Assembly: GCA_035938395.1 (NCBI GenBank) | Contig: DASZGY010000023.1 | Coordinates: 5,340-69,339, forward strand | Direction of reading: 5' to 3' | Length of the DNA stretch: 64,000 nucleotides | Source: Acidimicrobiia bacterium | GTDB lineage: Bacteria; Actinomycetota; Acidimicrobiia; IMCC26256; JACDBD01 | In this document: positions 1 to 64,000 of the stretch, in pieces | How the letters are laid out: each line of letters opens with the position of its first letter | Position numbering within the stretch: position 1 is the stretch's first letter | The notes under the pieces: model-generated | Database searches by the model: none | What the model was told of the DNA's origin: nothing | The model's input: only the letters and a program-made list of their open reading frames with translations | Made by a program: the position numbers and the translations under genes

Positions 1-189
1 GGGTCCCAGCGCGCTCCGCACCCCCGTCTCCTCCTCGACCTCGCGGAGCGCGGCTTCCTCGTCGGTCTCGCCCGGGTCGACCTTGCCCTTGGGGACGCTC
101 CAGTCGTCGTAGCGGGGCCGGTGCACGAGTGCGTACTGAGTGACCCCGTTCTTCGACCGTCGGCGCAGCACGCCGCCGCCCGCCCTCAC
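1..189 (-). CDS. NUDIX hydrolase (MutT-like), N-terminal part only; the gene runs off the left edge
   Basis: Minus-strand translation gives VRAGGGVLRRRSKNGVTQYALVHRPRYDDWSVPKGKVDPGETDEEAALREVEEETG, a Nudix box (GX5EX7REVXEEXG). The start is ambiguous: GTG at 189, CTG at 243 (CTGA overlap with the upstream stop) or GTG at 249. Confidence 0.8.
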   Translation of the reverse strand, partial: MRAGGGVLRRRSKNGVTQYALVHRPRYDDWSVPKGKVDPGETDEEAALREVEEETGVRSALGP

Positions 190-239
190 GAGCTGCTCCG
201 GCTCTGCGGGGCGGGGTCGCGACCGCCGACGCCAGAGCT

Positions 240-1730
240 TCAGAGCCACTGGCGCAGCTTCTTCTTGCTCGCCGCGTCCCACACCTCGCCCCACTCGCTG
301 CGGGTGCGTTCGATCTCGACGCGCTCGAGCGTCGCGAGCTGCCCGGCCACGAACACCTCGCGGCCGATCGTCGACGACGAGACATCGCGCAGCCACTGCT
401 CGGCGACGACGGCGTCCTGATGCTCGCCGAGCACCTCCTGGACGTCGGCGATCGCCTTCGCGAACGCACGGGCTCGCTTGCCGACCGCCGGCGCGACGGC
501 TTCGGCTGCGTAGCGACATCGCTTGGCCTTGATCCGGATGTGGTGGAGCTCCTCGTCGGCCGGATCGTCGGGAAGGTCGTCCACGGCGGTGCGCAGCTTC
601 TCCCACGGCTTGCTCACGAGCGGCGGCAGGACGTCGGCGGCGCGGTCGGCGGCCGCCGAAGGGACGAGCGCCGGCTCGCGTGCGGCTTCCACCAGGCGGT
701 CGAGGAGCTCGGCGTACTGCCTGCTCCCGAGCGCCTCGCGCAGATCGGCTCGCGCCGCGTCCCAACGCTGGAGCAGCCGCTGGATGATCTTCCTGGCGGT
801 TGCCTGATCGGCGGCGGGGAGGCGTTCGGCGTGGGAGCGCAGCCGGTCGAGCAGGACCTCGGTGTCGCGAACGGCGCCGAGGTCGGCGCCGATGGCCTTC
901 AGGTCCTGGCGCAAGGATTTCGTCCAGTCCGGATCGAGGAGGGAGTGGAACGTGCGGAGGTCGGACCGCAGGCGGCGCGTCGCCACCCGGGCTTGGTGGA
1001 CGTCTTCGGGATCGTCGCCGAGCCGGACGCCGGGGTCGTGGGCGATCAGTCGCGCGACCGACGCGGCCAGCGCGTTGCGGATCGCGTCGCCGGCCGACGG
1101 CGACGGCCCGAGACGCTGCACCGCGGTGACGTCGGGCGGCTCCAACGCTCGCCAACCGAGGGCGCGCACGATGTTGGGGTTCGAGTCGGGCGGCCCGGCG
1201 CCGGCGGCGCGCAGCCGGGAGACGATCGCTTCTACGAGACCTTCGGGCGCGGCGTCGTCGACCTCGACCTCGAGCTCCCGGAACCGGGCGGCGACGCGTC
1301 CGCGCGCCAGCACCGTCACCTCGTCGTCGAGCACTTCACCGAGCGACTTCTCGGACGCGTCGTGGAGCTCGACGCGTCGGCGGCGGGTCCGCAGGCGCGC
1401 GACCGGCGCGACCCGCGCCGTGCGCACGAGCGCCCGCACCAGGTCGACGGCCGCCGGCGGCGGCTGGTCCGCCGCCCCCTCGAAACGGTGCTCGTCGTGC
1501 GGGAGCTGGGGCCCGGTCGGGGTCTCGCGGCCGAGCGTCACAATCCAGCCCTCGTCGCCGCGGTACAGCAGCGTCACGCCGGCCCGGGCCAGTCGCAGGT
1601 CGGGCGTGTCGTGGTACGTCAGCTCGATCACGGTCGGCCCGGCCTCGTCGGCGGCGATCCCGTCCACGAGTCCGTTCAGCTGGGGAAGATGAAACCCAGG
1701 GGGCGACGAGAGGAACTCGTGCGAGCTCAC
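240..1730 (-). CDS. CYTH + CHAD domain protein (the type associated with polyphosphate granules)
   Basis: Real part of ORF 240..2903. It starts at GTG 1730 (VSSHEFLSSPPGF...). The N-terminal CYTH-like region is IELTYHDTPDLRLARAGVTLLYR. The C-terminal CHAD-like helical region is DPEDVHQARVATRRLRSDLRTF ... LHHIRIKAKRCRYAAE. The GTG overlaps the ppk stop (GTGA). Confidence 0.85.
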   Translation of the reverse strand: MSSHEFLSSPPGFHLPQLNGLVDGIAADEAGPTVIELTYHDTPDLRLARAGVTLLYRGDEGWIVTLGRETPTGPQLPHDEHRFEGAADQPPPAAVDLVRALVRTARVAPVARLRTRRRRVELHDASEKSLGEVLDDEVTVLARGRVAARFRELEVEVDDAAPEGLVEAIVSRLRAAGAGPPDSNPNIVRALGWRALEPPDVTAVQRLGPSPSAGDAIRNALAASVARLIAHDPGVRLGDDPEDVHQARVATRRLRSDLRTFHSLLDPDWTKSLRQDLKAIGADLGAVRDTEVLLDRLRSHAERLPAADQATARKIIQRLLQRWDAARADLREALGSRQYAELLDRLVEAAREPALVPSAAADRAADVLPPLVSKPWEKLRTAVDDLPDDPADEELHHIRIKAKRCRYAAEAVAPAVGKRARAFAKAIADVQEVLGEHQDAVVAEQWLRDVSSSTIGREVFVAGQLATLERVEIERTRSEWGEVWDAASKKKLRQWL

Positions 1731-3868
1731 GCCCGGGGTTCGACCGCGCGTGCGCGCTGAATGGCGAGCTCCTCCAGCTGACGCTGTGTGTTGACATCCG
1801 CAGTGCGCGGCACACGTTGCCATGTGCCATCGCTTTCGAGCTTCCATGCCAGCGTGTCGTCGGCCAGGTTGATCGTCAGGATCTCGTCGAGCCGGTCGCG
1901 CATTGCGGGCGCGGTCACCGGCACGAGTGCCTCGACCCGCCGGTCGAGGTTGCGCGGCATGAGGTCGGCGGATCCGATGACGTACTCGGCCGTGTGCGGG
2001 TCGGGACCGAACCGGTAGATGCGCGAGTGCTCGAGGAACTGTCCGACGATCGAGCGCACGTGGATCGTCTCCGAGAGGCCCGGCACTCCCGCGCGCAGGC
2101 AGCAGATTCCGCGCACGATGAGATCGATCGGTGTCCCCGCCTGTGACGCGCTGTACAAGGCGTCGATCATCTCGGGGTCGACGAGGCTGTTCATCTTCAT
2201 CGTGATGCGCCCGGCCGGCCCCAGCTCGGTTTGGCGCTCGATTCGCTTCAGGAGCTCGGGCCTGATCGTCACCGGTGCGACGAGCAGCTTGCGGTACTGG
2301 CCCTGTCGGCTGTACCCGGTGAGGTAATTGAACAGCTCGGTCAGGTCGGCGCCGAGATCCGGGTCCGCGGACAGCAGGCCGAGGTCCTCGTAGGTCATGG
2401 CCGTCTTGGGGTTGTAGTTGCCCGTGCCGACGTGGCAGTAGCGCCGGATGCCGTCGGGCTCCTGACGCACGATGAGGAGGATCTTCGCGTGCGTCTTGAG
2501 GCCGACCAGCCCGTACACGACGTGAATTCCCGCCTCTTCGAACAGCTGGGCCCGTTCGATGTTGGCCTGCTCGTCGAATCGTGCCTTGAGCTCGACGAGC
2601 GCGACGACCTGCTTGTCCTGCTCGGCGGCGTGGATGAGCGACCGCACGAGCCGGCTGTCGGGGCCCGCGGTGCGGTACAGCGTCTGCTTGATCGCGAGCA
2701 CCTGCGGGTCGCGCGAGGCCTGCTCGACGAACGCCTCGATGGACGTCGCGAACGAGTCGTACGGGTGGTGGACGAGGACGTCGCCCTGTTGGAGGACGCG
2801 GAACAGGTCGGGTGGCCCGTCGGCGCGGGCGAGGACGGGCTGGGTCTGCGGTGCCCACGGCTCGTCCTCCAGCTCCGGACGATCGAGGCCGTACAGCCCC
2901 CACAAGCCGCTGAGGCCCAAGGGGCCGTCGACCACGTAGACGTCGGAGTCGCCGAGCTCGAGCTCGCGGCAGAGGAGCTCCAGCACCTCGTCGCTCATCT
3001 TCCCGTCGACCTCGAGCCGGACGACGCGCCCGAACTTCGTGCGCCGGCGCAGGATGAGCTCCATCGCCTCGAGGAGGTCCTCGGCGTCGTCGGAGAGCTC
3101 GAAGTCGGCGTCGCGGGTGACCCGGAAGGGGTGGTGGGCGACGGACTCCATGCCCGGGAAGAGGCTGTCGAGATGCGCCGCGATCACCTGCTCGAGCGGA
3201 ACGAACCGCTCGCCGTCGGGGAGCACGAGGAAGCGGGGCAAGAGGGGGGGCACCTTGACGCGGGCGAAGCGCTCCTCACGGGTCACCGGGTCGCGCACCA
3301 CCACCGCAAGGTTCAGCGACAGGTTCGAGATGTACGGGAACGGGTGCGCGGGGTCGACCGCCAGCGGCGTGAGCACCGGGAACACGCGCTCGTCGAAGAC
3401 GCCGTGAAGGTGTTCCCGGTCCACCTCCGACAGCTCGTCCCAGTCGCAGAACCGGACGCCGGCCTCGTCGAGCGCGGGCGCGACCTCGCCGGTGAAGATG
3501 GCGGCCTGCCGTTCCATCATCGGCTCCACCCGGGCGCGGATCGCGCGCAGCTGCTCGGCGGCGTCGAGGCCATCGGGTGAGGTGGCGCGGATGCCGGCGT
3601 CGAGCTGCTCACGCAGCCCCGACACCCGAACCTGGAAGAACTCGTCGAGGTTCTGGCTGACGATGGCGAGGAACTTCACCCGCTCCAGGAGCGGGACGCT
3701 CGCGTCCGCCGCGAGAGAGAGCACGCGGCCGAAGTAATCGAGCGCGGAGAGCTCGCGGTTGAGGTACCGCGATTCGGGTTGGAGTTGGGTCGGGGGATCG
3801 ACAGCGGGCTCGACGGCGGGTGCGCTGCTGCCCTCGACCGACACATCGAGGCCGGCCATGGCCCACAT
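1727..3868 (-). CDS. ppk: polyphosphate kinase 1
   Basis: Taken from MWAMAGLDV... within ORF 1727..5605. PPK1 hallmarks: RYLNRELSALDYFGRVL, LLERVKFLAIVSQNLDEFFQVRV, LKTHAKILLIVR, GSADLMPRNLDRRVE. About 713 aa. The upstream ~570 codons of the ORF are Arg/Gly/Pro-rich read-through. Confidence 0.95.
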   Translation of the reverse strand: MWAMAGLDVSVEGSSAPAVEPAVDPPTQLQPESRYLNRELSALDYFGRVLSLAADASVPLLERVKFLAIVSQNLDEFFQVRVSGLREQLDAGIRATSPDGLDAAEQLRAIRARVEPMMERQAAIFTGEVAPALDEAGVRFCDWDELSEVDREHLHGVFDERVFPVLTPLAVDPAHPFPYISNLSLNLAVVVRDPVTREERFARVKVPPLLPRFLVLPDGERFVPLEQVIAAHLDSLFPGMESVAHHPFRVTRDADFELSDDAEDLLEAMELILRRRTKFGRVVRLEVDGKMSDEVLELLCRELELGDSDVYVVDGPLGLSGLWGLYGLDRPELEDEPWAPQTQPVLARADGPPDLFRVLQQGDVLVHHPYDSFATSIEAFVEQASRDPQVLAIKQTLYRTAGPDSRLVRSLIHAAEQDKQVVALVELKARFDEQANIERAQLFEEAGIHVVYGLVGLKTHAKILLIVRQEPDGIRRYCHVGTGNYNPKTAMTYEDLGLLSADPDLGADLTELFNYLTGYSRQGQYRKLLVAPVTIRPELLKRIERQTELGPAGRITMKMNSLVDPEMIDALYSASQAGTPIDLIVRGICCLRAGVPGLSETIHVRSIVGQFLEHSRIYRFGPDPHTAEYVIGSADLMPRNLDRRVEALVPVTAPAMRDRLDEILTINLADDTLAWKLESDGTWQRVPRTADVNTQRQLEELAIQRARAVEPRA

Positions 3869-4114
3869 GGTAGTTGCGTCTCCCCGTTGGTCCCTCGGCG
3901 CTTGGAACCAGGCGCAATCCCGCGGCGCTGCCACCGCGATGACGACGACCCACCGGCCCGGCGTGCGGGCCGGCGAGCCGCCGGCTCGTCGGCCGGCGGG
4001 GGGACCCGGCCGACGGAGCGCACGGGGAAGTGCGGAGACTCTGCCCTCCCCGGAGGTTGCCGCCGCAGACGGCAGGCAGCCGCGGAGCTGCACGGGTGAC
4101 GCTACCGACGAGAC

Positions 4115-5596
4115 ATGGCACGCAAATTGCCGCCGAAGGAACGGCGTGTGAACTCTCCCGTCCACCCGGCGCAGGCGGTGGCGGCCTATAACGTTGCTTC
4201 GGCCATGGCCACGGCACCGCCTCCTCGTCGCCCCCCGCATCCGGGGCCGACCGACCACCGCTTCGCCGAGCCCACGCCGTTCGCGCGTCTTGCGATCACC
4301 CACGCTGCGAGCATCTGCGGCGACGTCTGCCTGACCGTCTCGCTGGCCGGGTCCCTGTTCTTCTCCGTGTCTCCCGGCCAGTCGCGAGAGAAGGTCCTGC
4401 TGTACCTGATCATCACGATGGCGCCGTTTGCCGTGATCGCGCCATTGCTCAGCCCCCTCCTCGACCGGATCCGCGGGGGCAGGAGGTTGATGATCCTCGC
4501 CACGTGCGCGGTACGAGCGGTGCTCTGCCTCTTCATTGCGCGCTACGTGAATGCGAGCGGCGCCGAGGCCCTCCTGATCTACCCCCTGGCCTTCGGCCTG
4601 CTCGTGATGCAGAAGACGTACACGATCGCCCGGAGCGCGCTCGTGCCCTCGCTCGTCAGCGGCGAGCGCGAGCTCGTGACCGCGAACTCGCGCCTCGCGA
4701 TCATCGCCGTCGTCGGGGGCTTCGTCGGCGGCCTGCCGGCCATCGGCGTCTACAAGCTCTTCGGTGCCGAGGGGTCTCTGATCCTCGCCGCGCTCGTGTA
4801 CGCGCTCGCGGCGATGCTCTCGTGGCAGATCCCTCGCGTCGAACGCGAGCAGGTCGGGCCGGACACCGAGCTCGAGAAGGAGGAGCTGCACGCTCCGAGC
4901 ATCATCCTGGCCGGCAGCGCCATGGGTCTGCTCCGGGGCGCGGTCGGTTTCCTCACGTTCCTCCTCGCCTTCGGACTCCGCCACAACGACGAGGCGCCGT
5001 GGGTGTTCGGTCTCGTCCTCGTCCTGAGCGGCGTCGGCGGGTTCATCGGCAATCTCTTGGCGCCCCAACTGCGCAAGATCGCGCGCGAGGAGGTCATTCT
5101 CGCCGGCTCGCTCGTGCTCCCCGCGGTTGGGTGCTTGTTCGCGGCTCGCTCGGCTTCGCTCGCGATGACGACATTCGGGGCGTTGCTCATCGCCGCCGGC
5201 GCGGCCGCGGGACGCGTCGCCTTCGACAGCCTGCTCCAGCGCGACGCGCCCGACGCGATTCGAGGGCGCAGCTTCGCCCGCTTCGAGACGCGCTTCCAGA
5301 TCACGTGGGTGGCCGGCGCGTTGATCCCGGTTGCGATCCCGCCCGTCTACCAGGACCTCCGCATCGGCTTGTTCGTGCTCGCCATCGGCCTCGGTTTCGC
5401 GGGGCTGTCGTACATCGCCGGCATGCGCGCCGCTCGCGAAGCCGTCGCGCGCCGTCGCCGTCGTATGGAGCGCACCCGGGAGACGGTCGAGCGCGGCTTC
5501 CGAGCCGGGCTCGCGCGGTTGCGTCATCCGGGACGCCGTGCACGAACCGGCGGGGAGCCCTCCAAAGGCAGGGGAGAAATCGAGGCCGGCTCGTAA
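4115..5596 (+). CDS. polytopic membrane protein, MFS-like transporter
   Basis: Multiple hydrophobic helices throughout (LTVSLAGSLFFSV, LLYLIITMAPFAVIAPLL, LIYPLAFGLLVM ...) and a basic C-terminal tail. The start could be ATG 4115 or ATG 4205. The family call is by overall architecture only. Confidence 0.6.
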   Translation: MARKLPPKERRVNSPVHPAQAVAAYNVASAMATAPPPRRPPHPGPTDHRFAEPTPFARLAITHAASICGDVCLTVSLAGSLFFSVSPGQSREKVLLYLIITMAPFAVIAPLLSPLLDRIRGGRRLMILATCAVRAVLCLFIARYVNASGAEALLIYPLAFGLLVMQKTYTIARSALVPSLVSGERELVTANSRLAIIAVVGGFVGGLPAIGVYKLFGAEGSLILAALVYALAAMLSWQIPRVEREQVGPDTELEKEELHAPSIILAGSAMGLLRGAVGFLTFLLAFGLRHNDEAPWVFGLVLVLSGVGGFIGNLLAPQLRKIAREEVILAGSLVLPAVGCLFAARSASLAMTTFGALLIAAGAAAGRVAFDSLLQRDAPDAIRGRSFARFETRFQITWVAGALIPVAIPPVYQDLRIGLFVLAIGLGFAGLSYIAGMRAAREAVARRRRRMERTRETVERGFRAGLARLRHPGRRARTGGEPSKGRGEIEAGS

Positions 5597-5619
5597 CGAC
5601 GTCAACTAGACAAGAGGCC

Positions 5620-6849
5620 GTGGCGTCCGACTTCGTGCTTCGACCGGTCACGCGTGACGAGCTGCTCGGGTTCACGCGCACCCCCCTCATCGCCTTCGGC
5701 GAACGCATCGAGCCCGCGCGCCTGGAGCTCGATTGGTCGAGCCTCGAGCTCGACCGCACGCTCGCCGCGTTCGACGGCGACGAGATCCTCGGCACCGGTC
5801 GACTCTTCTCGTTCGAGCTGACCATGCCGGGCGGCCGGCTGCTGCCCGCCGCCGCCGTGAGCTGGATCGCCGTCCTGCCCACCCATCGGCGGCGCGGCAT
5901 TCTGACCGCGATCAAGAGCACCCAGCTCGACGACGCAGCCGAGCGCGGCGAGCCGCTGGCGATGTTGTACGCGTCGGAAGCCGGCATCTACCGACGGTTC
6001 GGGTACGGCGTATCGACCAGTTCGATGAGCGTGAGCGTCGCCCGGCGCCACGCCGCGTTCTTGCGGCCGGTCCCGGACGGGCGCATCCGCCTCGTCGAAG
6101 AGGATGACGCCCGCAAGCTGTTCCCCGAGATCTTCGACCGCGCCCGCCGCGTGCAGCCCGGCGCCGTCCAACGTGTGGACGCGTGGTGGCCCGACCAGTT
6201 CTTCTGGCCCGACCCCGAGGACAAGGGCACCCGCTTCTACTGCGTGTGCGAGTCGCCCGAAGGCGGGCTCGACGGGTACGCCGCCTATCGGTTCGAGGCC
6301 CGCTGGGGGAACGGACCCGAGGGGACGTTGCACGTCACCGATCTCGTCTCCGTGACGCCGGAGGCGCGCGCGGTGCTGTGGCGCTACCTGCTCGACGTGG
6401 ATCTCGTCGAGACGATCAAGGGGTGGGTCGTTCCCGTCGACGAGCCCTTGCGGTGGCTGCTGCGGGAACCGCGGCGGATGGAGGTCACGCGGCTCAGCGA
6501 GAGCCTCTGGGTGCGCGTGCTCGATGCGGCCGCCGCGCTGTCGGCGCGTACGTACGCGACGCCCGGGCGCGTCGTGTTCGAGGTCGTCGACGAGTTTCGT
6601 CCCCACGGAGGAGCTGCCGGCCGCGTCGCGCTCGACGGCGGGCCCGACGGCGCCGAGGCTCGCCGCACGAGCGACGATCCCGACCTGGTGCTCGACGTCG
6701 CCGAGCTGGGCGGGATCCTCCTCGGCGGCGTGCGCCCGTCCACATTGGCCCGCGCGGGGCTGGTCGACGAGCGAACTCGCGGCGCATTGGCACTCGCGGA
6801 CGCCATGTTCGCGGTCGAGCCGCTTCCGTTCTCCATGACCGATTTTTGA
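5620..6849 (+). CDS. Eis-like GNAT N-acetyltransferase with C-terminal SCP2-like domain
   Basis: GTG 5620 within ORF 4504..6849. The sequence VASDFVLRPVTRDELLGF ... SWIAVLPTHRRRGILTAI ... ASEAGIYRRFGYG shows the acetyl-CoA motif, followed by the long C-terminal region typical of Eis/UPF0256 proteins (~409 aa). Confidence 0.8.
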   Translation: MASDFVLRPVTRDELLGFTRTPLIAFGERIEPARLELDWSSLELDRTLAAFDGDEILGTGRLFSFELTMPGGRLLPAAAVSWIAVLPTHRRRGILTAIKSTQLDDAAERGEPLAMLYASEAGIYRRFGYGVSTSSMSVSVARRHAAFLRPVPDGRIRLVEEDDARKLFPEIFDRARRVQPGAVQRVDAWWPDQFFWPDPEDKGTRFYCVCESPEGGLDGYAAYRFEARWGNGPEGTLHVTDLVSVTPEARAVLWRYLLDVDLVETIKGWVVPVDEPLRWLLREPRRMEVTRLSESLWVRVLDAAAALSARTYATPGRVVFEVVDEFRPHGGAAGRVALDGGPDGAEARRTSDDPDLVLDVAELGGILLGGVRPSTLARAGLVDERTRGALALADAMFAVEPLPFSMTDF

Positions 6850-6862
6850 GGCCCGCCAAGGA

Positions 6863-6890
6863 GTCGCGCTGAGGTGTTCAGCAGCGCGAC
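6863..6890. terminator. hairpin downstream of the GNAT gene
   Basis: GTCGCGCTG (6863-6871) pairs perfectly with CAGCGCGAC (6882-6890) around a 10-nt loop. No T-tract follows. Confidence 0.35.
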
Positions 6891-6938
6891 AGCCAGAAGC
6901 CACCGTCCCTTCACCCGCGATCGTTACCGTCGTTGGTG

Positions 6939-8468
6939 ATGACGGAGAGTGAGGTCGGCACGATCGGCGAGCCGGTCGAGCCGGGCGACTGGATGCGCCG
7001 CCTCGCCGAGCACTACGCCGGCTTCCGCCGGAACTCTCCCGACGACCGGCTGCTCATCGTGTTCGACATCGACGGGACCATCCTCGACCTGCGTCACATG
7101 GTCCGCCACGTGCTCCTGGACTACGACCGTGAGCGCGGCACCGACTTCTTCCACGGCTTGAGCGCGGAGGACGTCGATGTGCACGAGAACCGCGTGGAGG
7201 AGTTCCTCAGCGGCCGGACCCTCCCGGCCGACACACGCGAGCAGGTGCTCGCCTGGTACCTCGACCGCCGGTGGCAGCCCGAATCGGTCCTCGCCGCCCA
7301 CCGCCCTTATCGCGGAGTGCTCGAGGTCATCCGGTGGTTCCAGCTCCAGCCGGCGACGTTCGTGGGCCTCAACACGGGGCGGCCCGAGTGGCTGCGAGAC
7401 GAGACGCTCCGGTCGTTGAACGCGCTCGGTCGGGAGTATCGGGTCGAGTTCTCGTCCGAGCTCCTCGTCATGAACGAGCGCGGCGGCGAGGACGACGTTC
7501 TCGACAGCAAGGTCGCCGGCCTCCGGCGCCTCGCCGACGCCGGCTACCGGCCGTTCGCGGTCGTCGACAACGAGCCCGCCGTCATCGCGGCGCTGGCCGA
7601 AGCCGACGAGAGCAAGGAGATCCTGTTCCTGCAAGCGCAGACGCTGTCGGAGTCCCGCCGGATGCCGACGCCGCGCACGGTGCGCGGCCGCTCGTACGAC
7701 CTCACCGCGCTCGTCGCCGAGGGCGACCTTCCGCATCACGTGCAACTCGTGTGGCACGGCGTCAACGACGAGGCCAACGTGCGTCAGTTCCTCGGGTCGC
7801 GGGTCCATTGGGCCGAGTGCGACGTGCGCCGCGACCCGCTCGGGCGCATCGTGCTCCGGCACGATTCGTTCGAGAGGACTCCGTGGAGCCGCTCCGAACC
7901 GGTGTTCCTGCTCGACGACCTCCTGGCGCGTCTGCACGAGTACGGGCGCGGCGTCAAGCTCGATCTGAAGGAAGGCGACGTGATCCTCGCCGATGTGCTC
8001 GCCGCCGTCGACGCCCACGGCTTCGAAGACTCCGACCTGTGGTTCAACGGCCGGATCGAAGCGCTCGGCGAGGACGGGATCGGCCGGATCGTCGCCGCCT
8101 GCCCCGACGCCATCGTGCAGTGCCCGGTCGACTTCCTCGCGCCGCTCGTGCTCGCCGCCCCCGCGCGCGCCTGGGACACGATCAAGCTGCTGATGACCTG
8201 GGGTGTCAACCGCTTCTCGGTCAGCTGGGCCGGGGAGCACGCTCGCGCGCTGCTCGAGTCCCTCGAGGACTTCGGCTGCGAGGTCAACCTGTACGCCGTG
8301 CCCGACCTCGAGGCCTTCCTGCGCGCCGCGCTGATGCTCCCGACCTCGATCACGACCGACTTCAACTTCCCGGCGTGGCACTACTTCGGGCGCGGCGCCG
8401 GCGAGCACCACAAGTACCACCGCTACAAGGTCGACGCCCTCGTTCCCCCCACCACCGACGTCGCCTGA
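6939..8468 (+). CDS. fusion protein: N-terminal HAD-superfamily phosphatase + C-terminal PLC/GDPD-like phosphodiesterase domain
   Basis: HAD motif I FDIDGTILD, motif II VGLNTGRP and motif IV-like VVDNEP. The C-terminal half shows an H...E.D...HD pattern: WHGVNDEANVRQFL..VHWAECDVRRDPLGRIVLRHDSF. TTG 6933, GTG 6936 and ATG 6939 are all possible starts. Confidence 0.7.
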   Translation: MTESEVGTIGEPVEPGDWMRRLAEHYAGFRRNSPDDRLLIVFDIDGTILDLRHMVRHVLLDYDRERGTDFFHGLSAEDVDVHENRVEEFLSGRTLPADTREQVLAWYLDRRWQPESVLAAHRPYRGVLEVIRWFQLQPATFVGLNTGRPEWLRDETLRSLNALGREYRVEFSSELLVMNERGGEDDVLDSKVAGLRRLADAGYRPFAVVDNEPAVIAALAEADESKEILFLQAQTLSESRRMPTPRTVRGRSYDLTALVAEGDLPHHVQLVWHGVNDEANVRQFLGSRVHWAECDVRRDPLGRIVLRHDSFERTPWSRSEPVFLLDDLLARLHEYGRGVKLDLKEGDVILADVLAAVDAHGFEDSDLWFNGRIEALGEDGIGRIVAACPDAIVQCPVDFLAPLVLAAPARAWDTIKLLMTWGVNRFSVSWAGEHARALLESLEDFGCEVNLYAVPDLEAFLRAALMLPTSITTDFNFPAWHYFGRGAGEHHKYHRYKVDALVPPTTDVA

Positions 8469-8472
8469 GCGT

Positions 8473-8537
8473 CCCTCGCGTTCTCGGAAGAAAAACCCTC
8501 GGTATGCGTGCCTTTTCGCGGCCGAGAACGCGAGAGG
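8473..8537. terminator. long hairpin between convergent genes (candidate bidirectional terminator)
   Basis: CTCGCGTTCTCGG (8475-8487) pairs perfectly with CCGAGAACGCGAG (8522-8534), and two further GC pairs follow after a 1-nt bulge. The interior is unusually AT-rich (aagaaaaaccc ... ccttttc) and contains a GAAAA/TTTTC sub-stem. Confidence 0.5.
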
Positions 8538-8539
8538 TT

Positions 8540-9283
8540 CTAGCCCCAGCCGGAACTGGCTCCCTGCACCATGCCGAAGGGGCCCGTGGGCCAGCGGAAG
8601 CAGTCCATCATCAGCTTGTCCACGTCGTCCGCAGTGGCGATGCCCTCGTTCACGACCTTCTGCGCCTCGGCCACCATCGCGAAGTAGACGCGGTTGGTCA
8701 CGAACCCCCACGCCATCGGCGTGTCGCGAATGATGACGGGGTTCTTCCCGCACGCGGCCGCCACTTCCTTGACGGCCGCGGTGGTCTCGTCGCTGGTGTC
8801 GCGCGTCGAGACGATCTCGGCGAGGCGCATCACCGGGGCCGGTGACGCCCAGTGCCAGCCGAGAACTCGATCGGCGCGGTCGGTCGCCGCCGCCAGGCCC
8901 GCGATCGCGAACCCCGACGTGTTCGACGCCAGGATCGTCCCGGCGGGTGCAGCCCGATCGAGATCGCGGAAGACGCGGACCTTCAGCTCGAGACGCTCGG
9001 GCACCGCCTCGACCACGAGATCGACCGCGGCGGCGTCTTCGAACGAGCTCGTGAACGTGAGACGCGCCAGCGCGGCGTCGGCTTGTTCACGCGTGACCTT
9101 GCCTCGCTCGACTCCCCGCTCCAATCCGTAGCGCCCCGTCGTGACGTGTTCGCGACCGGTGTCGAGGGCGCCGGCGTCGACGTCGTAGCAGACCGTCTCG
9201 TACCCGGCCGTCGCCGTCACCTGCGCGATCCCGCTGCCCATCACGCCCGCCCCGAGCACGCCGATCCTCTTCACCGTGTTCAC
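8540..9283 (-). CDS. 3-hydroxyacyl-CoA (3-hydroxybutyryl-CoA) dehydrogenase family protein, short form
   Basis: Rossmann N-terminus RIGVLGAGVMGSGIAQV, then LASNTSG and PVMRLAEIV. The sequence ends soon after WPTGPFGM, so the C-terminal domain looks shorter than in canonical ~280-aa enzymes. Confidence 0.8.
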   Translation of the reverse strand: MNTVKRIGVLGAGVMGSGIAQVTATAGYETVCYDVDAGALDTGREHVTTGRYGLERGVERGKVTREQADAALARLTFTSSFEDAAAVDLVVEAVPERLELKVRVFRDLDRAAPAGTILASNTSGFAIAGLAAATDRADRVLGWHWASPAPVMRLAEIVSTRDTSDETTAAVKEVAAACGKNPVIIRDTPMAWGFVTNRVYFAMVAEAQKVVNEGIATADDVDKLMMDCFRWPTGPFGMVQGASSGWG

Positions 9284-9287
9284 GCGC

Positions 9288-10313
9288 TCATTCCGCGACC
9301 TTGACGATCAACTTGCCAGTGTTCTCGCCCGTGAACAGGCGCCGGAACGCGGCGGGAGCATTGTCGAGGCCGTCCACGATGTCCTCGGCGTAGCGGATGC
9401 GTCCCTCCTGCACCCACTGACCGAGTTGGAGGATGGCGTCGACGAACCGATCCCGGTAGTCGAGCAGGATGAACCCCTCCATCCGGCCGCGCTGCGGGAT
9501 GAGATTGATGACGTTCCGGGGACCCGGCGCCAGCGCGGCCGTGTCGTACTGCGAGATCGCGCCGCACAGCGCGATGCGTGCGTGCAGGTTGATCTGCCCG
9601 AGCACGGCGTCGAGGATCTCGCCGCCGACGTTGTCGAAGAAGACGTCGATCCCGTCGGGACATGTCTCGCGCAGCCGCGCTGCGACGTCCTCCGACTTGT
9701 AGTCGATCCACGCGTCGAAGCCGAGCTCGTCGGTGATCCATGCGCACTTCTCGGGACCGCCGGCGATGCCGACGACGCGGCAGCCGATGATCTTGCCGAT
9801 CTGTCCGGCGACGGACCCGACGGCGCCGGCTGCGCCGGACACGACGACGGTCTCGCCCTCCTTCGGTTGGGCCACGTCGAACATGCCGAAGTACGCGGTG
9901 AGCCCCGTGACACCGAGCACGCTGAGGAACGCGGTGATCGGTTCCTGGCGGGGGAGGGTCATCATCCCGTCGGGGCCGGCGCGGGCGATGGAGTACTCGG
10001 ACCACTGCATCATCCCGAACACGAGGTCGCCTTCCGAATACGCGGCGTTGCGGGACTGCACGACTTCGCCGAGCCCGCCGGCGCGCATGACGTCGCCGAC
10101 ATGGATGCCGGGCACGTACGTGTCGATGCCGTTCATCCACACCCGGATGGCGGGGTCGAGCGACAAGTAGAGCGTGCGCACGAGCGCTTCGCCGTCGGCG
10201 GGCTCGGGCACGGGCTCGTCGACCAACTCGAAGTCATCGTCGTCGAGCGCGCCGTCGGGATGCGACGCCATCTTGATCACGCGATGGGTCGTCGCGACCG
10301 GCGCGTCGGTCAC
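9288..10313 (-). CDS. NADP-dependent oxidoreductase, MDR superfamily (YncB/CurA/alkenal reductase type)
   Basis: GTG 10313 within ORF 9288..10922. Motifs GETVVVSGAAGAVGSVAGQIGK and FFDNVGGEILDAVL; the protein ends ENTGKLIVKV. The GTG overlaps the upstream stop (GTGA). Confidence 0.85.
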   Translation of the reverse strand: MTDAPVATTHRVIKMASHPDGALDDDDFELVDEPVPEPADGEALVRTLYLSLDPAIRVWMNGIDTYVPGIHVGDVMRAGGLGEVVQSRNAAYSEGDLVFGMMQWSEYSIARAGPDGMMTLPRQEPITAFLSVLGVTGLTAYFGMFDVAQPKEGETVVVSGAAGAVGSVAGQIGKIIGCRVVGIAGGPEKCAWITDELGFDAWIDYKSEDVAARLRETCPDGIDVFFDNVGGEILDAVLGQINLHARIALCGAISQYDTAALAPGPRNVINLIPQRGRMEGFILLDYRDRFVDAILQLGQWVQEGRIRYAEDIVDGLDNAPAAFRRLFTGENTGKLIVKVAE

Positions 10314-11605
10314 GTGGTCTCCTCGGGGAGCTCGATCCGGGCCAGCCACAGACCGGGCGCATCGAGCTCGGCCGGCGTCGGCAGCATCCGCTCGGCCTCC
10401 CACAGCCGGTTCAACCCCGCCGGCCCCGCCCGCTCGACGACACCGCGGCAGAACGCCGCCCCCTGGTCGTAGTGGTGGCGTTCGAGCTTCAGCCCGAGCA
10501 GACCTTCGATGAACACCTCGGCCTCGCCCCGCTCCACCCGGTGCCGCTGCATCGCCTCGTGAATCTGACGGAACGACGGGATGAGCTTCTCGCCGACGCG
10601 TTCGAGCACCGAGTCCGCGTAGCCCTCGAGCACGGCGGTGAGCAGCTGCAGCTGCCGGCGGGGCTCGTCCTGGCGCGGCGAGTGCATCGCGCCGAGCAGG
10701 GCGTCCGGATCCTCGGCGATCGATCCCAGGGTCGACGGGTCGTTGGGATCGACCGACCCGAACCGGTCCTCCAGCGCGCTCGGGTCCACTTCGTAGGCCG
10801 ACACGTACTCCGTCGACAACCGGACGAGGCGGTCCGGCACCCAGGGCACAGAACGTTCGGCTGCGTGCACGACCTCGTGCACCGCGACGTAGAAGCGCAG
10901 ATCGGCTCGTTCGAGGGACCACGCCTCCTCGAACGCGTCGATGTTCTGCACGACGAAGCTGAGGCTCGGCTCGTCGCTCGTCGGAAGGGGCAGGTCGTAC
11001 CGCCCAAGGGCGTGCTGGGCCAGGTAGCCGATCATCGAGCCGGCCTGCATCCCGAGCAGCGCCGGCGCCAGCATCTGCATCATCCCGCCGAGCATCTCGG
11101 GCCCGAACGGGCTCGCACCGGGGCCGCCGGGTGCCCCCCGCTCGCCGGATTCGAGCTCACCCGGCTCGGGTCCCGATTCGCGCATCACCTGCCCGAGCGT
11201 CGTCGCGAGTGCCTCGAGCACCGGACGCAGCGCGTCCAGCTGGAGTGCCGCCCAACCCTGGGGGCCGAGCGTGCGGAGCGGCGTCACGAACGTGGCCCCG
11301 AGATCCGTCTCGGCGACGACGTGCGTCTGCGCGGCGCGCGCGAGCTCTTCGAGCTGCTCGTGCGCGGCGGGATCGATCGGACGCTCGGTCCCACCTTCGA
11401 CCGCGACCCACGCCGCGATCTGCCGCGCCACGTCCCAGTTGATCGGCCCCTGCGACTGCAGCATCTGCATGAGCTGGGCCAGGTCGAAACCGCCGCCCCC
11501 GAACGGCATCCCCGGGAAGCCGGAGGACGACTGCGGCTCGGGCTGGTCGCGTTTGTCGGGTTTTCCGGGCTCGTCGGGGTCGCCAGGTTGAGGCTGGTCC
11601 GTCAC
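10310..11605 (-). CDS. zinc metalloprotease, DUF2342 / F420-biosynthesis-associated hydrolase family
   Basis: 431-aa ORF with a Pro/Asp-rich N-terminus, the metal motif VAVHEVVHAAE, and ...GAAFCRGVVERAG..LNRLWE, which is typical of this actinobacterial family. Confidence 0.75.
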   Translation of the reverse strand: MTDQPQPGDPDEPGKPDKRDQPEPQSSSGFPGMPFGGGGFDLAQLMQMLQSQGPINWDVARQIAAWVAVEGGTERPIDPAAHEQLEELARAAQTHVVAETDLGATFVTPLRTLGPQGWAALQLDALRPVLEALATTLGQVMRESGPEPGELESGERGAPGGPGASPFGPEMLGGMMQMLAPALLGMQAGSMIGYLAQHALGRYDLPLPTSDEPSLSFVVQNIDAFEEAWSLERADLRFYVAVHEVVHAAERSVPWVPDRLVRLSTEYVSAYEVDPSALEDRFGSVDPNDPSTLGSIAEDPDALLGAMHSPRQDEPRRQLQLLTAVLEGYADSVLERVGEKLIPSFRQIHEAMQRHRVERGEAEVFIEGLLGLKLERHHYDQGAAFCRGVVERAGPAGLNRLWEAERMLPTPAELDAPGLWLARIELPEETT

Positions 11606-11616
11606 GCGGCCAGTCT

Positions 11617-12649
11617 ATGGACGTGGTTGCGATTGCCGTCACCGGCGCGTCGGGGCTCGTAGGCCAGCGTCTACTCCCGCGATTGGCCGAGGAATCGCAG
11701 GTGACGCGCCTGATCGGCTTGGATGTTCGTGATCCGCTCCGCCGCGTCCGCAACCTCACCTTTCATCGCGTCGACATCGGCGGCGGCGAGCTCAAGCCCC
11801 TGCTGGAAGCGGCCGAAGTGCTCGTCCACCTGGCCACTGTCGTCGACCCGGTTCCCGACGAAGCGCTCATGGCGCGCGTCAACGTCGAGGGCACGCGGCG
11901 GGTCCTCGACGCGGCCGCCGCCGTGGGAGTGCGGAAGGTCATCCGGGTGTCGACCGCGGCCGTCTACGGCGCGTGGCCCAACAACCCGGTGCCCCTCACG
12001 GAGGACGCCACCCTCCGACCCAACCCGGGCTTCGCGCCCGCCGTGCAGGCCGCCGAGGTCGAGCGCCTCCTCGCCGAGTGGCGCGAGGAGCACCCGGCGG
12101 TCACGGTCACGACACTGCGCTCGGCGCCCGTCCTCGGCGCCGGCGCCGAGCGGCTTCCTTCGCGATTGCTGCTGGGCCGGCCTCCGCTGCGCGTCCGGGG
12201 CGCCAGCCCACCCGTGCAGGCGGTCCACGTCGACGACCTGGTCGCCGCGCTCCTGCTGGCGGTCGGCAAGGACCTCCCGGGCACGTACAACGTCGCCGCC
12301 GACGGGTGGCTGGGCACCGACGACGCCCGAGAGTTGCTGCCCCGGTCGCTGCTGCCCCCGCTGCCGTCCGAGCTGATCGAGCGGGCCCTGGCGCGCCTGT
12401 GGGCGAGCGGCCTCGGCGACATCCCGCCGACCGTCGTGCCCTACCTCGTTTACCCGTGGGTCGTCGCCAACGACCGGCTCCGCGCCGCAGGCTGGCGGCC
12501 GAATCACACCAACGAGGAAGCGATCATCGAGGGCCTCGACTCGCTTCCGTCCGCCAGGTACGGGCGTGCGCTCCTCATCGGCGGAGCAGCGAGCGTGGCG
12601 ATGGGGATCGCGGCAGGAGCGGGGTGGCGGATCCTGCGGAGAGTGCGGG

Positions 12650-12669
<20 letters not shown>
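11617..12669 (+). CDS. NAD-dependent epimerase/dehydratase (extended SDR)
   Basis: N-terminal AVTGASGLVGQRL glycine-rich NAD motif, then VSTAAVYG and a C-terminal hydrophobic tail. Confidence 0.8.
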
Positions 12670-13762
<1,093 letters not shown>

Positions 13763-13790
13763 CGTGCCGAGGTCGACCGCACCCGGCAAA

Positions 13791-14954
13791 TCACTGCGCG
13801 TTCCCGGGCTCGGCCGGGGCCGTGCCCGCGGTCGCGCTCGCATCCCGCTGGTCGCCGAGCTCGAGGCCCACTCGGCGCTGCCCGCGGTCGCGATACACCG
13901 TGACGTTGAGCTGCTCACCCGGCTTGCGCCGCCCGACCTCGCTCATCAGCTGGGAGACGCTCGAGATCGCAGTCGTCGAGCCGGCTTTCCCGACGTCGAC
14001 GATCACGTCGCCCTGCACGAGCCCCGCATTGTCGGCCGGGCCGCCGGGCACGACGCCCTGCACGCGTGCCCCGCCGCCGGTGCGGTCGGTGTCGTCGGTG
14101 GCCCAGACGCCGAGCCAGCCGTGCTCCGCGCTCCCGCGTGCAGTCAGCTGCGAGGCGACGTCGCGTGCCTGGTCGATCGGGAGCGCCAGACCCGCGGTGG
14201 AGGAGTCCGGCGGCACGACGAGGATGCCGACGACCTCGCCCCGGGTGTCGACGAGCGCGCCGCCCGAGTGCTCGCCGCTCGCGGTCATGTTCGTCTGAAT
14301 GAGACCGGCCACCGAGACGCCCCCGTCCGACACGAACGCTCGGTTGAACGATCCGATCTCGCCCACGTCGACCCAGCGGTGGCGTCCCGATTCGGACGCC
14401 GCCACGCCGACAACCTGCTGACCAGCCTCGAGGCCGGCCGACGCCCCGAGCTGCGCGGGTTGCATGCTCGTCCCGTCGACCGTCAGGACGGCGAGGTCGG
14501 AGACGGGGTCGCTGGCGTCCACGGCTGCCGGCAGCGTGCGGCCATCTGACGTGACGACCGCCACCGCGTCCGCGCCGTCGACGGCGTGCGCCGTCGTCAC
14601 GATCTGCCCCGCCTGCACGCAGACTCCCGACGCCCGTCCCGTCTCGTTGCCGCGCGCGGTCCGCACCGCGACCACGCTGGGCGCCAGGGTCGCCACCATC
14701 CTTTGGATCGCGCCGCTGCGCGCGCTCGGCGTGGGCCGGCTCGAGTTGTTGACGGTCATGAGCGCGACGACACCGGCGACGGCCGCGACCACGGTCAGGC
14801 CGGCGGCGAGCGCAACCCAGCGACCGCGTCGCGACGCCCGAGGCCGTGTCGTCGCGACGAACGACGTCATCTCGGTGGGGTGAACCCAGATCCGATCAGA
14901 CGGGTCGGGCGGCGGGCCGCCGGAACTCTCGTCCTCCGGCTCGTTGCCCGGCAT
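13791..14954 (-). CDS. HtrA-like trypsin-family serine protease with PDZ domain, membrane anchored
   Basis: ATG 14954 (MPGNEPED). TM segment WVALAAGLTVVAAVAGVVAL. Protease motifs TTAHAV, DLAVL and GEHSGGALV. C-terminal PDZ GLVQGDVIVDVG. Confidence 0.85.
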   Translation of the reverse strand: MPGNEPEDESSGGPPPDPSDRIWVHPTEMTSFVATTRPRASRRGRWVALAAGLTVVAAVAGVVALMTVNNSSRPTPSARSGAIQRMVATLAPSVVAVRTARGNETGRASGVCVQAGQIVTTAHAVDGADAVAVVTSDGRTLPAAVDASDPVSDLAVLTVDGTSMQPAQLGASAGLEAGQQVVGVAASESGRHRWVDVGEIGSFNRAFVSDGGVSVAGLIQTNMTASGEHSGGALVDTRGEVVGILVVPPDSSTAGLALPIDQARDVASQLTARGSAEHGWLGVWATDDTDRTGGGARVQGVVPGGPADNAGLVQGDVIVDVGKAGSTTAISSVSQLMSEVGRRKPGEQLNVTVYRDRGQRRVGLELGDQRDASATAGTAPAEPGNAQ

Positions 14955-15122
14955 AGCGCGGAAGTGTACGACCGTGTTCCTGAACAACGGTCGCGGCTTG
15001 TCGGTCGCCGTCGCAAGCTCCGGGCCTGCGCCGACGGTCGGCAAAGCCGCCGCCGCCGCGGCCTCTCGGCTCGCGGCGCGCCTTCCCGGCCGACAACGGG
15101 GTGCCGCAGTACGCTGATTTTC

Positions 15123-15602
15123 GTGCTCGCGCCCCCTGACGGACGCGACTGGGTTGCCCTCACGTCGCTGCCGCTTCCCGCCGAAGCTGCCAACGCCTGG
15201 GTCACCACACCGGGCAGCGGCGCAGTCGTCTCCTTCGTCGGAGTCGTGCGCGAGCACTCCGAGGGCCGGACCGGTGTTCGGGGACTCACGTACGAGGCGT
15301 ACGAACAGGAGGCGACGCGCCGGCTCGCAGAGATCGCCGACGAGCTGCGGCGGCGCTGGCCCGATATCGAGCGCGTCGCGCTCCTGCACCGCGTCGGTGA
15401 TCTCGCGCTCTCCGAACCGTCCGTGATCGTGGTGGTCTCGGCGCCGCATCGCGCCGAGGCGTTCGAGGCGGCCCGGTTCGGCATCGACACGCTGAAGGAG
15501 ACCGTGCCCATCTGGAAGCGCGAACACTGGGACGACGGCTCCGAATGGGCCGAGCACGCCAGCCCCGTCCGCCCGGTCCGCCGGTCGACCAAGGCCGGGT
15601 GA
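15123..15602 (+). CDS. moaE: molybdopterin synthase catalytic subunit
   Basis: GAVVSFVGVVREHSEGR..V..LTYEAYE...ALLHRVGDL...EPSVIVVVSAPHRAEAFEAARFGIDTLKETVPIWKRE. The start is taken at GTG 15123, but the true start is uncertain. Confidence 0.85.
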   Translation: MLAPPDGRDWVALTSLPLPAEAANAWVTTPGSGAVVSFVGVVREHSEGRTGVRGLTYEAYEQEATRRLAEIADELRRRWPDIERVALLHRVGDLALSEPSVIVVVSAPHRAEAFEAARFGIDTLKETVPIWKREHWDDGSEWAEHASPVRPVRRSTKAG

Positions 15603-15608
15603 TCGGTC

Positions 15609-16616
15609 CTGGCCCGGGATCTCGCCATCGACCTGGGTACCGCCAACACGCTGGTCTATTCACGCGGCGAAGGCATCATCGTCAACGAGCCGACGGTCAT
15701 CGCGCTCAACAACCGCACCAACGAGGTGCTCGCGATCGGTCACGAGGCGTGGCAGATGATCGGCCGCACGCCCGGGTACATCGTCGCCGTCCGGCCCCTG
15801 CGCGGCGGCGCGATCACGGACTTCGAGATCACCGAACGTCTCCTCCGCATGCTCTTCCAGCGTGCGGGTGTGTCGCGCTTCTACCGGACGCGCGTGCTCA
15901 TCTGCGTGCCGTCGGCGATCACGCACGTCGAGCAGCGCGCTGTACTCGAGGCCGCCCGGCGCGCCGGCGCCGCTCAGACGTTCCTGATCGAGCAGCCGAT
16001 GGCCGCCGCCATCGGCGCGTCGCTGCCCATCCACGAGCCGCTCGGCAACATGATCGTCGACATCGGCGGCGGTACCTCCGAGGTCGCAGTCATCTCACTC
16101 GGTGGCGTCGTCGCTCTGGAGGCGGTTCGCGTCGGCGGGTTCGACATGGACGCCGCCATACAGGCCTACGTGCGGCGCGAGTACGGCGTGGCGATCGGCG
16201 AGCGCACGGGCGAAGAGATCAAGGTCGCGATCGGTTCGGCCTTTTCGACTGACGACCAGTACAAGGCCGAAGTACGCGGACGCGACCTGACGACCGGTAC
16301 CGCCAAGATCATCGTGCTGAGCCCGGAGGAGGTGCGCGAGGCGATCGACGAGCCAGTGCGCGCCATCCTCGAGATCATCGTGCGGGCGCTCGGGCAGACG
16401 CCGCCCGAGCTCGCGCAGGACCTCATCCACCAGGGCGTCCACCTCGTCGGCGGAGGCGGCATGCTGCGTGGCATGGACCACCGCATCTCGAAGGAGACGG
16501 CGCTGCCCGTCCACCTCGTGGACGCCCCCCTCGAATGCGTCGTGCACGGCGCCGGCCGTTGCCTCGAGAGCTTCGACAACCTCAAAGAGATGTTCATGGA
16601 CCGACCGCATTCGTAA
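15609..16616 (+). CDS. mreB: rod-shape-determining actin homologue MreB (start assigned to CTG)
   Basis: ARDLAIDLGTANTLVYSRGEGIIVNEPTVIAL...DIGGGTSEVAVISLGG...LVGGGGMLRG. The phosphate-1 motif DLGTANT lies upstream of the first ATG/GTG/TTG (15726). The frame opens directly after the in-frame moaE TGA (15600-15602). Confidence 0.9.
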   Translation: MARDLAIDLGTANTLVYSRGEGIIVNEPTVIALNNRTNEVLAIGHEAWQMIGRTPGYIVAVRPLRGGAITDFEITERLLRMLFQRAGVSRFYRTRVLICVPSAITHVEQRAVLEAARRAGAAQTFLIEQPMAAAIGASLPIHEPLGNMIVDIGGGTSEVAVISLGGVVALEAVRVGGFDMDAAIQAYVRREYGVAIGERTGEEIKVAIGSAFSTDDQYKAEVRGRDLTTGTAKIIVLSPEEVREAIDEPVRAILEIIVRALGQTPPELAQDLIHQGVHLVGGGGMLRGMDHRISKETALPVHLVDAPLECVVHGAGRCLESFDNLKEMFMDRPHS

Positions 16617-16645
16617 TCCTCGTGTGCAGCGCCGACGCCGGGCAC

Positions 16646-16716
16646 GCCGGCATCGGCCCCCACCCACCCACATGCCCGACGCCTCGCTGCGCTCTTCGCC
16701 GACGGCCGATGCCGGC
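16646..16716. repeat. 13-nt perfect inverted repeat between convergent mreB and HEAT genes
   Basis: GCCGGCATCGGCC (16646-16658) and GGCCGATGCCGGC (16704-16716), separated by 45 nt. Confidence 0.4.
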
Positions 16717-16734
16717 GACCCGTCGCCGTCGCCT

Positions 16735-17385
16735 TCATTCGGAAAGCAGGTCCTCGGCCGCCTGTCTCACTTGCCAGTCGCGGTCTTCGAGCGCGGTGCG
16801 TAATGCGTCGTCGACCTCGCCGCCGTCGAACGGCGCCAGCGCGAGGACGGCACGGCGGCGGACGGCGGGCTTGTCACGGCAGGCGGCGATGATGGCGGGA
16901 AGGCCGGCGGGGTCACCCAGGGCGCCGAGCGCCGCCACCGCAGCCTCGCGGGCGAGGGGGTCGTCGTGCATGCCCGCGACGGCGGCGAGCGCGGGGACCG
17001 CCCGGGCGCGCACTGCGGCGGCGCCGAGCTCGCCGAGCGCCCACGCGCTCGCTTCGATCACGGTGACGTCGTCGTCGCCGAGGAGCTTGAGCAGCGGTCG
17101 GGCGGGCGCGCCGAGCCCGGGGGCGAGGTCCGCGGCGCGCCGCCGCACGGCCGGCTCGGCGTCGGTCATCGCGATCCGCCACGCCGCGGTCGCCCGTCGC
17201 CGTCCGCCGGCCCGGGCGAGCGCGCCGAGCGCCGCCGCCCGCACACGCGGATCGGGATCATCCCGGGCGGCACGTTCGAGATCAGCGGGTGCACCGGCAG
17301 GGAGTCGGGCGCGCAGGCCGAGCGCGGCCGCGTCCGCGGCTCGTTCGACCGCTGTTCGCTGCTCGGCGCGGTCACGGGTGGGCAC
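16735..17385 (-). CDS. HEAT-repeat protein
   Basis: Repeated D..VR..AA.ALG.LG units (DPDPRVRAAALGALARAG, EPAVRRRAADL, DPLAREAAVAALGALGDP, DWQVRQAAEDLL). The start is taken at GTG 17385, and alternatives exist. Confidence 0.6.
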   Translation of the reverse strand: MPTRDRAEQRTAVERAADAAALGLRARLPAGAPADLERAARDDPDPRVRAAALGALARAGGRRRATAAWRIAMTDAEPAVRRRAADLAPGLGAPARPLLKLLGDDDVTVIEASAWALGELGAAAVRARAVPALAAVAGMHDDPLAREAAVAALGALGDPAGLPAIIAACRDKPAVRRRAVLALAPFDGGEVDDALRTALEDRDWQVRQAAEDLLSE

Positions 17386-17443
17386 GGCTAGACGATAGGG
17401 AGCCGCGACCGTTGGCCGGGGTGGTGCATGGCAGGCTCTGTCG

Positions 17444-18562
17444 ATGAACGAGGAGCGGCGCGAGCCCTTTCCGTCTCCGCCCCCGGCGATGCCGCCGTCG
17501 CGCCGGCGGCGCCCGCTCGTCGCTGCCGGCACGATCGCCGGCGTCGTGGCCGTGCTGCTGCTCCTCGCCGGCGCCCTGATCCGCCTGCCGTACGTGCTGA
17601 TCGCCCCGGGAGCGGCGAGCTCGGTGGATCGCGTCGTCAAGGTCACGGGCGCGCCGACGTACGCGCACCGCGGCCAGCTGCTGTTCCTCACGGTCTCCGT
17701 GTCGAGCGATCGCCCCAACGCGTTCGCGGTCCTGTCGGGCTGGCTGGACGACAACACCGACGTGGTTTCGGAGGATGAAGTGCTCCAGGGGCGCTCCCGC
17801 GCCGAGGACGCGCGGCTCAACAAGCTGGAGATGGCCGACTCGCAGATGACCGCCAAGCAGGTCGCGCTCGAGCGGCTCGGTTACACCGTTCCGGTGAGTG
17901 GGGCCGGCGCCGTCGTCACTGCGGTGCAGAAGCGCTCTCCGGCCGACGGCAAGCTCCGGGTCGGCGACGTCATCACCGAGGTGGACGGCCAACCGGTCAC
18001 GCTCGCCGAGCAGCTCGGGCCGATCGTGCGCAGCGGGCCCCCGGGGCAGCCGGTCGCGTTCACCGTGGATCGCGGCGGCAAGAGCATCCCGGTGACGGTC
18101 GTGAGCCGCGCCACGGCGCAAGGTGCCTGCCAGGGCCGCGCCCAAGTCGGCGTCTCGACCTCGACCCGCAGCGAGAAGTTCGACTTCCCGGTCAACGTCG
18201 CGATCGACACCGGCCGCGTGAGCGGCCCGTCGGCCGGGCTCGCGTTCACCCTCACGATCCTCGACGAACTCACTCCCGGCGACCTGACCGGCGGCAAGAA
18301 GGTGGCCGTGACCGGCACGATCCGTTCCGACGGCAGCGTGGGGCCCATCGGGGGCGCCCAGCAGAAAGCGGTGACGGCCCGCCGCGCGGGAGCGAAGCTG
18401 TTCCTCGTCCCGAGCGAGGAGGTCAAGGAAGCGCGCAGCCGCGCCGGCGGGATGAAGGTCGTGGGCATCGGGACCCTCGACGACGCCCTGCGGGAGCTGA
18501 AGAACTTCGGCGGCCAGGACGCCGGCGTGCCGCCCGCGTCACCCTCTACAGCCTGCCCTTAG
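17444..18562 (+). CDS. PDZ-domain S16 Lon-like protease (YlbL/SdrC type), membrane anchored
   Basis: N-terminal [38 protein letters not shown] and the Lon protease C-terminal domain with [16 protein letters not shown] and AVTGTI...VGPIGG..QK. Confidence 0.85.
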
Positions 18563-18582
18563 CCCCAATACAGTTGCGCCCG

Positions 18583-20517
18583 ATGTCCACCCACGAGCCT
18601 CGCCCGGGCGGCTCGGACGAGCCCCGGCTGACGCCCGCCCAGATCGAGCGGCAGGACTTCCCGAAGGCCCGGAAGGGCCTCGACGAGCGGGAGGTGCGCG
18701 CTTTCCTCCGCCGCGTGGCCGACGAGTTCGACGCCATGCACCGGCGACTCGCCGACCTCGAGAGCCAGCTCCGCCACCCCCCGTTGCCGTCCCGCGACCA
18801 ACTCGTGGAGCAGGTAGGGCAGGAGGTGGCGCGCACCCTGCGTTCGGCCGAGGAGTCGGCCGAGAAGGTGGCGCAACGAGCCCGTGAAGAGGCGTCGAGG
18901 GTCGAGCGAGCCGCGCGCGAGGAATCGGCGCGCATTCGCACCGAACAGCTCGAGCAGGCGAACAAGGACTCGCGCGCGACCGTCGAGACCGCACGCGAGC
19001 GGGGTCGGGAGATGGTCGCCGAGGCCCGGGCGCTCCGCGAGCGCGTGCTCTCGGACCTGAACCGCAGACGCGACACGCTGCGCGCGTACATCGATCAGCT
19101 GCGGGAGGATCGAGATCGCTTCGCCGAGGCGTACCTCGTCGTGCGCGACACGGTGGCCGATGCGAACGAGAAGCTCTCGCGCTTCGGCGCCGGTCGTCCG
19201 TTCCCACCGGTCACCGCCGACGCCGGGCCGCCGATCTCGTATCCGCCCGACGCGGAGGCGGCACCGGACCATTCCGTGCCGCGCGGCAGTCCCGTGCCGC
19301 GCATCAGTTCCGCGCCGCGCCGTTCCGCGCCCGAACCTCCACCCTGGGTGCAACGCGAGTCGTCGAAACCCGAACGCGAGCCGCCGTCGACGCAGCCTTC
19401 GCCGCGTCCCGCGACCGGTATCGGTCTGGGCGAGCTGCCCGGCCGAGCGGAACCGGAACCATCGCCGCCACCGGCGCCATCTCCCGAACCGCAGCCCGAG
19501 GCCGCGGAAGCGGCCCCCGCGGCAACCGCCGCGCCGGAACCCGAGCCCGAACCCGAACCGGAGCCGGAACCGGAACCGGGACCCGTCGCCGAACGCGAGC
19601 CGGAACCGGCGCCCGTCGCGTCCGAGCCCGAGCCGCAACCGGCGTCCGAGCCCGACAGCGACGTCGACGCCCTCTTCGAGCGCATTCGCGGCATGCGGGG
19701 GCAAACGGTCGAGGAGCCCCGCATCGACTTCGACGACGCCGGCGCGAAGGTCGTCGGTGGCGAGGCCGATCACGAGGCGGACGTGGCGGACGGGGACGTC
19801 CTCGTCGAGTCGGCGCCCGTACCGCGCCCGGCGGCGACCGACGGCGACCCCGAGCTGCTGGCGCGGCGCGACGAGCTCCTCACCCCGATCGCCCGCGAGC
19901 TCGTCCGGCACTGCAAGCGCGTCCTGCAGAACGAGCAGAACGAGATCCTCGACGCGCTGCGGCGCCAGCGTCGCCGCCCGACCCCGGAGAAGCTCCTGCC
20001 GCCGCTCTCCCAACAGGTGACGGCCTGGTCGGAGGTGCTGGCTCCGGCGATCGTCGAGGCGTACGTCGCGGCACGCACTGCTGCCGAACCGGACGGGGGG
20101 CCCGTGAGCGACGCTCCGCAGCGGATGGTCACCGGCATGGTCGAGGTTCTCGTCACACCGTTGCGCGACCGCCTTCTCGCGGCCGTCGACGAGACGCTCG
20201 GCGACGACGCCAACCCCGACGTGATCGCCCATCGCATTGGCGCGCGCTACCGCGAATGGAAGGGAGAGGAGCTCGACAACCGCATCAGCGATCTGCTCGC
20301 CGCCGTGTACGCACGCGGTGTCTACGACGCCGCGCCGGAAGGAGCACTCCTCCGTTGGGTTCCCGCCGAGCAGGGCCAGTGCCCGGACGCCGACGACAAC
20401 GCGCTCGAGCCCACACGGCGCGGGGAGGGCTTCCCGACCGGTCAGCCCTTCCCGCCTGCGCATCCCGGTTGCCGGTGCCTGCTCGCAGTCGTGGACGAAC
20501 CGCGCGGCTCCGCGTGA
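18583..20517 (+). CDS. DivIVA-domain protein with coiled coil, Pro/Glu-rich linker and phage Mu F / SPP1 gp7-like C-terminal region
   Basis: DivIVA N-terminus [34 protein letters not shown], then a long charged helical region and [15 protein letters not shown]. The C-terminal end [19 protein letters not shown]...[12 protein letters not shown] resembles the pP.HpnCRC end of Mu F-like head-morphogenesis domains. TTG 18574 is an alternative start. Confidence 0.8.
19534..19578 (+). repeat. (CCN-GAR)7 hexanucleotide tandem repeat encoding (PE)7 inside the DivIVA gene
   Basis: ccg gaa ccc gag ccc gaa ccc gaa ccg gag ccg gaa ccg gaa ccg, in frame with the CDS. Confidence 0.9.
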
Positions 20518-20572
20518 GCGCTTGACCGCGCGACCAAGAAGCTCGATACCCCGGCAGTAGGCTTCGCCACCG

Positions 20573-23533
20573 ATGCGGGTGCCTACAGCACAAGGTCGCC
20601 GGCGCGGCCTTCGCGTGCGCGGGTGGATCATCGCCGGTGTCATCCTGCTGGTGATCCTCCTGTTCAGCTTGCGGGGGCTGGCGGGCTTCTACACCGATTT
20701 CCTGTGGTTCGATTCCGTCGGCCAGGGCGGCACCTGGCGAGAGCTGCTCTCGGCCAAGGTCGTGCCGGCGCTCGTCTTCACGGTCGTGTTCTTCGTGATC
20801 ATGCTGACGAGCCTGCTGATCGCAGATCGCCTCGCCCCGAAGTACCGGTCCATGGGGCCCGAGGACGAGCTCGTCGAGCGGTACCAGAACTTCGTGTCGG
20901 ACTACCAGGGCCGCATCCGCATCGGCGTCGCCCTGTTCTTCGCGTTGATCGCGGGCGTAGGCGTCTCCTCGCAATGGCAGGAGTGGGTGCTCTTCACGCA
21001 CCGGGTCGACTTCGGCGTCAAGGACCCGCAGTTCAACAAGGACATCGGCTTCTACGTCTTCCAGCTCCCGTTCCTGCGCTTCATCGCCAACTGGCTCTTC
21101 GCCGGCCTCGTGATCGTGCTGCTCGTGACGGCCGTCGCGCACTACCTCAACGGCGGCATCCGCTTCCAGAGCCCGTTCCAGCGGGTGACGCCACAGGTCA
21201 AGGCGCACCTCTCCGTGATCCTCGCCGTCATGGCGCTCGTCAAGACGGCGCAGTACTACCTCGACCGCTTCAACCTCGACTTCTCGCAACGCGGTGTCGT
21301 CACCGGGGCCAGCTACACGGACGTGAAAGCCCAGCTCCCGGCGCTGAACCTGTTGATCTTCATCTCGATCGTCGCCGCCGGGTTGTTCATCTGGAACATC
21401 TGGCGGCGGGGCTGGGTGCTCCCGATCATCGCGGTCGGGCTCTGGGGGTTCGTCTCGATCGTGATCGGCACCATCTATCCCGCCGGGGTCCAGAAGTTTC
21501 GGGTGGAGCCCAACGAGTTCCAGAACGAGCAGCGCTACATCGAGCGCAACATCGCGTCGACGCGGAACGCGTTCGGGCTCGCCTCCGTCAAGGACCAGCC
21601 CTTCGACTATCAGCAGAACCTCGACGCCTCGGTCGTCAACCAGAACAGGCCATCCATCGACAACGCGCGCCTGTGGGATCCGAACGTCATCCAGTCGACG
21701 TACCAGTCGCTCCAGGGCCTCCAGACCTTCTACAAGGTCGACAACGTCGACGTTGACCGCTACACCGTCGGCGACCAGACCCAACAGGTCGTGCTCTCGG
21801 CGCGCGAGATCAGCCAGGGTGAGCTTCCGAGCCAGTCGTGGGTGAACCAGCACCTCGTGTACACACACGGTTACGGGATCATCGCTTCGCCGACGAACGT
21901 CTCCGCCCAGGACGGGAACCCCGACTTCCTCCTCAGCGGGATTCCCGTCCCCAAGGACGCCCCGATCACCCTCAACCAGCCCGGCTTGTATTTCGGCGAG
22001 CACCAACCCGGCTACGCGCTCGTGGACGCCAAGCAACAAGAGTTCGACTACTCGCGGCCCGGTCGAGCCGACGCGACAACGCGCTACAAGGGCAAGGACG
22101 GCGTCAAGCTCGACAACCCGATCCGCCGGGCCGCGTTCGCGCTGCGTTTCGGCGACATCAACCCGCTCATCTCGGGGCAGGTCGGTGGCGGCACGAAGGT
22201 GCTGTACGTCCGCGACATCAAGGATCGCGTGACCAAGCTCGCCCCGTTCCTGAACTTCGATGCGGATCCGTACCCGGTCGTGAGCGGCGGGCGCGTGACG
22301 TGGGTGCTCGACGCGTACACAACGACGAGTCGTTATCCGTACTCGCAGATGACGTCGGGACCGAGCGACTCGGGTCTCAGCCACAACTTCAACTACGTCC
22401 GCAACTCGGTGAAGGCGACGGTCGACGCCTACGACGGCACGGTGAAGTTCTACGTGATCGACCCCAAGGACCCACTGATCCGGTCGTACCGGAAGGCGTT
22501 CCCCGACCTGTTCACCGACTTCAGCAAGATGCCGAAGGACCTTCAGGCGCACCTGCGCTACCCCGAGGACCTGTTCCGGGTGCAGTCGGACATCTACTCC
22601 CGCTACCACGTCACCGAGAGCCGGCGCTTCTACCAGGGGAGCGCAAAGTGGCTCCTGTCCCCCGACCCCGGCTCGGGCCCGCTGACGGCGGCACAGCTGC
22701 AGGCGGTTGCTCCGACCCCGGACTCGACGACCGGCAGGGGGAGGGGCGGCGCGACCTCGACCAGCGAGCGAATGCGGCCCTACTACCTCTACATCAACCA
22801 GCCGGGAGAGCAGCAGCCGAGCTTCATCATCCTCCAGCCGTTCGTGCCGGTGTCGGCCGGGAACAAACAGACGCGCCTGGTTTCGTTCATGACCGCGAGC
22901 TCGGATCCGAGGAACTACGGCCAACTGTCGGCATTCGAGATGCCGCAAGGGGAGTCCGTTCTGGGACCGGTGCAGATCGACAACCGGATCAAGAGCACGC
23001 CGGCCGTTTCCCAACAGCTCACGCTGCTGAACCAGCAGGGCTCGACCGTGATCCAGGGGAGCCTGCAGCTCATCCCCGTCGGCAACTCGATTCTCTACAT
23101 TCGCCCCTTCTACGTGCAGGCGGCCGGAGCATCGAGCTATCCGCAGTTCCGCTTCGTCGTCGTCGCGTATGCCGGGCAAGACCCCGTCCTCGCCTCGACG
23201 GTCAACGACGGCCTCGCGCAACTGTTCGGCCAGCCACCGACGCAACCACTGCCCGGTGGTGGCGCGGCGCCGGCGGCGCCGGCGACCCCGCCCGCGGGCG
23301 GCAACGTGCAGGACCTACTGAACCAGGCCGCCGCGAAATACCAGCAGGCCCAGGATGCGTTGCGTGGGGGCGATCTCGGTACCTATCAGCAATTGATCAA
23401 TCAGGTCGGCGACCTCCTCAACCAGGCTCGCCAGGCGGCCGGCGGGACGAGCGGCGGCGCGTCGACCCCGACCCCGACGACGACCGCACCCGCTCGTCAG
23501 ACTGCTGCCAAGGGCGGTGCCGCCGAGCCCTGA
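20573..23533 (+). CDS. UPF0182 family large membrane protein
   Basis: 986 aa. The N-terminal multi-TM region with FYTDFLWFDSVG, and later YVRNSVKATVDAYDG and LRYPEDLFRVQ, are characteristic of UPF0182 (the family of the mycobacterial Rv3193c-like proteins). Confidence 0.9.
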   Translation: MRVPTAQGRRRGLRVRGWIIAGVILLVILLFSLRGLAGFYTDFLWFDSVGQGGTWRELLSAKVVPALVFTVVFFVIMLTSLLIADRLAPKYRSMGPEDELVERYQNFVSDYQGRIRIGVALFFALIAGVGVSSQWQEWVLFTHRVDFGVKDPQFNKDIGFYVFQLPFLRFIANWLFAGLVIVLLVTAVAHYLNGGIRFQSPFQRVTPQVKAHLSVILAVMALVKTAQYYLDRFNLDFSQRGVVTGASYTDVKAQLPALNLLIFISIVAAGLFIWNIWRRGWVLPIIAVGLWGFVSIVIGTIYPAGVQKFRVEPNEFQNEQRYIERNIASTRNAFGLASVKDQPFDYQQNLDASVVNQNRPSIDNARLWDPNVIQSTYQSLQGLQTFYKVDNVDVDRYTVGDQTQQVVLSAREISQGELPSQSWVNQHLVYTHGYGIIASPTNVSAQDGNPDFLLSGIPVPKDAPITLNQPGLYFGEHQPGYALVDAKQQEFDYSRPGRADATTRYKGKDGVKLDNPIRRAAFALRFGDINPLISGQVGGGTKVLYVRDIKDRVTKLAPFLNFDADPYPVVSGGRVTWVLDAYTTTSRYPYSQMTSGPSDSGLSHNFNYVRNSVKATVDAYDGTVKFYVIDPKDPLIRSYRKAFPDLFTDFSKMPKDLQAHLRYPEDLFRVQSDIYSRYHVTESRRFYQGSAKWLLSPDPGSGPLTAAQLQAVAPTPDSTTGRGRGGATSTSERMRPYYLYINQPGEQQPSFIILQPFVPVSAGNKQTRLVSFMTASSDPRNYGQLSAFEMPQGESVLGPVQIDNRIKSTPAVSQQLTLLNQQGSTVIQGSLQLIPVGNSILYIRPFYVQAAGASSYPQFRFVVVAYAGQDPVLASTVNDGLAQLFGQPPTQPLPGGGAAPAAPATPPAGGNVQDLLNQAAAKYQQAQDALRGGDLGTYQQLINQVGDLLNQARQAAGGTSGGASTPTPTTTAPARQTAAKGGAAEP

Positions 23534-23550
23534 CCGGGCGGCAGGGGCGG

Positions 23551-23621
23551 GGAATCGAGCGGAATCGGGGGGGATTGTTCGGATGGCCCCCGGATTGTTA
23601 CTATCTACGTAGTGGAAATCC
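23551..23621. promoter_or_regulatory. sufB upstream control region: phased GGAWT repeats, CTACGTAG palindrome and the ACGTAGTGGAAATC box
   Basis: GGAATCG at 23551 and 23561. GGATTGTT at 23572 and 23592. GGATGG at 23581. CTACGTAG at 23605-23612. The box is at 23607-23620, and the same 14-mer recurs at 35568-35581. Confidence 0.6.
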
Positions 23622-23689
23622 CCGGAACCCCTGTCCCCCGGGGCGTTTCGGAGTCTGAGACCGCCACCCGGTAGCGGAGGCGAGGGCGT

Positions 23690-25099
23690 ATGGCTGTCAG
23701 CGGAATCGATCTCGGCAAGTACAAGCTCGGCTGGGCCGACAGCACGGACGACTACGCCTACATCCCGAAGAAGGGCCTGAACGAGGAGATCGTCCGCGAG
23801 ATCTCCGGGCAGAAGTCCGAGCCCGACTGGATGCGGGACTTCCGGCTGAAGTCGCTGAAGCGGTTCGAGCGCAAGCCGATGCTCGACTGGTTCGCCAAGA
23901 ACATGCCGACCATCGACTTCGACGACATCTACTACTACCTGAAGCCGACCGACAAGGGAGAGGTCGCCGACAGCTGGGACATGCTCCCCGAGTCGATGAA
24001 GGCCACGTACGAGAAGCTCGGCATCCCCGAGGCGGAGCGGAAGTATCTCGCGGGCGTCACGGCGCAGTTCGAGAGCGAGACCGTCTACCACAAGAACCGT
24101 GACGAGCTGGCCAAGCAGGGTGTCCTGTTCACCGACATGGACACCGCAGTGCGCGAGTACCCCGAGATCGTGCGCGAGCACTTCGCCACGGTCATCCCCC
24201 CGGGTGACAACAAGTTCGCCGCGCTCAACTCGACCGTGTGGTCGGGCGGCTCGTTCATCTACGTGCCGCCGGGCGTGCACGTCGAGATGCCGCTGCAGGC
24301 GTACTTCCGCATCAACGCCGAGAACGCGGGCCAGTTCGAGCGGACGCTGATCATCGCCGACGAGGGCGCTTCGGTGCACTACGTCGAGGGGTGCTCGGCG
24401 CCGATCTACACGGGCGACTCGCTGCACTCGGCCGTGGTGGAGCTCGTCGCCAAGCCCGGCGCGCGCATCCGGTACACGACCATCCAGAACTGGTCGCCGA
24501 ACGTCTACAACCTGGTCACGAAGCGGGCGAAGGCCGAGCGTGAGGCGACCGTCGAGTGGATCGACGGCAACATCGGTTCGAAGTTGACGATGAAGTACCC
24601 GTCGGTCGTGATGACGGGGCCGAAGGCCCACGGCGAGGTGCTGTCGGTGGCGTACGCCGGCGAAGGCATGCACCAGGACGCCGGCGCCAAGATGACCCAC
24701 GTCGCGCCCGACACCACGTCCATCATCGAGTCGAAGTCGATCTCGAAGGACGGCGGGCGCACGACCTACCGCGGCCTGGTGAAGGTCGAGGAGGGCGCGC
24801 ACAACGTGAAGAGCCACGTGCGCTGCGACGCGCTGATCCTCGACGAGGACAGCCGGTCCGACACCTACCCGTACATGGAGATCGAGGAGAAGGACGCCCG
24901 CATCGGGCACGAGGCCACGGTCTCGAAGGTCGGTGAGGACCAGATCTTCTACCTGATGAGCCGCGGGCTCAGCGAGCAGCAGGCGACGGCGATGATCGTG
25001 AACGGCTTCATCGAGCCGATCGTGAAGACGCTGCCGATGGAGTACGCCGTCGAGCTGAGCCGCCTGATCGAGCTCAACATGGAAGGAGCGGTTGGCTAA
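23690..25099 (+). CDS. sufB: Fe-S cluster assembly protein SufB
   Basis: 469 aa with typical SufB sequence throughout (FRLKSLKRFERKPM, SGGSFIYVPPGV, GCSAPIY, HEATVSKV..DQIFYLMSRGL). GGAGG lies 9 nt upstream of the ATG. Confidence 0.97.
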   Translation: MAVSGIDLGKYKLGWADSTDDYAYIPKKGLNEEIVREISGQKSEPDWMRDFRLKSLKRFERKPMLDWFAKNMPTIDFDDIYYYLKPTDKGEVADSWDMLPESMKATYEKLGIPEAERKYLAGVTAQFESETVYHKNRDELAKQGVLFTDMDTAVREYPEIVREHFATVIPPGDNKFAALNSTVWSGGSFIYVPPGVHVEMPLQAYFRINAENAGQFERTLIIADEGASVHYVEGCSAPIYTGDSLHSAVVELVAKPGARIRYTTIQNWSPNVYNLVTKRAKAEREATVEWIDGNIGSKLTMKYPSVVMTGPKAHGEVLSVAYAGEGMHQDAGAKMTHVAPDTTSIIESKSISKDGGRTTYRGLVKVEEGAHNVKSHVRCDALILDEDSRSDTYPYMEIEEKDARIGHEATVSKVGEDQIFYLMSRGLSEQQATAMIVNGFIEPIVKTLPMEYAVELSRLIELNMEGAVG

Positions 25100-25106
25100 C
25101 CGCTCC

Positions 25107-26405
25107 ATGACTGCGTTCACGCCTGAAGCCGCACGTGCGCTCGGCGGGCCGGACTGGCTCGTCGAGCGTCGTCTTGCTGCGGCCGAGCAGCTCGACGGGA
25201 TCACCTGGCCCACCGACGCCGAGGAGATCTGGCGCTACAGCCGGATCGGCGAGCTCGATCTCGATCGCTTCCGTCCGCCGTCGCGCGACGAGCTGGGCGA
25301 GCCCGGGCCGGAGCCGGCGCCGGGCGGCGGGCCGGTCGCGGCCGAGGCAGGCGAGCGCGCCGGCCTGGTGGTCGTGCGCAACGGGCGGGTCGTGCACCAC
25401 GAGCTCGACGACACGCTCGTCGCCAAGGGCGTCCTCGTCTGCGGCCTCGCCACGTGCGAGGAGGCCGACGTCGCGGCGGTGCTGGGGACGTGCTCGCAGG
25501 CTTCGCCCGACGCGTTCACCGTGCTGCACGACGCGTTCCTCGCCGGAGGCGCGTTCATCAAGGTCCCCGCCGGCGTCGTCGTCGACAAGCCGATCATCGT
25601 GCTGCACTGGTCCGAGGGCGAGGGCCTGGCGACGTTCCCGCACACGTTGGTCGCGGCCGAGGAGAGCTCCGAGGTCACCGTTGTCGACCGCTTCGGCTCA
25701 CCGGAGGTCGGCGGCGCCGGTCATCTCGTCGACGCCGTGGTCGAGCTCCTGGTCGGCGACAACGCCCGGCTCCGGTACCTGTCGGTCCAGGAACACGGGC
25801 CGCACACGTGGCAGGTCGCGCTGCAGCGCGCCCACGTCGGAAGAGACGCCTCCCTGCATTCGTCGGCCGTGGCGCTGGGCGGTGACTACGCGCGGCTGCG
25901 TAGCGAGTCGCTGCTCGCGGGCGACAACTCAGAGAGCGATCTCATGGCCGTCTACTTCGGCGACCATACGCAGATGCTCGACTTCCGCACCCTCCAGGAC
26001 CACGACGCCGCCGGCACGCGCAGTGACCTCCTGTTCAAGGGCGCGGTCGAGGATCAGGCCCATTCCGTCTACTCGGGCCTCATCCGGCTCCGTCCCAGCG
26101 CCCGGAAGGCCAACGCGAGCCAGACCAACCGCAACCTCGTGCTCACCGAGGGCGCGGGGGCCGAGTCGATCCCGAACCTCGAGATCGAGGCCAACGACGT
26201 GAGGTGCTCGCACGCGAGCGCCGTCGGCCCCATCGACGAGGACCAGCTCTACTACCTCGAGAGCCGCGGCGTGCCGCCGGCGGAGGCGGAGCGCCTGATC
26301 GTGCTCGGGTTCTTCGACGACGTGCTCGACCGGCTGCCGATCCCGACGCTCGCGCGCGCGCTCCGTCGCACCGTGGTCGAGAAGGTGGAGCACCGGCGTG
26401 GGTGA
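25107..26405 (+). CDS. sufD: Fe-S cluster assembly protein SufD
   Basis: Family features FKGAV.D.A.SVYSGLIRL, NRNLVLTEGA and IPNLEIEANDVRCSHASAVGPIDEDQLYYLESRG. ATG 25107 is used; the ORF track uses TTG 25092. Confidence 0.9.
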   Translation: MTAFTPEAARALGGPDWLVERRLAAAEQLDGITWPTDAEEIWRYSRIGELDLDRFRPPSRDELGEPGPEPAPGGGPVAAEAGERAGLVVVRNGRVVHHELDDTLVAKGVLVCGLATCEEADVAAVLGTCSQASPDAFTVLHDAFLAGGAFIKVPAGVVVDKPIIVLHWSEGEGLATFPHTLVAAEESSEVTVVDRFGSPEVGGAGHLVDAVVELLVGDNARLRYLSVQEHGPHTWQVALQRAHVGRDASLHSSAVALGGDYARLRSESLLAGDNSESDLMAVYFGDHTQMLDFRTLQDHDAAGTRSDLLFKGAVEDQAHSVYSGLIRLRPSARKANASQTNRNLVLTEGAGAESIPNLEIEANDVRCSHASAVGPIDEDQLYYLESRGVPPAEAERLIVLGFFDDVLDRLPIPTLARALRRTVVEKVEHRRG

Positions 26406-26712
26406 CCTCCGGGTGTGCTCGGTGAAGGACGTCGAAGCGGGCTCGGCCAAGCGGTTCGACGTCGACGGTCTGCGCCTGTGCGTGGTGCGCATCGGCGACG
26501 ACTTCTACGTCGTCGACGACACGTGCTCGCACGCCGACTACTCGCTGGCGGAGGGCGACGTGTGGGAGGACGAGCGCGAGATCGAGTGCCCGAAGCACGG
26601 CTCGACGTTCTCGCTCGAGACCGGGGAACCGGCCACCCTGCCTGCCACGCAGCCGGTGCGGGTGTACGACGTCAACATCGACGGCGACGACGTGGTGGTG
26701 ACGAACGCGTGA
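26398..26712 (+). CDS. Rieske [2Fe-2S] ferredoxin-like protein of the suf operon
   Basis: 104 aa with CSHADYSL ... CPKHGSTF, the Rieske CxH...CxxH ligands. It overlaps the sufD stop, and its own stop overlaps the sufC start. Confidence 0.9.
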   Translation: MGDLRVCSVKDVEAGSAKRFDVDGLRLCVVRIGDDFYVVDDTCSHADYSLAEGDVWEDEREIECPKHGSTFSLETGEPATLPATQPVRVYDVNIDGDDVVVTNA

Positions 26713-27536
26713 GCACGCTACGGATCGCCGGGTTGCGGGTTGCCGTCGACGGCCAGGAGATCTTGCGCGGCGTCGACCTCGAGATCGCCTCGGGCGATGT
26801 CCACGCCCTCATGGGTCCGAACGGCTCGGGGAAGTCGACGCTGGCGCACGCGCTCATGGGCCGCCCCGAGTACGAGATCCTCGGCGGCTCGGTCACGCTC
26901 GACGGTCAGGAGCTCCTGGGTCTGCCGACGTGGGAGCGCGCGGCCAACGGGTTGTTCCTCGCGATGCAGTACCCGGTTGAAGTGCCCGGCGTGCGGCTAG
27001 TCGACTTTCTTGCCGCCGCCATCCGTGGTCGCGGCGGGGAGCCGAACGGGTTGACGGACCGGCTCGCAAGCGAGGCGGAGCGCCTCGCCGTCGGCGACCA
27101 GTTCCTGACCCGCGGCATCAACGTCGAGTTTTCCGGCGGCGAGCAGAAGCGCGCCGAGACGCTCCAGCTCGCGGTCCTCGAGCCCAAGATCGCGGTGCTC
27201 GACGAGATCGACTCCGGCCTCGACGTCGATGCACTCCGGGACGTCGCCCGGCGGGTCGAGGCGATGACCGAGGAGAGCAGCCTCGGCGTGCTCGCCATCA
27301 CCCACTACGCCCGGCTGCTGAGCGAGCTGCGCGCCGACCGGGTGCACGTGCTCATGGCGGGACGCGTCGTCACGAGCGGCGGGCCCGAGCTCGCCGACGA
27401 GCTCGAACGGGTCGGCTACGAAGGCTTGGCCGCGGAGCTCGGCGTCGAAACGCTCGCGGTCGAGACCGCCCGCGAGCAGGAGCCCTTCACCGACACGACG
27501 ATCGAGTCGAACCCCTTCTCCGACCCCCTGGCGTAG
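26709..27536 (+). CDS. sufC: SufC-like Fe-S assembly ATPase, divergent paralogue with C-terminal extension
   Basis: GTG 26709 (GTGA overlap). Walker A GPNGSGKST, signature FSGGEQKR, Walker B AVLDEIDSGLD and H-loop ITHY. An extra ~35-aa acidic tail follows (GLAAELGVETLAVETAREQEPFTDTTIESNPFSDPLA). Confidence 0.9.
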   Translation: MSTLRIAGLRVAVDGQEILRGVDLEIASGDVHALMGPNGSGKSTLAHALMGRPEYEILGGSVTLDGQELLGLPTWERAANGLFLAMQYPVEVPGVRLVDFLAAAIRGRGGEPNGLTDRLASEAERLAVGDQFLTRGINVEFSGGEQKRAETLQLAVLEPKIAVLDEIDSGLDVDALRDVARRVEAMTEESSLGVLAITHYARLLSELRADRVHVLMAGRVVTSGGPELADELERVGYEGLAAELGVETLAVETAREQEPFTDTTIESNPFSDPLA

Positions 27537-27549
27537 CCCTCAGCAGGCG

Positions 27550-28479
27550 CTACGCGTGCTGGCCCGGCGGCGGGATGGGGTCGGGCATCGTCGGTGGCTG
27601 CGGGCTGGGCGCGAGCGGCGTCGATGAGGTCACGTTGGCGGGCTTACCGCCGAACACGTGCACGGGATCGCCGCGGTTCACGAGCGTGTGGAAGTACTCG
27701 GCGATGTGCATCGGGATGCGTACGCAGCCGTGGGACGCGGGTGTGGTCGGCACCGAGTCGTAGCCGTGCACCGCGATGCCCTTGTTGAAGTAGAACGGGT
27801 TGTACAGCTGGCCGAGCGGTGACTTGTCCCAACCCGGGCGGAACTCGGTATAGGTGAAGTCGCCGGAGGGCGTATTGGCGTCCTCGCACACGTGACTGGT
27901 CGGGTTCTCACGAGGCGTGTCGTAGCAATAGTTCTCACCCGAGCCGGACGACATGGTCGTGATCAGCTTGGGCTGGTAGTTCTCGTAGAGCGTCAGGGTC
28001 TGCCCGGTGATGTCGACCTCGGTGCGGTTCGGCTCCGGCGTCGCGGCCATCGGTTGCTTGTACTGGAAGAAGTTGAGCGAGAACACGTCGGCGTCGGTGA
28101 TGCGACCGGTCGGGGCCGCGCCCCCGAGCTTCTGGAGCGTCTGCACCGCATAGGCGGTCTTCTGGTCGTAGATGCCGTCGACCGGGCCGGGATCGAAGTG
28201 GATGTCGGCCATCCGCTGCTCGTACGCCTGCACCTCCGGCCCTTGGGAGCCGGGGCCCACCACTCCGCCCGGCACCGGGGGGAGTGCTGCCCACGGCGGC
28301 TGGATGATCGTCGTGGGCGGTGGGGCCGCGGTCGTCGGCGCCGGAGCAGCGGTCGTCGTGGGCGCGGCGGTGGTGGGCGTCGGCGCGGCGCGCTTCGTGG
28401 TCTTTTCGTCGCGCAGCGCCGAACCGGCGACGGCGATGCCCGAGACGAAGAGCGCCGCGACCACCAACGAGACGAGCAC
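27550..28479 (-). CDS. L,D-transpeptidase (YkuD) with peptidoglycan-binding domain
   Basis: N-terminal TM, a Thr/Pro/Ala linker, a PG_binding-like segment (GPEVQAYEQRMADIHFDPGPVDGIYDQKTAYAVQTLQK) and the catalytic motif HGYDSVPTTPASHGCVRIP. Confidence 0.85.
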   Translation of the reverse strand: MLVSLVVAALFVSGIAVAGSALRDEKTTKRAAPTPTTAAPTTTAAPAPTTAAPPPTTIIQPPWAALPPVPGGVVGPGSQGPEVQAYEQRMADIHFDPGPVDGIYDQKTAYAVQTLQKLGGAAPTGRITDADVFSLNFFQYKQPMAATPEPNRTEVDITGQTLTLYENYQPKLITTMSSGSGENYCYDTPRENPTSHVCEDANTPSGDFTYTEFRPGWDKSPLGQLYNPFYFNKGIAVHGYDSVPTTPASHGCVRIPMHIAEYFHTLVNRGDPVHVFGGKPANVTSSTPLAPSPQPPTMPDPIPPPGQHA

Positions 28480-28610
28480 GGGGAGTCGGAAAACCTGCCT
28501 CAGGGCTTGCTCCTGTCGACGCTCGGAACTGCGAACTGTACCGGGGCGGTCACACCGGCCGGTGCCACCTGGCCTGCGGACGCCCGGCCCCGCCGGGCGC
28601 CCCGCTCAAA

Positions 28611-28628
28611 CTTGACCGTGCGGTCAAG
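28611..28628. promoter_or_regulatory. 18-bp palindrome CTTGACCG-TG-CGGTCAAG overlapping a candidate promoter (operator candidate)
   Basis: Perfect 8-nt arms. TTGACC (28612-28617), a 16-nt spacer and TAGGGT (28634-28639) form a plausible -35/-10 pair, with the palindrome ending 46 nt upstream of the LLM start (GTG 28675). A near-identical copy sits at 51511-51528. Confidence 0.55.
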
Positions 28629-28674
28629 GGTAATAGGGTGACCTCCGATCCAGGAGCCGGACCGGGGGGTCGCC

Positions 28675-29844
28675 GTGCGGTTCTTCTCGTTCCACCTCAT
28701 GCCGTACACGCAGCTGTCGCCCGACTACGACGGCCCCGCCTGGGTCACGTGCCCGAACGAGCTGTACGACCCGCAGGTCGGGAACGAGCTGTACAACACC
28801 TATCTCGACGAGCTCATCTACGCCGAGGAAGTCGGGTTCGACGGCGTCTGTGTGAACGAGCATCACCAGAACGCCTACGGCAACATGCCGTCGCCGAACC
28901 TGATCGCTTCGATTCTGGCCCGCCAGACGAGCCGCATCCGGATCGCCGTCGTCGGCAATGCCCTGCCGCTCTACGACCCGCCGACGCGGGTCGCCGAGGA
29001 GTTCGCCATGATCGACGTGATCAGCGGCGGGCGCCTGATCGCGGGCATGGTCGTCGGCGGAGGCCCGGAGTACTACTCGTTCTCGGTCAACCCGGCGCAC
29101 GCCCGGGAGCGCTTCCAGGAGGCGCACGACCTCATCACGAAGGCGTGGACCACACCGGGCCCCTTCGAGTGGGTGAGCAAGCACTACCGCATCCGGTACG
29201 TCAACCCCTGGCCGCGTCCGATCCAGCAGCCGCATCCGGAGATCTGGATCCCGGGGGCGGGATCCATCGAGACGATGGAGTTCGTCGCCCGCAACCACTA
29301 CGCCTACATGGGCATCCCGTACTTCCACCTCGACGTGTTCAAGCGGTACTTCTCGATGTTCCGGGAGGCGTGCGAGTCCGAGGGCTACGAGGCGGATCCG
29401 CTGCAAGCCGGTTGGCTGGTGCCGATCTACGTGGCCGAGACCGACGAGCAGGCCCGGCGCGAGTACGAGGAGCACCTCTGGTACTTCGTCAAGCGCCTGT
29501 TGCCGGGGATCACGATCCAGCCGCCCGGGTACACGTCGGTGCGATCCCTCGGCAGCATCCTGAAGTCGGCGGGGTCGTTCATGCTCAACGTCGAGACGTG
29601 GGATCAGATCGTCGACGGCCGCTACGCGATCGTCGGCTCGCCCGAGACCGTCACGGAGCAGCTCGTCGACGCCCTGAGCGCGCTGGGGACGGGCAACCTG
29701 CTCGGCCTGTTCCAGCTCGGAAGCCTGCCCGACCACCTCACGCGCAAGAACATGGCGCTGTTCGCCGAGCAGGTCATGCCGAAGCTGCGGGCCGAGTTCC
29801 CCGAGGGCAAACCGGTGCACCGCCCGCAGGCCGCGGTGGCGTAG
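28675..29844 (+). CDS. LLM-class (luciferase-like) flavin-dependent oxidoreductase
   Basis: MRFFSFHLMPY, FDGVCVNEHHQNAYGNMPSPN and VISGGRLIAGMV; the C-terminal part is typical of large LLM proteins. Confidence 0.85.
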   Translation: MRFFSFHLMPYTQLSPDYDGPAWVTCPNELYDPQVGNELYNTYLDELIYAEEVGFDGVCVNEHHQNAYGNMPSPNLIASILARQTSRIRIAVVGNALPLYDPPTRVAEEFAMIDVISGGRLIAGMVVGGGPEYYSFSVNPAHARERFQEAHDLITKAWTTPGPFEWVSKHYRIRYVNPWPRPIQQPHPEIWIPGAGSIETMEFVARNHYAYMGIPYFHLDVFKRYFSMFREACESEGYEADPLQAGWLVPIYVAETDEQARREYEEHLWYFVKRLLPGITIQPPGYTSVRSLGSILKSAGSFMLNVETWDQIVDGRYAIVGSPETVTEQLVDALSALGTGNLLGLFQLGSLPDHLTRKNMALFAEQVMPKLRAEFPEGKPVHRPQAAVA

Positions 29845-29849
29845 CCGCC

Positions 29850-30668
29850 ATGCCGCAGACACTGACCGAGGAGCGTGTCGACGCGCCCATCGGCAAGATC
29901 CAGGTGTTCCGGGCCGGCGCCGGCGACCCGCTGGTCTACCTGCACTCGGCCGGTGGCGAACCGACGAACCCCGCGCTCGAAGACCTCGCCGACTCGTTCG
30001 CCGTGATGGTGCCGGTGTTCCCCGGCTACGGGGAGTCGGAGGGCATCGACCAGATCGACAGCATGGAGGACGCCGTCTTCCACCTGCTCGACATGTGGGA
30101 GCTGCTCGGCGTCGACGCTCCGATCGTCGTCGGCCTGTCGCTGGGCGGGTGGATGGCGATGGAGCTCGCGACCCGTTACCCGGAGCGTGTCGGGAAGATG
30201 GTGCTCGTGAACCCGGTCGGCATCTACATCGATGACGTGCCGATGGCGGAGATGTTCGGCCGCACACCGGCCGAGCTCGCCGAGATGCTGTTCGCCGATC
30301 AGTCGCACCCCATCGCACAGGCGATGCACGCGATGGCGGAGTTCACCGGTGACGTCGGGCGTCAGGTCGAGATCCCGATCGAGATGGTGCTGCCGATGTG
30401 GAAGGCGATCAGCGCCACCGCCAAGCTCGGCTGGGACCCGTACCTCCATAACCCGAAGCTGCGCGGCCGCCTGCGCCGCATCACCGCGCCAACTCTGGTG
30501 GTCGCCGGCGCGCAGGACGGGCTCGTGCCCCCGATCTACGCCGAGACGTTCGCGGCCGAGATCCCCGACGCGCGCCTCGAGGTCATCGACGGTGCCGCCC
30601 ACTGGCTGCCGTTCGAGAAGCCCGCCGAGCTCGCCGCGCTGGTCCGGGAGTTCGCCACCTCCCGGTGA
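29850..30668 (+). CDS. alpha/beta hydrolase
   Basis: ATG 29850 within ORF 28320..30668. Nucleophile elbow VGLSLGGWMA, then LVVAGAQDGLVP and GAAHWLPFEKP. Confidence 0.85.
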   Translation: MPQTLTEERVDAPIGKIQVFRAGAGDPLVYLHSAGGEPTNPALEDLADSFAVMVPVFPGYGESEGIDQIDSMEDAVFHLLDMWELLGVDAPIVVGLSLGGWMAMELATRYPERVGKMVLVNPVGIYIDDVPMAEMFGRTPAELAEMLFADQSHPIAQAMHAMAEFTGDVGRQVEIPIEMVLPMWKAISATAKLGWDPYLHNPKLRGRLRRITAPTLVVAGAQDGLVPPIYAETFAAEIPDARLEVIDGAAHWLPFEKPAELAALVREFATSR

Positions 30669-31321
30669 CGACGGTGCGGCGGGTGATCGACCGTCTCGTT
30701 CGCGATGGGAGTGCGGTCGCGCGTTCCGACGGGACAGTGCACACCCTGTTCCCGGTCGCCGCGAGCCCCTCCGAGGGGGAAGCACTACGGAACTGGGTGG
30801 TGCGCGAACGCGCCGCTCGAACGATCGAAGTCGGCCTTGGATACGGAATCTCGGCCCTGTTCATCTGCGAGGGCCTTCTCACGAACGGCGCCGCCGGTTC
30901 GCGTCATGTCGCCATGGACCCGCACCAAGGCACGAGGTTCGCCAATTGCGGCTCGCAGTTCCTCGACGAAGCCGGCGTTGCGGACATGGTGGAGTTCCAC
31001 AACGGCGAGTCGCAGCTCGTTCTTCCTCGCCTGCTCGAGGACGGCCGTCGCTTCGATCTCGCCTTCGTCGACGGGAACCATCGCTTCGACGGCGTCTTCG
31101 TCGACCTCGTCTATCTCGGTCGGCTCATCCGTCCGGGAGGGGTCGTCTTCGTGGACGACTATCAGCTGCCCGCCGTGGCGCGCGCAGCTTCCTTCTTCGT
31201 GGCGAACGTCGGATGGACAGTCGCGCAGGTGTCACCCGCCGACGAGTTGCACCAGTGGGCCGTTCTCCGGACGTCCACCGTGGCGGACACGCGACGCTTC
31301 GACGACTTCGTGGACTTCTGA
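30665..31321 (+). CDS. class I SAM-dependent O-methyltransferase (Methyltransf_24-like)
   Basis: GTG 30665 (GTGA overlap). Motifs IEVGLGYGISALF, FDLAFVDGNHRFDGVFVD and LIRPGGVVFVDD. Confidence 0.8.
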   Translation: MTTVRRVIDRLVRDGSAVARSDGTVHTLFPVAASPSEGEALRNWVVRERAARTIEVGLGYGISALFICEGLLTNGAAGSRHVAMDPHQGTRFANCGSQFLDEAGVADMVEFHNGESQLVLPRLLEDGRRFDLAFVDGNHRFDGVFVDLVYLGRLIRPGGVVFVDDYQLPAVARAASFFVANVGWTVAQVSPADELHQWAVLRTSTVADTRRFDDFVDF

Positions 31322-31325
31322 GCCG

Positions 31326-32141
31326 CTAGGCGAGGATGGTGACGGGGGTGCCGAGCGGCGCCTGGGCGGCGATCTGCTCGATGATGTCGTTCGGGACGCG
31401 GACGCAGCCGTTCGAGATGTTCTGGCCGACCTGACCCGGGTTGCTCGTGCCGTGCACGGCCAGCTGGCCGGGGCCGCCCTTGAACGACGTCAGCACGTCG
31501 GAGTAGCCGGAGATACCGAGGGCGAACACGCCGTAGCCGGCGTTCGGCTGGCTGTGCAGGTCGAGTGGATCGGTGACGTAGAACTTGCCCACCGGGGTCG
31601 GGGTCTTGTCGGCGCCGACCACGACGCCGGAGTCGAGGACGGGCTGGCCGAGTTTCAGCAGCGTGAGCTTGTGCGCACCGAGCTCGATCCTGATCTCGTA
31701 GTCACTCTGCCCGAGGGTGACATCGCTCGCCTTGATCCAGCCGCTCGCCCCGTTGGGCCGGATCGGGAGCAGCACGTTGAGCCAACCCGGGCGGGAGCTC
31801 TGGTCGGTGACGAGGAACGTGCGCGGGAGGCCGTACTCGGTCTTGTCGGACAGCTTCGTGACGGCGGCGGAGGTCTCGACCGCGTCCTGGTACGCCGTGA
31901 GCTGGGGGACCTTCTGCGTCGCCGTGACCGCGGCCACCGGCTTGGGGACGGTGGTGGTCGTCGTGCTGGGGGCGGCGGCCCGCTTCCTGGGTGCGGCCTT
32001 GGCGTCGTCGCGCAGGAGGGCCCATCCGGCTATCCCGGCGACGGCGAGGCCGGCGACCACACCGGCGGCGATCGCAGCCCGTAGGCGTCTGCGGCGCACA
32101 CGGCGCGCAGAACGATCCGAACGCGGAGGGGTAGCTGCCAT
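31326..32141 (-). CDS. L,D-transpeptidase (YkuD)
   Basis: Basic N-terminus plus a TM segment. Catalytic region AVHGTSNPGQVGQNISNGCVRVPN. Confidence 0.85.
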   Translation of the reverse strand: MAATPPRSDRSARRVRRRRLRAAIAAGVVAGLAVAGIAGWALLRDDAKAAPRKRAAAPSTTTTTVPKPVAAVTATQKVPQLTAYQDAVETSAAVTKLSDKTEYGLPRTFLVTDQSSRPGWLNVLLPIRPNGASGWIKASDVTLGQSDYEIRIELGAHKLTLLKLGQPVLDSGVVVGADKTPTPVGKFYVTDPLDLHSQPNAGYGVFALGISGYSDVLTSFKGGPGQLAVHGTSNPGQVGQNISNGCVRVPNDIIEQIAAQAPLGTPVTILA

Positions 32142-32202
32142 GGGGCCCGCAGACTACCGAACAGGGGGCAGGCGGCGGATGCCGCCCCCGACCTCGCGGA
32201 GC

Positions 32203-32382
32203 TCAGTTCCCGGCGTGCGTGGACTCCTGCTCGAGCAGCTGCTCGAGGGGATCAGAGTCGGGGTTGATCGCGGCAAGGCGCAGGTCGAGTAGGAAGTCGA
32301 CCACCTCGGCCGCCGAGACGAGGTCGCGGCTCCGGTACTGCTCGAGTGCCGAGTCGATCATCGTCACCAGCGCCTGGCTCAT
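32203..32382 (-). CDS. small acidic hypothetical protein (59 aa)
   Basis: ATG 32382 is preceded by GGGAAGGGG with a 5-nt spacer. Codon usage looks coding-like. No family was recognised. Confidence 0.4.
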   Translation of the reverse strand: MSQALVTMIDSALEQYRSRDLVSAAEVVDFLLDLRLAAINPDSDPLEQLLEQESTHAGN

Positions 32383-32520
32383 CTCAGCCCCTTCCCAGTC
32401 GGCCTTCCGAGTGATCAACGTAGTCGGTCAACGTTCCATGCCCGTGTCACGTTTATATCCGGGGTGTGAACGACGTCACCCCGGTCATCGGGGCGTTTCC
32501 ACCCGAATAGCCTGAAGACG

Positions 32521-32976
32521 ATGCTCTCGCTCGGAGATCGCGCTCCTTCGCTGCAGCTCCCCGACGCGGCCACCGGCGAATCCGTCACCGACCCGTGGCG
32601 GGAGGGTCCCGTGGTTCTCGCCTTCTTCAAGACCACGTGCCCGGTCTGCCAGATGGCCGCGCCCAAGGTGCAGGCGCTGGCCGAGGCCGGGGTGCGCGTC
32701 GTCGCGGTGGGCGAGGACCCGCCGCCGGCGATCCAGACCTACGCCGACCGCTACGGCCAGAAGGTCCCGACGCTCAGCGAGACGGCTCCGTATCCCGCCT
32801 CGGACGCGTTCGGGATCGACACCGTGCCGACGCTGTTCCGCGTCGACGAGGACGGCACCGTCCGCGACGCGGTGGTGTCTTGGGACCGAGCCGAATGGAA
32901 CCGGTTCGCCGAAGCAGCCGGCGGTGCCGCGGTCTCGGACGAGGGAGACGGGCTCCCTCCGTTCCGCCCCGGCTGA
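32521..32976 (+). CDS. thioredoxin-fold redoxin (TlpA/AhpC-TSA-like), CxxC
   Basis: GDRAPSLQLPD...VVLAFFKTTCPVCQ with downstream VPTLFRVDEDG. Confidence 0.8.
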   Translation: MLSLGDRAPSLQLPDAATGESVTDPWREGPVVLAFFKTTCPVCQMAAPKVQALAEAGVRVVAVGEDPPPAIQTYADRYGQKVPTLSETAPYPASDAFGIDTVPTLFRVDEDGTVRDAVVSWDRAEWNRFAEAAGGAAVSDEGDGLPPFRPG

Positions 32977-32990
32977 AACAGCCGCAACGC

Positions 32991-33008
32991 CTGACCCGGT
33001 CGGGTCAG
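32991..33008. terminator. palindrome/hairpin between convergent redoxin and sufU genes
   Basis: CTGACCCG-GT-CGGGTCAG with perfect 8-nt arms, located between two stop codons. Confidence 0.35.
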
Positions 33009-33021
33009 CACGCTCCGAGGG

Positions 33022-33513
33022 CTAGGCGTCGACCGACTCGCGTTCGTCGAGACCTTGCTGGAGGGTGTTCCAGGCGAGGGTCGCGCACTTGATGCGCACC
33101 GGGAACTTGACGACGCCCTGTAGCGCTTCGAGGTCGCCGAGGCGCACGCCTTCGAGCTCGGCGGTGAGGTCCGAGCCGTCGCTCTCGCCCTCGAGCTTCG
33201 ACTCGTGGATGGACATCAGCGCCTTGAAGGCGCGGATGAGCTTGCGGGCCTCGTCGACCGGCTTTCCCTTCACCGCCGCGCTCATCATCGACGTCGACGC
33301 CTGACTGATCGAGCATCCCTGCCCGTCGATCTTGACGTCGCGGACGGTCTCGGTATCGGGATCGATGTCGAGGTAGAGGACGACCTCGTCGCCGCACAGC
33401 GGATTGAAGCCCTCGGCCTTGGTGGCCGGGGGGACCGGGAGGTCGCCGCGGTTCCGGGGCGAGCGGTAGTGGTCGAGGATGATCTCGCGGTAGAGGTCTT
33501 CGAGGCCGGGCAT
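33022..33513 (-). CDS. sufU: SufU-type Fe-S cluster scaffold/sulfur acceptor
   Basis: LYREIILDHYRSPRN, NPLCGDEV, DGQGCSISQAS and KCATLAWNTL. Confidence 0.93.
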   Translation of the reverse strand: MPGLEDLYREIILDHYRSPRNRGDLPVPPATKAEGFNPLCGDEVVLYLDIDPDTETVRDVKIDGQGCSISQASTSMMSAAVKGKPVDEARKLIRAFKALMSIHESKLEGESDGSDLTAELEGVRLGDLEALQGVVKFPVRIKCATLAWNTLQQGLDERESVDA

Positions 33514-33528
33514 CGGGGGGACTCCGTT

Positions 33529-34767
33529 CTAGATGGCGAAGAATTTCTCGGCCTTGGCCAACGACTCGACGAGTGCGTCGGCGTCACTCTCGTCGTTGTA
33601 CACGTAGAGCGAGGCGCGGGTGGTGGCGGGCACACCGAGCACCCGCATCAGAGGTTTCGCACAGTGGTGTGACGCCCGCACGCACACGCCGTCCTCGTCG
33701 AGCACCTGGGCGACGTCGTGGGCGTGAATGCGGTCGAACAGGAACGAGATCGCGCCGCCGCGCTGATCGACGTCGCGGGGGCCGTGAACGTGCAGGCGGT
33801 TCTCGAAGCGCTCCTCGAGCGCCCGGAGCGTGTACTCGGTGAGCTGCTTCTCGTGGGCGCGGACCGCGTCCATTCCGAGCGCCGAGAGGTAGTCGATAGC
33901 GGCGGCGAGCCCGCTGGCCTCGACGAACGGCATGGTCCCGGCCTCGAACTTCCAGGGCACCTCGTTGGGCTCGAAGCCGTCGAAGCGCACATCGGTGATC
34001 ATCTCGCCGCCGCCGAGGAAGGGCGGCATCGCGTCGAGCAGCTCGGCGCGGGCCCAGAGGCCGCCGAGACCGGTCGGGCCGAGCATCTTGTGGCCGGTGA
34101 AGCCGACGAAGTCGGCGTCCCACGCCTGCACGTCGACCGGGAGGTGGGGGACGGCCTGGGCGGCGTCCACGTTCACGAGGGCGCCGGCGGCGTGGGCGGC
34201 GTCGGACAGCAATCGGATGTCGTTCAGCGTCCCGAGCACGTTCGACATGGCCGTGACCGACAGGAGCTTCGCCCCGTCCAGCAGCCGGTCGAGGTCGGTG
34301 AGGTCGAGCTGGAAGTCGTCCGTGATCGGGATCCAGCGCAGCTCGACGCCGCGCTCCTCGACGAGGATGTGCCACGGCACGACGTTGGCGTGGTGCTCCA
34401 TCTCGGTGATGACCACCGCATCGCCCGGCCCGAGGTTCTTTCGGGCCCAGGAGTACGCGACGAGGTTCATCGCCTCGGTGATGTTCTTCGTGAACACGAT
34501 CTCGCTGGTGGCGCGCGCGTTGAGCAGCTTGGCCACCTTGGCGCGGGCGCCCTCGTAGGCGGCGGTCGACTCCTCGGCGATCGTGTAGATGCCGCGGTGC
34601 ACGTTCGCGTAGTGGTGGCGGTGGTGGTGCTCCATGGCGTCGAGCACCGAGCGCGGCTTCTGGGACGACGACGCCGAGTCGAGATACACGAGCGGCTTGC
34701 CGTTGACCTTGCGCTCGAAGATCGGGAAGTCGGCCTTGACGCGGCTGACGTCGAGGACCTCGGTCAT
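33529..34767 (-). CDS. sufS: cysteine desulfurase SufS (group II)
   Basis: FPIFERKVNGKPLVYLDSASSSQKP, HRG.Y, FTGHKMLGPTG (PLP lysine) and RASHHCAKP (catalytic Cys loop). The ATG overlaps the upstream sufC stop (ATGA). Confidence 0.95.
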   Translation of the reverse strand: MTEVLDVSRVKADFPIFERKVNGKPLVYLDSASSSQKPRSVLDAMEHHHRHHYANVHRGIYTIAEESTAAYEGARAKVAKLLNARATSEIVFTKNITEAMNLVAYSWARKNLGPGDAVVITEMEHHANVVPWHILVEERGVELRWIPITDDFQLDLTDLDRLLDGAKLLSVTAMSNVLGTLNDIRLLSDAAHAAGALVNVDAAQAVPHLPVDVQAWDADFVGFTGHKMLGPTGLGGLWARAELLDAMPPFLGGGEMITDVRFDGFEPNEVPWKFEAGTMPFVEASGLAAAIDYLSALGMDAVRAHEKQLTEYTLRALEERFENRLHVHGPRDVDQRGGAISFLFDRIHAHDVAQVLDEDGVCVRASHHCAKPLMRVLGVPATTRASLYVYNDESDADALVESLAKAEKFFAI

Positions 34768-35543
34768 CCCCCCACCTCCGCGGTGCGGAAGGCGTCGAAG
34801 CCTTCGCCCTCGAGGCGGTCGGCGAGCTCGCGGCCGCCCGAGGCGACGATGCGCCCGCCGAGCAGGATGTGGACGGCGTCGGGCGTGAGGTGCTCGAGAA
34901 TCCGCCGGTAGTGCGTGATGAGCAGGATCCCGAGCTGCGGTCGCGCCGAGCGGACCGCTTCGATGCCGCGGGCCACGACACCGAGCGCGTCGATGTCGAG
35001 ACCGGAGTCGGTCTCGTCGAGCACGGCGAAATCGGGCTCCATCAGCGCCATCTGGAGGATCTCGTTCCGCTTCTTCTCACCGCCGGAGAACCCCTCGTTG
35101 AGGTACCGGTCGATGAACCGTGTGTCCATGCCCAGCCGACCGGCCCACTCGATGACCGCCATGCGGACCTCGAGCACCGAGAAGTCGTCGATGCCCTTCC
35201 GGGCCGACAGCGCCTGGCGGAGGAAGTTCAGCACGCTCACCCCGGGGATCTCCTCGGGGTGTTGAAAGCCGAGGAAGAGCCCCCGGCTGGCGCGCTCGTT
35301 CGTCGACAGGCCGGTGATGTCCTCGCCCTCGAAGCGGATCCGGCCCGCCGTCACGTCGTAGGCGGGATTGCCGAGGAGCGTCGCCGCCAGCGTCGACTTG
35401 CCCGATCCGTTCGGGCCCATGAGGGCGTGCAGTTCGCCCGCAGGCACGGCGAGGGACACTCCCTGCAGAATCTCCTTGCCCTCGACCGCGACGTGGAGAT
35501 CGTCGATCTCGAGCGCGGGGCCGGGGTTCGAATCCGAGGCCAT
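34764..35543 (-). CDS. sufC: SufC Fe-S assembly ATPase, canonical-looking paralogue
   Basis: GPNGSGKSTLA, LNEGFSGGEKKRNEILQ, AVLDETDSGLDIDAL and ITHY. Confidence 0.93.
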   Translation of the reverse strand: MASDSNPGPALEIDDLHVAVEGKEILQGVSLAVPAGELHALMGPNGSGKSTLAATLLGNPAYDVTAGRIRFEGEDITGLSTNERASRGLFLGFQHPEEIPGVSVLNFLRQALSARKGIDDFSVLEVRMAVIEWAGRLGMDTRFIDRYLNEGFSGGEKKRNEILQMALMEPDFAVLDETDSGLDIDALGVVARGIEAVRSARPQLGILLITHYRRILEHLTPDAVHILLGGRIVASGGRELADRLEGEGFDAFRTAEVGG

Positions 35544-35548
35544 GGCCC

Positions 35549-35581
35549 GATTGTAATAACACTACGGACGTAGTGGAAATC
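35549..35581. promoter_or_regulatory. second copy of the suf box (GATTGT ... ACTACG-GA-CGTAGT ... GGAAATC) in the divergent sufC/methyltransferase intergenic region
   Basis: GATTGT at 35549-35554. Inverted repeat ACTACGGACGTAGT at 35561-35574. The 14-mer ACGTAGTGGAAATC at 35568-35581 is identical to 23607-23620. Confidence 0.6.
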
Positions 35582-35602
35582 TCGCTCCCCGAGGAGGACA
35601 GG

Positions 35603-36373
35603 TTGAGCACGGGCGACGCGGAGGAGCGGCGGCGGCGAGTGGAGGCGTTGCCGCTTTGGATGCACACGATCGACCTCGGCGGCGGCCTGACCACGCCGGG
35701 GGCGTGGACTCCCGACGACCACGCCGGGACCCTCGAGGCCTTCGGCCATATCGACTTGCGTGGCAAGAAGGTGCTCGACATCGGTTGCCTCGATGGCCTG
35801 TGGACGTTCGATGCGGAGCGCCGCGGCGCCGCCCAGGTGTATGCCACGGACCTCGTGTCCCAGGTCACCCCGAACCGGGAGCCCTATTTCCGGCTCGCGC
35901 ACGACCTCCTCGGTTCGCGAGCCCACTACGCGCCCGATCTGTCCGTGCTCGATGTCGCCCAGCTCGGGGTCAACGACTTCGATGTCGTCCTCTACCTCGG
36001 CGTCTACTACCACCTGCGCGATCCCCTCCTTTCATTCGCACGACTCCGGCAGGTCATGCGGACGGGGGCGATCCTGCTCGTAGAAGGGCAGGTGATCGAC
36101 GCTCCCGAGGTGTACGCCAGGTTCTTCTATCGAGAGCACTACCTGGGTGACCGCTCGAATTGGTGGATTCCCACAATTCCGTGCCTCCGCCAGTGGGTCG
36201 AGTCCTCGTTCTTTGAGATCGAGGAGGAGTACCGGCAGACGTATTTCGACATGCCGCTCGTCGAACAGACGGGGCGATACGTGTTGCGCGCGCGTGCGGT
36301 CGAGCGCGCCGATCCGAACATCGCGTTTCCTGATCGTGAGCTCGAGCGGTTCGACCTCAGTCGGTACGAGTAG
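35603..36373 (+). CDS. class I SAM-dependent methyltransferase (CmoB/DUF1698-like)
   Basis: WMHTIDLGGGLTTPG and KKVLDIGCLDGLWTF (SAM motif I). The start is moved to TTG 35603 because GGAGG (35593-35597) lies 5 nt upstream. The ORF-track start GTG 35573 lies inside the conserved box. Confidence 0.75.
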   Translation: MSTGDAEERRRRVEALPLWMHTIDLGGGLTTPGAWTPDDHAGTLEAFGHIDLRGKKVLDIGCLDGLWTFDAERRGAAQVYATDLVSQVTPNREPYFRLAHDLLGSRAHYAPDLSVLDVAQLGVNDFDVVLYLGVYYHLRDPLLSFARLRQVMRTGAILLVEGQVIDAPEVYARFFYREHYLGDRSNWWIPTIPCLRQWVESSFFEIEEEYRQTYFDMPLVEQTGRYVLRARAVERADPNIAFPDRELERFDLSRYE

Positions 36374-37784
36374 GCGACGAATGATCGGCCGATCCGGGGG
36401 TCGCCGAGCTCCCGTCGCGTTGCTCGGCGGCCGACGTTCGCAAGTCCCTATCCGGGACGGACGCGTCAAGTCCGAGCATCGCCGACGCCGGTTCGGGGAG
36501 CGATTCCGGCGCGCGGTCGGGGTCCAACTCGGGGACATACCCGGGCCTCCCGTGCCGGGCGCGCCTGCGCCGGCGCGCCCGGGGTTCGTCGGACCAGGAA
36601 CGGTCGGACCGGAAGCGCGCCTGCGCCGTGATCCGCTGCGCCAGCGCGTACGTGGGTTTCTCGACGAACCGGTGGAGCAGGTACGCGGTGCCGAGCACGG
36701 CGGCGGCGGCCGCAGGCAGGGCCAGGAAGTAGCTCCCGAATGATCGCGTAAGCCACGCGAGGATCGTCCACCCGACCACGGTCACGGTCAGGTACACGGG
36801 GTAGCTCATGTCCCCAAGTATTTGGAGCGGAGCCGTCCTCGGGATCCGATTCCCGACACAATAGAAAATCATAAAGATCACGAAGCCGGTCACGAACGAG
36901 TTGAAGTACGTCGTCGCTTGATCGACCGGCAGGTAGGGCTGCTGGAACGCCCCGTGATGCAATGCGATCGCGGCCAAACTGATGATGGAGCCCGTCACGA
37001 GGGCGAACATGCGACGGGTCCAGAAGCCCCGATACAGCATGTGCAGCGCCACCCCCACGTAGATGAAGACCATGAATCCCAGGTTGCGACCGATGTAGAA
37101 GCGGGTCCAGAACAAGACGTCTGGTGACTTGTCCGGTGTCGGAAGCGCGCGGCCCGCCCAAATGCTGACTGCCGTGACGAGGGCGGCCGTGCCCACCAGG
37201 ACCGCCGGCCGTCGCAGCAGACGCGTGGCGGCGAGGATCGCTGCAGTCAGATAGAAGAGCTCCTCGATCGGGATCGTCCAGTAGCTCGGATCGATCCAAT
37301 TCTTGCCGCCGTACTGCGCGACCAGTGTGCCGCTGGTGATCACCTGGGCGCGCTCGATCGGGAACGGGCTCCCGTGCGTCGTGATCCAGATCACGACGAG
37401 AGACAGCGCCGTCGCCACCCACAGCGTGGGGTACACGCGGAGGATGCGTCGGATGCCGAATGCTGACATCGTCCGCCGCTCCAGTGCGAACGGGATGACG
37501 AACCCGCTGAGCATGAAGAACATCCCGACCGCGGCGGTACCGGGATCGATGTCGAGATGATCCCTCGGCCACACATAGAGGTCATACGCAAAACTGGTCG
37601 GGAGCTCCGCGAGCGAGATCGGAGTGATGAAGGTGAACGCCTTGACGAGCGTCTTCTGCTCGCGGAACTCGAACATGAACCGGGCGAAGAGGACGACGAG
37701 CGCGGCAGAACCGCGGGCGACGTGCGCCCACCAGACGATGCGCTGCCGTTCCCCGGTGGGCTGGGCGGAGCCTGCTGCCGGCAT
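36357..37784 (-). CDS. acyltransferase family 3 (membrane O-acyltransferase) with disordered basic C-terminal tail
   Basis: About 10 hydrophobic helices and motifs typical of Acyl_transf_3 (RILRVYPTLW, YWTIPIEELFY, LGDMSYPVYL). The last ~90 aa are Arg/Pro/Asp/Ser-rich. Confidence 0.8.
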   Translation of the reverse strand: MPAAGSAQPTGERQRIVWWAHVARGSAALVVLFARFMFEFREQKTLVKAFTFITPISLAELPTSFAYDLYVWPRDHLDIDPGTAAVGMFFMLSGFVIPFALERRTMSAFGIRRILRVYPTLWVATALSLVVIWITTHGSPFPIERAQVITSGTLVAQYGGKNWIDPSYWTIPIEELFYLTAAILAATRLLRRPAVLVGTAALVTAVSIWAGRALPTPDKSPDVLFWTRFYIGRNLGFMVFIYVGVALHMLYRGFWTRRMFALVTGSIISLAAIALHHGAFQQPYLPVDQATTYFNSFVTGFVIFMIFYCVGNRIPRTAPLQILGDMSYPVYLTVTVVGWTILAWLTRSFGSYFLALPAAAAAVLGTAYLLHRFVEKPTYALAQRITAQARFRSDRSWSDEPRARRRRRARHGRPGYVPELDPDRAPESLPEPASAMLGLDASVPDRDLRTSAAEQRDGSSATPGSADHSSPTRTD

Positions 37785-37800
37785 GGGAGCGGCTACTCCG

Positions 37801-38820
37801 TTACCAGCGGATGAGCGCGGAGCCCCAGGTCATGCCGGCGCCGACGCTCGACAGCAGGACGAGGTCGCCACGTCGTAGCCGGCCGTCCTCCGCCGCCTCG
37901 GCGAGGCCGATCGGAATCGACGCGGCTGCGGTGTTGCCGAGCCGGTCGATGTTCAGTACGACCTTCTCCGGATCGAGACCCAGCTTGTCGCCGGCGGCCT
38001 CGATGATGCGGAGGTTTGCCTGGTGAGGAACGAACCAATCGACGTCGTCCAGGTTGACCGACGCGCGCGCCAGCGTGGCGTCGATGGACTGCACGAGCGT
38101 ACGCACCGCGAACTCGAAGATCGCCCGGCCTTGCATATGCAACGTGGTCTCGCGCTGCGCGACCGACTCTTCGGTCGACGGCTGACGGCTTCCGCCGGCG
38201 CGGATGCCCACAAGATCTGTGAGCGCGCCCTCGCAGCCCAGGTCGGACGCCAGGAGGCCGGTGTCGACGTCGGCGTCACGGGTCACGACGACCGCGCCGG
38301 CGCCGTCACCGAAGATGACCGAGGTCGCCCGGTCATCGGGGTTGAGGACCCGGGAGAACGTCTCGGCCCCGATGAGCAGCGCCCTGTCGAAGGGCCCCGA
38401 GTTCAGCAGCGCGCCCGTCATCACCAAGCCGTAGACGAAGCCCGAGCACGCCGTGTTGAGGTCGAACGACGCGCACGTCATGTCGAGCTCTCCTCCGACG
38501 AACGCAGCCGTGTGGGGGATGGGCTGCTCCGGAGTCGTGGTCGCGAGCGCCATGACGTCGATGTCGCGGGGAGAGAGTTGCGCCTTCTCCAGGGCCGCTC
38601 GAGCCGCGTTCGTTGCCAGCGTCGCCGTCGATTCGTGCTGCGCCGCGATTCGTCGCTCGCGGATGCCGGTCTTGTCGAGGATCCATCCCTCGTCGACGCC
38701 GAAGTGCTGCTCGAGCACGGCGTTGTCCATGACCGTGGGAGGGACGTCTGATCCCCACCCGGCGAAGCGGAACGGTGTCATGCGAGTTGCCATGGTCTTC
38801 CTTTGGGGGTTCGTGCTCAC
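37801..38820 (-). CDS. beta-ketoacyl-ACP synthase III (FabH-like), orphan copy
   Basis: The Cys-His-Asn triad is present (NTACSGFVYGL, VPHQANLRII, LGNTAAASIP). GTG 38820 overlaps the upstream stop (GTGA). ATG 38793 or 38781 are alternative starts. Confidence 0.85.
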   Translation of the reverse strand: MSTNPQRKTMATRMTPFRFAGWGSDVPPTVMDNAVLEQHFGVDEGWILDKTGIRERRIAAQHESTATLATNAARAALEKAQLSPRDIDVMALATTTPEQPIPHTAAFVGGELDMTCASFDLNTACSGFVYGLVMTGALLNSGPFDRALLIGAETFSRVLNPDDRATSVIFGDGAGAVVVTRDADVDTGLLASDLGCEGALTDLVGIRAGGSRQPSTEESVAQRETTLHMQGRAIFEFAVRTLVQSIDATLARASVNLDDVDWFVPHQANLRIIEAAGDKLGLDPEKVVLNIDRLGNTAAASIPIGLAEAAEDGRLRRGDLVLLSSVGAGMTWGSALIRW

Positions 38821-39749
38821 GCGTTGCTGCCGAGGAGCGATTGCTTCACCTGCACGGCCCCTTCGATGGCTTCATCGACGGATCCCGCGATCGGTATGAG
38901 ATTGAAGGTCTGGCATCCGGCCTCGAGGTACGGAGCGAGATGCTCGCTCACGTGCTCGGGCCGGCCGGCCGGGCAGTACCGCTCGAACGACTCGTACGGC
39001 ACCCCGTAGAACCGTTGCATCGTCTCCGCCAGCCGCGTGCGGGCGGCTTCGACGTTCGTGTCGAAGCCACACCAGATCTCCATGGCGTGCTGCCATCCGA
39101 CGGAGCCGCGGCCGGCGCGGTCGGCATGCTCGGCGACGAGCGTGACCGCATCGGCGAATCGGCTCGCCGAGTTGAACGCCCCGATCCAGCCGTCGCCGAG
39201 CGTCCCGGCCCGTCGCATGGAGGCGTCTGAACGGCCCCCGACGATCAACGGGATCGGCGGATGAGGGACGGGCAGGATGCGCGTGTCCTGCAACTGGAAG
39301 AACTCGCCGTCGAAACTGACCGACTCTCCTGTGAGGAGGCGGCGCAGCAACCCGAGCGATTCGTCGGTCCGACGTCCCCGAGTGCTGACGTCGACACCGC
39401 AGTTCTCGAATTCGTGCGGGTCCTCGCCCGCGACGCCGATCCCGAACGTGAGCCGGCCGGGCGCGAAGTGCGCGAGCGTCGACAGTTGGCGCGCCACGAG
39501 CACCGGGTGCCGCAGCGGCAGTTGGTAGACACCGACGTACACACCGATGCCGGGATGGATGCCGGCGAGAGAAGCGGCGGTGATCAAGCCGTCGATGCCC
39601 TCACCACCGCGAAAGCCCACGTGGTCGATGCTGCCGACGTGGTCGAGGCCGGCGGCGGCTGCGGCGAGGATCGTGTCGCGTGTGCGCTCGTCGAGCGTCT
39701 TGACCGACACGATGCCAAGGCGAACGTCGCCCAAGAGATCCGTCCTCAT
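38817..39749 (-). CDS. LLM-class F420-dependent oxidoreductase
   Basis: VRLGIVS.., LTFGIGVAGEDPHEF, IPLIVGGRSDASMRRAG..GDGW. The start is taken at ATG 39749. Confidence 0.8.
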   Translation of the reverse strand: MRTDLLGDVRLGIVSVKTLDERTRDTILAAAAAGLDHVGSIDHVGFRGGEGIDGLITAASLAGIHPGIGVYVGVYQLPLRHPVLVARQLSTLAHFAPGRLTFGIGVAGEDPHEFENCGVDVSTRGRRTDESLGLLRRLLTGESVSFDGEFFQLQDTRILPVPHPPIPLIVGGRSDASMRRAGTLGDGWIGAFNSASRFADAVTLVAEHADRAGRGSVGWQHAMEIWCGFDTNVEAARTRLAETMQRFYGVPYESFERYCPAGRPEHVSEHLAPYLEAGCQTFNLIPIAGSVDEAIEGAVQVKQSLLGSNA

Positions 39750-39913
39750 CCACGACCGGGCGGGGACGGTGATCGTCCTGCCCGACACCATCAATTACCT
39801 GCCGCTACGGGTCTGTAGACACGTAGACGCTAGCGGAAGTTACGTCCTGGCAATCGGATCGCCCGTTGCCCGGTTCGGTGTCGAGTCTTCTGGCTCCTGG
39901 GCTGACGCGGGTG

Positions 39914-40924
39914 TCAGCTCGCGGCCGACGGGGTCGACAGGGACAGTGCGAAGTCGCCGCCGGGATCGGTCCACCAGGCCGCGAGGCCGAGACCGGCGGC
40001 GGCCAGCTCCGCCTCGACCCGCGCACGGCGGAACTTGGCGCTGATCTCGGTCCGCATCTCCTCGCCGTCCGCGAACTCGACCTGCAGATCGAGCTCGTGC
40101 ACCCGCACCGTTTGCGCGCCGAGCGACCGCAGGCGCATTTCGATCCACTCTTGGTCCGAGTCCCACCGCGCGACGTGCTCGAAGCGCTCCGGCACGAAGT
40201 CGGCGTCGAGCTCTCGGTTCAGCACCGAAAGGACGTTGCGGTTGAACGCCGCCGTCACACCGGCGTCGTCGTCGTACGCGGCCACAAGCCGCTTGGGGTC
40301 CTTCACGAGGTCGGTTCCGAGGAGGAGCGTGTCGTCAGGCGCGAGCCCGGCGGCGAGGCTCCCGTAGAAGTGCGCCCGGCCCTCCGGGTCGAGGTTCCCG
40401 ATCGTGCTGCCGAGGAATGCCACGAGGCGCGTACCGCCTCCCGGGATCCGGTCGAGGTGGCGCTCGAAGTCGCCGACGACGGCGTGCACGTCGACGCCGG
40501 GATACTCGCCTTCGATCGCGCGGGCCGCGTAGCGCAGGGTCGGCTCGCTCACGTCGAACGGGACGAAGCGCCGAAGGGATCCGTGCGCCGAGAGCGCGTC
40601 CAGCAACAGCCGTGTCTTCTCCGACGTGCCCGAGCCCAGCTCGACGAGCGTGTCGGCAGATGTGCGCGCCGCGATGTCTCCGGCGTGCCGGGCGAGGATC
40701 GCGCGCTCGGTACGGGTCGGGTAGTACTCGGGGAGCCGCGTGATCTCGTCGAAGAGGCGGCAACCCTCCTCGTCGTAGAACCACTTCGGCGGGAGGACCT
40801 TCGGGCTCGCGGTGAGGCCGGCACGCGCGTCGGCCCGCAACGCGGCGGCGAGGTCGTCGGGACCGAGGTGGACGTCGACGCGGGACGGCGATGAGGTGGG
40901 GGAGATGGTGGGCCTCTCGATCAG
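39914..40924 (-). CDS. egtD: L-histidine N-alpha-methyltransferase EgtD
   Basis: [52 protein letters not shown]. There is no ATG/GTG between the egtC stop and the conserved core. Start candidates are CTG 40924 (CTGA overlap) or TTG 40840. Confidence 0.9.
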
Positions 40925-41670
40925 AACGGGCGGACTTCGAGCTTGTCGTCGCCGAGCTCGACGACCGAGCCGTCCTTGACGGCTTCCCAGCCGGCCTCGT
41001 CGTCGTACGGCTCCGACGCGACGACAACGGCTCCGGTGAGCTGGCGATCGTCGAACACGAAGAGCGAGTTGCGGCACGCGGTGGCCGCGATGCGCTCGCC
41101 GTCGGTCAGCAGGAGGTTGAGGCGCGCCGTCGTGAGCTCTTCGACCAGTCCGATGACCGAGACCAGCGCGTCGGCGGGCGGCGTGCCGGCGTCGAGCCGG
41201 TCGAGCACGAGCGCGAAGAGGAGCTCCGAGTCGGTGGCGCCGCCAATGCCGAGCGCGCGCGCTTCGCTCACCTTGTGCCGCAGCTCGCGGCCGACGCCGG
41301 TGCGGAACCCGGGCACGAAACCGTTGTGCGAGAAGAGCCACGGGCCCTCGGTGAACGGGGGCGTGCTCGTCTCTTCGATGGGCATGCCCGGTGACGCCGA
41401 GCGCACCGCCGCGAGCACCGCGTTCGAGCTCACGAGGCCGGCGATGCTCGCGAACGAGACGTCGGCCCAGATCTGCCGCGTTGTGCGATAGCGAGCGGGC
41501 TCGACTCGCTTGTCGCGGTCGTACCAGCCGACCCCGAACCCGTCGGCGTTGATCGTCCCGTGCGTCTGGTAGCGCGGCGCGAACGACTGCTGGAGCAACG
41601 AGTGCTCCGGCTTGATGATCAGCTTCTCGAGCGTGACCGAAGGTCCGACGTAGGCGAGGTGGCGGCACAT
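40921..41670 (-). CDS. egtC: ergothioneine biosynthesis amidohydrolase EgtC (class II amidotransferase fold)
   Basis: N-terminal MCRHLAY (Cys2 nucleophile), [11 protein letters not shown] and LFSHNGF. Confidence 0.9.
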
Positions 41671-41676
41671 GCGCGT

Positions 41677-42861
41677 CTACCCGTCGGCCGCGCAGCGGAA
41701 GCCGGAGAAGATCTGTCGCCGGATCGGGTAATCCCAGTTCCGGAACGTGGCGCGGCGCACGCTGGTATCGGTCGCCCACGATCCGCCGCGCAGCACCTTG
41801 TACTCGGGCCCGAAGAACACTTCCGAGTACTCGCGGTACGGGAACGACACGAAGCCCGGGTACCCGGCGAAGTCGGTTGCCGTCCACTCCCACACGTCGC
41901 CGATCATCTGCTGCGGCCCGCCCGGCTCGCCGTCTCGGCTCGCCGCCGCCTCCCATTCCGCCTCGGTGGGCAGACGAGCGCCCCGCCACGTGGCGAACGC
42001 GTTCGCCTCGTGCCAGCACACGTGCTGGACGGGCTCGTCGGGCGGAAGGTCCTCGCGCCGGCCGTAGCGACGGCGCGACCACTCGCCGTCCCCTTCGCGC
42101 TGCCAGAACTGCGGAGCCTCGATCGCGGCGTCCTGACGCCATTCCCATCCGGCCTCGCTCCAGAGCCGCGAGTCGTCGTAGCCGCCGTCGTCGACGAACG
42201 CGCGGTATTGACGGTTCGTGACCGGTGTGCGGTCGATCCGGAACGGCGCCAGCTCGACCTGGTGGCGCGGGCGTTCGTTGTCGTACACCCAGGCGTGCTC
42301 GTCGGTGCCGATCGCGAACGTCCCGCCGGGGACTTCGACCACGCCGGCGCCGTCCTTCTCGACATCGGTAGGACGCCAACCGTCGGCGTCAGGATGCGCG
42401 AAGTTCTCCATCAGCTGGATCGTGGCGAGCATCGTCTCGTCGTGCTGGTGCTCGTGCTGGGCGACCATCCCGTACACGAACCCGTCTCGCAACAGCGGAT
42501 CGTCACTGTCGAGATCGACCGTCGCGAGAACGTCGAGGGCGCGGGCTCGCACACCGGCTACGAAGGCGCGCGCCTCCGCAGGCCCCAGGATCGGCAGCGA
42601 CGGACGGTCCCGACGCGGGTGTTTGAACGCGTCGTAGACGTCGTCGAACAGCTCGTTGGTCGGCGCGGCGCCGACGACCTTGCGCAGCAGCCACAGCTCC
42701 TCGTAGTGGCCGATGTGGGCGAGGTCCCACGCGAGCGGCGACATCAGCGGGGACACCTGGCCGATGAGGTCGGCGTCGTCGATCGGCGCGAGCAGCCCGA
42801 GGGTGCGCTCCCGCGCGCCCTCCAGGCCGGCCTCGATGCGGCTCTCCGTGTCGACGGTCAT
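41677..42861 (-). CDS. egtB: hercynine oxygenase / sulfoxide synthase EgtB
   Basis: DinB-like N-terminus ([23 protein letters not shown]) and FGE-sulfatase-like C-terminus ([25 protein letters not shown]). The ATG overlaps the egtA stop (ATGA). Confidence 0.93.
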
Positions 42862-44183
42862 GCCCACGTGGCCGCCGCGAACTGGTCGGGCTCGGGGATC
42901 AGCGTCCCGTCGTCCTGCCACGCCTCGAGGCGGTCGTCGGCGGGGCACCGACCCTGGGCCACATAGCGGTCGACGAAAGCCTCGACCGCCAGCACCGTGG
43001 TCGCGTCCGTGCCGAGGCGCACCATCGCCCGGAGCGCGACGTCGAACGCATCGCGGGCGGCGCCGGCGAAGTCGGGATGACCGAGGCCGTGGCGGGCGGC
43101 GTCGAGCCAGCGGCCGGCGGTGGGTGCGATCGCGTCCGCGGCGTCGGCGGCGGCGGTGTCGTCACAGACGAGCGTGGTGGCGACGGCCACCGCGGCGCGC
43201 CACCACGGATCGGGAAGCGAGTCGATCATCCGCATCTCGAGCCAGCCGCGCGGCCTCACGGGCGGGAAGAGCGTCGTGAAGTGGTACGAGACGTCGTCGA
43301 GGGTCGGGAAGCCGAGCTCGTGACCGTTCGCGATCCAGTCGCCGAGCGTGAGCGGCTCGAGGATGGGTACGAAGTGCGATTCGTCCCGACGGATGAACAT
43401 CACTCGCGCCGCAAGCGCGTATTCGGTCCACTGTCGCACGGGGTCGGGCTCGCCGTTGCCGTCGGCGGCCGTCGTCCGGGACTCGTCCACGTCGGTCCAG
43501 ACCGCCAGCCGTCGGGAGCGCCATCCACTGGGCGCGCCTTCCGAGAGCGGCGAGTTGGCGAACGCCGCGGCGAGCAGCGGACCGGTGTCGTGGGCGCGAT
43601 GCCAGCGCGCCGCGGCGTCGGCTGCCGTCGGCCCGAGGTCGACGTTCACCTGCACGGCGGCCGTCGATCGCATCATCGTGCGACCGGCCGCGCTCTCGCC
43701 GACGCCCTGGGCGTCGAAGTACGCCTCCATCGCCTCGTAGCGGGGCGAGTCGACGCAGCGGGCGCGGGCCGGGCCGGGGTCGAGGCCGAGCCCGACCAGA
43801 CCGACGCCGTGGTCGGCGAGGGCGGCGCTCAGCGCGGCGGCGTCGGCGGCGATGGACGCGCAGGCCGGGCCGATGCCGCGCAGCGGCGGCGAGCTCAGCT
43901 CGACCTGGCCCCCGGGCTCGTAGGTGAGGCGGCTGCCGGCGGGGAGCTCGGCGCCCGCCTCACCCACGACCTCGTGCCGCACCGGCTGGGTCGGGTCGGC
44001 CAGGCACACGGCCAGCCACTCGACCTCGACGCCGACCCGCCCCGAGGGGGAGGGCGGGAAGCACTGCTCCTCGACGAGTTGACGGACGTCGCGCGTTGTG
44101 AGGGACCGGCGGGCGGCGGGCACGGTTACCGGTACCCGTAGTGGGCGGTGACCCAGGCGAGGTTCCGCACGGGGGATGTCCAT
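42858..44183 (-). CDS. egtA: glutamate-cysteine ligase EgtA (GCS2 family)
   Basis: GRVGVEVEW, LTYEPGGQVELSS, FANSP and TLFPPVRPRGWLEMRMIDS. The start could be ATG 44183 or GTG 44123 (see the upstream ORF). Confidence 0.88.
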   Translation of the reverse strand: MDIPRAEPRLGHRPLRVPVTVPAARRSLTTRDVRQLVEEQCFPPSPSGRVGVEVEWLAVCLADPTQPVRHEVVGEAGAELPAGSRLTYEPGGQVELSSPPLRGIGPACASIAADAAALSAALADHGVGLVGLGLDPGPARARCVDSPRYEAMEAYFDAQGVGESAAGRTMMRSTAAVQVNVDLGPTAADAAARWHRAHDTGPLLAAAFANSPLSEGAPSGWRSRRLAVWTDVDESRTTAADGNGEPDPVRQWTEYALAARVMFIRRDESHFVPILEPLTLGDWIANGHELGFPTLDDVSYHFTTLFPPVRPRGWLEMRMIDSLPDPWWRAAVAVATTLVCDDTAAADAADAIAPTAGRWLDAARHGLGHPDFAGAARDAFDVALRAMVRLGTDATTVLAVEAFVDRYVAQGRCPADDRLEAWQDDGTLIPEPDQFAAATWA

Positions 44184-44200
44184 TGGTACCAGGAGCTCAT
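44126..44200 (-). CDS. candidate 24-codon upstream ORF (MSSWYQWTSPVRNLAWVTAHYGYR) preceding/overlapping the egtA start
   Basis: AGGAGG (44211..44206), a 5-nt spacer and ATG 44200. The TAA stop at 44128..44126 lies 2 nt before the in-frame egtA GTG 44123. Confidence 0.4.
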   Translation of the reverse strand: MSSWYQWTSPVRNLAWVTAHYGYR

Positions 44201-44300
44201 GGGTTCCTCCTGCCAGGTTTCGGTCGGGTCGGTCTCACGTTGTACGGACTCGGGGACGGATCGGACGGGCGGTTTCGTGGAAACGCACCGGCGCGCACTC

Positions 44301-45479
44301 TCAGGCCGAGGTTCGCTCCGCTTCGACGGTGGCGGGCTCGGCCGCGGCGGGCGCGGCGCTGGCGTGCTCGGCGGCGGCCTCGTCGAGGGAGCTGCGCAGC
44401 GCGCGGTAGATCGCATCCGGGGTGAGCACGCCCAGGAAGCGTTCCCCCTCGACGACCGCGACCCACCCGTAATCGGTGAGAAGCATGGCTGCGAGAGCGT
44501 TCTCGAGGTAGTCGTCGGTCGACACCCACGACTCGACGCGCTCGACGCGGTCACCGGCGGCGCCCTCACCGGCCGCGTTGGCGGCCCGGACGTGGCCCCG
44601 GAGGCGACCGTCGGCGTCGACCACGGCGACCCATGGGGTACCGGTGCGGCTCATGATCCCGCGGGCGTGGGCGAGCGATTCGGACGGCAGCACCGTGGGC
44701 GGGTGCTCGAGGCCCTCGATCTCGATGGGCGTCACCTTGAGCCGCTTGAGCGCCCGGTCGGCGCCGACGAAGTCGGCCACGAAGTCGGAAGCGGGGTTGC
44801 CGAGCACCTCGGCAGGGGTGTCGTACTGGGCGAGCACGCCGCCGACCTCGAGGATGGCGATGCGGTCGCCCATCTTGACCGCCTCCTCGATGTCGTGAGT
44901 CACGAACAAGATGGTCTTGCGGACCGTCTCCTGGAGCCGCAGGAACTCGTCCTGTAGCCGCGTCCGGGTGACGGGGTCGATGGCGCCGAACGGCTCGTCC
45001 ATGAGCAGCACGGGCGGGTCGGCGGCCAGGGCGCGGGCGACGCCCACCCGCTGGCGTTGGCCACCGGACAGCTGGGCCGGGTACCGATGGCGGAAGGTCG
45101 TCGGGTCGAGACCGACCAGCTCCATGAGCTCGTTCACGCGGGCGGTGACCCGGTCGCGGTGCCAGCCGAGGAGGCGGGGGACGGTCCCCACGTTGCCGGC
45201 GATCGTCTGGTGCGGGAACAGACCGACCTGCTGGATCACGTAGCCGATGCGACGCCGCAGACCGACCGGGTCGACGCCGGTCACGTCCTCGTCGTCGAGG
45301 TAGATGCGGCCGCTGGTCGGCTCGATGAGCCGGTTCACCATCTTCAAGGTCGTGGTCTTTCCGCAGCCGGATGGGCCGACCAGGATGCTGATCTCCCCTT
45401 CCGGCACGTCGAGACTCAGGTCGGTGACCGCGACAGTGCCGTCGGGAAACCGCTTGGAGACCTCGTCGAGGCGGATCAT
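44301..45479 (-). CDS. Opu/ProV-type betaine ABC transporter ATP-binding protein with tandem CBS domains
   Basis: GPSGCGKTT, LSGGQRQRVGVARAL, LLMDEPFGAIDP, and a C-terminal CBS-like pair followed by an Ala/Glu-rich tail. Confidence 0.9.
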   Translation of the reverse strand: MIRLDEVSKRFPDGTVAVTDLSLDVPEGEISILVGPSGCGKTTTLKMVNRLIEPTSGRIYLDDEDVTGVDPVGLRRRIGYVIQQVGLFPHQTIAGNVGTVPRLLGWHRDRVTARVNELMELVGLDPTTFRHRYPAQLSGGQRQRVGVARALAADPPVLLMDEPFGAIDPVTRTRLQDEFLRLQETVRKTILFVTHDIEEAVKMGDRIAILEVGGVLAQYDTPAEVLGNPASDFVADFVGADRALKRLKVTPIEIEGLEHPPTVLPSESLAHARGIMSRTGTPWVAVVDADGRLRGHVRAANAAGEGAAGDRVERVESWVSTDDYLENALAAMLLTDYGWVAVVEGERFLGVLTPDAIYRALRSSLDEAAAEHASAAPAAAEPATVEAERTSA

Positions 45480-45519
45480 GGGCCGGACCCCCGGTCGGTC
45501 CGCTGAAGGTTACCCGGCC

Positions 45520-46650
45520 TCAGTGTGCGCGGTGACCACCGCCCGCGGCCTCTCGGAAGATCTCGGCGAACCGCCCGGTGCGAGTAGCGGGCTGCAATGC
45601 CGGCCGCAGGCGCCGTGTCGCGCCGCCCGTCGTCAGGGGACCGATTCGCACGATCGCGTCGGCCAGGGCGGCGGCATCCCCGGGCGTCACGGTCGTGCCG
45701 CTCCCCGGGACGGCGCGGGCCAGGATCTCGGGCGCGCCGCCGGCGTCGGTCACGACGACCGGCGTACCGCTCGCCAGCGCCTCGACGACGACGATCCCGT
45801 ACGGCTCCGGCTCCGTGGACGGCAGCACGAAGAGGTCGAGGTCCGCGAACAGCTCGGGCGTGTCGGTGCGGGGACCGAGCCAGTGGACATCCGGAAGCTG
45901 CGCAGCGCGCGTCGCCAGGTCGATGGCGAGTTGCTCCTTCCCGGTCACCGGCGCGCCCGCCACGACGAGGTGCAGGTCGGCCCGTCGCCCCTTGGCGCGC
46001 TCGAACGCGTCGAGCAACACGTCGAAGCCCTTCCACGTGTCGATGCGCCCGACCGCGCCCACCAGCGGGGTTTCGTCCGGGATCCCGACGCCGTCCCGGA
46101 ACCGCCCGGCCAGCTCGGGTCGGAACTCGGCCGGGTCGACCGTCTCGTACACGACCTCGACGTTCGCCGGGTCGAGCTGGTCGGCGATCGCCTGCGACAT
46201 GCAGACGACCTTCACCGCGAAGTGCTGAGCAAGGAAGCGCTCGAGCTGCAAAGCGGCGTGGGATTGCACGACGATCTCGCGCGCCTGCCAGACGTGCGGC
46301 CGACCCGTGATCGCGGCCGCCGCCCACCCGTACAGCGAATGCAGCGAGTTCGAATGCACGACGTCGATGCGCAACCGGCGGATCAGGCGAACGAGCCGCG
46401 TCACCGCGACCGGCCACGCGGCGACGTAGCCCGCCCACTCGCCGGCGCCGTGGCTCGTCGACAGGCGCTCCATCGGGACCGTGTGGAGGCCGGCGCCGGC
46501 GGCGGCGAACTCCTCGGCCAGCGGTGAGCGACCCGGGAGCGCGACGTGGCAATCGAACTCGTCGGGTGGGAGGCTGCGCAGCATCCGCACGAGGAGGTAG
46601 TCCGATCCGCCTCGCTCGGCGACCGGTTGGACGGAGAGCAGCCGGATCAT
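45520..46650 (-). CDS. GT4-family glycosyltransferase
   Basis: N-terminus MIRLLSVQPVAERGGSD and E-x7-E motif EPEPYGIVVVEALASGTPVV. Confidence 0.85.
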   Translation of the reverse strand: MIRLLSVQPVAERGGSDYLLVRMLRSLPPDEFDCHVALPGRSPLAEEFAAAGAGLHTVPMERLSTSHGAGEWAGYVAAWPVAVTRLVRLIRRLRIDVVHSNSLHSLYGWAAAAITGRPHVWQAREIVVQSHAALQLERFLAQHFAVKVVCMSQAIADQLDPANVEVVYETVDPAEFRPELAGRFRDGVGIPDETPLVGAVGRIDTWKGFDVLLDAFERAKGRRADLHLVVAGAPVTGKEQLAIDLATRAAQLPDVHWLGPRTDTPELFADLDLFVLPSTEPEPYGIVVVEALASGTPVVVTDAGGAPEILARAVPGSGTTVTPGDAAALADAIVRIGPLTTGGATRRLRPALQPATRTGRFAEIFREAAGGGHRAH

Positions 46651-47806
46651 GCGCGTCGCACTGAACCTCGAGCAATTGCTCCAACCGGCCCCGGGCGGGA
46701 TCGGTCGCTACACGGCCGAATTAGCGAGGCTACTGCCCGCCCTGCCGGCCGGGGACGGAGACGAGATCACGCTCGTGCCGTTCGTCGCGAGGCATAGCCG
46801 GGAGGATGTCGAGACCAGGCTGCGCGAGTTCGGTCTCGGCGGCGTCGATCCCGTCGTGCTCCCCCTCCCTCGGCCGCTCCTGTACGACGCTTGGCATCTG
46901 CTTCGGCAGCCGGGACTCGGGCGTTCGCGCCGACTGCGGAACACGGACGTGGTTCACGCGCCGTCGGTTGCGGTGCCGCCGAAGTCGGACGTGCCGCTCG
47001 TCGTGACCGCGCACGACGCTGCACCGCTCATCTACCCGGAGACGTATCCGCGGCGGGGCCGACGGTTCCACGCGCAGGGTCTCGCCGCCGCGGCCAAGCG
47101 GGCCGACCTCGTGATCACGGTCTCGCAATCGGCGGCGGAGGAGCTGGCCGCGTACACGGCGATCCCGACGGAGCGGATACGAGTCGTGCCGAACGGTGTC
47201 GACCTCGAGATCGCAACCGACGCGCAAGTCGCCGCCACCCGACGCGAGTTCGAACTGGACGACGCGCCGTACGTGTTCTGGGTCGGGAGCCTCGAGCCGC
47301 GCAAGAACGTCGAGCTGCTCGTCGACGCCTTCGTACGGTGGGCGTTGCACACCGACCTGCCGCACCTGCTCGTCCTCGCGGGACCGGCCGGTTGGCTCGA
47401 GGACGAGACGAGCGTGCTCGCGCCCGCGCGGCGGCTGGGGAACCGCGTCCGCACGCTCGGCCGCGTCGGTGACCCGGCGTTGGGCGCGCTGTACCGCGGC
47501 GCGGACCTGTTCGCGTTCCCGAGCCGGCACGAGGGCTTCGGGATCCCGGTCCTCGAGGCCATGGCGCAGGAGACGCCGGTCCTCGCCGCCGACATCCCCG
47601 CGCTGCGGGAGATCGCGGCGGGCGCCGCCGTGCTCCGATCGCCCGACGACACGGATGCGTGGGTCGCCGCGCTCGACAACCTCCTGCACGACGAGGCCGA
47701 GCTCTCACGGTGGGGCAGCCTCGGTCGTGGACGCGCGCAGGGCTACTCGTGGACGCGCTGCGCAGAAGAGACGCGGGCTATATATCTCGAGGCGGTCGGG
47801 GCATAA
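46649..47806 (+). CDS. GT4-family glycosyltransferase
   Basis: N-terminus GGIGRYTAEL and E-x7-E motif SRHEGFGIPVLEAMAQETPVL. Its ATG shares the tetranucleotide CATG with the start of the divergent GT4 gene. Confidence 0.85.
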   Translation: MRVALNLEQLLQPAPGGIGRYTAELARLLPALPAGDGDEITLVPFVARHSREDVETRLREFGLGGVDPVVLPLPRPLLYDAWHLLRQPGLGRSRRLRNTDVVHAPSVAVPPKSDVPLVVTAHDAAPLIYPETYPRRGRRFHAQGLAAAAKRADLVITVSQSAAEELAAYTAIPTERIRVVPNGVDLEIATDAQVAATRREFELDDAPYVFWVGSLEPRKNVELLVDAFVRWALHTDLPHLLVLAGPAGWLEDETSVLAPARRLGNRVRTLGRVGDPALGALYRGADLFAFPSRHEGFGIPVLEAMAQETPVLAADIPALREIAAGAAVLRSPDDTDAWVAALDNLLHDEAELSRWGSLGRGRAQGYSWTRCAEETRAIYLEAVGA

Positions 47807-47815
47807 TCACAACGG

Positions 47816-48502
47816 ATGGGGCCCCTGCAGCTCGCGCAGGACATCGGTTCCAAATGGATCTACTGGCCGTGGGTCGGTGACCACCTCGACGAGATCCGTA
47901 CGCGGCTCGCCGAGCACATCACGCTGACGTTCTGGGCCGTCCTGCTCGGCTTCCTGATCGCGTTCCCGCTCGCGCTGCTCGCGGTCCGGTATCGCCGCCT
48001 GTACCCCCCGGTCATCGGAGTCACGGGCGTGCTGTACACGATCCCGTCGATCGCGCTGTTCGTGTTCCTGATCCCGTGGACCGGCCTCTCGCGCACGACC
48101 GCGCTCGTTCCGCTCGTCGCCTACACGCTGTTGATCCTGATCCGGAACATCGTCGCCGGCCTCGACGGAGTGCCGGCGGAGGTTCGGGAGGCCGCGCAGG
48201 GGATGGGCTACCGGCGTTTCCGCCAGCTGTTCTCGGTCGAGCTCCCGCTCGCGCTCCCCGCCATCGTCGCCGGCCTCCGCATCGCGACCGTCACCACGAT
48301 CGGCTTGATCACCGTCACCGCGCTCATCGGTCAAGGCGGTCTCGGGCAGTTCATGCTCGACGGGTTCCAGCGCGACTTCCGCACGCCGCTCACGGTCGGG
48401 ATCATCCTCTCGGTCGCGCTGGCCGTGGTCGCCGATCTCCTGCTCGTCGGCGCGCAGCGGCTCGTGTCGCCGTGGGCGCGCGCGGAGAGAAGAAAGAGCT
48501 AG
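47816..48502 (+). CDS. ABC transporter permease (OpuCB/OpuCD-like)
   Basis: Six hydrophobic segments and an EAA-like loop GVPAEVREAAQGMGYRRFRQLFSVELPLALP. Confidence 0.88.
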   Translation: MGPLQLAQDIGSKWIYWPWVGDHLDEIRTRLAEHITLTFWAVLLGFLIAFPLALLAVRYRRLYPPVIGVTGVLYTIPSIALFVFLIPWTGLSRTTALVPLVAYTLLILIRNIVAGLDGVPAEVREAAQGMGYRRFRQLFSVELPLALPAIVAGLRIATVTTIGLITVTALIGQGGLGQFMLDGFQRDFRTPLTVGIILSVALAVVADLLLVGAQRLVSPWARAERRKS

Positions 48503-48504
48503 GC

Positions 48505-49278
48505 GTGGGATTCCTCGGGGACGTCGTCAACTGGTTCAGCGACGGATCGCATTGGAGCGGGAACGACGGCGTCATCCACCGCATGACCGAGCACGTCCAG
48601 ATCTCGGTCGTCTCCATCGTGGTCGCGGCCCTGATCGCGCTGCCGATCGGCTTCCTGATCGGTCACGTGCGCAAAGGCGGCATCGCCGCCGTCAACATCT
48701 CCAACATCGGAAGAGCGCTGCCGTCGTTCGCGTTGCTCATCCTCATGGTGCAGATCTTCGGGCTCGGCGAGCCATCGGGGGCCTTCTCGTTCATCGGGTC
48801 GTTCCCGACGTTCGTCGTGCTCGTCGCCCTCGCGATCCCGCCGATGCTCACCAACACCTACATCGGCATGGTCGGGGTCGACCCGGAGGTTCGCGAGGCC
48901 GCCCGCGGCATGGGCATGTCGGGCCGGCAGCTCCTGCGTGGTGTCGAGGCGCCGATCGCGCTGCCCCTGGTGTGGGCAGGGATCAGAACGGGCGCGATCG
49001 CGGTGGTCGCCACGGCGACGCTGGCCGCGTACACGGGATGGGGCGGGCTCGGCCGCTTCATCATCGACGGCCTCTCGACCCAGGACTATGTGCAGGTGTT
49101 CGCGGGCGCGGTGCTCGTGGCCCTGCTCGCGATCGTGTTCGAGTTCGGGCTCGCGGGGCTGCAACACCTGACGGTGTCTCGCGGCCTTCGCGTGAGTGCG
49201 CGTCCCGGGCGCCGCGTCGAAGACTCGGTCCCGGAGGTCGCACCCACGCCGGCTGTGCCGACGCGCCCGACGGGGTAA
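48505..49278 (+). CDS. ABC transporter permease (OpuCB/OpuCD-like), second subunit
   Basis: GTG 48505, 2 nt after the previous stop. EAA-like loop GVDPEVREAARGMGMSGRQLLRGVEAPIALP. Confidence 0.85.
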   Translation: MGFLGDVVNWFSDGSHWSGNDGVIHRMTEHVQISVVSIVVAALIALPIGFLIGHVRKGGIAAVNISNIGRALPSFALLILMVQIFGLGEPSGAFSFIGSFPTFVVLVALAIPPMLTNTYIGMVGVDPEVREAARGMGMSGRQLLRGVEAPIALPLVWAGIRTGAIAVVATATLAAYTGWGGLGRFIIDGLSTQDYVQVFAGAVLVALLAIVFEFGLAGLQHLTVSRGLRVSARPGRRVEDSVPEVAPTPAVPTRPTG

Positions 49279-49312
49279 GAGTGCAGGGGGTCCCAACAGA
49301 AAGGAACGGGGG

Positions 49313-50233
49313 ATGATCAAGGCACGAGTGCGATTCCCGGGTCGAACGCTCGGTGCGATGCTGATCGGGCTCATCGTGGTCGTGGCCACCGCGGGAGTGG
49401 GTGGCGCCGACCCGGCACAGGGGGGTGGCAAGGGCTCGCTGACAATGGGCTCGAAGAATCTTCCCGGCGCGCAGGTCCTCGGGCAGGTGTACGGCCAGGC
49501 GCTGGCGAAGGACGGGTACCAGATGTCGTACAAGGAGAACCTCGGGACCACCGAGGTCGTGTTCGCCGCGCTCCAGAACGGCGACATCGACCTGTACCCC
49601 GACTACATGAACACGGTGGTCCAGTTCCTCGGCGGCACCGGGGGCGCCGACGTCACTCAGGTGAAGAGTGAGCTGGACACGCTGCTCCAGGGCAAGGGCA
49701 TCGTGGCCACCGCGCCCGCGCCGGCGGTCGACGTCAACGGCTTCTACGTCACCAAGAAGACGGCCAGCAAGTACAAGCTGAAGACGATGTCGGATCTGAC
49801 GAAGGTCGCTCCGAGGCTCACGTTCGGCGGGCCGCCCGAGTGCCAGGATCGTCCGCTGTGCCTCGGCGACACGTCGCAGCAGCTCTACGCCCTCCAGTTC
49901 AAGGAGGTCAAGAAGCTCGACACGGGTGGTCCCGTCACGGTCAAGGCGCTCGAGGACGGCAACGTGCAGGTAGCGGAGCTGTTCACGGGCAGCAGCGTGA
50001 TCCCGAAGGACGCCGTCCTGCTGAAGGACGACAAGGGCCTCCAGGGCGCCGACAACCCGGTGGTGCTCATCAGGGAGAGCAAGAACACGCCGCAGCTCGA
50101 CGCGACGCTGAACAAGGTGTCGGCCAAGATCACGACCGCGCAGTACCGCAAGATGACGCTCGCGGTGCAGAACCAGAAGCAAGACCCGGCCGACGTCGCC
50201 AAGACGTTCCTGAAGAACAACAAGTTGGCTTGA
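49313..50233 (+). CDS. glycine betaine/osmoprotectant-type substrate-binding protein (OpuAC fold), secreted
   Basis: ATG 49313 follows AAGGAACGGGGG. Signal-like N-terminus, then GSKNLPGAQVLGQVYGQAL, DLYPDYMNT and DDKGLQGADNPV. Confidence 0.85.
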   Translation: MIKARVRFPGRTLGAMLIGLIVVVATAGVGGADPAQGGGKGSLTMGSKNLPGAQVLGQVYGQALAKDGYQMSYKENLGTTEVVFAALQNGDIDLYPDYMNTVVQFLGGTGGADVTQVKSELDTLLQGKGIVATAPAPAVDVNGFYVTKKTASKYKLKTMSDLTKVAPRLTFGGPPECQDRPLCLGDTSQQLYALQFKEVKKLDTGGPVTVKALEDGNVQVAELFTGSSVIPKDAVLLKDDKGLQGADNPVVLIRESKNTPQLDATLNKVSAKITTAQYRKMTLAVQNQKQDPADVAKTFLKNNKLA

Positions 50234-50250
50234 CGGTCGGCGACGCCAGA

Positions 50251-50290
50251 ACGCGAACCGGCCCCGCCTCACGGCGGGGCCGGTTCGCGT
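50251..50290. terminator. strong bidirectional intrinsic-terminator-like hairpin between convergent genes
   Basis: ACGCGAACCGGCCCCGCC (50251-50268), a TCAC loop and GGCGGGGCCGGTTCGCGT (50273-50290) form an 18-bp perfect stem. Confidence 0.7.
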
Positions 50291-50306
50291 GTCGGTTGTG
50301 ATCGCG

Positions 50307-50801
50307 TCAGTTGCTGACGGTGATCGCGCAGCTCGCCATCCCGCGCTTCTCGAGGTAGCGCTGGTGGTAGTCCTCGGCCGGCCAGAACTCGGAGGCGGCC
50401 GTGATCTCGGTGACGATCGGCCGCTTGAACCGAGCCTGCGCGGCTTCCTTCGACGCCTTCGCCGCGACTTCCTGCTCGGGCGACTGGAAGAAGATCGCCG
50501 AGCGGTACTGGTCGCCGACGTCGGGGCCCTGCCGGTTGAGCTGGGTCGGGTCGTGGAGCTGCCAGAAGGCGTCGAGCAGCTGGTCGTAGGTCACCTGGGC
50601 GGGGTCGTACTCGACGAGCACCGCCTCGGCGTGGCCGGTCGTATGGCTGCAGACCTGCTCGTAGCTCGGGTGGTCCGTGCGACCGCCGGTGTAGCCCACG
50701 GTCGTCGCGATCACGCCCGGGATCTGCCGGAACTCGGCCTCGACTCCCCAGAAGCATCCGGCCGCGAAGGTCGCCTTCTCAGTGTGCTGTGTGTCCGTCA
50801 T
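50307..50801 (-). CDS. msrA: peptide-methionine (S)-S-oxide reductase
   Basis: ATG 50801. Motifs [24 protein letters not shown] and [11 protein letters not shown]. Confidence 0.95.
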
Positions 50802-50872
50802 GTCCCTTTTCGCCCCGTCGTGTCGTCGTCTGGTCACTCCAGTGAACACCCGGGCCCGGGGGTTGTTCCGTC

Positions 50873-51484
50873 CTACCAACCGCGGTCGATCCACTCCTGG
50901 AGGTGCGGTCGCTCGGTGTCGAGGGTCGTGTCGAGGCCGTGGCCAGGGAGCACGAGCAGGTCGTCGGGGAGCGAGAACAGGCGCCGGTCGATCGACTCGA
51001 TGATCTGGTCGAAGTCGCCGCCCGGGAGGCTCGTGTTCCCGGGCCCGCCCGGGAACAGGGTGTCGCCGCTGAACAGCACGGGGTGGCCCTCGAGCAGGAA
51101 ACACGTCGACCCGGCCGTGTGTCCGGGCGTGTGGATCGTCCGCAGCCGCAGATCACCGACCTCGATCACGTCGCCGTCGGGGATCGTGAAGTCGTACGCC
51201 GGCAGCATCGACGCGTCCTCGGGCGCGATCCCGACGTCGATGCCAGCGTCGCGCACCGCCTCGACGGCCTGGATGTGGTCCCAGTGCCCGTGGGTGGTGA
51301 GGACACGCCGCACGCCTGTAGCCCGGCTCACATCCAGGAGCAGCTCGTGCTCGTTGGCGGCGTCGAGCAGGGTCGCCGCCCCGGTGCCCTTGCTCCGGAG
51401 GATGAACACGTTGTTCTCGAACGGCCCGACCGTGAGCTTGTCGATCCGGGCGTCCGTGTCCTCGTAGTGAGGGGGCCGCGGCAC
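50873..51484 (-). CDS. MBL-fold metallo-hydrolase (glyoxalase II-like)
   Basis: [28 protein letters not shown] and LPGHG. GTG 51484 lies 6 nt downstream of TAGCCT, so the transcript is a leaderless candidate. Confidence 0.88.
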
Positions 51485-51510
51485 GCGTTCAGGCTACCGG
51501 CACCTGGCAA

Positions 51511-51528
51511 CTTGACCGAGCGGTCCAG
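51511..51528. promoter_or_regulatory. second copy of the 18-bp palindrome (CTTGACCG-AG-CGGTCCAG) between divergent MBL and acyl-CoA dehydrogenase genes
   Basis: It matches 28611-28628 at 16 of 18 positions, and the preceding AA is also shared. It ends 15 nt before ATG 51544. Confidence 0.55.
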
Positions 51529-51543
51529 TACCGTCCGTTTTCG

Positions 51544-52734
51544 ATGGACTTCCTCGACACGCCCGCGGAGGCGGCGTTCCGCGACGACGTGCGCACGTGG
51601 CTGGCCGACCACCTCGTGGGCGAGTTCGCCGAGCTCGGGGGTGGCGGCGGGCCGTCGGACGAGACCGCCTGGGAGCTGCGCGTCGAGTGGGAGAAGCTGC
51701 TCGGACGCGACCGGTGGGTGGGGCTCGACTGGCCCGAGGAGTACGGCGGCCGGAACGCGAGCTTCGCCGAGCAGATCATCTTCAGCGAGGAGTACGCCAA
51801 GGCCGACGCGCCGACCCGCGTGAGCTTCTTCGGCGAGGGGCTGTTCGCGCCCACGCTGCTCGCGTACGGCACCGAGGAGCAGAAGCGCCGGTTCCTGCCG
51901 AAGATCCAGTCCGCCGAGGAGCTCTGGTGCCAGGGCTACTCGGAGCCGAACGCCGGCTCCGACCTGTCGAACGTGCAGACGCGCGCGGTGCTCGACGGCG
52001 ACCAGTGGGTCGTGAACGGGCAGAAGGTGTGGACGACGCTCGCACACCGCGCGAACTGGTGCTTCGCGGTCGTGCGCACCGATCCCGACGCGCCCGCGCA
52101 CAAGGGTCTGTCGTACGTGCTCGTCCCGATGGACCAGCCGGGCGTGAGCGTCCGCCCGCTGAAGCAGATGACGGGCACGGCCGAGTTCAACGAGGTCTTC
52201 TTCGACGACGCGCGCACCAACAGGGCGAACGTCGTCGGCGAGGTGAACGACGGCTGGAAGGTCGCGATGGCCACGCTCGGTTTCGAGCGCGGGACGGCGT
52301 TCCTCGCCCAGCAGATCGCGTTCCAGCGCGAGGTGTCGGACCTGATCGACGTGGCGCACAAGAACGGCGCCACCGCCGAGGCGGCGATCCGTCAGGAGCT
52401 CGCCGACGCCTACGTCGGCGTCCAGATCATGAAGTACAACGGCCTGCGCATGCTGACCAGGCTCGTGAAGACGGGCGTCCTCGGGCCCGAGTCCAGCATC
52501 GGCAAGCTCTACTGGAGCTCGTGGCACCGCCGGCTCGGAGAGATCGCGATGCACGTGCTCGGCACGGACGGGCTGCTCGTCGAGGGTGAGCCCGGCGGTG
52601 ACTACGCGCTCAACGAGCTGGAGCGCACGTTCATGGTCAGCCGGTCGGAGACGATCTACGCCGGCGCGAGCGAGATCCAGCGCAACATCATCGGCGAGCG
52701 GGTGCTCGGGCTCCCGCGCGAGCCGCGAGCCTGA
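51544..52734 (+). CDS. acyl-CoA dehydrogenase
   Basis: WCQGYSEPNAGSDLSNVQTRA, WTTLAH and GFERG. The C-terminal region reads ETIYAGASEIQRNIIGE. Confidence 0.9.
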   Translation: MDFLDTPAEAAFRDDVRTWLADHLVGEFAELGGGGGPSDETAWELRVEWEKLLGRDRWVGLDWPEEYGGRNASFAEQIIFSEEYAKADAPTRVSFFGEGLFAPTLLAYGTEEQKRRFLPKIQSAEELWCQGYSEPNAGSDLSNVQTRAVLDGDQWVVNGQKVWTTLAHRANWCFAVVRTDPDAPAHKGLSYVLVPMDQPGVSVRPLKQMTGTAEFNEVFFDDARTNRANVVGEVNDGWKVAMATLGFERGTAFLAQQIAFQREVSDLIDVAHKNGATAEAAIRQELADAYVGVQIMKYNGLRMLTRLVKTGVLGPESSIGKLYWSSWHRRLGEIAMHVLGTDGLLVEGEPGGDYALNELERTFMVSRSETIYAGASEIQRNIIGERVLGLPREPRA

Positions 52735-52743
52735 GGGGGAGAC

Positions 52744-53874
52744 ATGAACTTCGCGTTCTCGGAGGAGCAGGAGCAGCTCCGCGAGGCCGTCCGCAGATTC
52801 ATGGAGGCGAAGTCGCCTTCGTCGGAGGTGCGGCGCCTCATGGAGACGACGGAGGGCTACGACGAGGCGGTGTGGAAGCAGATGGCTCAGGAGCTGGGGC
52901 TCCAGAGCCTGCACATCCCCGAAGCCCACGGCGGTCAGGGGTTCACGTTCGTCGAGCTCGGCATCGTGCTCGAGGAGATGGGCCGCGTCCTGTTGTGCGC
53001 GCCGTACTTCTCGACGGTCGTGCTGGCGGCGGACGCGATCATGAACGCCGCCACCGACGCCCAGCAGGGCGAGCTGCTCCCGGGAATCGCGTCGGGCGAG
53101 ACGATCGCCGCGCTCGCGTTCACCGAGCCGAACGGCCGGTGGGACGCATCGGGCATCACGATGGAGGCCAGCGGGAGCGGCGACAGCTACCAGCTGTCGG
53201 GCACGAAGATGTTCGTGATCGACGGGCACACCGCGAGCACGATCATCACCGTGGCCCGGCTCGCCGGTACCGACGGCGAGGACGGAATCTCTTTCTTCGC
53301 CGTCGACGGTGACGCGTCCGGCCTGACGCGCACGCCGCTCGCAACCATGGACCAGACCCGGAAGCAGGCTCGCCTCGACTTCTCGGACGTCGCCGCCCGG
53401 CCGTTGGGCGAGCCGGGCGCGGGATGGGCGGCATTGTCGAAGACGCTCGACCAGGCGGCTGTCGGCCTGTCGAACGAGATGGTCGGCGGCGCGCAGAAGG
53501 TGTTGGAGATGGCGGTCGACTACGCCAAGGTGCGCGTGCAGTTCGGCCGGCCCATCGGCTCGTTCCAGGCCATCAAGCACAAGTGCGCCGACATGCTCCT
53601 CGAGGTCGAGTCGGCCAAGTCGGCGGCGTACTACGCGGCGTGGGCCGCAGCCGAGGACAACGACGAGCTCCCGGTCGTGGCGAGCCTCGCCAAGGCGTAC
53701 TGCTCCGATGCCTACTTCCACGCCGCCGCCGAGAACATCCAGATCCACGGCGGGATCGGCTTCACGTGGGAGCACGACGCCCACCTCTACTTCAAGCGGG
53801 CGAAGAGCTCGGAGATCCTGCTCGGCGACGCCACCTATCACCGGGAGCTGCTGGCGCAGCGCATCGGCATCTGA
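52744..53874 (+). CDS. acyl-CoA dehydrogenase, second adjacent subunit or paralogue
   Basis: AFTEPNGRWD, FGRPIGSFQAIKHKCADM, IQIHGGIGFTWEHDAHLYFKRA. Confidence 0.88.
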   Translation: MNFAFSEEQEQLREAVRRFMEAKSPSSEVRRLMETTEGYDEAVWKQMAQELGLQSLHIPEAHGGQGFTFVELGIVLEEMGRVLLCAPYFSTVVLAADAIMNAATDAQQGELLPGIASGETIAALAFTEPNGRWDASGITMEASGSGDSYQLSGTKMFVIDGHTASTIITVARLAGTDGEDGISFFAVDGDASGLTRTPLATMDQTRKQARLDFSDVAARPLGEPGAGWAALSKTLDQAAVGLSNEMVGGAQKVLEMAVDYAKVRVQFGRPIGSFQAIKHKCADMLLEVESAKSAAYYAAWAAAEDNDELPVVASLAKAYCSDAYFHAAAENIQIHGGIGFTWEHDAHLYFKRAKSSEILLGDATYHRELLAQRIGI

Positions 53875-53889
53875 GCGGGCGCGCTGCCC

Positions 53890-54333
53890 GTGCAGATCGT
53901 CGCCGGGGTCCTCGTCATCGCGGTCGTCGTCGCGGTCGCCGCGTGGTTGGTCATACGCGAGGCGGGGCGCATCGCCAAAGAGCCGCCGCCGGCGATCTTC
54001 GACCTCGACGAGGCCCACGACTGGGTCGTCGCGCACGTGCCCGACGAGGTCGCCGCCACGCTCACGTCCGACGACGTGCGTCGCATCCTCGAGTTCCAGC
54101 TCGAGTACTTCGAGAAGGAAGGCGTGTCGGGAAACGGGTCCGGACCGAAGGTGCCCGGACCGATCGTCATCGGCGGCGCCGAGGTCGTCGCCTACATCGT
54201 CGAGCGTGCCGCGAGCACGGGAGAGGCGTACCTCCCCGAGCAGGTGCACGGCGTCCTCGAGACGCAGATCGCGTACCTACGGTCGATCGGAGCCGTCGGT
54301 CCGCCCGCGGGGGACGAACGCGACGGTCGATAG
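53890..54333 (+). CDS. hypothetical membrane-anchored protein
   Basis: GTG 53890. N-terminal TM IVAGVLVIAVVVAVAAWLVI followed by a soluble acidic domain. No family was recognised. Confidence 0.5.
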   Translation: MQIVAGVLVIAVVVAVAAWLVIREAGRIAKEPPPAIFDLDEAHDWVVAHVPDEVAATLTSDDVRRILEFQLEYFEKEGVSGNGSGPKVPGPIVIGGAEVVAYIVERAASTGEAYLPEQVHGVLETQIAYLRSIGAVGPPAGDERDGR

Positions 54334-54339
54334 CCGTTA

Positions 54340-55206
54340 CTACTTGTTCGCCAGCTTCTGGAGCTTGGGCACGAGCCACGCGGTAACGAGGTCATAGCCG
54401 CGGTCGTTGAAGTGCGAATGGTCGGGGCCGCGCACTTGCTTCCCCTTGAGCGTGTCAGTGAACGCGCCCTTCGGGTCCGCGAACTTGTTGAGGTCGTAAA
54501 CCGTTATCGCGCCCTGGCTCGAGAGGTCGGCGAGGATCTTGTTGAGCGCGTCGGTCTTCACCTTGCTGGCGAGGAAGGGCTGGCCCGGCCGCGGTGCGAC
54601 CCAGTTCGGGGGTGGGGTCGGGCCGTAGGGCTCCCACCAGATCTCCTGAATGCCGTTCACGCCCGGCGGAGCCGGCAGCGCCTCAGGGGGGTTGATGTAT
54701 TGCATGTTGGTGAAAGCGACTTTCGCTCCCGTCGTCGACAGCAGCGACGCGGCTTCCTTGTGCGTGTCCGAGATCGATTGCGCGAACTGCGGGTCCTGGA
54801 TCGTGCTCGGGAGGCCGACGCCGGGCGGGTTGTCGAACCAGCGGTCGACGATCTCCCAGCCGCCGGTGACCACGAGAACCACGTCGGGCTGGCTCTGCTG
54901 GACCAGCGGCGGCCACGCGGTGCGCCAGTCGGGGCAGCCCGAGCCGATGACGATGCCGTCCTTGTAGCTCTCGAGCGAGTTCGCGCCGCCGGCGAGCGTG
55001 CAGTTCACGGAGGCGGCGTTGGTCACCGCGACGCGCTTGTCGCGCTGCATGCGCAGCGCGAGCCCCTGCCCCACGGAGTCGCCCAGCACGAGGACCTTGA
55101 TCTTGGGCTTCGTTTTGGCCGGCGCGGCGCCGGCGACGCCCTGAGCGGCTGCGACGGCGACAAGCAGTGTGGCGGCGACGACGACTGGGAAAAGGCGATT
55201 GCGCAA
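54340..55206 (-). CDS. secreted SGNH/GDSL-like hydrolase
   Basis: TTG 55206 with AGGAGA 8 nt upstream. Signal peptide, block I VLVLGDSVGQGL, and a C-terminal DHSHF (Asp/His-like block). Confidence 0.7.
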   Translation of the reverse strand: MRNRLFPVVVAATLLVAVAAAQGVAGAAPAKTKPKIKVLVLGDSVGQGLALRMQRDKRVAVTNAASVNCTLAGGANSLESYKDGIVIGSGCPDWRTAWPPLVQQSQPDVVLVVTGGWEIVDRWFDNPPGVGLPSTIQDPQFAQSISDTHKEAASLLSTTGAKVAFTNMQYINPPEALPAPPGVNGIQEIWWEPYGPTPPPNWVAPRPGQPFLASKVKTDALNKILADLSSQGAITVYDLNKFADPKGAFTDTLKGKQVRGPDHSHFNDRGYDLVTAWLVPKLQKLANK

Positions 55207-55277
55207 CGCTCGGGTCTCCTGGGTCGGCGAAGTGCCGCATCCTACCGGTGAGGCATTCGCTGGACAGTGCGGGCTCA

Positions 55278-56501
55278 ATGTCTAGACTGCGTTGGTTCGT
55301 ACGGCAGGCCCCCCCAGGAGGATCGTTGCGTAAGTTCTTGCTGTTCGCGGCTGGGGCAGCGCTGTCGGTTGGCACGCTTAGCGCGTGCTTTGGTGGCGGA
55401 CCACCACCGCCAACAGATCCTCACGACGTTCTCGTTGTCGGGGACTCGGTGAGTTTCTCGTTCGGCTGCGTGCTTGGCGACACGATTCCGGGCTTCGACC
55501 CGTCCGGCTGTCCGGTACGCAACGGCTACACGACCCACAACGAGTCGTCCGGCGCGTGCACGATCACTCCAGGGACGGTGCTCGCCTATACCGGCGGGAC
55601 CGCCGCCGCGCCCAATTGCGACACGGCCCCTGACGCCCAGAACCGGACGTGGGCGCAGGCCGCCGACCACTTCACCCCGAAGGTCGTGGTGATCAACACC
55701 GCCGGGTGGGAGGTCGTCGACCGTTGGATCAACTGCTGTAATGCGCCGCCCGAAGCCCAATGGGGAGGCCCGACAAACGGGCCGCCCAACGACGCCTACC
55801 ACACGGCCGCCGCGTACTACTCGAACGAGCTCTACCAGGCGATCCAGATGTTCCGCTCCAAGGGCGCCAAGGTGCTCGTCGCCAACTCGCCCTACATCGC
55901 TCCGCCCCAGCCCGAGCCACCGCCCGACCAGGTCCCGGCCGGGCTCGGATGCACGTGGTGGGAGCCGTACCCGAACAGCGCGCCGACGTCGAGCGGGCCC
56001 GACTGCACAGGCGACGCGACGGCCGGCAGCGGCGGCTCGTGGAGGCCGCCGCCCGGGTCAGGGGTGAGCTACCGGTCGAGCAGGACCAAGGTCGACCAGT
56101 TCAACAACGTCGTGAACGGGGTGCTCACGAACCCGGACCCGAGTTTCGGCTTCGGCAGCGACCCGAACGTCAAGTCGTTCAACTTCAAGAGCCATTTCAA
56201 TGGTGGGCCCAGCAACGCGTACAGCGACTATGTGTGCCCACCTCCCGACGACGTGAGCAAAGCGCCGATGAACACGCTGGACTTCCACTCGGGGGTCCCG
56301 GCCGGAACCATGGCCTTCCAGTGCGACAACGGCAACGGCCTCAATAGCCCTCTGAACCCATGGAACTACGCGATCCTCGCTCGAGCGCCCGACAAGGGTC
56401 ATCTGTCGGTGGCGGGGGAGTTCCAGGTCCTGCAGCCGTACATCGAGCCGTGCGTGCAGAGCATGCTCGGGGTCGGCGGCGACCCTACAAAGTGCAGCTA
56501 G
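55278..56501 (+). CDS. lipoprotein, SGNH-like hydrolase paralogue with Cys/Pro-rich insertions
   Basis: Lipobox GTLSAC, then VLVVGDSVSFSFG, VVVINTAGWEVVDRW (compare VVLVVTGGWEIVDRW in the neighbour) and a C-terminal DKGHL. Confidence 0.65.
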   Translation: MSRLRWFVRQAPPGGSLRKFLLFAAGAALSVGTLSACFGGGPPPPTDPHDVLVVGDSVSFSFGCVLGDTIPGFDPSGCPVRNGYTTHNESSGACTITPGTVLAYTGGTAAAPNCDTAPDAQNRTWAQAADHFTPKVVVINTAGWEVVDRWINCCNAPPEAQWGGPTNGPPNDAYHTAAAYYSNELYQAIQMFRSKGAKVLVANSPYIAPPQPEPPPDQVPAGLGCTWWEPYPNSAPTSSGPDCTGDATAGSGGSWRPPPGSGVSYRSSRTKVDQFNNVVNGVLTNPDPSFGFGSDPNVKSFNFKSHFNGGPSNAYSDYVCPPPDDVSKAPMNTLDFHSGVPAGTMAFQCDNGNGLNSPLNPWNYAILARAPDKGHLSVAGEFQVLQPYIEPCVQSMLGVGGDPTKCS

Positions 56502-56505
56502 CGAG

Positions 56506-56991
56506 ATGAAGATGACACAGTTGCCGATGAAACGACGCCTGATGGCCGCAGCCGTGCTGCTCGGCGGGTTCGCTCTGGCCGCCTGTGGCACGTCGGGTCC
56601 CGGGGTTCAGGCACGCCAGACCACCAATGAGACCACCACCACGAGTGCGCCCGAGCCGACCACGACGACGGCAGAGCCGACCCCGACCACGCCCGGTCCG
56701 ACGATCCCGCCGGCGACCGCCGCGGCGGTCGAGCCGCCCTGCACCTCCGAAGCGCTGTCCGCGGCGTATACGGTCAAGCTCGGGAGTCTCGCCGAGGTGG
56801 CCCTCAAGGTGCAGAAGTGCGTCGACGGTTGGGCGACGAGCTCGCAGACAAAGGGCTTCGACCCGCCGACGTTCACGCTCTACCGGGCCGACGGCGACCA
56901 CTGGGTTGCCGTGAACCGCAGTGCCGGGAAGCTGTGCGTGGGCTACGGCGTTCCGCCCGAGGTCGCCCGGCAGATCGGCTGCGACACCTGA
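56506..56991 (+). CDS. lipoprotein of unknown function
   Basis: Lipobox FALAAC, a Thr/Pro-rich linker and a ~90-aa Cys-containing domain. Confidence 0.65.
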   Translation: MKMTQLPMKRRLMAAAVLLGGFALAACGTSGPGVQARQTTNETTTTSAPEPTTTTAEPTPTTPGPTIPPATAAAVEPPCTSEALSAAYTVKLGSLAEVALKVQKCVDGWATSSQTKGFDPPTFTLYRADGDHWVAVNRSAGKLCVGYGVPPEVARQIGCDT

Positions 56992-57253
56992 GCGAAACCC
57001 CCGGGAACTGTCACGCGTCGCCCCTCCGTCCGTGGTACAAGTTGCAGTACCAGGGAAAGGAGGTGGTCCAGCTGATGCATGAGCAACGCGGGACTCTGGA
57101 GGTGCGCGGCCGTTAGGTCGTCGTCGCGCCCGCCATGCGGGCGCGTCAGGCTGGATCGCCTGGCGGAGTCCAACCGCCGCACCGTCGTCGCCCGGACGGG
57201 ATGTCGTCCCACCCGTAGCGTTCCGGGCCGGCGAAAACGTTTCAGCCGAGAGT

Positions 57254-57284
57254 GATGAGGGGGCGCTTCATGCGCCCCCTCATC
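57254..57284. terminator. 13-bp perfect GC-rich hairpin
   Basis: GATGAGGGGGCGC (57254-57266), loop TTCAT, then GCGCCCCCTCATC (57272-57284). Confidence 0.5.
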
Positions 57285-57338
57285 GCGTCTGCGGCCGACG
57301 TACCGTTGCGCCGTCCGCAATGGCAACAGGAGGATCGC

Positions 57339-57572
57339 GTGAGTCGACCGTCGAGATTCGAGAGCTTCCGCTACCTCGGCGACAAGCGCACCCAGATCGT
57401 CTACGACCTCGACCTCGTGGAGGAGGCCGGTCTCCAACCGGTGATCCACGAGCTGTTGCAGTCCGAGGCGTTCGCTGCGTTCGCGCCCGACACGCTGGCC
57501 GAGGCGCGCAACCGCGGCTACCGCGCGTCTCGGTCGATCCGCGAGGAGGGAGACCGGACGGCGGATAGTTGA
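57339..57572 (+). CDS. small hypothetical protein (77 aa)
   Basis: GTG 57339 lies 5 nt after a perfect AGGAGG (57328-57333), in frame with ORF 57252..57572. No family was recognised. Confidence 0.5.
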   Translation: MSRPSRFESFRYLGDKRTQIVYDLDLVEEAGLQPVIHELLQSEAFAAFAPDTLAEARNRGYRASRSIREEGDRTADS

Positions 57573-57602
57573 TTTGCCCGTGTTCCCGGCCGCTCTGACG
57601 CG

Positions 57603-57725
57603 GTGCGCAGGGCAGGACAGCGCTGGGCAGGCAGGCGGCGCGCGGGCAGAAGCCTGCTGCTCGTCGCGGTGTGCGCAACCGTCGTACTGCTGACGGCGTG
57701 CGTGGGCGGTCCGCCACCACCGTAG
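57603..57725 (+). pseudogene. orphan lipoprotein signal peptide with a 7-residue mature part (remnant of an SGNH-lipoprotein paralogue?)
   Basis: VRRAGQRWAGRRRAGRSLLLVAVCATVVLLTACVGGPPPP-stop. Compare ...LSACFGGGPPPPTDP at the N-terminus of the 55278 gene. Confidence 0.3.
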
Positions 57726-58191
57726 GTCAGCCCATTTCCGCCCTCCCCGGATGGCTCGACGGCATGTACGAGATCTCACGCGGCTACAGCGAGGCGATGG
57801 GAATCGAGATTGGCGGGGCTTGGGAGAGTACGCCGCCGCGTTGCTTGTGATCGCGGTACTCGTGGGGACCCTCGCGACGACGAAGTTCTCGCGCCGGGGT
57901 CAACGCTGGGAGCTCATCGGGCTGGTGCTTCTTGCGTCGTTTGTGCTGTTCAAGGACGGCTTCGTCCGCCACGACGCCCACTCGGTCCAGCTGTTCGGGC
58001 TCTTCGCGCTGCTCCCGCAGCACGCGTTCCACGTCCTGGCAGCCCCAGACTGCGCCGCGCCGCAGATGGAGGGCAGGAACTTCGAGCGGATGAAGCTCAC
58101 CGATCGCGACGGGAGCGACGGCGAGGCCTACGGCGTCACGTTCTTCCGCATCCCGTTCTCGTGCTGACCGTGCGAACCGTCGCCGAACGGC

Positions 58192-58785
58192 TCAGTCGAG
58201 CGTGGGCTCCTCGAAGGGTGTGCTCAAGGCGCCGTTGACGCCCTTCATGCGGGCAGCGAACGCGGTGTCGGACAGCGCCAACTCGCTCTCTACCTCGTCC
58301 GGATCGGGCAACGGATCGACGAGATCCACCCACGATGTGCAGCCGCCGTACTCCTCGCGCCACGGGACCTCGAGGGGCTCGAGCAGCCGGTGCACCCGCA
58401 TCGCCAGCACCCACAGCGGCTGTCGCTTCTTCCATTGCAGTCGCGACTCTGCATAGTCATGGCTCCAGATGAGCTTGGAGTCGAGCGCGGCGAGCTGCTC
58501 CGGAGCGGTGATCGTGGCCGCGCCCACGATGTTGGCCCAGCCTTCGACTCGGATGGGTTCACCCACGCGTGAACCGACGGCGAGCTCGACCAGGGAGTGG
58601 TACGCGGGCTTGAGCAACTCGGGCCGCTGGTGCTCGACGGTCGGGTACAGCCACACGCGCCGTGACCGGAGTCCGAAGCGCCGCCCATCCTCGCGCAGCC
58701 CGCCCTTGCGCACGTCGAGGATCTGCTCGCCCTCGAGCAGGGCGTGCACGATGACGGCCCACTCCTTGAACGCGGGGACGGCCAT
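58192..58785 (-). CDS. DUF1802-like protein
   Basis: ATG 58785. AFKEWAVIVHALLEGEQILDVRKGGLRE ... VWLYPTVEHQRPELLKP resembles DUF1802 family N-termini. The recognition is from memory, not from a search. Confidence 0.6.
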   Translation of the reverse strand: MAVPAFKEWAVIVHALLEGEQILDVRKGGLREDGRRFGLRSRRVWLYPTVEHQRPELLKPAYHSLVELAVGSRVGEPIRVEGWANIVGAATITAPEQLAALDSKLIWSHDYAESRLQWKKRQPLWVLAMRVHRLLEPLEVPWREEYGGCTSWVDLVDPLPDPDEVESELALSDTAFAARMKGVNGALSTPFEEPTLD

Positions 58786-58790
58786 GCGGC

Positions 58791-60218
58791 TCAGGCTATT
58801 GCGCTCGGCGGCACCAATCGCAGCTCGCTGACCGCGATTCCGAGCTTGCGCGGATCGGGCCCCGGCCGCGGCACCGGTTCGGGCGTCGTGATCGCGATCC
58901 TCGTGAACTGCCACGACGCGTCGTAGTCGTCGGGCAGCGACGCCGTGCCGACCCGCCCTCGATCGTGGGCGCTCCAGCGCACATCGACAGGCACGCCATT
59001 GACCTCGAGCGACAAGTGGTCGCATAGGCCGAGGTCGTCGGAGACGACGACGAGCTCCACTCTTGACTTCGGCGCGAGCCTGATGGGCAGGTCGAGCCAG
59101 GACCGCCGCCCCGGGCCGGTGAACCGCACGGGCAGGTCCGCCAGTCGGTGTGGCTCGCGCCAACCGGCGCCCTCGATCGGCTCCTCCAGCGCGACGATCA
59201 GCGGCTCCTCGAGGAGCTCGCCGAGCTCCGACTCCATCGGCTGCGACCAGCGCGGGTCGCGGCCCACGACGTCCGTCAGCCGCTCGACCTCGTTGTCGGG
59301 CGGCGGCAACAAGCCCCGGGCGGTCTCGACAACCTCGCGAGGCTCGCCACGCAACGAGCGGGCGTGCGTATCGAGCGTCAGCCCTGCGAGCTCTCCGAGC
59401 CCCAGGGCACTCGCGAGACAGGCGCGGCGAACCGCGGTTCGCCAGTCCGTTTCCGGATCCGCCGTCGTCATCTCGGCGCGGACGAACAGGGCGTCAGCCC
59501 AGAAGAGCTGTCCCGAACGATGGGTGAAACGCGCGGCGTCGAAGTCGTAAATGTGGAACCCCGGCCGCAAGCCGACGCGCGCTCCGTGCTGACGGTGATG
59601 ACTCATGTTGTCGAGGTGCCAGAGGACGAAACCGCGGTCGCGAAGGAACCGGTCGACGTCGCCGAAGAGGGGCTGCCCCGTATACATGGGGTTGAACTCG
59701 ACCTCCGTCTGCACGACCGAAACACCTTCCAGCGCGCGTTTCGCTCCGCGCAGGATGTCGAGCTCTGAGCCCTGCGTGTCGAGCTTGACGAGGTCGACCT
59801 TGTCGACCGCATTGGCGGCGCACCAGTCGTCCAACGTGATGAGCTCGATCGTCTCGCGACGGACCATTCGCTGCGGCTCAAGGCGAGGGTGGCGATCTAC
59901 CACTTCATCGATCGGCGGATACACGGACGAGCACGCCGGCTCGCGAGTGATGTACAGGTTGGCCGCCCTGTGCTCCGATCCGAGGGCGTAGGGAACGATC
60001 CGCACCCACGGCTGGTCGCGGTAGTGCTCGGCGAGCCGCTCACATTCGACACGGTCCGGTTCGAAGCCGACGATGCGGCACCGTTCACCGAGCTCTTCCC
60101 ACGTGTCGGCGAAGCCCCAGCGGCAGCCGACGTCCACGACCGAAAGCGGGTCTTCGAGGATCGACGCCAGCACGGCCGCCACTTGCGACGACGCGAGCGC
60201 AGCGGCGTCGGCGGTCAT
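58791..60218 (-). CDS. FkbM-family methyltransferase with ~200-aa C-terminal extension
   Basis: ATG 60218 (ATGA overlap). Motifs VVDVGCRWGF, VDLVKLDTQGSELDIL and VQTEVEF. The extension contains GWREPH..VRFTGPG..SWLDL and DPRKLGIAVSELRL. Confidence 0.8.
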   Translation of the reverse strand: MTADAAALASSQVAAVLASILEDPLSVVDVGCRWGFADTWEELGERCRIVGFEPDRVECERLAEHYRDQPWVRIVPYALGSEHRAANLYITREPACSSVYPPIDEVVDRHPRLEPQRMVRRETIELITLDDWCAANAVDKVDLVKLDTQGSELDILRGAKRALEGVSVVQTEVEFNPMYTGQPLFGDVDRFLRDRGFVLWHLDNMSHHRQHGARVGLRPGFHIYDFDAARFTHRSGQLFWADALFVRAEMTTADPETDWRTAVRRACLASALGLGELAGLTLDTHARSLRGEPREVVETARGLLPPPDNEVERLTDVVGRDPRWSQPMESELGELLEEPLIVALEEPIEGAGWREPHRLADLPVRFTGPGRRSWLDLPIRLAPKSRVELVVVSDDLGLCDHLSLEVNGVPVDVRWSAHDRGRVGTASLPDDYDASWQFTRIAITTPEPVPRPGPDPRKLGIAVSELRLVPPSAIA

Positions 60219-61312
60219 GGTCGTAACCCCCAGCGGATGCGGATCTGGGCGAGCCGGTCGTGAAAGGCGCGTCCCAGCTCGGCGAGCGCATGGAGCCCGC
60301 GGCGGATCTCCTCGCCGCCGCGGCCCGGGCGATCGGCGCGTTCCGGCCACCACGCCGCGGCACGCGCCACGGTGTCGTCGGGATCGAGCGCGAGCGCCGT
60401 CAGCGCCAGTTGCACGTCACGCCGGGCGAGCAGCGATTCGGGCGCTCGCTCCAGCGATCGTGCCACCTGGGCGCGCGCGTCGACGACGTGCAGGCCCGAC
60501 TCCAACGCGACCACCCGGGCCAGCTCCTGCTCACTCCGCGCGCGTCGGAGCGCCCAGCCGGCGGGGGGCACGAGCTCGCCTTTGACGGCGAGATAGTCGA
60601 CGCACGTGTCGGGCTGGAACGACTGTGGCGTCACGGGCATGAGGTCACCGTCACCGATCAGGTAGTTGGCGTACCCGAGCTGCGCGAACGCCGCGATGAG
60701 GTCCTCGGGCGTCGCGCCGAACATCCGGAGGGTATGCGCGTTTGCCTCGTAGACGACCGGCGGTGCATCTGGGCCGGTCAAGAGGTCTTGCATTCCCTCG
60801 ATCGCAGCGATCTCCGAGCCTTCGACGTCGAGCTTGACGAGGTCGACCCGCTCGACGCCGTGGCTGCCCAGCACCCGCGACACGGTGTCGGCCTGAACCT
60901 CAACCAACCCCGGCGACCATCCCGCGGAGACCTGGCCCCATGCACCCTCGTGGCGGAAGCGCACCACACCGGGCGCGTCGCTCACGGCCACCTCCGCGAC
61001 CCGCAGATCGTCGAAGCCGTTGGCCCGCGCGCTCGCACGGAGGAACGCCGCGTTCCGGGGTGAGGCCTCGACCGACAGCACGCTGTGGCCGCGCCCGGCC
61101 GCGGCGAGCGAGAAGGTCCCGAGGTGCGCGCCCAGATCGAGCACGACCGCGCCGGGCTCGAGCATCGCCAGCGCGACATCGAACGTGGGAGGGAAGTAGC
61201 CGCCCGACCGTTGCACGTGGTCGCCGATCAGGTCGCCCGAAGGCGGGACGACGATGTCGAGGGATTGGCCCCACGGGAGCTCCAGGCGGGCCCATCGCCC
61301 ACCCGAGGTCAC
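60215..61312 (-). CDS. FkbM-family methyltransferase
   Basis: VVLDLGAHLGTFSL and VDLVKLDVEGSEIAAIEG. GTG 61312 gives a GTGA overlap with the upstream stop; ATG 61336 is the alternative start. Confidence 0.8.
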   Translation of the reverse strand: MTSGGRWARLELPWGQSLDIVVPPSGDLIGDHVQRSGGYFPPTFDVALAMLEPGAVVLDLGAHLGTFSLAAAGRGHSVLSVEASPRNAAFLRASARANGFDDLRVAEVAVSDAPGVVRFRHEGAWGQVSAGWSPGLVEVQADTVSRVLGSHGVERVDLVKLDVEGSEIAAIEGMQDLLTGPDAPPVVYEANAHTLRMFGATPEDLIAAFAQLGYANYLIGDGDLMPVTPQSFQPDTCVDYLAVKGELVPPAGWALRRARSEQELARVVALESGLHVVDARAQVARSLERAPESLLARRDVQLALTALALDPDDTVARAAAWWPERADRPGRGGEEIRRGLHALAELGRAFHDRLAQIRIRWGLRP

Positions 61313-63774
61313 GCGGTCTTCGGCTGCGGTTGCCATTGTGCTGCCGTCCTTGCATCGATGATCTCGAGTAGGCGTGTGGTCAGACTTTCGAACGACCAGG
61401 TGCGCGCATACTCGAGGGCGCGCTCGCCCAGACGGTGGCGAAGGTCGTCGTGTTCGAGCACTCGCAGGATCTCGGCTGCGAGCTCGCGCGGTGCCACTTC
61501 CGGCGTCAACAGCTGGACGGTGTCCGGCGGGAGCTCGCGGCACGACGCGATGTTCGTGATGACCGGAAGCCCGGCGCCGAGTGCGTCGTTGACGGCGGCC
61601 GAGCCGCCACCGTTGGCAGAGGCGCGGCGCAACTGGACGGCGCACCACGCCCCCTCGACTCGCCGCTGGTACTCGCCGTCGTCGATGTGTCCCGTAATCT
61701 CGACTGCGTTCCCGATGCCGAGTTGCTCGGCACGTGACGTGAGCCGCGCTCGGTGCTCGGGTCGGATCTCGCCGACGATTGCGAGCCGAGCCGGCCTTGA
61801 ACGGACGACGATCGCCATCGCCTCCAACAGGCACTCCGGCTCTTTCGCGTCGAGGTCCTGTCGCCCGAGGCTGACCACTGTCGGTGGTGCCGCGGGTGAC
61901 GGTCGGGGCGGAACAGGCTGCGGCACGGCCAATGGCAGCGTGTGCACCGGGGGAAGCAGCTCCGCTGGCCCGGCGTCGAGTTGGAGCAGCTCGCGTGCGC
62001 GCTCCGATGTCACGACGCACGTTCTCGCGTCGCGGGCGAGCTCCACGGTGAAGCGCGTCCCCGCGCGTCGGTACGGCTCGTAAGCGGCCCAGGTTCGATC
62101 GGTCTCGGACACGGTGACATCGGGACGGCGTGATCCGTAGCGATCGAGCACCTCCCGGAACAGTGAGCGTGCCTCGCGCGCGCCGCCGGGCTGTGCGAGG
62201 AACCGGTGCGCGTACGTGATGTACAGGCCGGTGAGGTCGACATCGTGGAACCAGGCGACACCCGGGAAGCGGCGTGCAAGCGACAGCGTGTCGTGATGAA
62301 ACCAGCTGTCGCCAATCGTGTAGATGATCGCGTCGTATCGGACGGGATCGATCCGGCGGCCCAGCGCCCGGGCCGGGAGCCAACGGGCGCGGGTGTCGCG
62401 TGGCCGTCGTGGGCCAACCATGTGAACGGGGGCCCGGGGCGCTTCGTGGCTGACGTCCTCGTGGACCCAGTCGCCAGAATCGACGTAGCAGTCGAGCTCG
62501 CAGTGCTCCGCGAGGTGATCGGCGACGTGAGCGTTGTAAGCGGCGATCCCAGTGCGAACGGGGGGGAACGGGCCGACCAGGGCGACGCGGCGTTGCGGGC
62601 GTGCCCGACGCCGGCGGGCCGGGACCGGGAGGTGCTCGTAGGCGGCGACCGTCCGCTCGGCGACGCGGGCCCAGGTGTGACGGGTGGCGGTGTCGCCCGC
62701 GACCTCGAGGAGTCTCGCGCGGAACGGCTCGTCCTTCACTCCGCGCTCCATGAGGGCAGCGAGATCCTCGGGATCGTTGGCATCGAAGCGCGCCGGCTGC
62801 CATGCCAGCACCTCTTGCAGGCCGGGCGCGTGCGCGACGACGGACGGCGCGCCACAACGTGCCGCCTCCACGACCGGCAGGCCGAATCCTTCGTACCGCG
62901 ACGGATCGACGAAGAGCTCGGTCTGTTGGTACAGCGCCCGGAGCACGAGGTCGGGGACGAAGCCGGTGAACACGACGTCGCGAGCGCCTAGGCCGTTCCG
63001 GTGCGCCCGATCGTTCCACTGGGCCTGACCTTCCGGCGGAAGGTTGCACGCGATAACCAGTTGCAGTCCGTCGCGCAGATCGCGTGGCAGCATCCCGAAT
63101 GCATCGATCAACAACTCGGTGTTCTTGCGTGGCTCCCACGCCGACACGGTGAGAACGTACGGGCGCTCGATGGCGGGAAGCTGCTCCCGCACCACCGCGT
63201 CGGGATCCTCTCCAGGACCCGCCGGACGGAAGTAGTCGGAGCAGCCCGCGCCGACGACGTGCACCCGCTCGGCCGGGACGCCGAGACGATCGACGACGTC
63301 GCTTCGGGTCTGCTCGGAGAGTGCGAGCAGGAGGTCCGCCCCTGCGAGTAGGCGGTTGCGGATGCGATAGAAGCGCTCGGCGCGTGAACCCGCGGCGACG
63401 AAGCCCATGACCTCGGGAATCAGGTCGTACACGGAAATCACGAGCGGCACCTCGTTGCGGGCGACGTTGAGCGGCAGCCACGGTGTGGCGAGGTCGCTCG
63501 GCTCGAACGGTGCAAGCAGGTGATACAGCGTCGGCCCTTCCTCGACCGCGGCCCGCAACGCGCCGGATGTGTTCCATGCCAACCGCGGTGACCGGGCCAG
63601 CTCCGGCGGGAGACGCGTCGGGTAGGGCAAACGGGGGTTGAGCGCAAGCGCCGCGACCGGGACATCCGCGTCGAGCAGGGCGCGGCTCAACTCGGCCGCG
63701 TACCGGGGAATGCCCCGTTCGGCGAACCGGCGATGCTGGATGATCTGGAGATCCAGATATGGTCGCCAGGTCAT
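61309..63774 (-). CDS. tandem two-module GT4-type glycosyltransferase (821 aa)
   Basis: ATG 63774. Module 1 carries SRYEGFGLPVVEAARCGAPSV (E-x7-E). Module 2 starts RRVALVGPFPPVRTGIAAY and carries ASANGGGSAAVNDALGAGLPVIT (N-x7-N) at the equivalent place. Confidence 0.8.
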   Translation of the reverse strand: MTWRPYLDLQIIQHRRFAERGIPRYAAELSRALLDADVPVAALALNPRLPYPTRLPPELARSPRLAWNTSGALRAAVEEGPTLYHLLAPFEPSDLATPWLPLNVARNEVPLVISVYDLIPEVMGFVAAGSRAERFYRIRNRLLAGADLLLALSEQTRSDVVDRLGVPAERVHVVGAGCSDYFRPAGPGEDPDAVVREQLPAIERPYVLTVSAWEPRKNTELLIDAFGMLPRDLRDGLQLVIACNLPPEGQAQWNDRAHRNGLGARDVVFTGFVPDLVLRALYQQTELFVDPSRYEGFGLPVVEAARCGAPSVVAHAPGLQEVLAWQPARFDANDPEDLAALMERGVKDEPFRARLLEVAGDTATRHTWARVAERTVAAYEHLPVPARRRRARPQRRVALVGPFPPVRTGIAAYNAHVADHLAEHCELDCYVDSGDWVHEDVSHEAPRAPVHMVGPRRPRDTRARWLPARALGRRIDPVRYDAIIYTIGDSWFHHDTLSLARRFPGVAWFHDVDLTGLYITYAHRFLAQPGGAREARSLFREVLDRYGSRRPDVTVSETDRTWAAYEPYRRAGTRFTVELARDARTCVVTSERARELLQLDAGPAELLPPVHTLPLAVPQPVPPRPSPAAPPTVVSLGRQDLDAKEPECLLEAMAIVVRSRPARLAIVGEIRPEHRARLTSRAEQLGIGNAVEITGHIDDGEYQRRVEGAWCAVQLRRASANGGGSAAVNDALGAGLPVITNIASCRELPPDTVQLLTPEVAPRELAAEILRVLEHDDLRHRLGERALEYARTWSFESLTTRLLEIIDARTAAQWQPQPKTA

Positions 63775-63788
63775 CGGCGTGTACGCGC

Positions 63789-64000
63789 TCAGGCGCGCGG
63801 TGTGGCCGTGATCAGCGCAATGCCCGAGTCGGGGGCGTCGCCGCGTCGGCGCCACGCTCCACCGGTATCCTGTTCGAAGTACGCGTCGCGTTCGACGTCC
63901 CAGTCGGCGACAAGCTGATCGAGTTGCTCGGCGCCGATCCCGTGGTCGGTGTCGAGGGGGATGGCGAGCACGAGCAGGCCCGTCGGTCGGAGCCATTTGG
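63789..64000 (-). CDS. C-terminal part of a probable class I SAM-dependent methyltransferase; the gene continues beyond the right edge
   Basis: Minus-strand translation ...WLRPTGLLVLAIPLDTDHG... resembles the post-motif-III LkPGGllvl segment. It stops 14 nt before the glycosyltransferase start. Confidence 0.5.
   Translation of the reverse strand, partial: KWLRPTGLLVLAIPLDTDHGIGAEQLDQLVADWDVERDAYFEQDTGGAWRRRGDAPDSGIALITATPRA

Follow-up and report, generated by a model that had tools for sequence, protein, structure and literature searches.

CTG as the probable start codon of mreB in the Acidimicrobiia

The moaE-mreB locus

The window, that is, the whole 64,000-nt stretch of contig DASZGY010000023.1 from an Acidimicrobiia bacterium, carries mreB directly downstream of moaE. 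The features of the locus are as follows (positions in the window).

15123..15602, plus strand: moaE, molybdopterin synthase catalytic subunit (Pfam MoaE PF02391), GTG start and TGA stop; first of the two genes
15597..15604, plus strand: Shine-Dalgarno (SD)-like sequence GGGTGATC, overlapping the GGG-TGA codons of moaE and ending 4 nt before the CTG
15600..15602, plus strand: moaE stop codon TGA, in the mreB frame, 6 nt before the CTG
15605..15608, plus strand: predicted untranslated spacer GGTC between SD and start codon, variable in sequence and length in close relatives
15609..16616, plus strand: predicted mreB coding sequence, 335 codons plus TAA, supported by Pfam, NCBIfam, and dN/dS
15630..15650, plus strand: DLGTANT, the phosphate-1 motif of the actin-fold ATPase, at residues 8-14 when counted from the CTG
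15726..15728, plus strand: GTG, first canonical in-frame start, used by the IMG call but not regarded as the true start
16738-17856, minus strand: HEAT-repeat gene, downstream of and convergent with mreB
17444-18559: PDZ/Lon-like protease gene, downstream of mreB

The moaE product matches MoaE PF02391 over residues 15-126 of 159 (E=2.6e-36). The 335-aa product read from the CTG is a full-length member of the MreB/Mbl family: Pfam MreB_Mbl PF06723 aligns from profile position 2 to 326 of 327 with residues 3-326 (E=2.5e-130), TIGR00904 aligns from position 2 to 333 of 334 with residues 2-326 at 408 bits (cut-off 365.75), and NCBIfam NF010539 scores 444 bits (cut-off 293). Near the N-terminus, DLGTANT fits the phosphate-1 pattern D-x-G-T-x-x-T, and it is found in 80 of 80 related loci. 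Compared with the close relatives L001-L006, the whole-gene dN/dS of mreB is 0.06-0.12, with dS up to 0.45; for codons 2-39 (38 codons), dN is 0.01-0.05 and dS is 0.28-0.65 versus close relatives. The 335-codon frame is under strong purifying selection and mreB is a functional gene; these dN/dS values exclude the unexpressed pseudogene that had been considered at the outset.

Operons of mreBCD are canonical in rod-shaped bacteria and also in Streptomyces, and an operon with mreC and mreD is typical of the MreB/Mbl family, though not strictly defining. The window mreB shares with these systems the full-length protein and the intact nucleotide-binding motif, but it differs in having no adjacent mreC or mreD. 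Its neighbors are moaE upstream and the HEAT-repeat gene downstream. The original prediction that neither mreC nor mreD follows mreB was borne out, as no Pfam match to MreC, MreD, RodA, or PBP2 was found among the approximately 48 window ORFs scanned. The neighborhood is conserved and consists of moaE, an optional small ORF, mreB, and the convergent HEAT-repeat gene; in most of the 80 related loci, mreB is preceded by a moaE homologue. The optional ORF, a small membrane ORF between moaE and mreB in relatives, is absent from the window, and that of the relatives has no Pfam or NCBIfam family match.

A reading frame without a canonical start

After the moaE TGA, the frame reads TCG GTC CTG GCC CGG GAT CTC GCC ATC GAC CTG GGT ACC GCC AAC ACG, which translates as S V L A R D L A I D L G T A N T; the in-frame ATC (15627-15629) stands directly before DLGTANT. 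Coordinates and the ORF list confirmed two points of the original prediction, namely that the moaE TGA (15600-15602) lies in the mreB frame and that no ATG, GTG, or TTG occurs in frame before GTG 15726, 3' of DLGTANT. This GTG lies 41 codons past the moaE stop and would open an ORF of 296 aa (15726..16616). A 41-codon gap without a canonical start is not rare by chance at 69% GC, and other window ORFs show start-less gaps of 33-103 codons. What goes beyond chance is the conserved, domain-matching protein sequence inside the start-less gap of mreB.

In a relaxed-start screen, 41 high-GC3 stop-to-stop ORFs and some further ORFs were compared with Pfam. The Pfam domain began 3' of the first canonical start in all other screened ORFs, and mreB was the sole ORF needing a non-canonical start in this coarse Pfam screen of one 64-kb window. 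Genome-wide relaxed start selection was therefore rejected as an explanation.

An exact-sequence look-up identified the CTG-started 335-aa product as NCBI HEV3133610.1. The NCBI proteins of locus L004 (HKF90614.1, on a 6,415-bp contig) and of DASUCT010000266.1 (CTG at positions 301-303 of locus L082) likewise start at CTG. The CTG start is thus already in the NCBI annotation and is not itself new; our search found no literature on a CTG start codon in MreB or on Acidimicrobiia MreB. Other database entries are built differently: the IMG product P0121 is truncated to 296 aa (VLAIGHEAW...) and starts at GTG 15726, close relatives have similar truncated calls of 288-327 aa, the IMG proteins P0004 and P0005 begin VIDLARDLAI, and P0087 (493 aa) carries fused MoaE and MreB domains.

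Start codons across relatives

The comparison set comprised 81 Acidimicrobiia mreB loci; counts for related loci refer to n=80, and synonymous changes were analyzed on 44 CTG genes. The codon in the start column was CTG in 46 of the 81 loci, ATG in 18, GTG in 13, TTG in three, and ATA in one, and a non-initiator Leu codon was found there in none. An NTG or ATA initiator is thus conserved class-wide. Among the 44 CTG genes, the start column had no synonymous changes, versus 7-18 in each of 14 conserved internal Leu columns, where CTC made up 53% of the Leu codons and CTG only 37%. On a neighbor-joining tree, 16 parsimony changes fell at the start column, all between start-capable codons, which makes 16 or more switches among CTG, ATG, GTG, TTG, and ATA at one homologous site. 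Raw locus counts overstate the number of events, because the sequences on the tree are not independent.

Protein conservation starts exactly at the CTG codon, and relatives with ATG or GTG at this position have the same N-terminus. When the mreB 5' ends of relatives were compared, as had been proposed for close relatives, the CTG position proved orthologous to their ATG, GTG, or TTG starts; in the window, no canonical start fits the conserved N-terminus. In 32 of the 46 CTG loci, an in-frame stop lies upstream with no canonical start between it and the CTG. L060-L063 have this stop two codons ahead of the CTG, with one non-start codon between. In the other 14 CTG loci, a canonical codon does occur in frame upstream, at a variable, non-conserved distance of 1-171 codons (a GTG three codons away in L004 and immediately adjacent in L037), and alternative mreB starts may be used in these particular genomes. 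Taken together, the sequence comparisons indicate that the CTG start is clade-wide and not peculiar to the source genome.

Ribosome-binding site and upstream stop

The sequence GGGTGATC can base-pair with GAUCACC(U) in the 16S rRNA 3' tail and stands at a suitable distance from the CTG; the tail was assumed to be canonical, the 16S gene lying outside the window. The 21 nt upstream of the start formed a duplex of -16.3 kcal/mol with GAUCACCUCCUUUCU, and control segments gave -4.3 and -4.6. By start group, the mean SD duplex was -10.1 for CTG, -8.7 for ATG, and -7.3 for GTG, and the comparison of CTG with pooled ATG/GTG/TTG loci gave p=0.01 (Mann-Whitney, not phylogeny-corrected). The SD motif is kept in the close relatives L001-L006, L023, and L070, and the spacer that follows it varies (ggtc, cgcc, ggcg, ggc, cgcg, gacg). 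The gap from TGA to CTG is 6 nt in the window and in L001-L003, L005, L006, and L023 and 5 nt in L004, where the 1-nt difference shifts the frame relative to moaE and leaves mreB unaffected.

Every one of the 46 CTG loci has an upstream ORF that ends near the start, with its stop codon at -39 to +5 nt; in 45 of them the stop is at -21 to +5. This upstream ORF is mostly moaE or the conserved small membrane ORF. The stop also falls within -39 to +5 nt in most canonical-start loci, so the proximity of stop and start is conserved in relatives whatever the start codon and has the geometry of translational coupling. As a separate observation, apparently leaderless mreB loci, which have a conserved CCCTACGATGA-N4-GTG and no upstream ORF, always start with GTG.

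RNA folding of 15560-15660 gave nothing notable (z = -0.75), and neither Rfam at gathering thresholds nor ARAGORN found anything in the window, which thus offers no regulatory RNA, SECIS element, or initiator tRNA. Consensus scans for promoters and terminators, run on 14400-17000 and on L064, gave no hits; such scans are uninformative for high-GC actinobacterial promoters.

Alternative explanations

Initiation might occur at another in-frame near-cognate codon, chiefly ATC 15627. Such a start would retain DLGTANT, the ATC is invariant in 44 of 44 CTG genes, and ATC supports low, above-background initiation in Mycobacterium smegmatis (PMC4633059). The invariance is no surprise, however, because GC bias and a conserved Ile, one that ATG-start relatives have as well, would lead to it. 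The stretch between CTG and ATC, codons 2-6, keeps its amino acids (A/S/P, R, D, L, A) and varies synonymously, including switches between CGN and AGR Arg codons (Arg CGG/CGC/CGA/AGG/AGA; Leu CTC/CTG/CTT; four Ala codons). This pattern of translated sequence means that translation begins upstream of the ATC; moreover, the SD position suits the CTG and is 22 nt from the ATC. A start at the ATC is therefore improbable. Orthologous starts, codon-level conservation, and codons 2-6 agree with the original prediction, in which CTG 15609 was the only plausible initiator and ATC 15627 a less likely one.

An assembly or sequencing indel could have moved the true start out of frame. The candidate is GTG 15599-15601, which forms a classic GTGA overlap with the moaE stop and is one extra base off the mreB frame. 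L004 has a spacer shorter by 1 nt, which brings this GTG into frame (V-I-G-L-A-R-D), and the VIDLARDLAI beginnings of P0004 and P0005 count in the same direction; some long-read MAGs (L034, L035, L070) do bear frameshifts within mreB. On the other hand, the 6-nt gap with the GTG out of frame recurs in L001, L002, L003, L005, L006, and L023, whose assemblies differ in project and assembler, and L070 shows this local sequence as well. Distant CTG loci have no GTG at the equivalent place, no canonical start is in frame at 32 CTG loci, and NCBI starts the L004 protein at CTG despite the in-frame GTG. The concern about a base error is met by the agreement of 46 independent assemblies, made in different projects, which excludes a sequencing error. 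A start at GTG 15599, by +1 frameshift or indel error, was rejected as very improbable, given an out-of-frame layout that recurs in independent assemblies and a GTG that is absent from distant CTG loci.

A truncated MreB of 296 aa, as annotated in IMG, would begin at GTG 15726. This codon is the earliest in-frame ATG, GTG, or TTG, and P0121 and the 288-327-aa calls of relatives follow the same choice. The protein would, however, be without the phosphate-1 motif and some 39 residues of subdomain IA, although alignments to the family profiles begin at residue 2-3 of the longer protein, purifying selection acts on codons 2-39, and ATG/GTG relatives encode the same N-terminus. There is very little chance that this is the true start. 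Least credible of all is that the in-frame TGA is read through to make a MoaE-MreB fusion, or that the locus is a decaying pseudogene: the two genes share a frame in the window and P0087 joins both domains, but the relative frame varies among relatives (0, 1, or 2), the stop is TGA or TAG, many relatives have another ORF or 180-320 nt between the genes, the two spacer codons are not conserved, and the dN/dS values given above contradict decay.

Discussion

On the comparative evidence, the functional mreB gene very probably initiates at the near-cognate CUG 15609-15611, which would be read by initiator fMet-tRNA to give a 335-residue MreB. The predicted N-terminus is M-A-R-D-L-A-I-D-L-G-T-A-N-T, or (M)ARDLAIDLGTANTLVY... 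We propose that the SD GGGUGAUC (15597-15604) pairs with the 16S rRNA 3' tail, which would leave about 9 nt between the place that corresponds to the GGAGG core and the CUG downstream of it. Because the moaE UGA is only 6 nt upstream, ribosomes that end moaE would be delivered directly to the mreB start by translational coupling or re-initiation, and from this geometry mreB translation may depend on moaE translation. The weak start would probably keep the output of MreB low compared with that of the upstream gene, which could be of regulatory benefit. MreB synthesis may also be sensitive to IF3, because IF3 discriminates against non-canonical starts.

Chromosomal genes that start at CTG have been experimentally established in Escherichia coli, namely hda and yfjD (EcoGene 3.0, PMC3531124). 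Like these, mreB is a housekeeping gene with a conserved N-terminus and no canonical start, conservation of the sequence and a ribosome-binding site led to the prediction of its CTG, and its start is mis-called by gene finders restricted to ATG/GTG/TTG. Unlike in hda and yfjD, the mreB CTG is kept across the class, in at least 44 sampled lineages between which dS is saturated; the predicted start interchanges with ATG, GTG, TTG, and ATA and abuts an upstream stop. CUG initiates poorly in the systems tested, which counts against a CUG start: initiation complexes of E. coli are less stable on CUG than on AUG, GUG, or UUG, bacterial CUG starts are considered rarely used (PMC11497404), and in M. 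smegmatis, another actinobacterium, selection did not favor CTG as a leadered start (0.03% of reads; PMC4633059).

Translational coupling has been modeled as termination-reinitiation for the geneV-geneVII pair of M13 (PMC2268962). As in coupled pairs, the mreB start lies a few nt from the upstream stop, at 6 nt in the window and -21 to +5 nt in nearly all relatives, and its SD is embedded in the end of the upstream gene; the difference is that coupling of mreB is proposed from geometry and that the upstream partner varies by lineage (moaE or the small membrane ORF).

The AUU start of infC, which encodes IF3, is the textbook conserved non-canonical start and is used for autoregulation. Discrimination by IF3 is discussed elsewhere (PMC9723500, PMC2268962). 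Like infC, mreB would carry a non-canonical initiator conserved on one specific gene and not throughout the genome, with an expected dependence on the stringency of IF3 proofreading. It differs in that the codon is CUG, not AUU, and in that no regulatory loop is known for mreB; a weak mreB start is not obligatory, because many relatives use canonical codons.

Acidimicrobiia mreB thus appears, on sequence grounds, to be a new clade-wide case of known bacterial CUG initiation and to rank among the best-supported natural bacterial CUG starts. It leaves knowledge of MreB and the principles of initiation unchanged. In practice, gene callers limited to ATG, GTG, and TTG yield MreB models in this clade that are truncated, with loss of the ATP-binding motif, N-terminally extended, or fused to MoaE, and the CTG-started model is advised for comparative and structural work on Acidimicrobiia MreB. 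The 16 or more start switches provide a natural series in which start-codon strength, compensation by the SD, and translational coupling can be studied on an essential gene of the cytoskeleton. A further reading, which we put forward tentatively and consider rather doubtful, is that selection keeps the CUG in a large part of the Acidimicrobiia as a translational throttle that works only through the feed of ribosomes from an abutting ORF (moaE or the small membrane ORF) together with a strong SD. If this were true, the mode of initiation would dictate which start codons are permitted, and the initiation machinery of the class would use CUG at physiologically useful rates, unlike that of E. coli or mycobacteria.

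Reading frame and 5′ end of mreB

Direct reading of window positions 15000-17000, together with translation, confirmed all coordinates that the original prediction had given around the mreB start. The moaE ORF ends in ...STKAG-TGA, with TGA at 15600-15602, and past this stop the same frame reads S V L A R D L A I D L G T A N T.

15123-15602, + strand: moaE (Pfam MoaE, E=2.6e-36)
15609, + strand: CTG, candidate start of mreB (direct reading)
15627, + strand: ATC, alternative start candidate (direct reading)
15630-15650, + strand: DLGTANT motif (translation)
15726, + strand: GTG, earliest in-frame ATG/GTG/TTG of mreB, opening ORF 15726..16616 (ORF listing)

A full-length MreB is encoded: Pfam MreB_Mbl matches at E=2.5e-130, its profile positions 2-326 of 327 covering residues 3-326, numbered from the CTG; the cut-offs of NF010539 (444 bits) and TIGR00904 (408 bits) were both exceeded. 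The stretch free of canonical starts is 41 codons long at mreB and 33-103 codons in other ORFs of the window. At 69% GC, 41 such codons are unremarkable; the oddity at mreB is that they encode conserved, essential protein sequence. Using 41 high-GC3 ORFs translated stop to stop and some further ORFs, we compared the start of the Pfam domain with the first canonical start. In all other screened ORFs, a canonical start precedes the domain. By this coarse measure, applied to a single window, no gene in it other than mreB requires a non-canonical start.

The moaE frame is open for 179 codons upstream of GTG 15123 (14586-15122, +), a stretch that matched nothing in Pfam and probably either encodes no protein or belongs to a gene on the opposite strand. 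A minus-strand ORF of 622 codons with high GC3 (13791-15659) runs across moaE; it probably represents a shadow frame.

Start codon of mreB in related genomes

Scanning one genome per species yielded 80 related mreB loci (designated by L numbers), almost all from Acidimicrobiia MAGs of many projects and assemblers, with protein identity of 67-98%. We defined a start column by the DLGTANT anchor, as the codon seven positions upstream, which corresponds to window position 15609. Comparison of these 5′ ends revealed that the start column is always initiation-capable: the 81 sequences (80 loci and the window) carry CTG (46), ATG (18), GTG (13), TTG (3), or ATA (1), and nothing else. The ATA, a near-cognate initiator, is at L033 (locus 3001-3003), which is nested within a CTG clade.

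Protein similarity begins exactly at the start column, with the pattern x-A/S/P-R-D-L-A-I-D-L-G-T-A-N-T. Upstream of it, clades are unrelated in sequence and an in-frame stop often lies 1-12 codons before the CTG. In 32 of the 46 CTG loci, this upstream stop is followed by no canonical start before the CTG; at L060-L063, stop and CTG are separated by a single codon (GCC or GCG). The remaining 14 have an upstream canonical codon at a distance of 1-171 codons, which is not conserved.

Parsimony changes were counted on an NJ tree of 79 intact mreB genes. The start column underwent 16 changes, each linking two initiation-capable codons, and none fell among the 44 genes that begin with CTG. For comparison, 14 Leu columns conserved inside these 44 genes showed 7-18 synonymous changes per column, with a pooled usage of CTC 53%, CTG 37%, TTG 6%, and others 4%. 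Given this switching and the preference for CTC, an ordinary Leu codon would have turned into CTC many times. Judged by its substitution pattern, the start-column CTG behaves like an NTG initiator. The proposed initiator, CTG 15609, is thus borne out by the start column, by codon-level conservation, and by the loci that offer no canonical alternative, and it is very probably the start of mreB. We conclude that CUG initiation of mreB is real and is conserved across the clade. The breadth of this conservation and the repeated switching of the initiator codon appear not to have been described before.

Alternative explanations

An assembly indel could hide a true start at GTG 15599, which forms a GTGA overlap with the moaE TGA, though out of the mreB frame. 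At L004, the TGA-CTG gap is one base shorter, placing the corresponding GTG in frame; however, the 6-nt arrangement of the window is repeated in six relatives (L001, L002, L003, L005, L006, and L023), so the base error entertained in the original prediction is not borne out. No GTG whatever is found at the equivalent place in farther CTG loci, and the spacer is freely variable (ggtc, cgcc, ggcg, ggc, cgcg, gacg) with a 1-nt length polymorphism, as expected of an untranslated spacer. An indel needed weighing because frameshifts inside mreB do occur in some long-read MAGs (L034, L035, and L070, all MFD MAG contigs). L034 and L035 have a premature stop or frameshift 29 and 32 codons into mreB, and the match length in L070 is not a multiple of 3. 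These lesions are probably long-read indel errors and warn against inferring start codons from a single assembly.

A start at ATC 15627 or GTG 15726 alone is ruled out by the protein-level constraint on codons 2-6, between the CTG and the ATC. Their amino acids are conserved and their codons vary synonymously (Arg as CGG, CGC, CGA, AGG, and AGA; Leu as CTC, CTG, and CTT; Ala as four codons), indicating that they are translated, and therefore neither codon can be the sole start. For codons 2-39, dN was 0.01-0.05 versus dS of 0.28-0.65 against close relatives. Selection on mreB is strongly purifying (whole-gene dN/dS 0.06-0.12), which rejects the pseudogene also raised in the original prediction.

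Ribosome binding and the upstream ORF

A Shine-Dalgarno (SD)-like sequence spans the moaE stop.

15597-15604, + strand: SD-like GGGTGATC, complementary to GAUCACC(U) of the canonical 16S 3′ tail

Pairing is predicted to yield −16.3 kcal/mol; control segments gave −4.3 and −4.6. From 15599, the equivalent of the last G in a GGAGG core, it is 9 nt downstream to the CTG, a spacing that would be workable with the canonical 16S tail assumed here, the 16S gene being outside the window. Mean SD pairing was −10.1 for CTG, −8.7 for ATG, and −7.3 for GTG loci (CTG versus pooled ATG/GTG/TTG, Mann-Whitney p=0.01, uncorrected for phylogeny). RNA folding near the mreB start was nothing special (z = −0.75).

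In nearly all loci, an upstream ORF ends very close to the mreB start, regardless of which start codon mreB uses. This ORF is moaE in the window's clade and the L009-L018 clade, most of whose loci have 4-18 nt between the moaE stop and mreB. In other loci, moaE is 180-320 nt away, and between it and mreB sits a small membrane ORF that is itself conserved.

About 60-220 nt upstream of mreB, between moaE and mreB: small ORF, e.g. L081 126-299, L082 111-308
Carriers: L015, L019, L020, L022, L024-L032, L035, L039-L044, L046-L050
Carriers (continued): L054-L057, L059-L063, L065, L068, L073, L075, L080-L082

It encodes 55-72 aa, with one transmembrane helix followed by the motif RNRRPxSMExSIxEFERxLxALAP, and its stop falls −16 to +5 nt relative to the mreB start, abutting or overlapping it. 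A search of the window found no such ORF, and no Pfam or NCBIfam family matched it. The conserved stop-start geometry suggests that mreB is probably translationally coupled to the upstream ORF.

Genomic neighbourhood

A convergent HEAT-repeat gene lies directly downstream of mreB (16738-17856, −) and is syntenic in relatives (L081 1319-1608, L082 1305-1608). The conserved neighbourhood is therefore moaE, the optional small ORF, mreB, and the HEAT gene, not mreBCD, in agreement with the original prediction, which has no mreC or mreD following mreB. The same window contains two YkuD-type L,D-transpeptidase genes (27553-28605, −, and 31329-32153, −), one with PG_binding_1. Three adjoining genes at 40924-44234 (−), with GATase_4, DinB_2 plus FGE-sulfatase, and GCS2 domains, look like an egtC-egtB-egtA ergothioneine biosynthesis cluster. 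A polyphosphate kinase ORF (1730-5605, −) is an open frame of 1292 codons with PPK domains only from residue 614 on; either its N-terminal extension is very long or the frame, in high-GC DNA, is over-long.

Database records and literature

The exact 335-aa product, M-ARDLAI from the CTG, exists in NCBI nr as HEV3133610.1 (MAG TPA, Acidimicrobiia bacterium); the IMG entry is a 296-aa truncation from GTG 15726. HKF90614.1 (NCBI; contig matching that of L004) likewise begins MARDLAI, and the NCBI protein on DASUCT010000266.1 also has a CTG start, verified in DNA at L082 301-303. Other gene callers gave MreB products of close relatives that are truncated, extended, or fused to MoaE. One database protein (P0087; ENA, 493 aa) has MoaE and MreB domains within one ORF call; either the in-frame moaE stop was lost in that lineage or the caller extended upstream for want of a canonical start.

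Verified CTG starts in E. coli K-12 are those of hda and yfjD (PMC3531124). In mycobacteria, CTG is ineffective when leaderless and unselected at the leadered position (PMC4633059). Our literature search turned up no publication about the start codon of mreB, nor any about Acidimicrobiia MreB. A CUG-started mreB is a known kind of exception already captured by NCBI automatic annotation, and the surprise is therefore moderate.

Initiation mode and MreB output

Seven loci (L064, L066, L069, L072, L074, L076, and L077) share a conserved element, all with a GTG start and with neither moaE nor another coupled ORF upstream.

15 nt upstream of mreB, near locus position 2986-3000: CCCTACGATGA-N4-GTG (seven loci)

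The element resembles a TANNNT-type −10 box, which would be positioned for a leaderless GTG-initiated mreB mRNA. We tentatively raise the possibility that initiation mode limits the mreB start codon in this class, coupled and SD-led loci tolerating CTG and the leaderless-looking clade always using GTG.

For the window, coupling and its throttling effect are proposed with less confidence than the CTG start. Ribosomes terminating on moaE, aided by the SD, may use fMet-tRNA to start at the weak CUG. In E. coli, re-initiation is reduced by IF3 overexpression (PMC2268962). Speculatively, the weak initiator would keep MreB output low and might make it sensitive to IF3.

Follow-up and report, generated by a model that had tools for sequence, protein, structure and literature searches.

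A DivIVA-domain protein of Acidimicrobiia with a C-terminal module related to the MuF/SPP1 gp7 head proteins of phages

The analysed window, a stretch of 64,000 nucleotides from a genome of the class Acidimicrobiia, contains a complete gene whose product joins a DivIVA domain through a long acidic tether to a C-terminal module related to the phage MuF/SPP1 gp7 proteins (Table 1). It is located between the genes of a membrane-anchored PDZ-Lon protease of the S16 type and of a UPF0182 family membrane protein of 986 residues. The protease is SepM/YlbL-like, and scores 152 bits with the SepM family model NF041438, which is under the cutoff of that model. Only 11–20 nt separate its stop codon from the gene start (ATG at 18583, alternative TTG at 18574), the UPF0182 gene begins 55 nt past the stop codon of the DivIVA–MuF-like gene, and no terminator-like site was found between the genes. 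On the basis of sequence the layout PDZ-Lon/DivIVA–MuF-like/UPF0182 thus appears operon-like. It recurs among the 80 best loci of the family that were surveyed, where all 52 loci counted on the upstream side have a PDZ-Lon gene and all 75 counted on the downstream side a UPF0182 gene, each on the strand of the family gene. The sequence-only reading had remarked that no other phage genes lie nearby, and this was borne out: no phage family was detected in the 24 ORFs scanned around the gene, over ~14.5 kb on its upstream side and 18 kb on its downstream side, of which 23 carry non-phage Pfam families and one (6933-8465) is without any match, and a portal gene is absent from the window.

Table 1. 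Features of the DivIVA–MuF-like gene and its two partner genes (nucleotide positions in the window, residues of the 644-residue protein).
Feature	Residues	Position	Strand	Basis
PDZ + Lon_C protease, upstream partner		17444..18562	+	PF13180, PF05362
DivIVA-linker-MuF-like protein gene, complete		18583..20517	+	ORF list; frame-specific GC3; architecture shared with 70/72 long homologues
DivIVA N-terminal head domain	16-64	18628..18774	+	PF05103, TIGR03544, AF2 pLDDT 84-92
Single long alpha-helix, DivIVA-type coiled-coil/oligomerisation region	71-202	18793..19188	+	AF2; conservation profile
Disordered acidic Pro/Ala/Glu-rich tether, part 1, including (EP)n repeat	203-359	19189..19659	+	low pLDDT; composition
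Short conserved helix inside the linker	360-374	19660..19704	+	occupancy, conservation, AF2
Disordered tether, part 2	375-420	19705..19842	+	pLDDT <50 at 375-408; low conservation
MuF/SPP1 gp7-like module	421-640	19843..20502	+	AF2, hhalign, Foldseek, PHROGs
C-terminal knuckle, W-x7-C-x2-[CA]...PPAHPGCRC		20347..20493	+	(near-)invariant columns; viral MuF motif
UPF0182 family membrane protein, downstream partner		20573..23533	+	PF03699, 916.7 bits

The gene codes for 644 residues followed by a stop codon (20515-20517), and its product is arranged as a DivIVA domain, a coiled-coil helix of 132 residues, an acidic Pro/Ala/Glu linker of ~215 residues and a C-terminal module of 220 residues. GC3 in this frame stays at 0.70–0.97 from end to end, linker included, and is similar to that of the neighbouring genes (0.90–0.96); a signal that steady in one frame indicates a single continuous coding sequence. 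Such a chimera might nevertheless have arisen by an assembly or annotation error which joined a DivIVA gene to a separate module gene, and split or frame-shifted DivIVA/module ORFs indeed occur in some related assemblies (L002, L008, L013, L021, L022, L047, L048, L073, L074). These cases, however, cluster in long-read 'MFD' MAGs, and L002 has its adjacent UPF0182, SufB and MreB genes broken up as well, whereas most genome loci, and most of the independent short-read assemblies, have DivIVA and module in one open frame, and DivIVA is found in 70 of the 72 long family members. Together with the continuous coding signal this effectively refutes the artefact; the fusion is real and ancestral. One clade lacks the DivIVA head although its gene sits at the conserved position, which we read as secondary loss.

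The architecture is not peculiar to this window. Relatives are encoded in 294 species genomes, and a profile of the module matches 2,358 representative clusters, the best 150 of which all belong to the same family, with ~790 weaker matches at E-values of 1e-10 to 1e-3, the range in which phage MuF proteins and other architectures would be expected. The family, whose members come from uncultured MAG lineages, is thus large and class-wide in Acidimicrobiia. The gene occurs once per examined locus, the exception being the MAG SMAG_U9515 with copies on two contigs (L016, L017), and on viral contigs the family was never encountered at >45% identity.

At the N-terminus the curated models PF05103 (56.9 bits, cutoff 28, residues 16-138) and TIGR03544 (35.5 bits, cutoff 22, residues 16-49) are both passed, confirming the DivIVA assignment made from the letters alone. 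The succession of head and coiled coil proposed with it agrees with the full-length AF2 model, in which the head (18-64) is followed by one helix (71-202), both at pLDDT 82–96; the helix exceeds pLDDT 90 over most of its length and is well conserved across the family. A signal peptide or transmembrane segment is absent from the protein. The Wag31 equivalog model NF050102 yields only 18.7 bits where its cutoff is 260, and the genomic context of the gene differs from the ftsZ-sepF-divIVA cluster. Judged by its profile score, the DivIVA-domain protein is therefore a paralogue of the housekeeping DivIVA/Wag31 and not its orthologue. In B. subtilis DivIVA the membrane-binding loop contains a pair of a hydrophobic and a basic residue, F17-R18. 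At the equivalent position the family consensus reads F-R-G, with F in 41 and R in 64 of 72 members in the respective columns; the present protein has R30-K31-G32 and thereby belongs to the 17 of 72 with Arg in place of Phe. Members of the DivIVA/Wag31/GpsB group (PF05103) have the same kind of head, whose loop is conserved in the family consensus, and the long coiled coil after it. Canonical DivIVA, however, ends soon after the coiled coil and recruits its partners non-covalently, whereas ~440 further residues follow here, made up of the ~215-residue tether and the apparently phage-derived domain.

The tether had been described as a Pro/Glu/Ala/Ser linker of ~150 residues. Its composition was rightly recognised (P 25%, A 14%, E 14%, S 7%; net charge -28); its length was underestimated, the non-globular region comprising ~215 residues (206-420), and it is not an uninterrupted stretch. 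In the first part (203-359) pLDDT exceeds 50 only at scattered single residues and in a brief segment at ~292-303 (block mean 54), and tandem repeats are present in its coding DNA at 19534-19648. The overall tether length is hypervariable, ranging from 121 to 406 residues between homologues. Embedded in this otherwise unconserved linker is the short helix 360-374, which AF2 predicts with a pLDDT of 74 and which has an occupancy of 0.99 in the family and a mean top-residue frequency of 0.74. Its consensus is V-D-x-L-F-A-R-L-R-A, F365 is found in 71 of 72 members, and the helix is also kept in the variants without DivIVA. We consider it a candidate binding motif.

The C-terminal module had been delimited as the last ~230 residues; it is present, with the folded extent corrected to residues ~421-640, and the terminal sequence quoted for it, which ends in PPAHPGCRC, is correctly read. 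AF2 predicts four long helices in a bundle followed by a small beta/knuckle element (pLDDT 89.5, pTM 0.85). The knuckle contains W592, C600, H627, C630 and C632, all invariant or nearly so in the family, and a CxxC whose second Cys, found in 67 of 72 members, is Ala (A603) in the present protein. C600, H627, C630 and C632, together with the Cys at 603 elsewhere, are putative metal ligands. The module further carries invariant motifs specific to the family, among them KRxLQDEQNxLLDxxRR and FPTGQ.

The relationship to phage MuF proteins, which had been suggested from the terminal residues, does not emerge from plain profile searches, an outcome which the sequence-only reading had named among its refuting conditions. 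In the Pfam scan PF04233 (gathering threshold 29.6 bits) gave no match to the present protein at E<=1, and PF06152 (MuF2) was likewise absent; in the family PF04233 gave weak matches in only 3 of 72 members (best E 0.0016). TIGR01641 (phageSPP1_gp7) remained below its cutoff with 13.7 versus 39.65 bits (E 0.06) and covered only the 17 residues 619-635. A tblastn search against 50,697 phage genomes returned nothing significant (E>=0.6), the matches serving as leads to phage MuF genes, and when PDB sequences were searched with the module by phmmer, only spurious matches of designed repeat proteins to the disordered N-terminal stretch appeared. The sub-threshold scores with the curated models, the lack of significant tblastn matches, and sequence identities of only 17–28% to the phage proteins in the hhalign alignments, might be taken to indicate an unrelated helical bundle with a convergent Cys/His knuckle.

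Profile–profile and structural comparisons, however, extend the similarity over the whole module. hhalign aligned it with the Lucius gp3 MuF family, whose members are PF04233 carriers or SPP1 gp7-named proteins, over 185 columns including the helical part (91.7%, E 7.7e-7). A second alignment with Pfam-validated viral MuF proteins scored higher (98.7%, E 2.8e-16, 93 columns), a value inflated by partial bias, as these viral loci had been fetched with a pattern derived from the query's own motif. In the PHROGs scan phrog_2662 gave a sub-threshold hint over 195 residues (E 1e-4), and conversely the module HMM recognised Salgado gp17, a true member of PF04233, at 32.7 bits. Foldseek against the predicted viral structures of BFVD listed 16 matches at E<=1e-3 (E 1.5e-5 to 1e-3, TMq 0.37–0.72), the named top ones being nearly all minor capsid, head morphogenesis, portal-fusion or MuF-like proteins; the rmsd is high, 5–13 Å, in some of these alignments, which would suit the convergent bundle. 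The same model found only generic helical bundles among 350,542 PDB chains (best E 0.19) and no solved MuF-like structure, which argues that the viral matches do not merely reflect helical-bundle similarity. The closest relatives among viruses belong to PF04233 (45–58 bits), with a portal gene directly upstream in three of the four for which the upstream ORF was scanned. The terminal PPAHPGCRC recurs identically in viral PF04233 proteins, the knuckle motif is invariant in the Pfam-validated viral MuF proteins, and an R..LIARTE-like helix (IGARYRE here) precedes the knuckle in both groups. We therefore regard convergence as highly improbable. HMM–HMM homology to MuF profiles is the criterion by which Jamet et al. 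2017 added MuF3 and MuF4 to the superfamily, and hhalign detects such homology for the present module. The data support its descent from the phage MuF/SPP1 gp7 head protein family, and the CRC tail is not fortuitous.

Judged by profiles and predicted structure, the module and phage Mu F (gp30)/SPP1 gp7 (PF04233, TIGR01641) appear to share a fold of ~220 residues, a bundle of long helices with a C-terminal knuckle, as well as the signature W...C..C...G...F...PPAHPGCRC and the preceding R..[LI][IG]AR..E helix. They differ in context, since phage MuF genes sit by portal or terminase genes and the cellular gene sits between PDZ-Lon and UPF0182; in position, since MuF stands alone or at the N-terminus of phage proteins, whereas here it forms the C-terminal end of a protein that begins with a cellular localisation domain; and in sequence, since the cellular module scores under the curated MuF thresholds and has invariant motifs of its own. 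That the gene is conserved throughout the class, always in one syntenic position and away from phage genes, upholds the view that the domain has been domesticated. MuF/gp7 domains are regarded as essentially phage- or prophage-restricted, and 96% of bacterial muf genes are prophage-associated (PMC5576092). The family is of interest as a stable, class-wide MuF domestication in a housekeeping locus, covalently joined to a polarity scaffold that is among the best known in bacteria. An earlier description of this combination was not found in the literature, in line with the sequence-only reading, which was aware of no described function for it; the fusion is a new architecture from known domains. 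Two-part proteins are also known from phages, where the MuF domain acts as a carrier for fused effectors (PMC5512222; PMC5576092). In these MuF polymorphic toxins and MuF-effector fusions MuF is likewise joined by a linker to a distinct domain; there, however, an N-terminal MuF carrier delivers a C-terminal toxin via the capsid, whereas here the order is reversed, a scaffold takes the place of the effector and no capsid is involved. One viral relative of the module, L106, is a MuF–ADP-ribosyltransferase fusion. MuF as an ADP-ribosyltransferase fold in itself is supported neither by the literature nor by the predicted all-helical fold, the ADP-ribosyltransferase being cargo fused to MuF.

In characterised DivIVA proteins the head and coiled coil form oligomers and attach to membrane of negative curvature, at the poles and septa. 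By analogy the gene product may be a cytoplasmic, membrane-associated scaffold. About a third of tailed phages encode MuF/gp7 (PMC5576092), whose molecular function is described as unknown apart from portal binding; SPP1 gp7 binds the portal oligomer strongly and is thereby targeted to the procapsid (PMC6316719). As tight binding of the portal ring for capsid cargo is the only established activity of phage MuF, we propose that the domesticated module is a protein-binding adaptor.

Two other roles have to be weighed against this proposal. The anchored module might tether DNA or another nucleic acid to the pole or septum, comparable to DivIVA-RacA and DivIVA-ParB. SPP1 gp7 has been described as a DNA-binding protein, the module contains the invariant basic residues K445, R446, R460, R528 and R557 beside its Cys/His knuckle, and DivIVA proteins of other bacteria anchor chromosome-segregation factors. 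The module is, however, acidic, with a net charge of -9 (family median -10, range -19 to +3), and adjoins the strongly acidic tether, which is unfavourable for general DNA binding; the Pfam scan found no HTH or other nucleic-acid-binding domain; and the genes conserved around it serve the envelope and proteostasis, with no par, smc or replication genes among them. We consider a nucleic acid tether quite unlikely. Alternatively, a membrane-tethered MuF mimic might act as an anti-phage decoy which sequesters portal proteins of phages, whether incoming or freshly synthesised, and thereby blocks capsid assembly or DNA packaging. Portal binding as the established MuF activity, the retention by the host of a domain captured from phages and the hypervariable linker, readable as fast evolution, would all accord with a decoy. 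Against it stand the strong purifying selection, with dozens of residues invariant class-wide, unlike in arms-race genes; the fixed housekeeping slot in place of a defence island; and the presence of, as a rule, a single gene per locus. PADLOC gave no match at E<=0.01 for the DivIVA–MuF-like protein or UPF0182 and only a weak generic Lon-domain match for the PDZ-Lon protease. A decoy function thus appears very improbable.

We slightly favour a membrane- or pole-anchored scaffold which presents the MuF-derived adaptor to a partner in the co-operonic envelope-proteostasis machinery. In this scenario DivIVA would anchor the protein at the membrane, while the flexible tether would allow the module and the linker motif to capture and hold an oligomeric partner. 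The most likely partner would be the machinery encoded on either side of the gene, with the PDZ-Lon (S16) membrane protease and UPF0182, and envelope proteostasis might thereby be coupled to sites of growth or division. That the DivIVA-less clade retains the gene at this locus implies that DivIVA targeting is not indispensable for the core function. Two exchanges in the present protein, Arg for the Phe of the membrane-binding loop and Ala for the second Cys of the CxxC, speak against the model.

The identity of the partner is its weakest step, and the assignment to PDZ-Lon/UPF0182 is rather doubtful. PDZ-Lon presumably lies outside the cytoplasm, as does most of UPF0182, whereas the DivIVA–MuF-like protein has neither signal peptide nor transmembrane segment, and a conserved gene order suggests a functional link but does not show a physical interaction. 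In B. subtilis YneA is degraded by YlbL/DdcP. In favour of the assignment, this PDZ-Lon protease figures in work on recovery from the YneA-enforced DNA-damage cell-division checkpoint (PMC6051672). In three actinobacteria the phenotypes of UPF0182 correlate with those of FtsH and YccA (bioRxiv 10.1101/2025.11.14.688347), which links it to membrane-protein quality control. We may speculate, as a more specific and unlikely variant of the scaffold, that MuF was captured early in Acidimicrobiia and, tethered by DivIVA, now docks onto a ring- or dome-shaped host assembly in the way gp7 binds the portal, with a UPF0182 tetramer or an FtsH hexamer as candidates, positioning membrane-protein quality control at poles or septa. 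If this were true, a MuF domain would for the first time have a known function in cells, and the surface that MuF recognises would become apparent.

The two partner genes are themselves a pair in actinobacteria. In M. tuberculosis the PDZ-Lon (Rv3194c) and UPF0182 (Rv3193c) genes are directly adjacent with nothing between them, whereas Rv3194c-like and Rv3193c-like genes flank the DivIVA–MuF-like gene on the same strand in every examined locus of the present family. The latter gene may be an Acidimicrobiia-specific insertion into the pair. If the scaffold function is correct, the family would offer a tractable non-viral system for what MuF binds, a new route of partner recruitment by DivIVA in which the adaptor is part of the protein itself, held on its long tether, and a cytoplasmic handle on the PDZ-Lon/UPF0182 envelope-proteostasis pair conserved across Actinobacteria. 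In the databases proteins like the present one bear only the name "DivIVA domain-containing protein", and >2,000 clusters named only so or "hypothetical protein" could be re-annotated.

The DivIVA-linker-MuF-like gene is a continuous coding frame in a window of ca. 70% G+C, and its translation agrees with the C-terminal sequence quoted in the sequence-only reading. The GC3 of this frame amounts to 0.70–0.97 in each block of 40 codons, the low-complexity middle included, and is comparable to that of the flanking genes (0.90–0.96). An antisense ORF of 694 aa (18559-20643, − strand) covers the whole fusion gene; since the frame-specific GC3 favours the + strand gene, we regard it as a high-G+C artefact. 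The long antisense ORFs in the ORF list are what high G+C commonly produces.

Close homologues of the module amount to 455 in a set of 5.8 billion proteins, and precomputed Pfam domains are absent from all 455. When 1.84 billion representatives were searched exhaustively with the module profile, 2,358 matched at E ≤ 1e-3, of which 916 reached E ≤ 1e-30; among the matches listed, many are proteins of 600–870 aa that end in the module, and a Pfam DivIVA domain is found in 70 of 72 such long family members. A relative is encoded in 294 genomes of the GTDB species representatives. Of their loci, the 80 best are all labelled Acidimicrobiia or unclassified Actinomycetota/Actinomycetes MAGs, except one contig labelled uncultured Bifidobacteriaceae. 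In the source databases the family is named just “DivIVA domain-containing protein” or “hypothetical protein”. Head and module share one open frame in most loci with enough upstream sequence which, together with the continuous GC3 and the frequency of DivIVA in the long members, establishes the fusion as one real gene and not a joining artefact of two. Split or frameshifted genes occur in loci L002, L008, L013, L021, L022, L044, L047, L048, L057, L059, L063 and L071-L074, mostly in long-read “MFD” MAG assemblies, and in L002 the neighbouring UPF0182, SufB and MreB genes are broken up too. The split genes in these assemblies are probably sequencing-error artefacts, apt to mislead automated annotation. 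In P0012, the protein from L022, the C-terminal motif itself is frameshifted.

About a dozen loci truly lack the head, L001, L003/L056 and L031 among them. All of them fall in one sub-clade in a neighbour-joining tree of the module and most keep the F-A-R-L-R motif of the linker; therefore, the fusion is ancestral. In the sub-clade without the head (L001, L003/L004/L056, L031, L033, L035, L037, L042, L061, L067, L068, L070, L076, L081, L085), some proteins retain only the distal coiled coil and others none. The data point to a secondary, lineage-specific loss of the head in which the slot between PDZ-Lon and UPF0182 was kept throughout. Linker motif and module are thus the invariant core of the family.

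Features of the window and elements of the fusion protein (aa numbering; pLDDT from the full-length AlphaFold2 model with 72 homologues as input)
Feature	Position	Strand	Remarks
Uncharacterised ORF	6933-8468	+	511 aa; GC3 0.94, very strong coding signal
Zincin_2 (PF10103) metallopeptidase gene	10310-11605	-	ca. 6 kb upstream of the PDZ-Lon/UPF0182 cluster
HtrA gene	13791-15557		
MreB gene	15726-16616		
HEAT-repeat protein gene	16735-17400	-	between MreB and PDZ-Lon genes
DivIVA-linker-MuF-like gene	18583 (ATG; alternative TTG 18574) to stop 20515-20517	+	uninterrupted ORF, 644 aa
SufB gene	23690-25099		469 aa, without intein
L,D-transpeptidase (YkuD) genes	27550-28479; 31326-32141	-	one with PG_binding_1; both <12 kb downstream
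DivIVA domain (Pfam match)	aa 16-138		PF05103 56.9 bits (cutoff 28); TIGR03544 35.5 bits (cutoff 22)
Head	aa 18-64		pLDDT 84-92
Single continuous helix	aa 71-202		pLDDT >90 over most of its length
Disordered stretch 1	aa 204-358		pLDDT <50 except at isolated residues and briefly around 292-303
Short linker helix	aa 360-374		pLDDT 74
Disordered stretch 2	aa 375-408		pLDDT <50
Compact C-terminal module	aa 422-640		pLDDT 92-98

Both DivIVA profiles exceed their curated cutoffs, in line with the N-terminal domain recognized earlier. Conservation mapped on a 72-sequence alignment delineates the same four islands as the AlphaFold2 model. The linker (P 25%, A 14%, E 14%; net charge -28; 121–406 aa across the family) includes an (EP)n tract also visible as tandem repeats in the DNA. 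Embedded in its hypervariable, disordered and unalignable surroundings, the motif V-D-x-L-F-A-R-L-R-A (window 19660-19704) coincides with the short linker helix; 71 of 72 sequences share its F365, and the motif persists in homologues without the DivIVA head. The helix has the look of a short linear motif for interactions or of an amphipathic helix that binds membrane. In a separate model built with 48 homologues (pLDDT 89.5, pTM 0.85), the module consists of four long helices and a small beta/knuckle element. Its net charge of -9 (family median -10) weakens the alternative that the protein serves as a DNA tether.

The proposed relationship of the module to phage Mu F was borne out by profile-profile and fold comparisons but not by direct profile searches. 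The PF04233 profile gave no match to the fusion protein at E ≤ 1, TIGR01641 reached 13.7 bits (cutoff 39.65) over 17 residues only, and several PHROG head-morphogenesis families match merely the final 25 residues; the portal-fusion family phrog_2662 aligned over 195 residues (E 1e-4). A tblastn search of 50,697 phage genomes produced nothing significant (E ≥ 0.6). Its matches are nearly all head-module genes, and those examined lie directly 3′ of a portal gene and contain PF04233, scoring 45 bits in gp17 of the Arthrobacter phages Salgado and Edmundo and 22.6 bits in gp3 of Sphingomonas phage Lucius; the module HMM scored 32.7 bits on Salgado gp17. Lucius gp3 belongs to a family of 82 homologues, many annotated as PF04233 or “SPP1 gp7 family”. 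Between an aligned subset of it (A2) and the Acidimicrobiia family (A1), hhalign gave a probability of 91.7% and an E-value of 7.7e-7 over 185 columns (aa 32-242 of the 245-aa query). Scanning of IMG/VR provided 24 distant viral relatives (27–45% identity); those examined are PF04233 proteins (45–58 bits), and the portal gene is directly upstream in three of the four with a scanned upstream ORF. The hhalign score of the module alone (A3) against these relatives (A5; 98.7%, E 2.8e-16, 93 columns) is partly circular because the A5 proteins had been found by means of a pattern built on the motif of the query itself, a bias of which the A1–A2 comparison is free. Foldseek of the module model against BFVD gave 16 matches at E ≤ 1e-3 (TMq up to 0.72), and the named ones are essentially all minor capsid, head morphogenesis, portal-fusion or MuF-like proteins. 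Among 350,542 PDB chains the same model hit generic helical bundles only (best E 0.19); hence, the viral matches do not stem from an all-helical artefact. We therefore place the module in the MuF superfamily, as a divergent member by the HMM-HMM criterion of Jamet et al. (PMC5576092) that lies below curated single-model thresholds.

The gene for a membrane-anchored PDZ + Lon_C (S16; SepM/YlbL-like) protease (+ strand) ends 11-20 nt before the fusion gene, that for a 986-aa UPF0182 protein (+ strand) begins 55 nt past its end, and no terminator-like site was found between the three. The downstream neighbour is UPF0182, on the same strand, in 75 of 75 loci, and the upstream one is PDZ-Lon in 52 of 52; the wider order of HtrA, MoaE, MreB, HEAT-repeat protein, the triad, SufB and SufD is likewise conserved. 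As the sequence-only reading had stated, phage genes are missing from the vicinity: no portal, terminase, capsid, integrase or other phage family was detected in 24 ORFs from ca. 14.5 kb upstream to 18 kb downstream. In contrast, Jamet et al. surveyed muf genes of bacteria and located 96% of them in prophages or their remnants (PMC5576092). A function as a decoy against phage is weakened by the strong purifying selection on the module, its fixed place in a housekeeping locus and the lack of defence signatures, PADLOC having returned no defence match. DivIVA and MuF domains are each of known kind; new are their combination and orientation, with the localisation domain N-terminal and the MuF-like domain C-terminal, and the fact that a domain considered phage-restricted has become stably domesticated in cells. 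The literature searched contained no paper linking DivIVA with MuF and none on DivIVA proteins of Acidimicrobiia.

The identity of the protein's parts is solid, and for its function we infer a scaffold that would be anchored at the membrane or pole and whose MuF-derived module, perhaps with the conserved linker helix, might dock an oligomeric partner. The heads of DivIVA proteins attach to negatively curved membranes and the coiled coils oligomerise, as described for B. subtilis and in the actinobacterial literature, and the PDZ-Lon protease YlbL/DdcP degrades YneA. This B. subtilis protease figures in parts of the literature on recovery from the YneA-enforced DNA-damage division checkpoint (PMC6051672). 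SPP1 gp7 binds strongly to the portal oligomer, which targets it to the procapsid (PMC6316719), and MuF domains carry fused effectors (PMC5512222; PMC5576092). The leading partner candidate would be the PDZ-Lon/UPF0182 system, given its strict co-location, or FtsH in concert with it; in three actinobacteria UPF0182, predicted to form a tetrameric dome, is phenotypically tied to FtsH and YccA (bioRxiv 10.1101/2025.11.14.688347). However, the loss of the head in one clade, this protein's Arg in place of Phe in the membrane loop, its Ala replacing the second Cys of CxxC and the presumably extracytoplasmic bulk of PDZ-Lon and UPF0182 count against this reading, and synteny does not amount to an interaction.

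The two YkuD genes, MreB and HtrA mark the region as rich in cell-envelope functions. The M. tuberculosis homologue of the Zincin_2 protein, Rv3195, presumably directly adjoins Rv3194c and Rv3193c, a placement that would point to an ancient neighbourhood of envelope proteases in actinobacteria, rearranged in the window. The 511-aa ORF matched no Pfam or NCBIfam family at the thresholds used. The HEAT-repeat gene and the small ORF after it occupy the same interval between MreB and PDZ-Lon in all four related loci listed (L001-L004). SufB of the related Acidimicrobiia locus L001 (10230-12782, 850 aa) contains an intein (Intein_splicing + LAGLIDADG_3).

Follow-up and report, generated by a model that had tools for sequence, protein, structure and literature searches.

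Two separated suf operons for Fe-S cluster assembly lie within the 64,000 nucleotides of Acidimicrobiia DNA analysed here (the window, to which all positions refer unless a related locus is named), and an AT-rich box recurs in the promoter regions of both. The question that this locus raises is whether the box is an operator through which the two operons are controlled together, as an earlier note on this DNA had proposed, and which protein would bind it. The operons, the boxes and the adjoining gene are located as follows.

23593 to 23620, forward strand: predicted operator copy of the sufB type (30.9 bits with the ortholog matrix), composed of a weak left arm GATTGTTACTATC at 23593-23605, the spacer TA and a strong right arm CGTAGTGGAAATC at 23608-23620.

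23690 to 27536, forward strand: operon 1, with sufB (23690-25099), sufD (25092-26405) and a second sufC (26415-27536), from Pfam SUFBD_core and ABC_tran.

32203 to 35543, reverse strand: operon 2, with sufC (34764-35543), sufS (33529-34767), sufU (33022-33513) and a small ORF (32203-32427), from Pfam.

35554 to 35581, forward strand: predicted operator copy of the sufC type (45.5 bits with the ortholog matrix), composed of a sufC-proximal arm TAATAACACTACG at 35554-35566, the spacer GA and a distal strong arm CGTAGTGGAAATC at 35569-35581.

35604 to 36373, forward strand: divergent methyltransferase gene (Pfam Methyltransf_9/11) with a TTG start and GAGGAGG 7 nt upstream of it.

The 14-mer ACGTAGTGGAAATC, described in the earlier note as an exact core common to both boxes, occurs exactly twice in the 64-kb window, at 23607-23620(+) and 35568-35581(+), each time within a suf promoter region. 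Scanning of the window with the ortholog matrix returned the two boxes at 45.5 and 30.9 bits and everything else at 6 bits or less, the top score in 200 shuffles of the window being 9.6 bits, and no further half-site of at least 14 bits was found in the 64 kb; the match of the boxes is far beyond chance. With about 36% G+C in a window of about 69%, the boxes are as AT-rich as had been claimed, and they are intergenic or placed at a gene start: site 1 lies between the UPF0182 gene (20573-23533) and sufB (ATG at 23690), and site 2 abuts the start codon of the inverted sufC (CAT, 35541-35543). The UPF0182 gene is the upstream neighbor of sufB, and the absence of a sufR-like gene in that place had been correctly noted, while the first string, previously placed at 23584, starts at 23583.

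When aligned without gaps (offset 11961), both boxes form one 28-bp dyad with the same centre and the consensus GATTTCCACTACG-NN-CGTAGTGGAAATC, and both contain ACTA-N3-ACGTAGTGGAAATC. The core of site 2 (sufC) is a perfect 7+7 palindrome, CACTACG-GA-CGTAGTG; at site 1 (sufB) the left arm is degenerate and the strong right arm is as in site 2. A gapped alignment of the boxes was rejected, since the gap-free alignment accounts for both and the flanks are unconserved. The collinear flanks reported previously were an artefact of such gaps and are not conserved in relatives: ATGGCCC largely overlaps the sufC start codon at site 2, and at site 1 it is not conserved among relatives. The inverted-repeat spacer, given as 0 in one copy and 2 in the other, is replaced by the single dyad centre of the gap-free alignment. 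As to the surroundings of the sufB box, a direct repeat GGATTGTT...GGATTGTT (23572-23599) has one copy just upstream of the box and one inside it, and an inverted repeat CCCCGG...CCGGGG lies just downstream (23620-23646). Many relatives also have the CCC(C)GG that directly follows the box, as does the suf promoter of M. tuberculosis.

The assembly system had been called a split one. Its two operons are indeed separated, but they represent sufBDC plus sufCSU, with two SufC paralogs. Both SufC proteins exceed the cut-off (212.8 bits) of the NCBIfam SufC equivalog model TIGR01978, with 270.8 bits for the product of 26415-27536 (+) and 315.2 bits for that of 34764-35543 (-), and they share about 50% identity with each other; the former begins with some 100 aa of additional N-terminal sequence, which is poorly conserved. 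The small acidic ORF downstream of sufU (32203-32427, -) has no match in Pfam or NCBIfam, is conserved in 22 related loci at about 60-74 aa and may be the fourth gene of the sufCSU operon.

A SufD search restricted to one genome per species yielded 80 relative loci, nearly all from Acidimicrobiia MAGs, with a SufD identity of 38-97% and a gene layout mostly the same as in the window. The footprint in relatives that had been suggested as a check was found, the half-site being kept with up to three mismatches in 56/60 sufB and 26/33 sufC upstream regions. In front of sufB it always has the sufB orientation and lies 23-88 nt before the ATG; in front of sufC the strong arm is usually sufC-distal and the second arm is 2 nt away. 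The half-site matrix, applied as a 13-2-13 dyad to 1.37 Mb of relative loci at a threshold of at least 18 bits, gave 96 matches, 60 of them upstream of sufB and 33 upstream of sufC, with the remaining three upstream of sufD-like genes or a probable sufC. A dispersed repeat without promoter bias, which the earlier note had also weighed, is not what was observed, with two copies in 64 kb and 93/96 matches at suf promoters. Among 109 distinct sites, columns 7-11 and 18-22 of the dyad are nearly invariant, and the non-consensus arm of each box type is conserved among its orthologs. In distant Acidimicrobiales, a small four-cysteine protein (CKHF...C...C..DC) is encoded between sufB and sufD, or just upstream of a box followed by sufD (L064 7303-7692, L074 8567-8983, L070 1044-1400). 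A near-exact copy of the window's sufC leader with its box (GGCCATGGACACGATTGTAATAACACTACGGACGTAGTGGAAATG) is present in L164 (1716-1830), beside or inside a TctC-family gene, and may reflect a chimeric contig or a relocated promoter.

The boxes also overlap the core promoters predicted for the two operons.

35550 to 35579, reverse strand: predicted sufC core promoter (promoter scan, 9/12 matches), with the -35-like hexamer TTCCAC (35578-35573), a spacer of 17-18 nt, the -10 hexamer TACAAT (35555-35550), then 6 nt and the ATG at 35543.

23596 to 23604, forward strand: predicted extended -10 of sufB, TGT-TACTAT, inside the left arm of the box (near-invariance in relatives).

At sufC, for which the scan itself reports the -35 as TTTCCA from 35579, the box would cover the -35 hexamer and the entire spacer and reach the second base of the predicted -10. 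Among 112 distinct sufC upstream regions, TTCCAC is found at the -35 position in 93 and TAnnnT at box positions 27-32 in 86, and the start codon follows 6-8 nt further on in 61. Since 6 nt separate the -10 from the ATG in the window, sufC is probably leaderless. At sufB, TTGTTACTAT is nearly invariant in the sites of relatives, though it departs from the half-site consensus; read by the actinobacterial rule (TAnnnT with a TGn extension), it would be an extended -10, and the transcription start of sufB would accordingly fall inside the strong right arm. The divergent methyltransferase gene starts 23 nt from the strong arm of the sufC box, so that its promoter would overlap the box as well. The segment 35550-35604 (+), ATTGTAAT, contains a -10-like TGTAAT that mirrors the TACAAT of sufC; the methyltransferase gene (TTG at 35604) may therefore use an overlapping promoter, which the same box would occlude. 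This gene is not a conserved neighbor, as a homolog adjoins sufC only in L143, and a GT4 glycosyltransferase or orfX-Rrf2 takes its place in other relatives.

In the explanation that we consider the best overall, with a probability of roughly 0.6, a dimeric transcription factor would bind the 28-bp two-fold symmetric operator and repress by occupying the core promoter; its gene would lie outside the window, and its likeliest identity would be a member of the Rrf2 family that lacks cysteines and has IscR and CymR among its relatives. Where the promoter is leaderless, at sufC and, in relatives, also at an iron(III) ABC transporter, the operator would cover the -35, the spacer and the first bases of the -10, and at sufB it would hold the extended -10 and the putative transcription start. 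With the operator lying over both core promoters, the two suf operons would be switched together. Further genes under the control of this site in related Acidimicrobiia would be those of an A-type carrier, of ApbC/Mrp, of Nfu and of iron uptake. It is very probable, judging from sequence comparisons, that the box is a real, conserved transcription-factor operator common to both suf operons, and conservation, dyad symmetry, promoter overlap and Fe-S association give the shared operator of the original proposal strong comparative support. We infer repression rather than activation solely from the position of the sites, and the transcription starts at the suf promoters are likewise predicted ones.

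The predicted regulon reaches beyond the two suf operons. An exact pattern, CACTAYSNNCGTAGTGGAAAT, which leaves out the sufB type, was found in at least 120 loci on metagenome contigs; in these and in four iron-transporter loci obtained by protein search (L208-L211), 125 matrix matches of at least 20 bits were counted. Among the matches listed, a sufC homolog lies directly downstream in 93/125, sufB or sufD in 4/125 and a gene for an iron(III) ABC binding protein in 7/125, four of these seven being L208-L211. The box was also found in L177 and L194, where apbC/mrp lies on one side of it and the gene of an A-type carrier on the other, as well as upstream of an A-type carrier gene in L202 and of a NifU-like gene, nfu, in L147, these carrier and nfu sites being on metagenome contigs of uncertain taxonomy. 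In L195 it precedes the gene of a cupredoxin-like lipoprotein, together with an IdeR box. Matches on the low-G+C contigs L089, L109, L132, L145, L153 and L163, and those in L137 (HTH_17 membrane protein) and L205 (LytTR response regulator), were treated as probable chance or ambiguous matches. Across about 200 loci the box is kept at both suf promoters, and its association with suf and Fe-S genes is near-exclusive.

The iron(III) ABC promoters have the leaderless geometry seen at sufC, and a canonical IdeR box and a divergent DtxR-family gene are found beside the suf-type box. The joint presence of the IdeR iron box and the suf-type box suggests dual control of iron uptake. The IdeR/DtxR iron box is a 19-bp palindrome of the type TTAGGTTAGGCTAACCTAA, to which the suf box shows no likeness; the iron boxes that stand beside the suf-type box in fbpA promoters read TTAGGGCACCCTAAC and TTAGGTGAGCCTAAC. 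IdeR/DtxR as the box-binding protein, a candidate prompted by the divergent DtxR-family gene in L088, was rejected, as a separate canonical iron box is present there. In L088, L208, L209 and L211 (e.g., L208 2855-2940), the region between the ideR-like gene and the iron(III) ABC genes has two different operators adjacent to each other.

As regards the regulator, Pfam analysis of essentially all ORFs revealed no regulator gene in the window, where the only HTH product is a duplicated AsnC-type/NirDL-like protein similar to siroheme decarboxylase (12650-13942, -), probably an enzyme rather than a regulator. The window and 79 loci of its clade yielded no Rrf2 gene, no orfX and no other regulator. 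An Rrf2 remnant was also considered for the window region next to Lactamase_B, where synteny would place it, and was rejected, the region encoding MsrA. The candidate comes from a sister lineage. Pfam analysis of 110 ORFs near metagenome sites returned four Rrf2 genes among the matches listed, and a probe search, again among the matches listed, returned seven metagenome loci with sufC, the box, orfX and a divergent Rrf2, in which the PF02082 genes lie 0.1-0.55 kb from the box. Independent look-ups of homologs of this Rrf2 gave the order sufU-sufS-sufC-box-orfX, divergent from Rrf2, in 5/5 cases, each with a single box of 30-36 bits upstream of sufC. Overall, a cysteine-free Rrf2 gene adjoins the box and sufCSU in 12 loci of the sister lineage. 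The adjacency is circumstantial; the box lies between orfX and sufC, outside the Rrf2 promoter, and none was seen upstream of Rrf2 or in the orfX-Rrf2 intergenic region of the sister-lineage loci. Autoregulation of Rrf2 was rejected, that intergenic region having only a weak CTTTCCAC-like half-site in two loci. The conserved orfX (127-135 aa; L095, L104, L140, L212, L213, L215 and L219, e.g., L213 3552-3959) has no family match. In the sister lineage it invariably has the box-bearing sufC promoter on one side and the divergent gene of the cysteine-free Rrf2 on the other, and it could encode a partner or sensor of the regulator.

The candidate Rrf2 protein (MRVTAKVDYAVRAAMVLARAADGDGGPVKGERIG...) has no cluster-binding cysteines, and its sole model match is to the Rrf2 superfamily. 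Its nearest solved structures are T. potens IscR, CymR and IscR, and in an alignment to T. potens IscR it keeps the IscR-like recognition-helix Glu and wing Arg. The lack of cysteines leaves the sensing of Fe-S or iron status, the presumed signal, unexplained. The box itself has the outline WWWW-CC-N14-GG-WWWW. Among 112 sites, GG occupies columns 22-23 in 96, with A/T tracts outside, and columns 6-7 of the weaker arm read CC in 40, GC in 30 and AC in 30; the CC-to-GG distance is 14 nt in all sites. The type-2 site of E. coli IscR (xxWWWWCCxYAxxxxxxxTRxGGWWWWxx), bound by both apo- and holo-IscR, e.g., at sufA and hyaA, is similarly a dyad, about 28 bp long, whose ends are A/T-rich and directly followed inward by CC and GG. 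It is likewise found at promoters of Fe-S assembly genes, the IscR regulon also having suf, erpA and nfuA, and an Rrf2 protein without a cluster is able to read it; the Glu and wing Arg kept in the candidate are the residues that read type-2 elements. In contrast, CC and GG are 13 nt apart in the IscR site, the inner core CACTACG/CGTAGTG is strongly conserved in the box and not in the IscR motif, and IscR activates at sufA whereas the position of the box suggests repression. The candidate is devoid of cluster ligands, and with 86 bits it does not qualify as an IscR equivalog, for which the cut-off is 207.55.

A physical link between an Rrf2 gene and suf genes is shared with the Rrf2-type SUF regulators (NCBIfam TIGR02944 'suf_reg_Xantho' and the Chloroflexota locus L075). 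In L075, where a three-cysteine Rrf2 lies upstream of sufCBDSU, the promoter has TAATTCCTA-N9-TAGGAATTA, a palindrome with the ends TAATTCC...GGAATTA as in the box, but the CACTACG core is missing from this site, and the box matrix gives it less than 10 bits. Regulators of this type have three cysteines and the Acidimicrobiia Rrf2 none, and the candidate scores 64.7 bits with TIGR02944, whose cut-off is 110.65. CymR of B. subtilis and S. aureus is, like the candidate, a cluster-free Rrf2 protein; it is among the closest solved structures and provides the best NCBIfam equivalog model (90.8 bits), yet this score is far under the CymR cut-off of 195, and the CymR regulon consists of cysteine and sulfur uptake, neither suf nor iron. 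The CymR box ends in ...ATMGGAATTW. As quoted in PMC9338935, B. subtilis CymR binds DNA only in complex with a partner enzyme, which offers a possible analogy for the conserved neighbor orfX.

Given a real operator, we regard an Rrf2 protein as its probable binder, the identity of the protein being deduced from gene order and likeness, and a protein of another family as an unlikely one. The corresponding reading, in which a regulator of some other family binds the box and the Rrf2 of the sister lineage regulates something else, is itself rather unlikely. Although the loci of the window's clade show no regulator gene in linkage with the box, the Rrf2 promoter is without a box and the CC-GG spacing is unlike that of characterised Rrf2 sites, the Rrf2-sufCSU synteny was present in every look-up and both the outline of the box and the content of the regulon resemble those of IscR. 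Moreover, no further DNA-binding family recurs near the sites, the LytTR response regulator and the HTH_17 protein being isolated occurrences.

The box might instead be the operator of a SufR-type repressor (COG2345, [4Fe-4S], AT-hook) of the kind known from mycobacteria, Streptomyces and cyanobacteria, with its gene in another part of the genome, an assignment that we consider improbable. The M. tuberculosis SufR site ATTTTGTCACACTGATGTTTGTGAAAATC, for which sequence and footprint have been reported (bioRxiv 10.64898/2025.12.26.696629; PMC8371249) and which has also been seen by cryo-EM, has the same outline as the box: an A/T tract, CAC, N10, GTG and an A/T tract. Its best match to the sufB-type matrix is in the predicted register, with a score reached by 12 of 20000 shuffles, but it amounts to only about 4 bits. 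Because outline and register are shared, the earlier view that the box bears no resemblance to SufR operators is not supported, although the absence of CAAC-N6-GTTG, which speaks against SufR, was correctly observed. CAAC-N6-GTTG is the SufR core of cyanobacteria, Streptomyces and Corynebacterium, and ACACT-N5/6-TGTGA that of M. tuberculosis. The M. tuberculosis operator (ATTTTGTCACACT-N5/6-TGTGAAAAT) similarly controls a suf operon and overlaps its promoter; its right half, TGTGAAAATCCC, compares with AGTGGAAATCCC in the window box and AGTGAAAATCCC in close relatives, while the left halves differ. A/T tracts flank the palindrome of the box, as the AT-hooks of SufR require; they are 3-6 bp long (AAAT, ATT, TAATAA), where 4 bp or more would be expected for SufR, and their distance from the dyad equals that in M. 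tuberculosis.

SufR homologs are present in Acidimicrobiales, but neither the window nor about 200 loci with a box yielded a COG2345 gene, linkage of sufR to the box was seen in none of the loci examined, and the Acidimicrobiales loci with sufR beside sufBCD have no box. In L081, L084 and L087, where sufR is divergent from fdx-sufBCD, no match reaches 10 bits. A search with Ilumatobacter SufR (supplement of bioRxiv 10.64898/2025.12.26.696629) gave 262 homologs, and SufR was rejected as the binder after three contexts had been fetched, each with sufR beside fdx-sufBCD and no box. The co-occurrence of SufR and the box in one genome was dropped from consideration, as ENA ERZ25039600 is a whole-sample assembly and not a single genome. 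SufR has been reported to read its core palindrome with low specificity, whereas the core is the most conserved part of the box, and with its carriers and iron uptake the predicted regulon exceeds those described for SufR. In our judgement, the evidence favors an Rrf2 regulator over SufR.

It is very doubtful that the box has no dedicated regulator and that the likeness of the two sites merely reflects promoter elements that both have (a -35, a -10 or the target of an alternative sigma factor) or a promoter module that was duplicated recently. The box does hold promoter-like hexamers, but its best-conserved bases are those of the spacer palindrome CACTACG/CGTAGTG, which is not read by RNA polymerase, and the site is two-fold symmetric. 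It faces opposite ways at sufB and sufC and is differently placed relative to the putative transcription starts, which points to the behavior of a repressor operator and not to a duplicated promoter. The duplicated promoter module once envisaged for this locus is abandoned, as the sites face opposite ways relative to their genes and have only the operator consensus in common; conservation of the non-consensus arms among orthologs further argues against a recent duplication. An ECF-sigma promoter was rejected, since the bases that follow the GGAAAT arm on its downstream side vary and provide no ECF-type -10.

Least credible is a hairpin in RNA or DNA (5' UTR element, attenuator or terminator) or a dispersed repeat (REP/MITE), even with the perfect 7+7 inverted repeat of site 2 and a sufB strong arm about 70 nt upstream of the sufB ATG: no compensatory change was detected in 109 distinct sites (500/500 shuffles equalled or exceeded the observed covariation), no Rfam match was obtained at the gathering threshold or at E<=1, a leaderless sufC would not have the box in its transcript, and a repeat is excluded by copy number and location, with two copies in 64 kb and those elsewhere nearly all at promoters of Fe-S and iron genes. 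The lack of covariation between the arms points to a protein-bound DNA operator, most likely that of a repressor.

With the operator bound by an Rrf2 protein as the preferred reading, the box provides a precise and directly testable operator, a candidate regulator with its protein sequence in hand, and a draft regulon in which the two suf operons are joined by A-type carrier, ApbC/Mrp, Nfu and, next to an IdeR box, iron(III) uptake; it also supports leaderless expression of sufC and of the iron transporter. Acidimicrobiia are abundant soil and freshwater Actinomycetota with almost no cultured representatives, and to our knowledge none of their regulators has been characterised. The box would join the operators that regulators of Fe-S homeostasis are already known to use, in a class without characterised regulators. 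If the cysteine-free Rrf2 were confirmed, the class would control Fe-S homeostasis without a cluster-bearing sensor, and the question would be which signal it reads. As a tentative extension that we hold possible but not probable, the cysteine-free Rrf2, possibly with orfX as sensor, might govern Fe-S assembly and iron uptake in Acidimicrobiia as their master regulator, acting via a previously undescribed WWWWCC-N14-GGWWWW operator at leaderless promoters; it would then fill the role that cluster-bearing SufR or IscR has elsewhere.

Two further loci in the window deserve mention. Three adjacent genes at 40921-44234 (-) encode GATase_4, FGE-sulfatase plus DinB_2, and GCS2 domains, and look like an ergothioneine cluster (egtC-egtB-egtA-like). 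At 1727-5605 (-), a stop-to-stop frame of 1292 codons matches polyphosphate kinase domains only in its C-terminal part of about 680 aa (residues 614-1273), which reflects either a long N-terminal extension or an over-extended frame.

Follow-up and report, generated by a model that had tools for sequence, protein, structure and literature searches.

Two matching palindromes in an Acidimicrobiia genome as probable operators of an autoregulated FadR/KstR2-like TetR repressor encoded elsewhere

TetR repressors are usually autoregulated. In actinobacteria, KstR2 is an autoregulated repressor of catabolic genes rich in acyl-CoA dehydrogenases (ACADs) and senses a CoA thioester, and the Pfam domain TetR_C_24 is, we presume, the KstR2-type domain. 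Sulfolobus FadR is likewise an autoregulated TetR repressor, in this case of lipid and fatty-acid genes; its operator is a 16-bp dyad motif, from which acyl-CoA releases it (PMC6449355). Two TetR-type regulators of Thermus thermophilus, FadR (TTHA0101; PMC5597230) and PfmR (3VPR), act on fatty-acid genes and on phenylacetate plus fatty-acid genes, respectively, and the consensus operator of Thermus FadR is TTRNACYNRGTNYAA (PMC5597230). A different kind of signal is used by DarR, whose co-repressors are cyclic nucleotides; it binds ATACT-N4-AGTAT as a dimer of dimers, and a Lys-Gly pair in its recognition helix makes base contacts (PMC10636190).

Here we analyse a 64,000-nucleotide stretch of Acidimicrobiia DNA (the window), which has a G+C content of ~69% and encodes proteins whose closest relatives are those of Acidimicrobiales metagenome-assembled genomes (MAGs). 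Acidimicrobiia occur abundantly in metagenomes from soil, freshwater and marine habitats and are almost entirely uncultured, and the searchable literature contains no prior description of the operator considered here or of any Acidimicrobiia (TetR) regulon. An earlier note on this DNA, made from the letters alone, had drawn attention to two near-identical palindromes in front of flavoenzyme operons and had called them an orphan operator. We propose, with a probability of roughly 0.8, that both palindromes are operators of one autoregulated FadR/KstR2-like TetR repressor encoded outside the window. The candidate repressor appears to be a core gene of Acidimicrobiia and is known here from relatives' genomes.

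The two 20-mers that the note had reported, AACTTGACCGTGCGGTCAAG at 28609-28628 and AACTTGACCGAGCGGTCCAG at 51509-51528, are present in the window and differ at two of 20 positions. The 18-bp elements within them, O1 and O2, have the described geometry of 8-nt arms around a 2-nt centre, which is perfect in O1 and broken in O2 by a single mismatch in the right arm (GGTCCAG). The sites, the promoter elements predicted around them and the neighbouring genes (protein families from Pfam) are as follows.

27550..28479, minus strand: YkuD L,D-transpeptidase gene, divergent, 132 nt from O1
28611..28628, no strand: predicted operator O1, CTTGACCGTGCGGTCAAG, a perfect 8+2+8 palindrome, CTTGACCG-TG-CGGTCAAG
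28612..28617, plus strand: putative -35 (TTGACC) of the LLM operon, within the left arm of O1, read from the sequence
28634..28639, plus strand: putative -10 (TAGGGT) of the LLM operon, 16 nt past TTGACC
28675-29844, plus strand: LLM flavin oxidoreductase gene, predicted target operon 1 (28675..31321)
29844-30668, plus strand: alpha/beta hydrolase gene, predicted target operon 1
30665-31321, plus strand: methyltransferase gene, predicted target operon 1
50307-50801, minus strand: msrA, behind the MBL gene, predicted divergent target (50307..51484)
50873-51484, minus strand: MBL-fold hydrolase gene, GloB-like but below the NCBIfam cut-off, predicted divergent target at O2
51491..51496, minus strand: putative -10 (TAGCCT) of the MBL gene, 6 nt before its GTG start, read from the sequence
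51511..51528, no strand: predicted operator O2, CTTGACCGAGCGGTCCAG, arranged as CTTGACCG-AG-CGGTCCAG, with 7/8 arm pairs
51529..51534, plus strand: putative -10 (TACCGT) of the ACAD promoter, abutting O2, 9 nt before the ATG
51544-52734, plus strand: acyl-CoA dehydrogenase 1 gene (ACAD1), predicted target operon 2 (51544..54333)
52744-53874, plus strand: acyl-CoA dehydrogenase 2 gene, predicted target operon 2
53890-54333, plus strand: conserved 147-aa ORF without a family match, predicted target operon 2

The resemblance between O1 and O2 is real and far above chance. Allowing up to two mismatches, the 16-mer TTGACCGNNCGGTCAA has three matches in the window against 0.24 expected from dinucleotide-preserving shuffles (n = 100), none of which contained three or more, and the 18-mer with up to three mismatches has four matches against 0.63 expected. 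The third match, CTTGACCGCGCGACCAAG at 20521..20538 (two mismatches, intergenic, 35 nt before a UPF0182 gene), was rejected as an operator: in relatives with 93-94% identical DNA, obtained via a SufB protein identical to the window's, the spot reads CCTGACCGCGCGACCGAG or holds an indel, and since it is not conserved even in such close relatives we attribute the resemblance to chance.

Pfam assignments agree with the earlier placement of O1 upstream of the LLM oxidoreductase, alpha/beta hydrolase and methyltransferase genes and of O2 between the MBL hydrolase gene and the ACAD pair, a 59-nt gap most of which O2 fills. None of the target operon 1 proteins reaches the curated cut-off of an NCBIfam family, and the LLM-hydrolase pairing is kept in 38 related loci. 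The divergent YkuD gene, which may be a second target of O1, recurs as a neighbour in L001-L004, L015 and L221-L222. The ACADs of target operon 2 are PimC/PimD- and IpdE2-like by NCBIfam, at scores below the curated cut-offs; both the gene order of this operon and the MBL-PMSR pair are kept in L209-L218. The note's statement that the window holds no regulator gene stood up as well: Pfam searches of all sizeable ORFs found no TetR, GntR or MarR protein, a profile of the candidate TetR family described below gave a best E-value of 1.5 across all six reading frames of the window, and the small ORFs considered as hidden regulators (53890-54333, 56607-56876, 57252-57572 and 57751-58167) matched no family. 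An AsnC-type HTH protein at 12650-13918 was set aside as a regulator, being a NirD/L-like siroheme decarboxylase.

The arrangement of TTGACC, 16 nt and TAGGGT at the 28611 site is as had been read earlier. The O1 -10 hexamer is kept in orthologues with the palindrome and, as CATTAGGGTGAG, in the palindrome-less LLM orthologues L005, L050, L073, L013, L014 and L069; because the hexamer is conserved where the palindrome is absent, we take TAGGGT to be the -10 and the palindrome to be a separable element. On the ACAD side, the putative -10 TACCGT is conserved in L209-L218, and its position 9 nt before the ATG suggests a leaderless-type transcript. The TTGACC of O2 cannot serve as the ACAD -35, since the palindrome ends directly at this -10. 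Towards the MBL gene, where relatives have TACCCT at the -10 position, O2 would cover the expected position of the -35. The TetR genes of relatives show a similar geometry of TTGACC, 17-18 nt and TAnnnT, the hexamer there being TACCGT or TACGTT. An E. coli-type promoter scan called no promoter at O1 or O2. The actinobacterial -10 pattern is the looser TANNNT, which TAGGGT fits, and it is this pattern together with conservation on which our -10 assignments are based.

Conservation of the sites was assessed at the LLM gene in 80 metagenome loci with LLM relatives plus three loci at 93-94% DNA identity to the window, the latter again found via the identical SufB. O1 stands before the LLM gene in 12 orthologue loci with LLM protein identities of 74-98%: without mismatch in L001, L015, L221 and L222, with one mismatch in L002, L003, L004, L007, L011, L074 and L220, and with two in L032. 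O2 is kept in 11 ACAD loci at 54-95% identity; it is unchanged, its mismatch included, in L209-L213 (ACAD1 95% identical) and L214-L218 (85%), where the flanks differ, and the corresponding MBL/ACAD gap of L040 (ACAD1 54% identical) contains a perfect TTGACCGATCGGTCAA. The motif is therefore present upstream of orthologous operons at both the LLM and the ACAD loci, where, according to the earlier note, its absence would have spoken against an operator. Between loci the arms are constant, with variation in the central two to four bases and in the flanks. The inner right arm changes from CGG to TGG, CAG or GGG, and in none of the 23 sites is such a change compensated in the left arm, so the conservation is of sequence and not of structure. 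Sequence conservation combined with dyad symmetry is the signature expected of a site for a dimeric protein. That the palindrome could be a -35 consensus with chance flanks, a possibility the note had itself raised, is hard to reconcile with a right arm that is conserved within the spacer and a centre that varies; at O2 and many other targets, moreover, the position of the palindrome relative to the -10 differs from that at O1. The operator is absent from the fairly close orthologues L005 (92% LLM identity), L219 (80% ACAD1 identity) and L035, which suggests that membership of the regulon is labile between lineages. More distant LLM orthologues have other palindromes at the corresponding promoter position, AAACTGAYTCGTCAGTCAGT and TACCGTCCGGTAA, which may be diverged operators or the sites of other regulators.

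An exact scan for the 16-mer TTGACCGNNCGGTCAA, with one genome per species, returned at least 120 loci. Among the matches listed, 43 are Acidimicrobiia-type, comprising 35 so named (Acidimicrobiia, Acidimicrobiales, Microthrixaceae, Iamia, Ilumatobacteraceae or similar) and eight unclassified high-G+C Actinomycetota MAGs, a large share for a class believed to make up only a few per cent of species. The base outside the 16-mer is C in 71 of 88 Acidimicrobiia-type half-sites and in 46 of 156 from other taxa, and both flanks extend the palindrome at 28 of 44 Acidimicrobiia-type sites against 10 of 78 others (Fisher p = 1e-8), again among the matches listed. Given this extension, the true element in Acidimicrobiia is most simply described as the 18-mer CTTGACCG-NN-CGGTCAAG, the centre of which has no preference. 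About 35 of the 44 Acidimicrobiia-type sites among these matches lie between genes, for the most part at 3-50 nt from a start codon.

The 57 genes facing these listed sites, tallied by Pfam for families with at least two members, include five ACADs, four thiolases, five LLM proteins, five alpha/beta hydrolases, three MBL proteins, three GT4 glycosyltransferases, three galactokinase-like proteins, two AMP-binding ligases, two SDRs and two TetRs. The targets include, as single cases, a thiolase and a fused ACAD, MFS and MMPL transporters (the latter divergent from a hydrolase) and a flavin monooxygenase. LLM, MBL, GT4 and galactokinase-like genes are thus about as frequent as ACADs among the matches listed, and the regulon is not purely one of beta-oxidation; because it is mixed, the effector could differ from a fatty acyl-CoA. 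We infer that both window operons belong to a regulon that spans the lineage and has a lipid and acyl-CoA character, and that they are probably co-regulated.

The earlier note had recommended looking for a regulator gene that carries the site in its own promoter. Such a gene is found in relatives, and it encodes a TetR protein with TetR_N and TetR_C_24 domains. It was recognised next to perfect sites in two loci.

L094, 4486-5091: TetR gene next to a site (TetR_N + TetR_C_24)
L183, 7243-7827: TetR gene next to a site (TetR_N + TetR_C_24)

These two proteins are 56.5% identical to each other, and the site lies 21-22 nt before each start codon. TetR_N is matched at E = 2e-18 and 4e-15 and TetR_C_24 modestly, at E = 1e-6 to 2e-8. 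Four more orthologues (P0142, P0214, P0190 and P0152), chosen by protein similarity alone, have CTTGACCGnnCGGTCAAG with zero or one mismatch 20-23 nt before the start codon, together with a TACGTT or TACCGT hexamer that follows TTGACC at 17-18 nt and precedes the start codon by 6-10 nt. The site is therefore found in the TetR gene's own promoter in six of six independent orthologues. The proteins are 195-205 aa long and belong to a family that numbers over 2,400 at E <= 1e-20, the majority from MAGs of Acidimicrobiales and Actinomycetota. Shared synteny (ribonucleotide reductase, glycerol kinase, PlsC-like acyltransferase, TetR, aminotransferase, LLM and ROK kinase) indicates that this is one orthologous core gene. 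A YkuD gene next to the TetR gene in L201 was considered as a sign of a duplicated promoter and discarded, as its product is only a 26-42% relative of those of the window's two YkuD genes.

Across 32 orthologues the HTH segment PTSVAxIVxGxxVGKGVFYWYF does not vary, an invariant recognition helix being what would be expected for an invariant operator. In the AlphaFold model (pLDDT 93.8) the protein has nine helices. Searched by sequence against solved structures, the candidate matches S. acidocaldarius FadR best (6EL2/6EN8, E = 8e-17) and then KstR2 (6e-12), PfmR (7e-11) and B. subtilis FadR (5e-8), with a Thermobifida TetR, a Clostridium fatty-acid regulator and DarR also among the relatives, and a Foldseek search with the model places the same set on top (TM-scores 0.75-0.83). 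The NCBIfam FasR and FadR models match well below their cut-offs, from which we conclude that the candidate is no equivalog of any named regulator. With six of six orthologues carrying the site, the note's suggestion of a dimeric HTH operator of TetR or GntR type gains support on the TetR side. The site that it called an orphan operator would belong to a conserved, autoregulated TetR encoded outside the window.

Dyad symmetry and the habits of the family suggest that a TetR homodimer would read the two 8-bp arms, CTTGACCG and CGGTCAAG, with two unconstrained base pairs between them. At the LLM operon and the TetR gene itself, the operator would lie over the -35 and the spacer, such that bound repressor would keep RNA polymerase off. 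At the ACAD genes it would fill the spacer up to the -10, and at MBL-msrA it would lie over the -35 area, with RNA polymerase excluded in both cases. Through the operator ~20 nt before its own start codon the repressor would limit its own synthesis. Release by an acyl-CoA or related CoA thioester is the weakest step of this scheme; it is suggested by the closest solved relatives and by the kinds of genes next to the sites, and, given that the palindromes are operators of this autoregulated TetR, we would put a CoA-thioester inducer slightly above even odds.

Several other accounts of the palindromes deserve consideration. One dispenses with an operator altogether, taking TTGACC as the local -35 and the rest as chance or as the shared ancestry of two promoters, and it can point out that at O1 and the TetR genes TTGACC followed after 16-18 nt by TAnnnT would make a plausible promoter. 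We consider it very improbable, given that the right arm is conserved despite lying in the spacer, where promoters show no conservation, that at O2 the palindrome's end at the -10 bars TTGACC from being a -35, that the start codon of many other targets is only 3-20 nt away from the site, that orthologues without the palindrome retain the -10, and that, among the matches listed, the symmetric C...G extension is enriched in Acidimicrobiia only. Fainter still is the prospect that no protein recognises the palindrome and that it functions through a nucleic-acid hairpin, for instance as a terminator, RNA element or REP-like repeat. O1 as single-stranded DNA does form a 7-bp hairpin (-5.9 kcal/mol, z = -3.6), but O2 folds weakly (-3.0 kcal/mol, z = -1.7), neither site is followed by a T-run or called by an E. 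coli-type terminator scan, and Rfam has no match in the whole window. The lack of compensatory changes among the 23 sites, and their location in divergent promoter regions, ahead of the inferred transcription start sites, likewise speak against a hairpin.

If a protein does bind, it might be a different factor, from another HTH family or a TetR paralogue, with the conserved TetR gene merely a member of the regulon. The assignment of regulator to site does rest on guilt by association: other TetR paralogues occur near sites (L189, inside the operon behind the site, and L200, ~1.7 kb away), an unrelated TetR in a Mycobacterium MAG (L129) has the identical 16-mer in its promoter, showing that more than one TetR subfamily can have this sequence, and a lone regulator of another family could escape a tally restricted to families with two or more members. 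We nevertheless judge a different factor unlikely, because the site stands at a fixed distance in all six TetR orthologues, four of which were picked without reference to the motif, because the recognition helix is invariant, because motif and TetR family have a common taxonomic range, and because autoregulation is the rule for TetR repressors, Sulfolobus FadR among them (PMC6449355). A reading that keeps repressor and operator as proposed and changes only the signal, to a cyclic-nucleotide co-repressor as for DarR or to a small molecule of the LLM/hydrolase/methyltransferase operon, is a possibility that we would hold tentatively. It would fit the K-G pair of the recognition helix that DarR shares with the candidate, the many regulon genes outside beta-oxidation and the modest match to TetR_C_24; set against it are the recurrence of ACADs, thiolases and acyl-CoA ligases as targets and the ligands of the nearest solved relatives, which for most of them are CoA thioesters (Sulfolobus FadR, KstR2, B. 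subtilis FadR, FasR and AibR; PMC6449355). A bolder version, which we regard as improbable, makes the TetR a master regulator for the whole class Acidimicrobiia, responsive to a non-acyl-CoA signal, whether a cyclic nucleotide as in DarR or a product of the very highly conserved LLM/hydrolase/methyltransferase operon; if true, lipid catabolism, MMPL-type export, envelope glycosyltransferases and methionine-sulfoxide repair would be joined in one previously unseen stress/envelope regulon.

The preferred reading, an autoregulated FadR/KstR2-like TetR repressor acting at both palindromes, provides a precise 18-bp operator, a very probable repressor with its orthologous family and synteny, and a first list of targets. 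It allows co-regulated lipid and acyl-CoA genes to be predicted in thousands of MAGs, and the compact repressor-operator pair, with its invariant recognition helix, is suited to testing in vitro.

Among the described systems, FadR of S. acidocaldarius (Saci_1107) is the candidate's best solved sequence relative (over residues 7-175), shares its fold (TM-score 0.74-0.82) and, like it, has the dyad operator in its own control region as well. That protein is, however, archaeal and only ~21% identical to the candidate, and it governs one 30-kb cluster via four sites, whereas the Acidimicrobiia sites are spread over many loci. KstR2 of Mycobacterium tuberculosis (Rv3557c; 4W1U, 4W97) is the second-best solved relative and is among the top fold matches too. 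Its operator, AnCAAGnnCTTGnT, differs in sequence from the Acidimicrobiia site, and genes for steroid-ring degradation did not turn up beside the Acidimicrobiia sites among the matches listed. B. subtilis FadR (YsiA; 3WHB, 3WHC) has the fold of the candidate and gives the highest TM-score (0.83).

PfmR is a top relative of the candidate in both fold and sequence. The operator of the other Thermus regulator, FadR, is similar to the site here in its outer bases (TTG..AC / GT..CAA, comparing TTRNACYNRGTNYAA with TTGACCGnnCGGTCAA), but its 15 bp are centred on a single base and its inner half-site differs, whereas the Acidimicrobiia site, TTGACCG-NN-CGGTCAA, spans 16-18 bp around a 2-bp centre and has an invariant ACCG/CGGT. 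Being alike in the outer bases alone, O1 and O2 do not belong to the Thermus operator class, and because centre and core differ neither kind of operator could replace the other by sequence. DarR of mycobacteria and Rhodococcus (8SUK, 8SVA) shares the candidate's fold and the Lys-Gly pair of the recognition helix; its operator is unrelated in sequence to the Acidimicrobiia site, and a second overlapping palindrome, as would suit DarR's dimer of dimers, was not seen at the Acidimicrobiia sites. Three general features of a TetR repressor and its operator are found here, namely a dyad operator at a promoter and, for the candidate in relatives, a TetR_N domain with an all-helical C-terminal domain and a site in the regulator's own promoter, and the ligand domain is related to the FadR type (FadR, KstR2 and PfmR) both by sequence and by Foldseek. 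The proposed mechanism is in essence a textbook TetR/FadR switch, by which known biology would be extended to a new lineage and not changed.

The LLM operon (LLM oxidoreductase, alpha/beta hydrolase and methyltransferase genes, preceded by the 18-bp palindromic operator at 28611-28628) seems to have been gained or lost from the regulon within the order, since in some orthologues (L005, L050, L073, L013, L014 and L069; LLM identity 84-92%) the -10 box CATTAGGGTGAG is retained and the palindrome is missing. In more distant orthologues (76-81% identity), a palindrome-like sequence, AAACTGAYTCGTCAGTCAGT, is found upstream of the LLM gene, where it replaces CTTGACCGnnCGGTCAAG at the same promoter position, ahead of a TACCAT or TACGAT -10 box. 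The two sequences have a TGAC...GTCA core in common, and AAACTGAYTCGTCAGTCAGT may be an operator that has diverged, or a different regulator may bind there. A third variant, TACCGTCCGGTAA, is built on the core ACCGnnCGGT, lacks the TTG/CAA ends, and stands before orthologous genes in two lineages (L066 and L219), from both of which the 18-mer is absent.

Variant palindrome-like elements at orthologous promoters
L018:2041, AAACTGAYTCGTCAGTCAGT
L023:7928, AAACTGAYTCGTCAGTCAGT
L025:7920, AAACTGAYTCGTCAGTCAGT
L076, AAACTGAYTCGTCAGTCAGT, upstream of its LLM gene
L066, TACCGTCCGGTAA, immediately before the LLM start codon
L219, TACCGTCCGGTAA, about 30 nt before the first acyl-CoA dehydrogenase gene, ACAD1 (10001)

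Within the window, a look-alike with two mismatches, CTTGACCGCGCGACCAAG, occupies 20521-20538 in the 55-nt gap ahead of a UPF0182 gene; as an operator it was judged a chance occurrence, the site not being conserved in close relatives. Separately, the closest long contig (L220, 796 kb) has a single 664-aa product called across its LLM and alpha/beta hydrolase genes (15457-17451): either the two genes are truly fused there, or a frameshift or an assembly artefact has joined them.

Two further genes follow the enzyme genes on either side of the second operator (51511-51528), which lies between the MBL hydrolase gene and the acyl-CoA dehydrogenase (ACAD) pair.

Genes attached to the operons of the second operator
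53890-54333, + strand, 147-aa ORF immediately downstream of the ACAD pair
50307-50801, - strand, msrA (peptide methionine sulfoxide reductase), 71 nt downstream of the MBL hydrolase gene

The ORF matches no Pfam or NCBIfam family, and its conservation in place in all ten related loci compared (L209-L218) marks it as an uncharacterised member of the ACAD operon. Because msrA follows the MBL hydrolase gene, an order also present in relatives, it would be co-controlled by the same operator.

The window also carries two separate suf gene sets.

suf genes of the window
23690-27536, set 1: sufB (23690-25099, + strand), sufD, Rieske gene, sufC
33022-35543, set 2: sufC, sufS, nifU

At least 22 contigs (loci including L220-L227) encode a SufB with 100% identity to that of the window, yet at the DNA level they match the window at only 93-94%, which indicates very strong purifying selection on the protein.

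The 16-mer, the exact pattern scanned in species genomes, also occurs in a Mycobacterium sp. MAG (L129:3417), with an unrelated TetR gene on one side and a haloalkane-dehalogenase-like hydrolase gene on the other, and the alphaproteobacterium Falsiroseomonas bella has two copies 39 bp apart (L090:1238 and 1277). It may therefore be that TetR proteins of other subfamilies have come to recognise this half-site by convergence. Behind an Acidimicrobiia site, the operon at L189:562-3545 appears, from a reading of the translated sequences alone, to comprise one alcohol-dehydrogenase-like gene and one aldo-keto-reductase-like gene, followed by a TetR paralogue. With 32% identity to the main candidate regulator, a FadR/KstR2-like TetR protein, this paralogue may act as a second regulator, a local one within the larger regulon.
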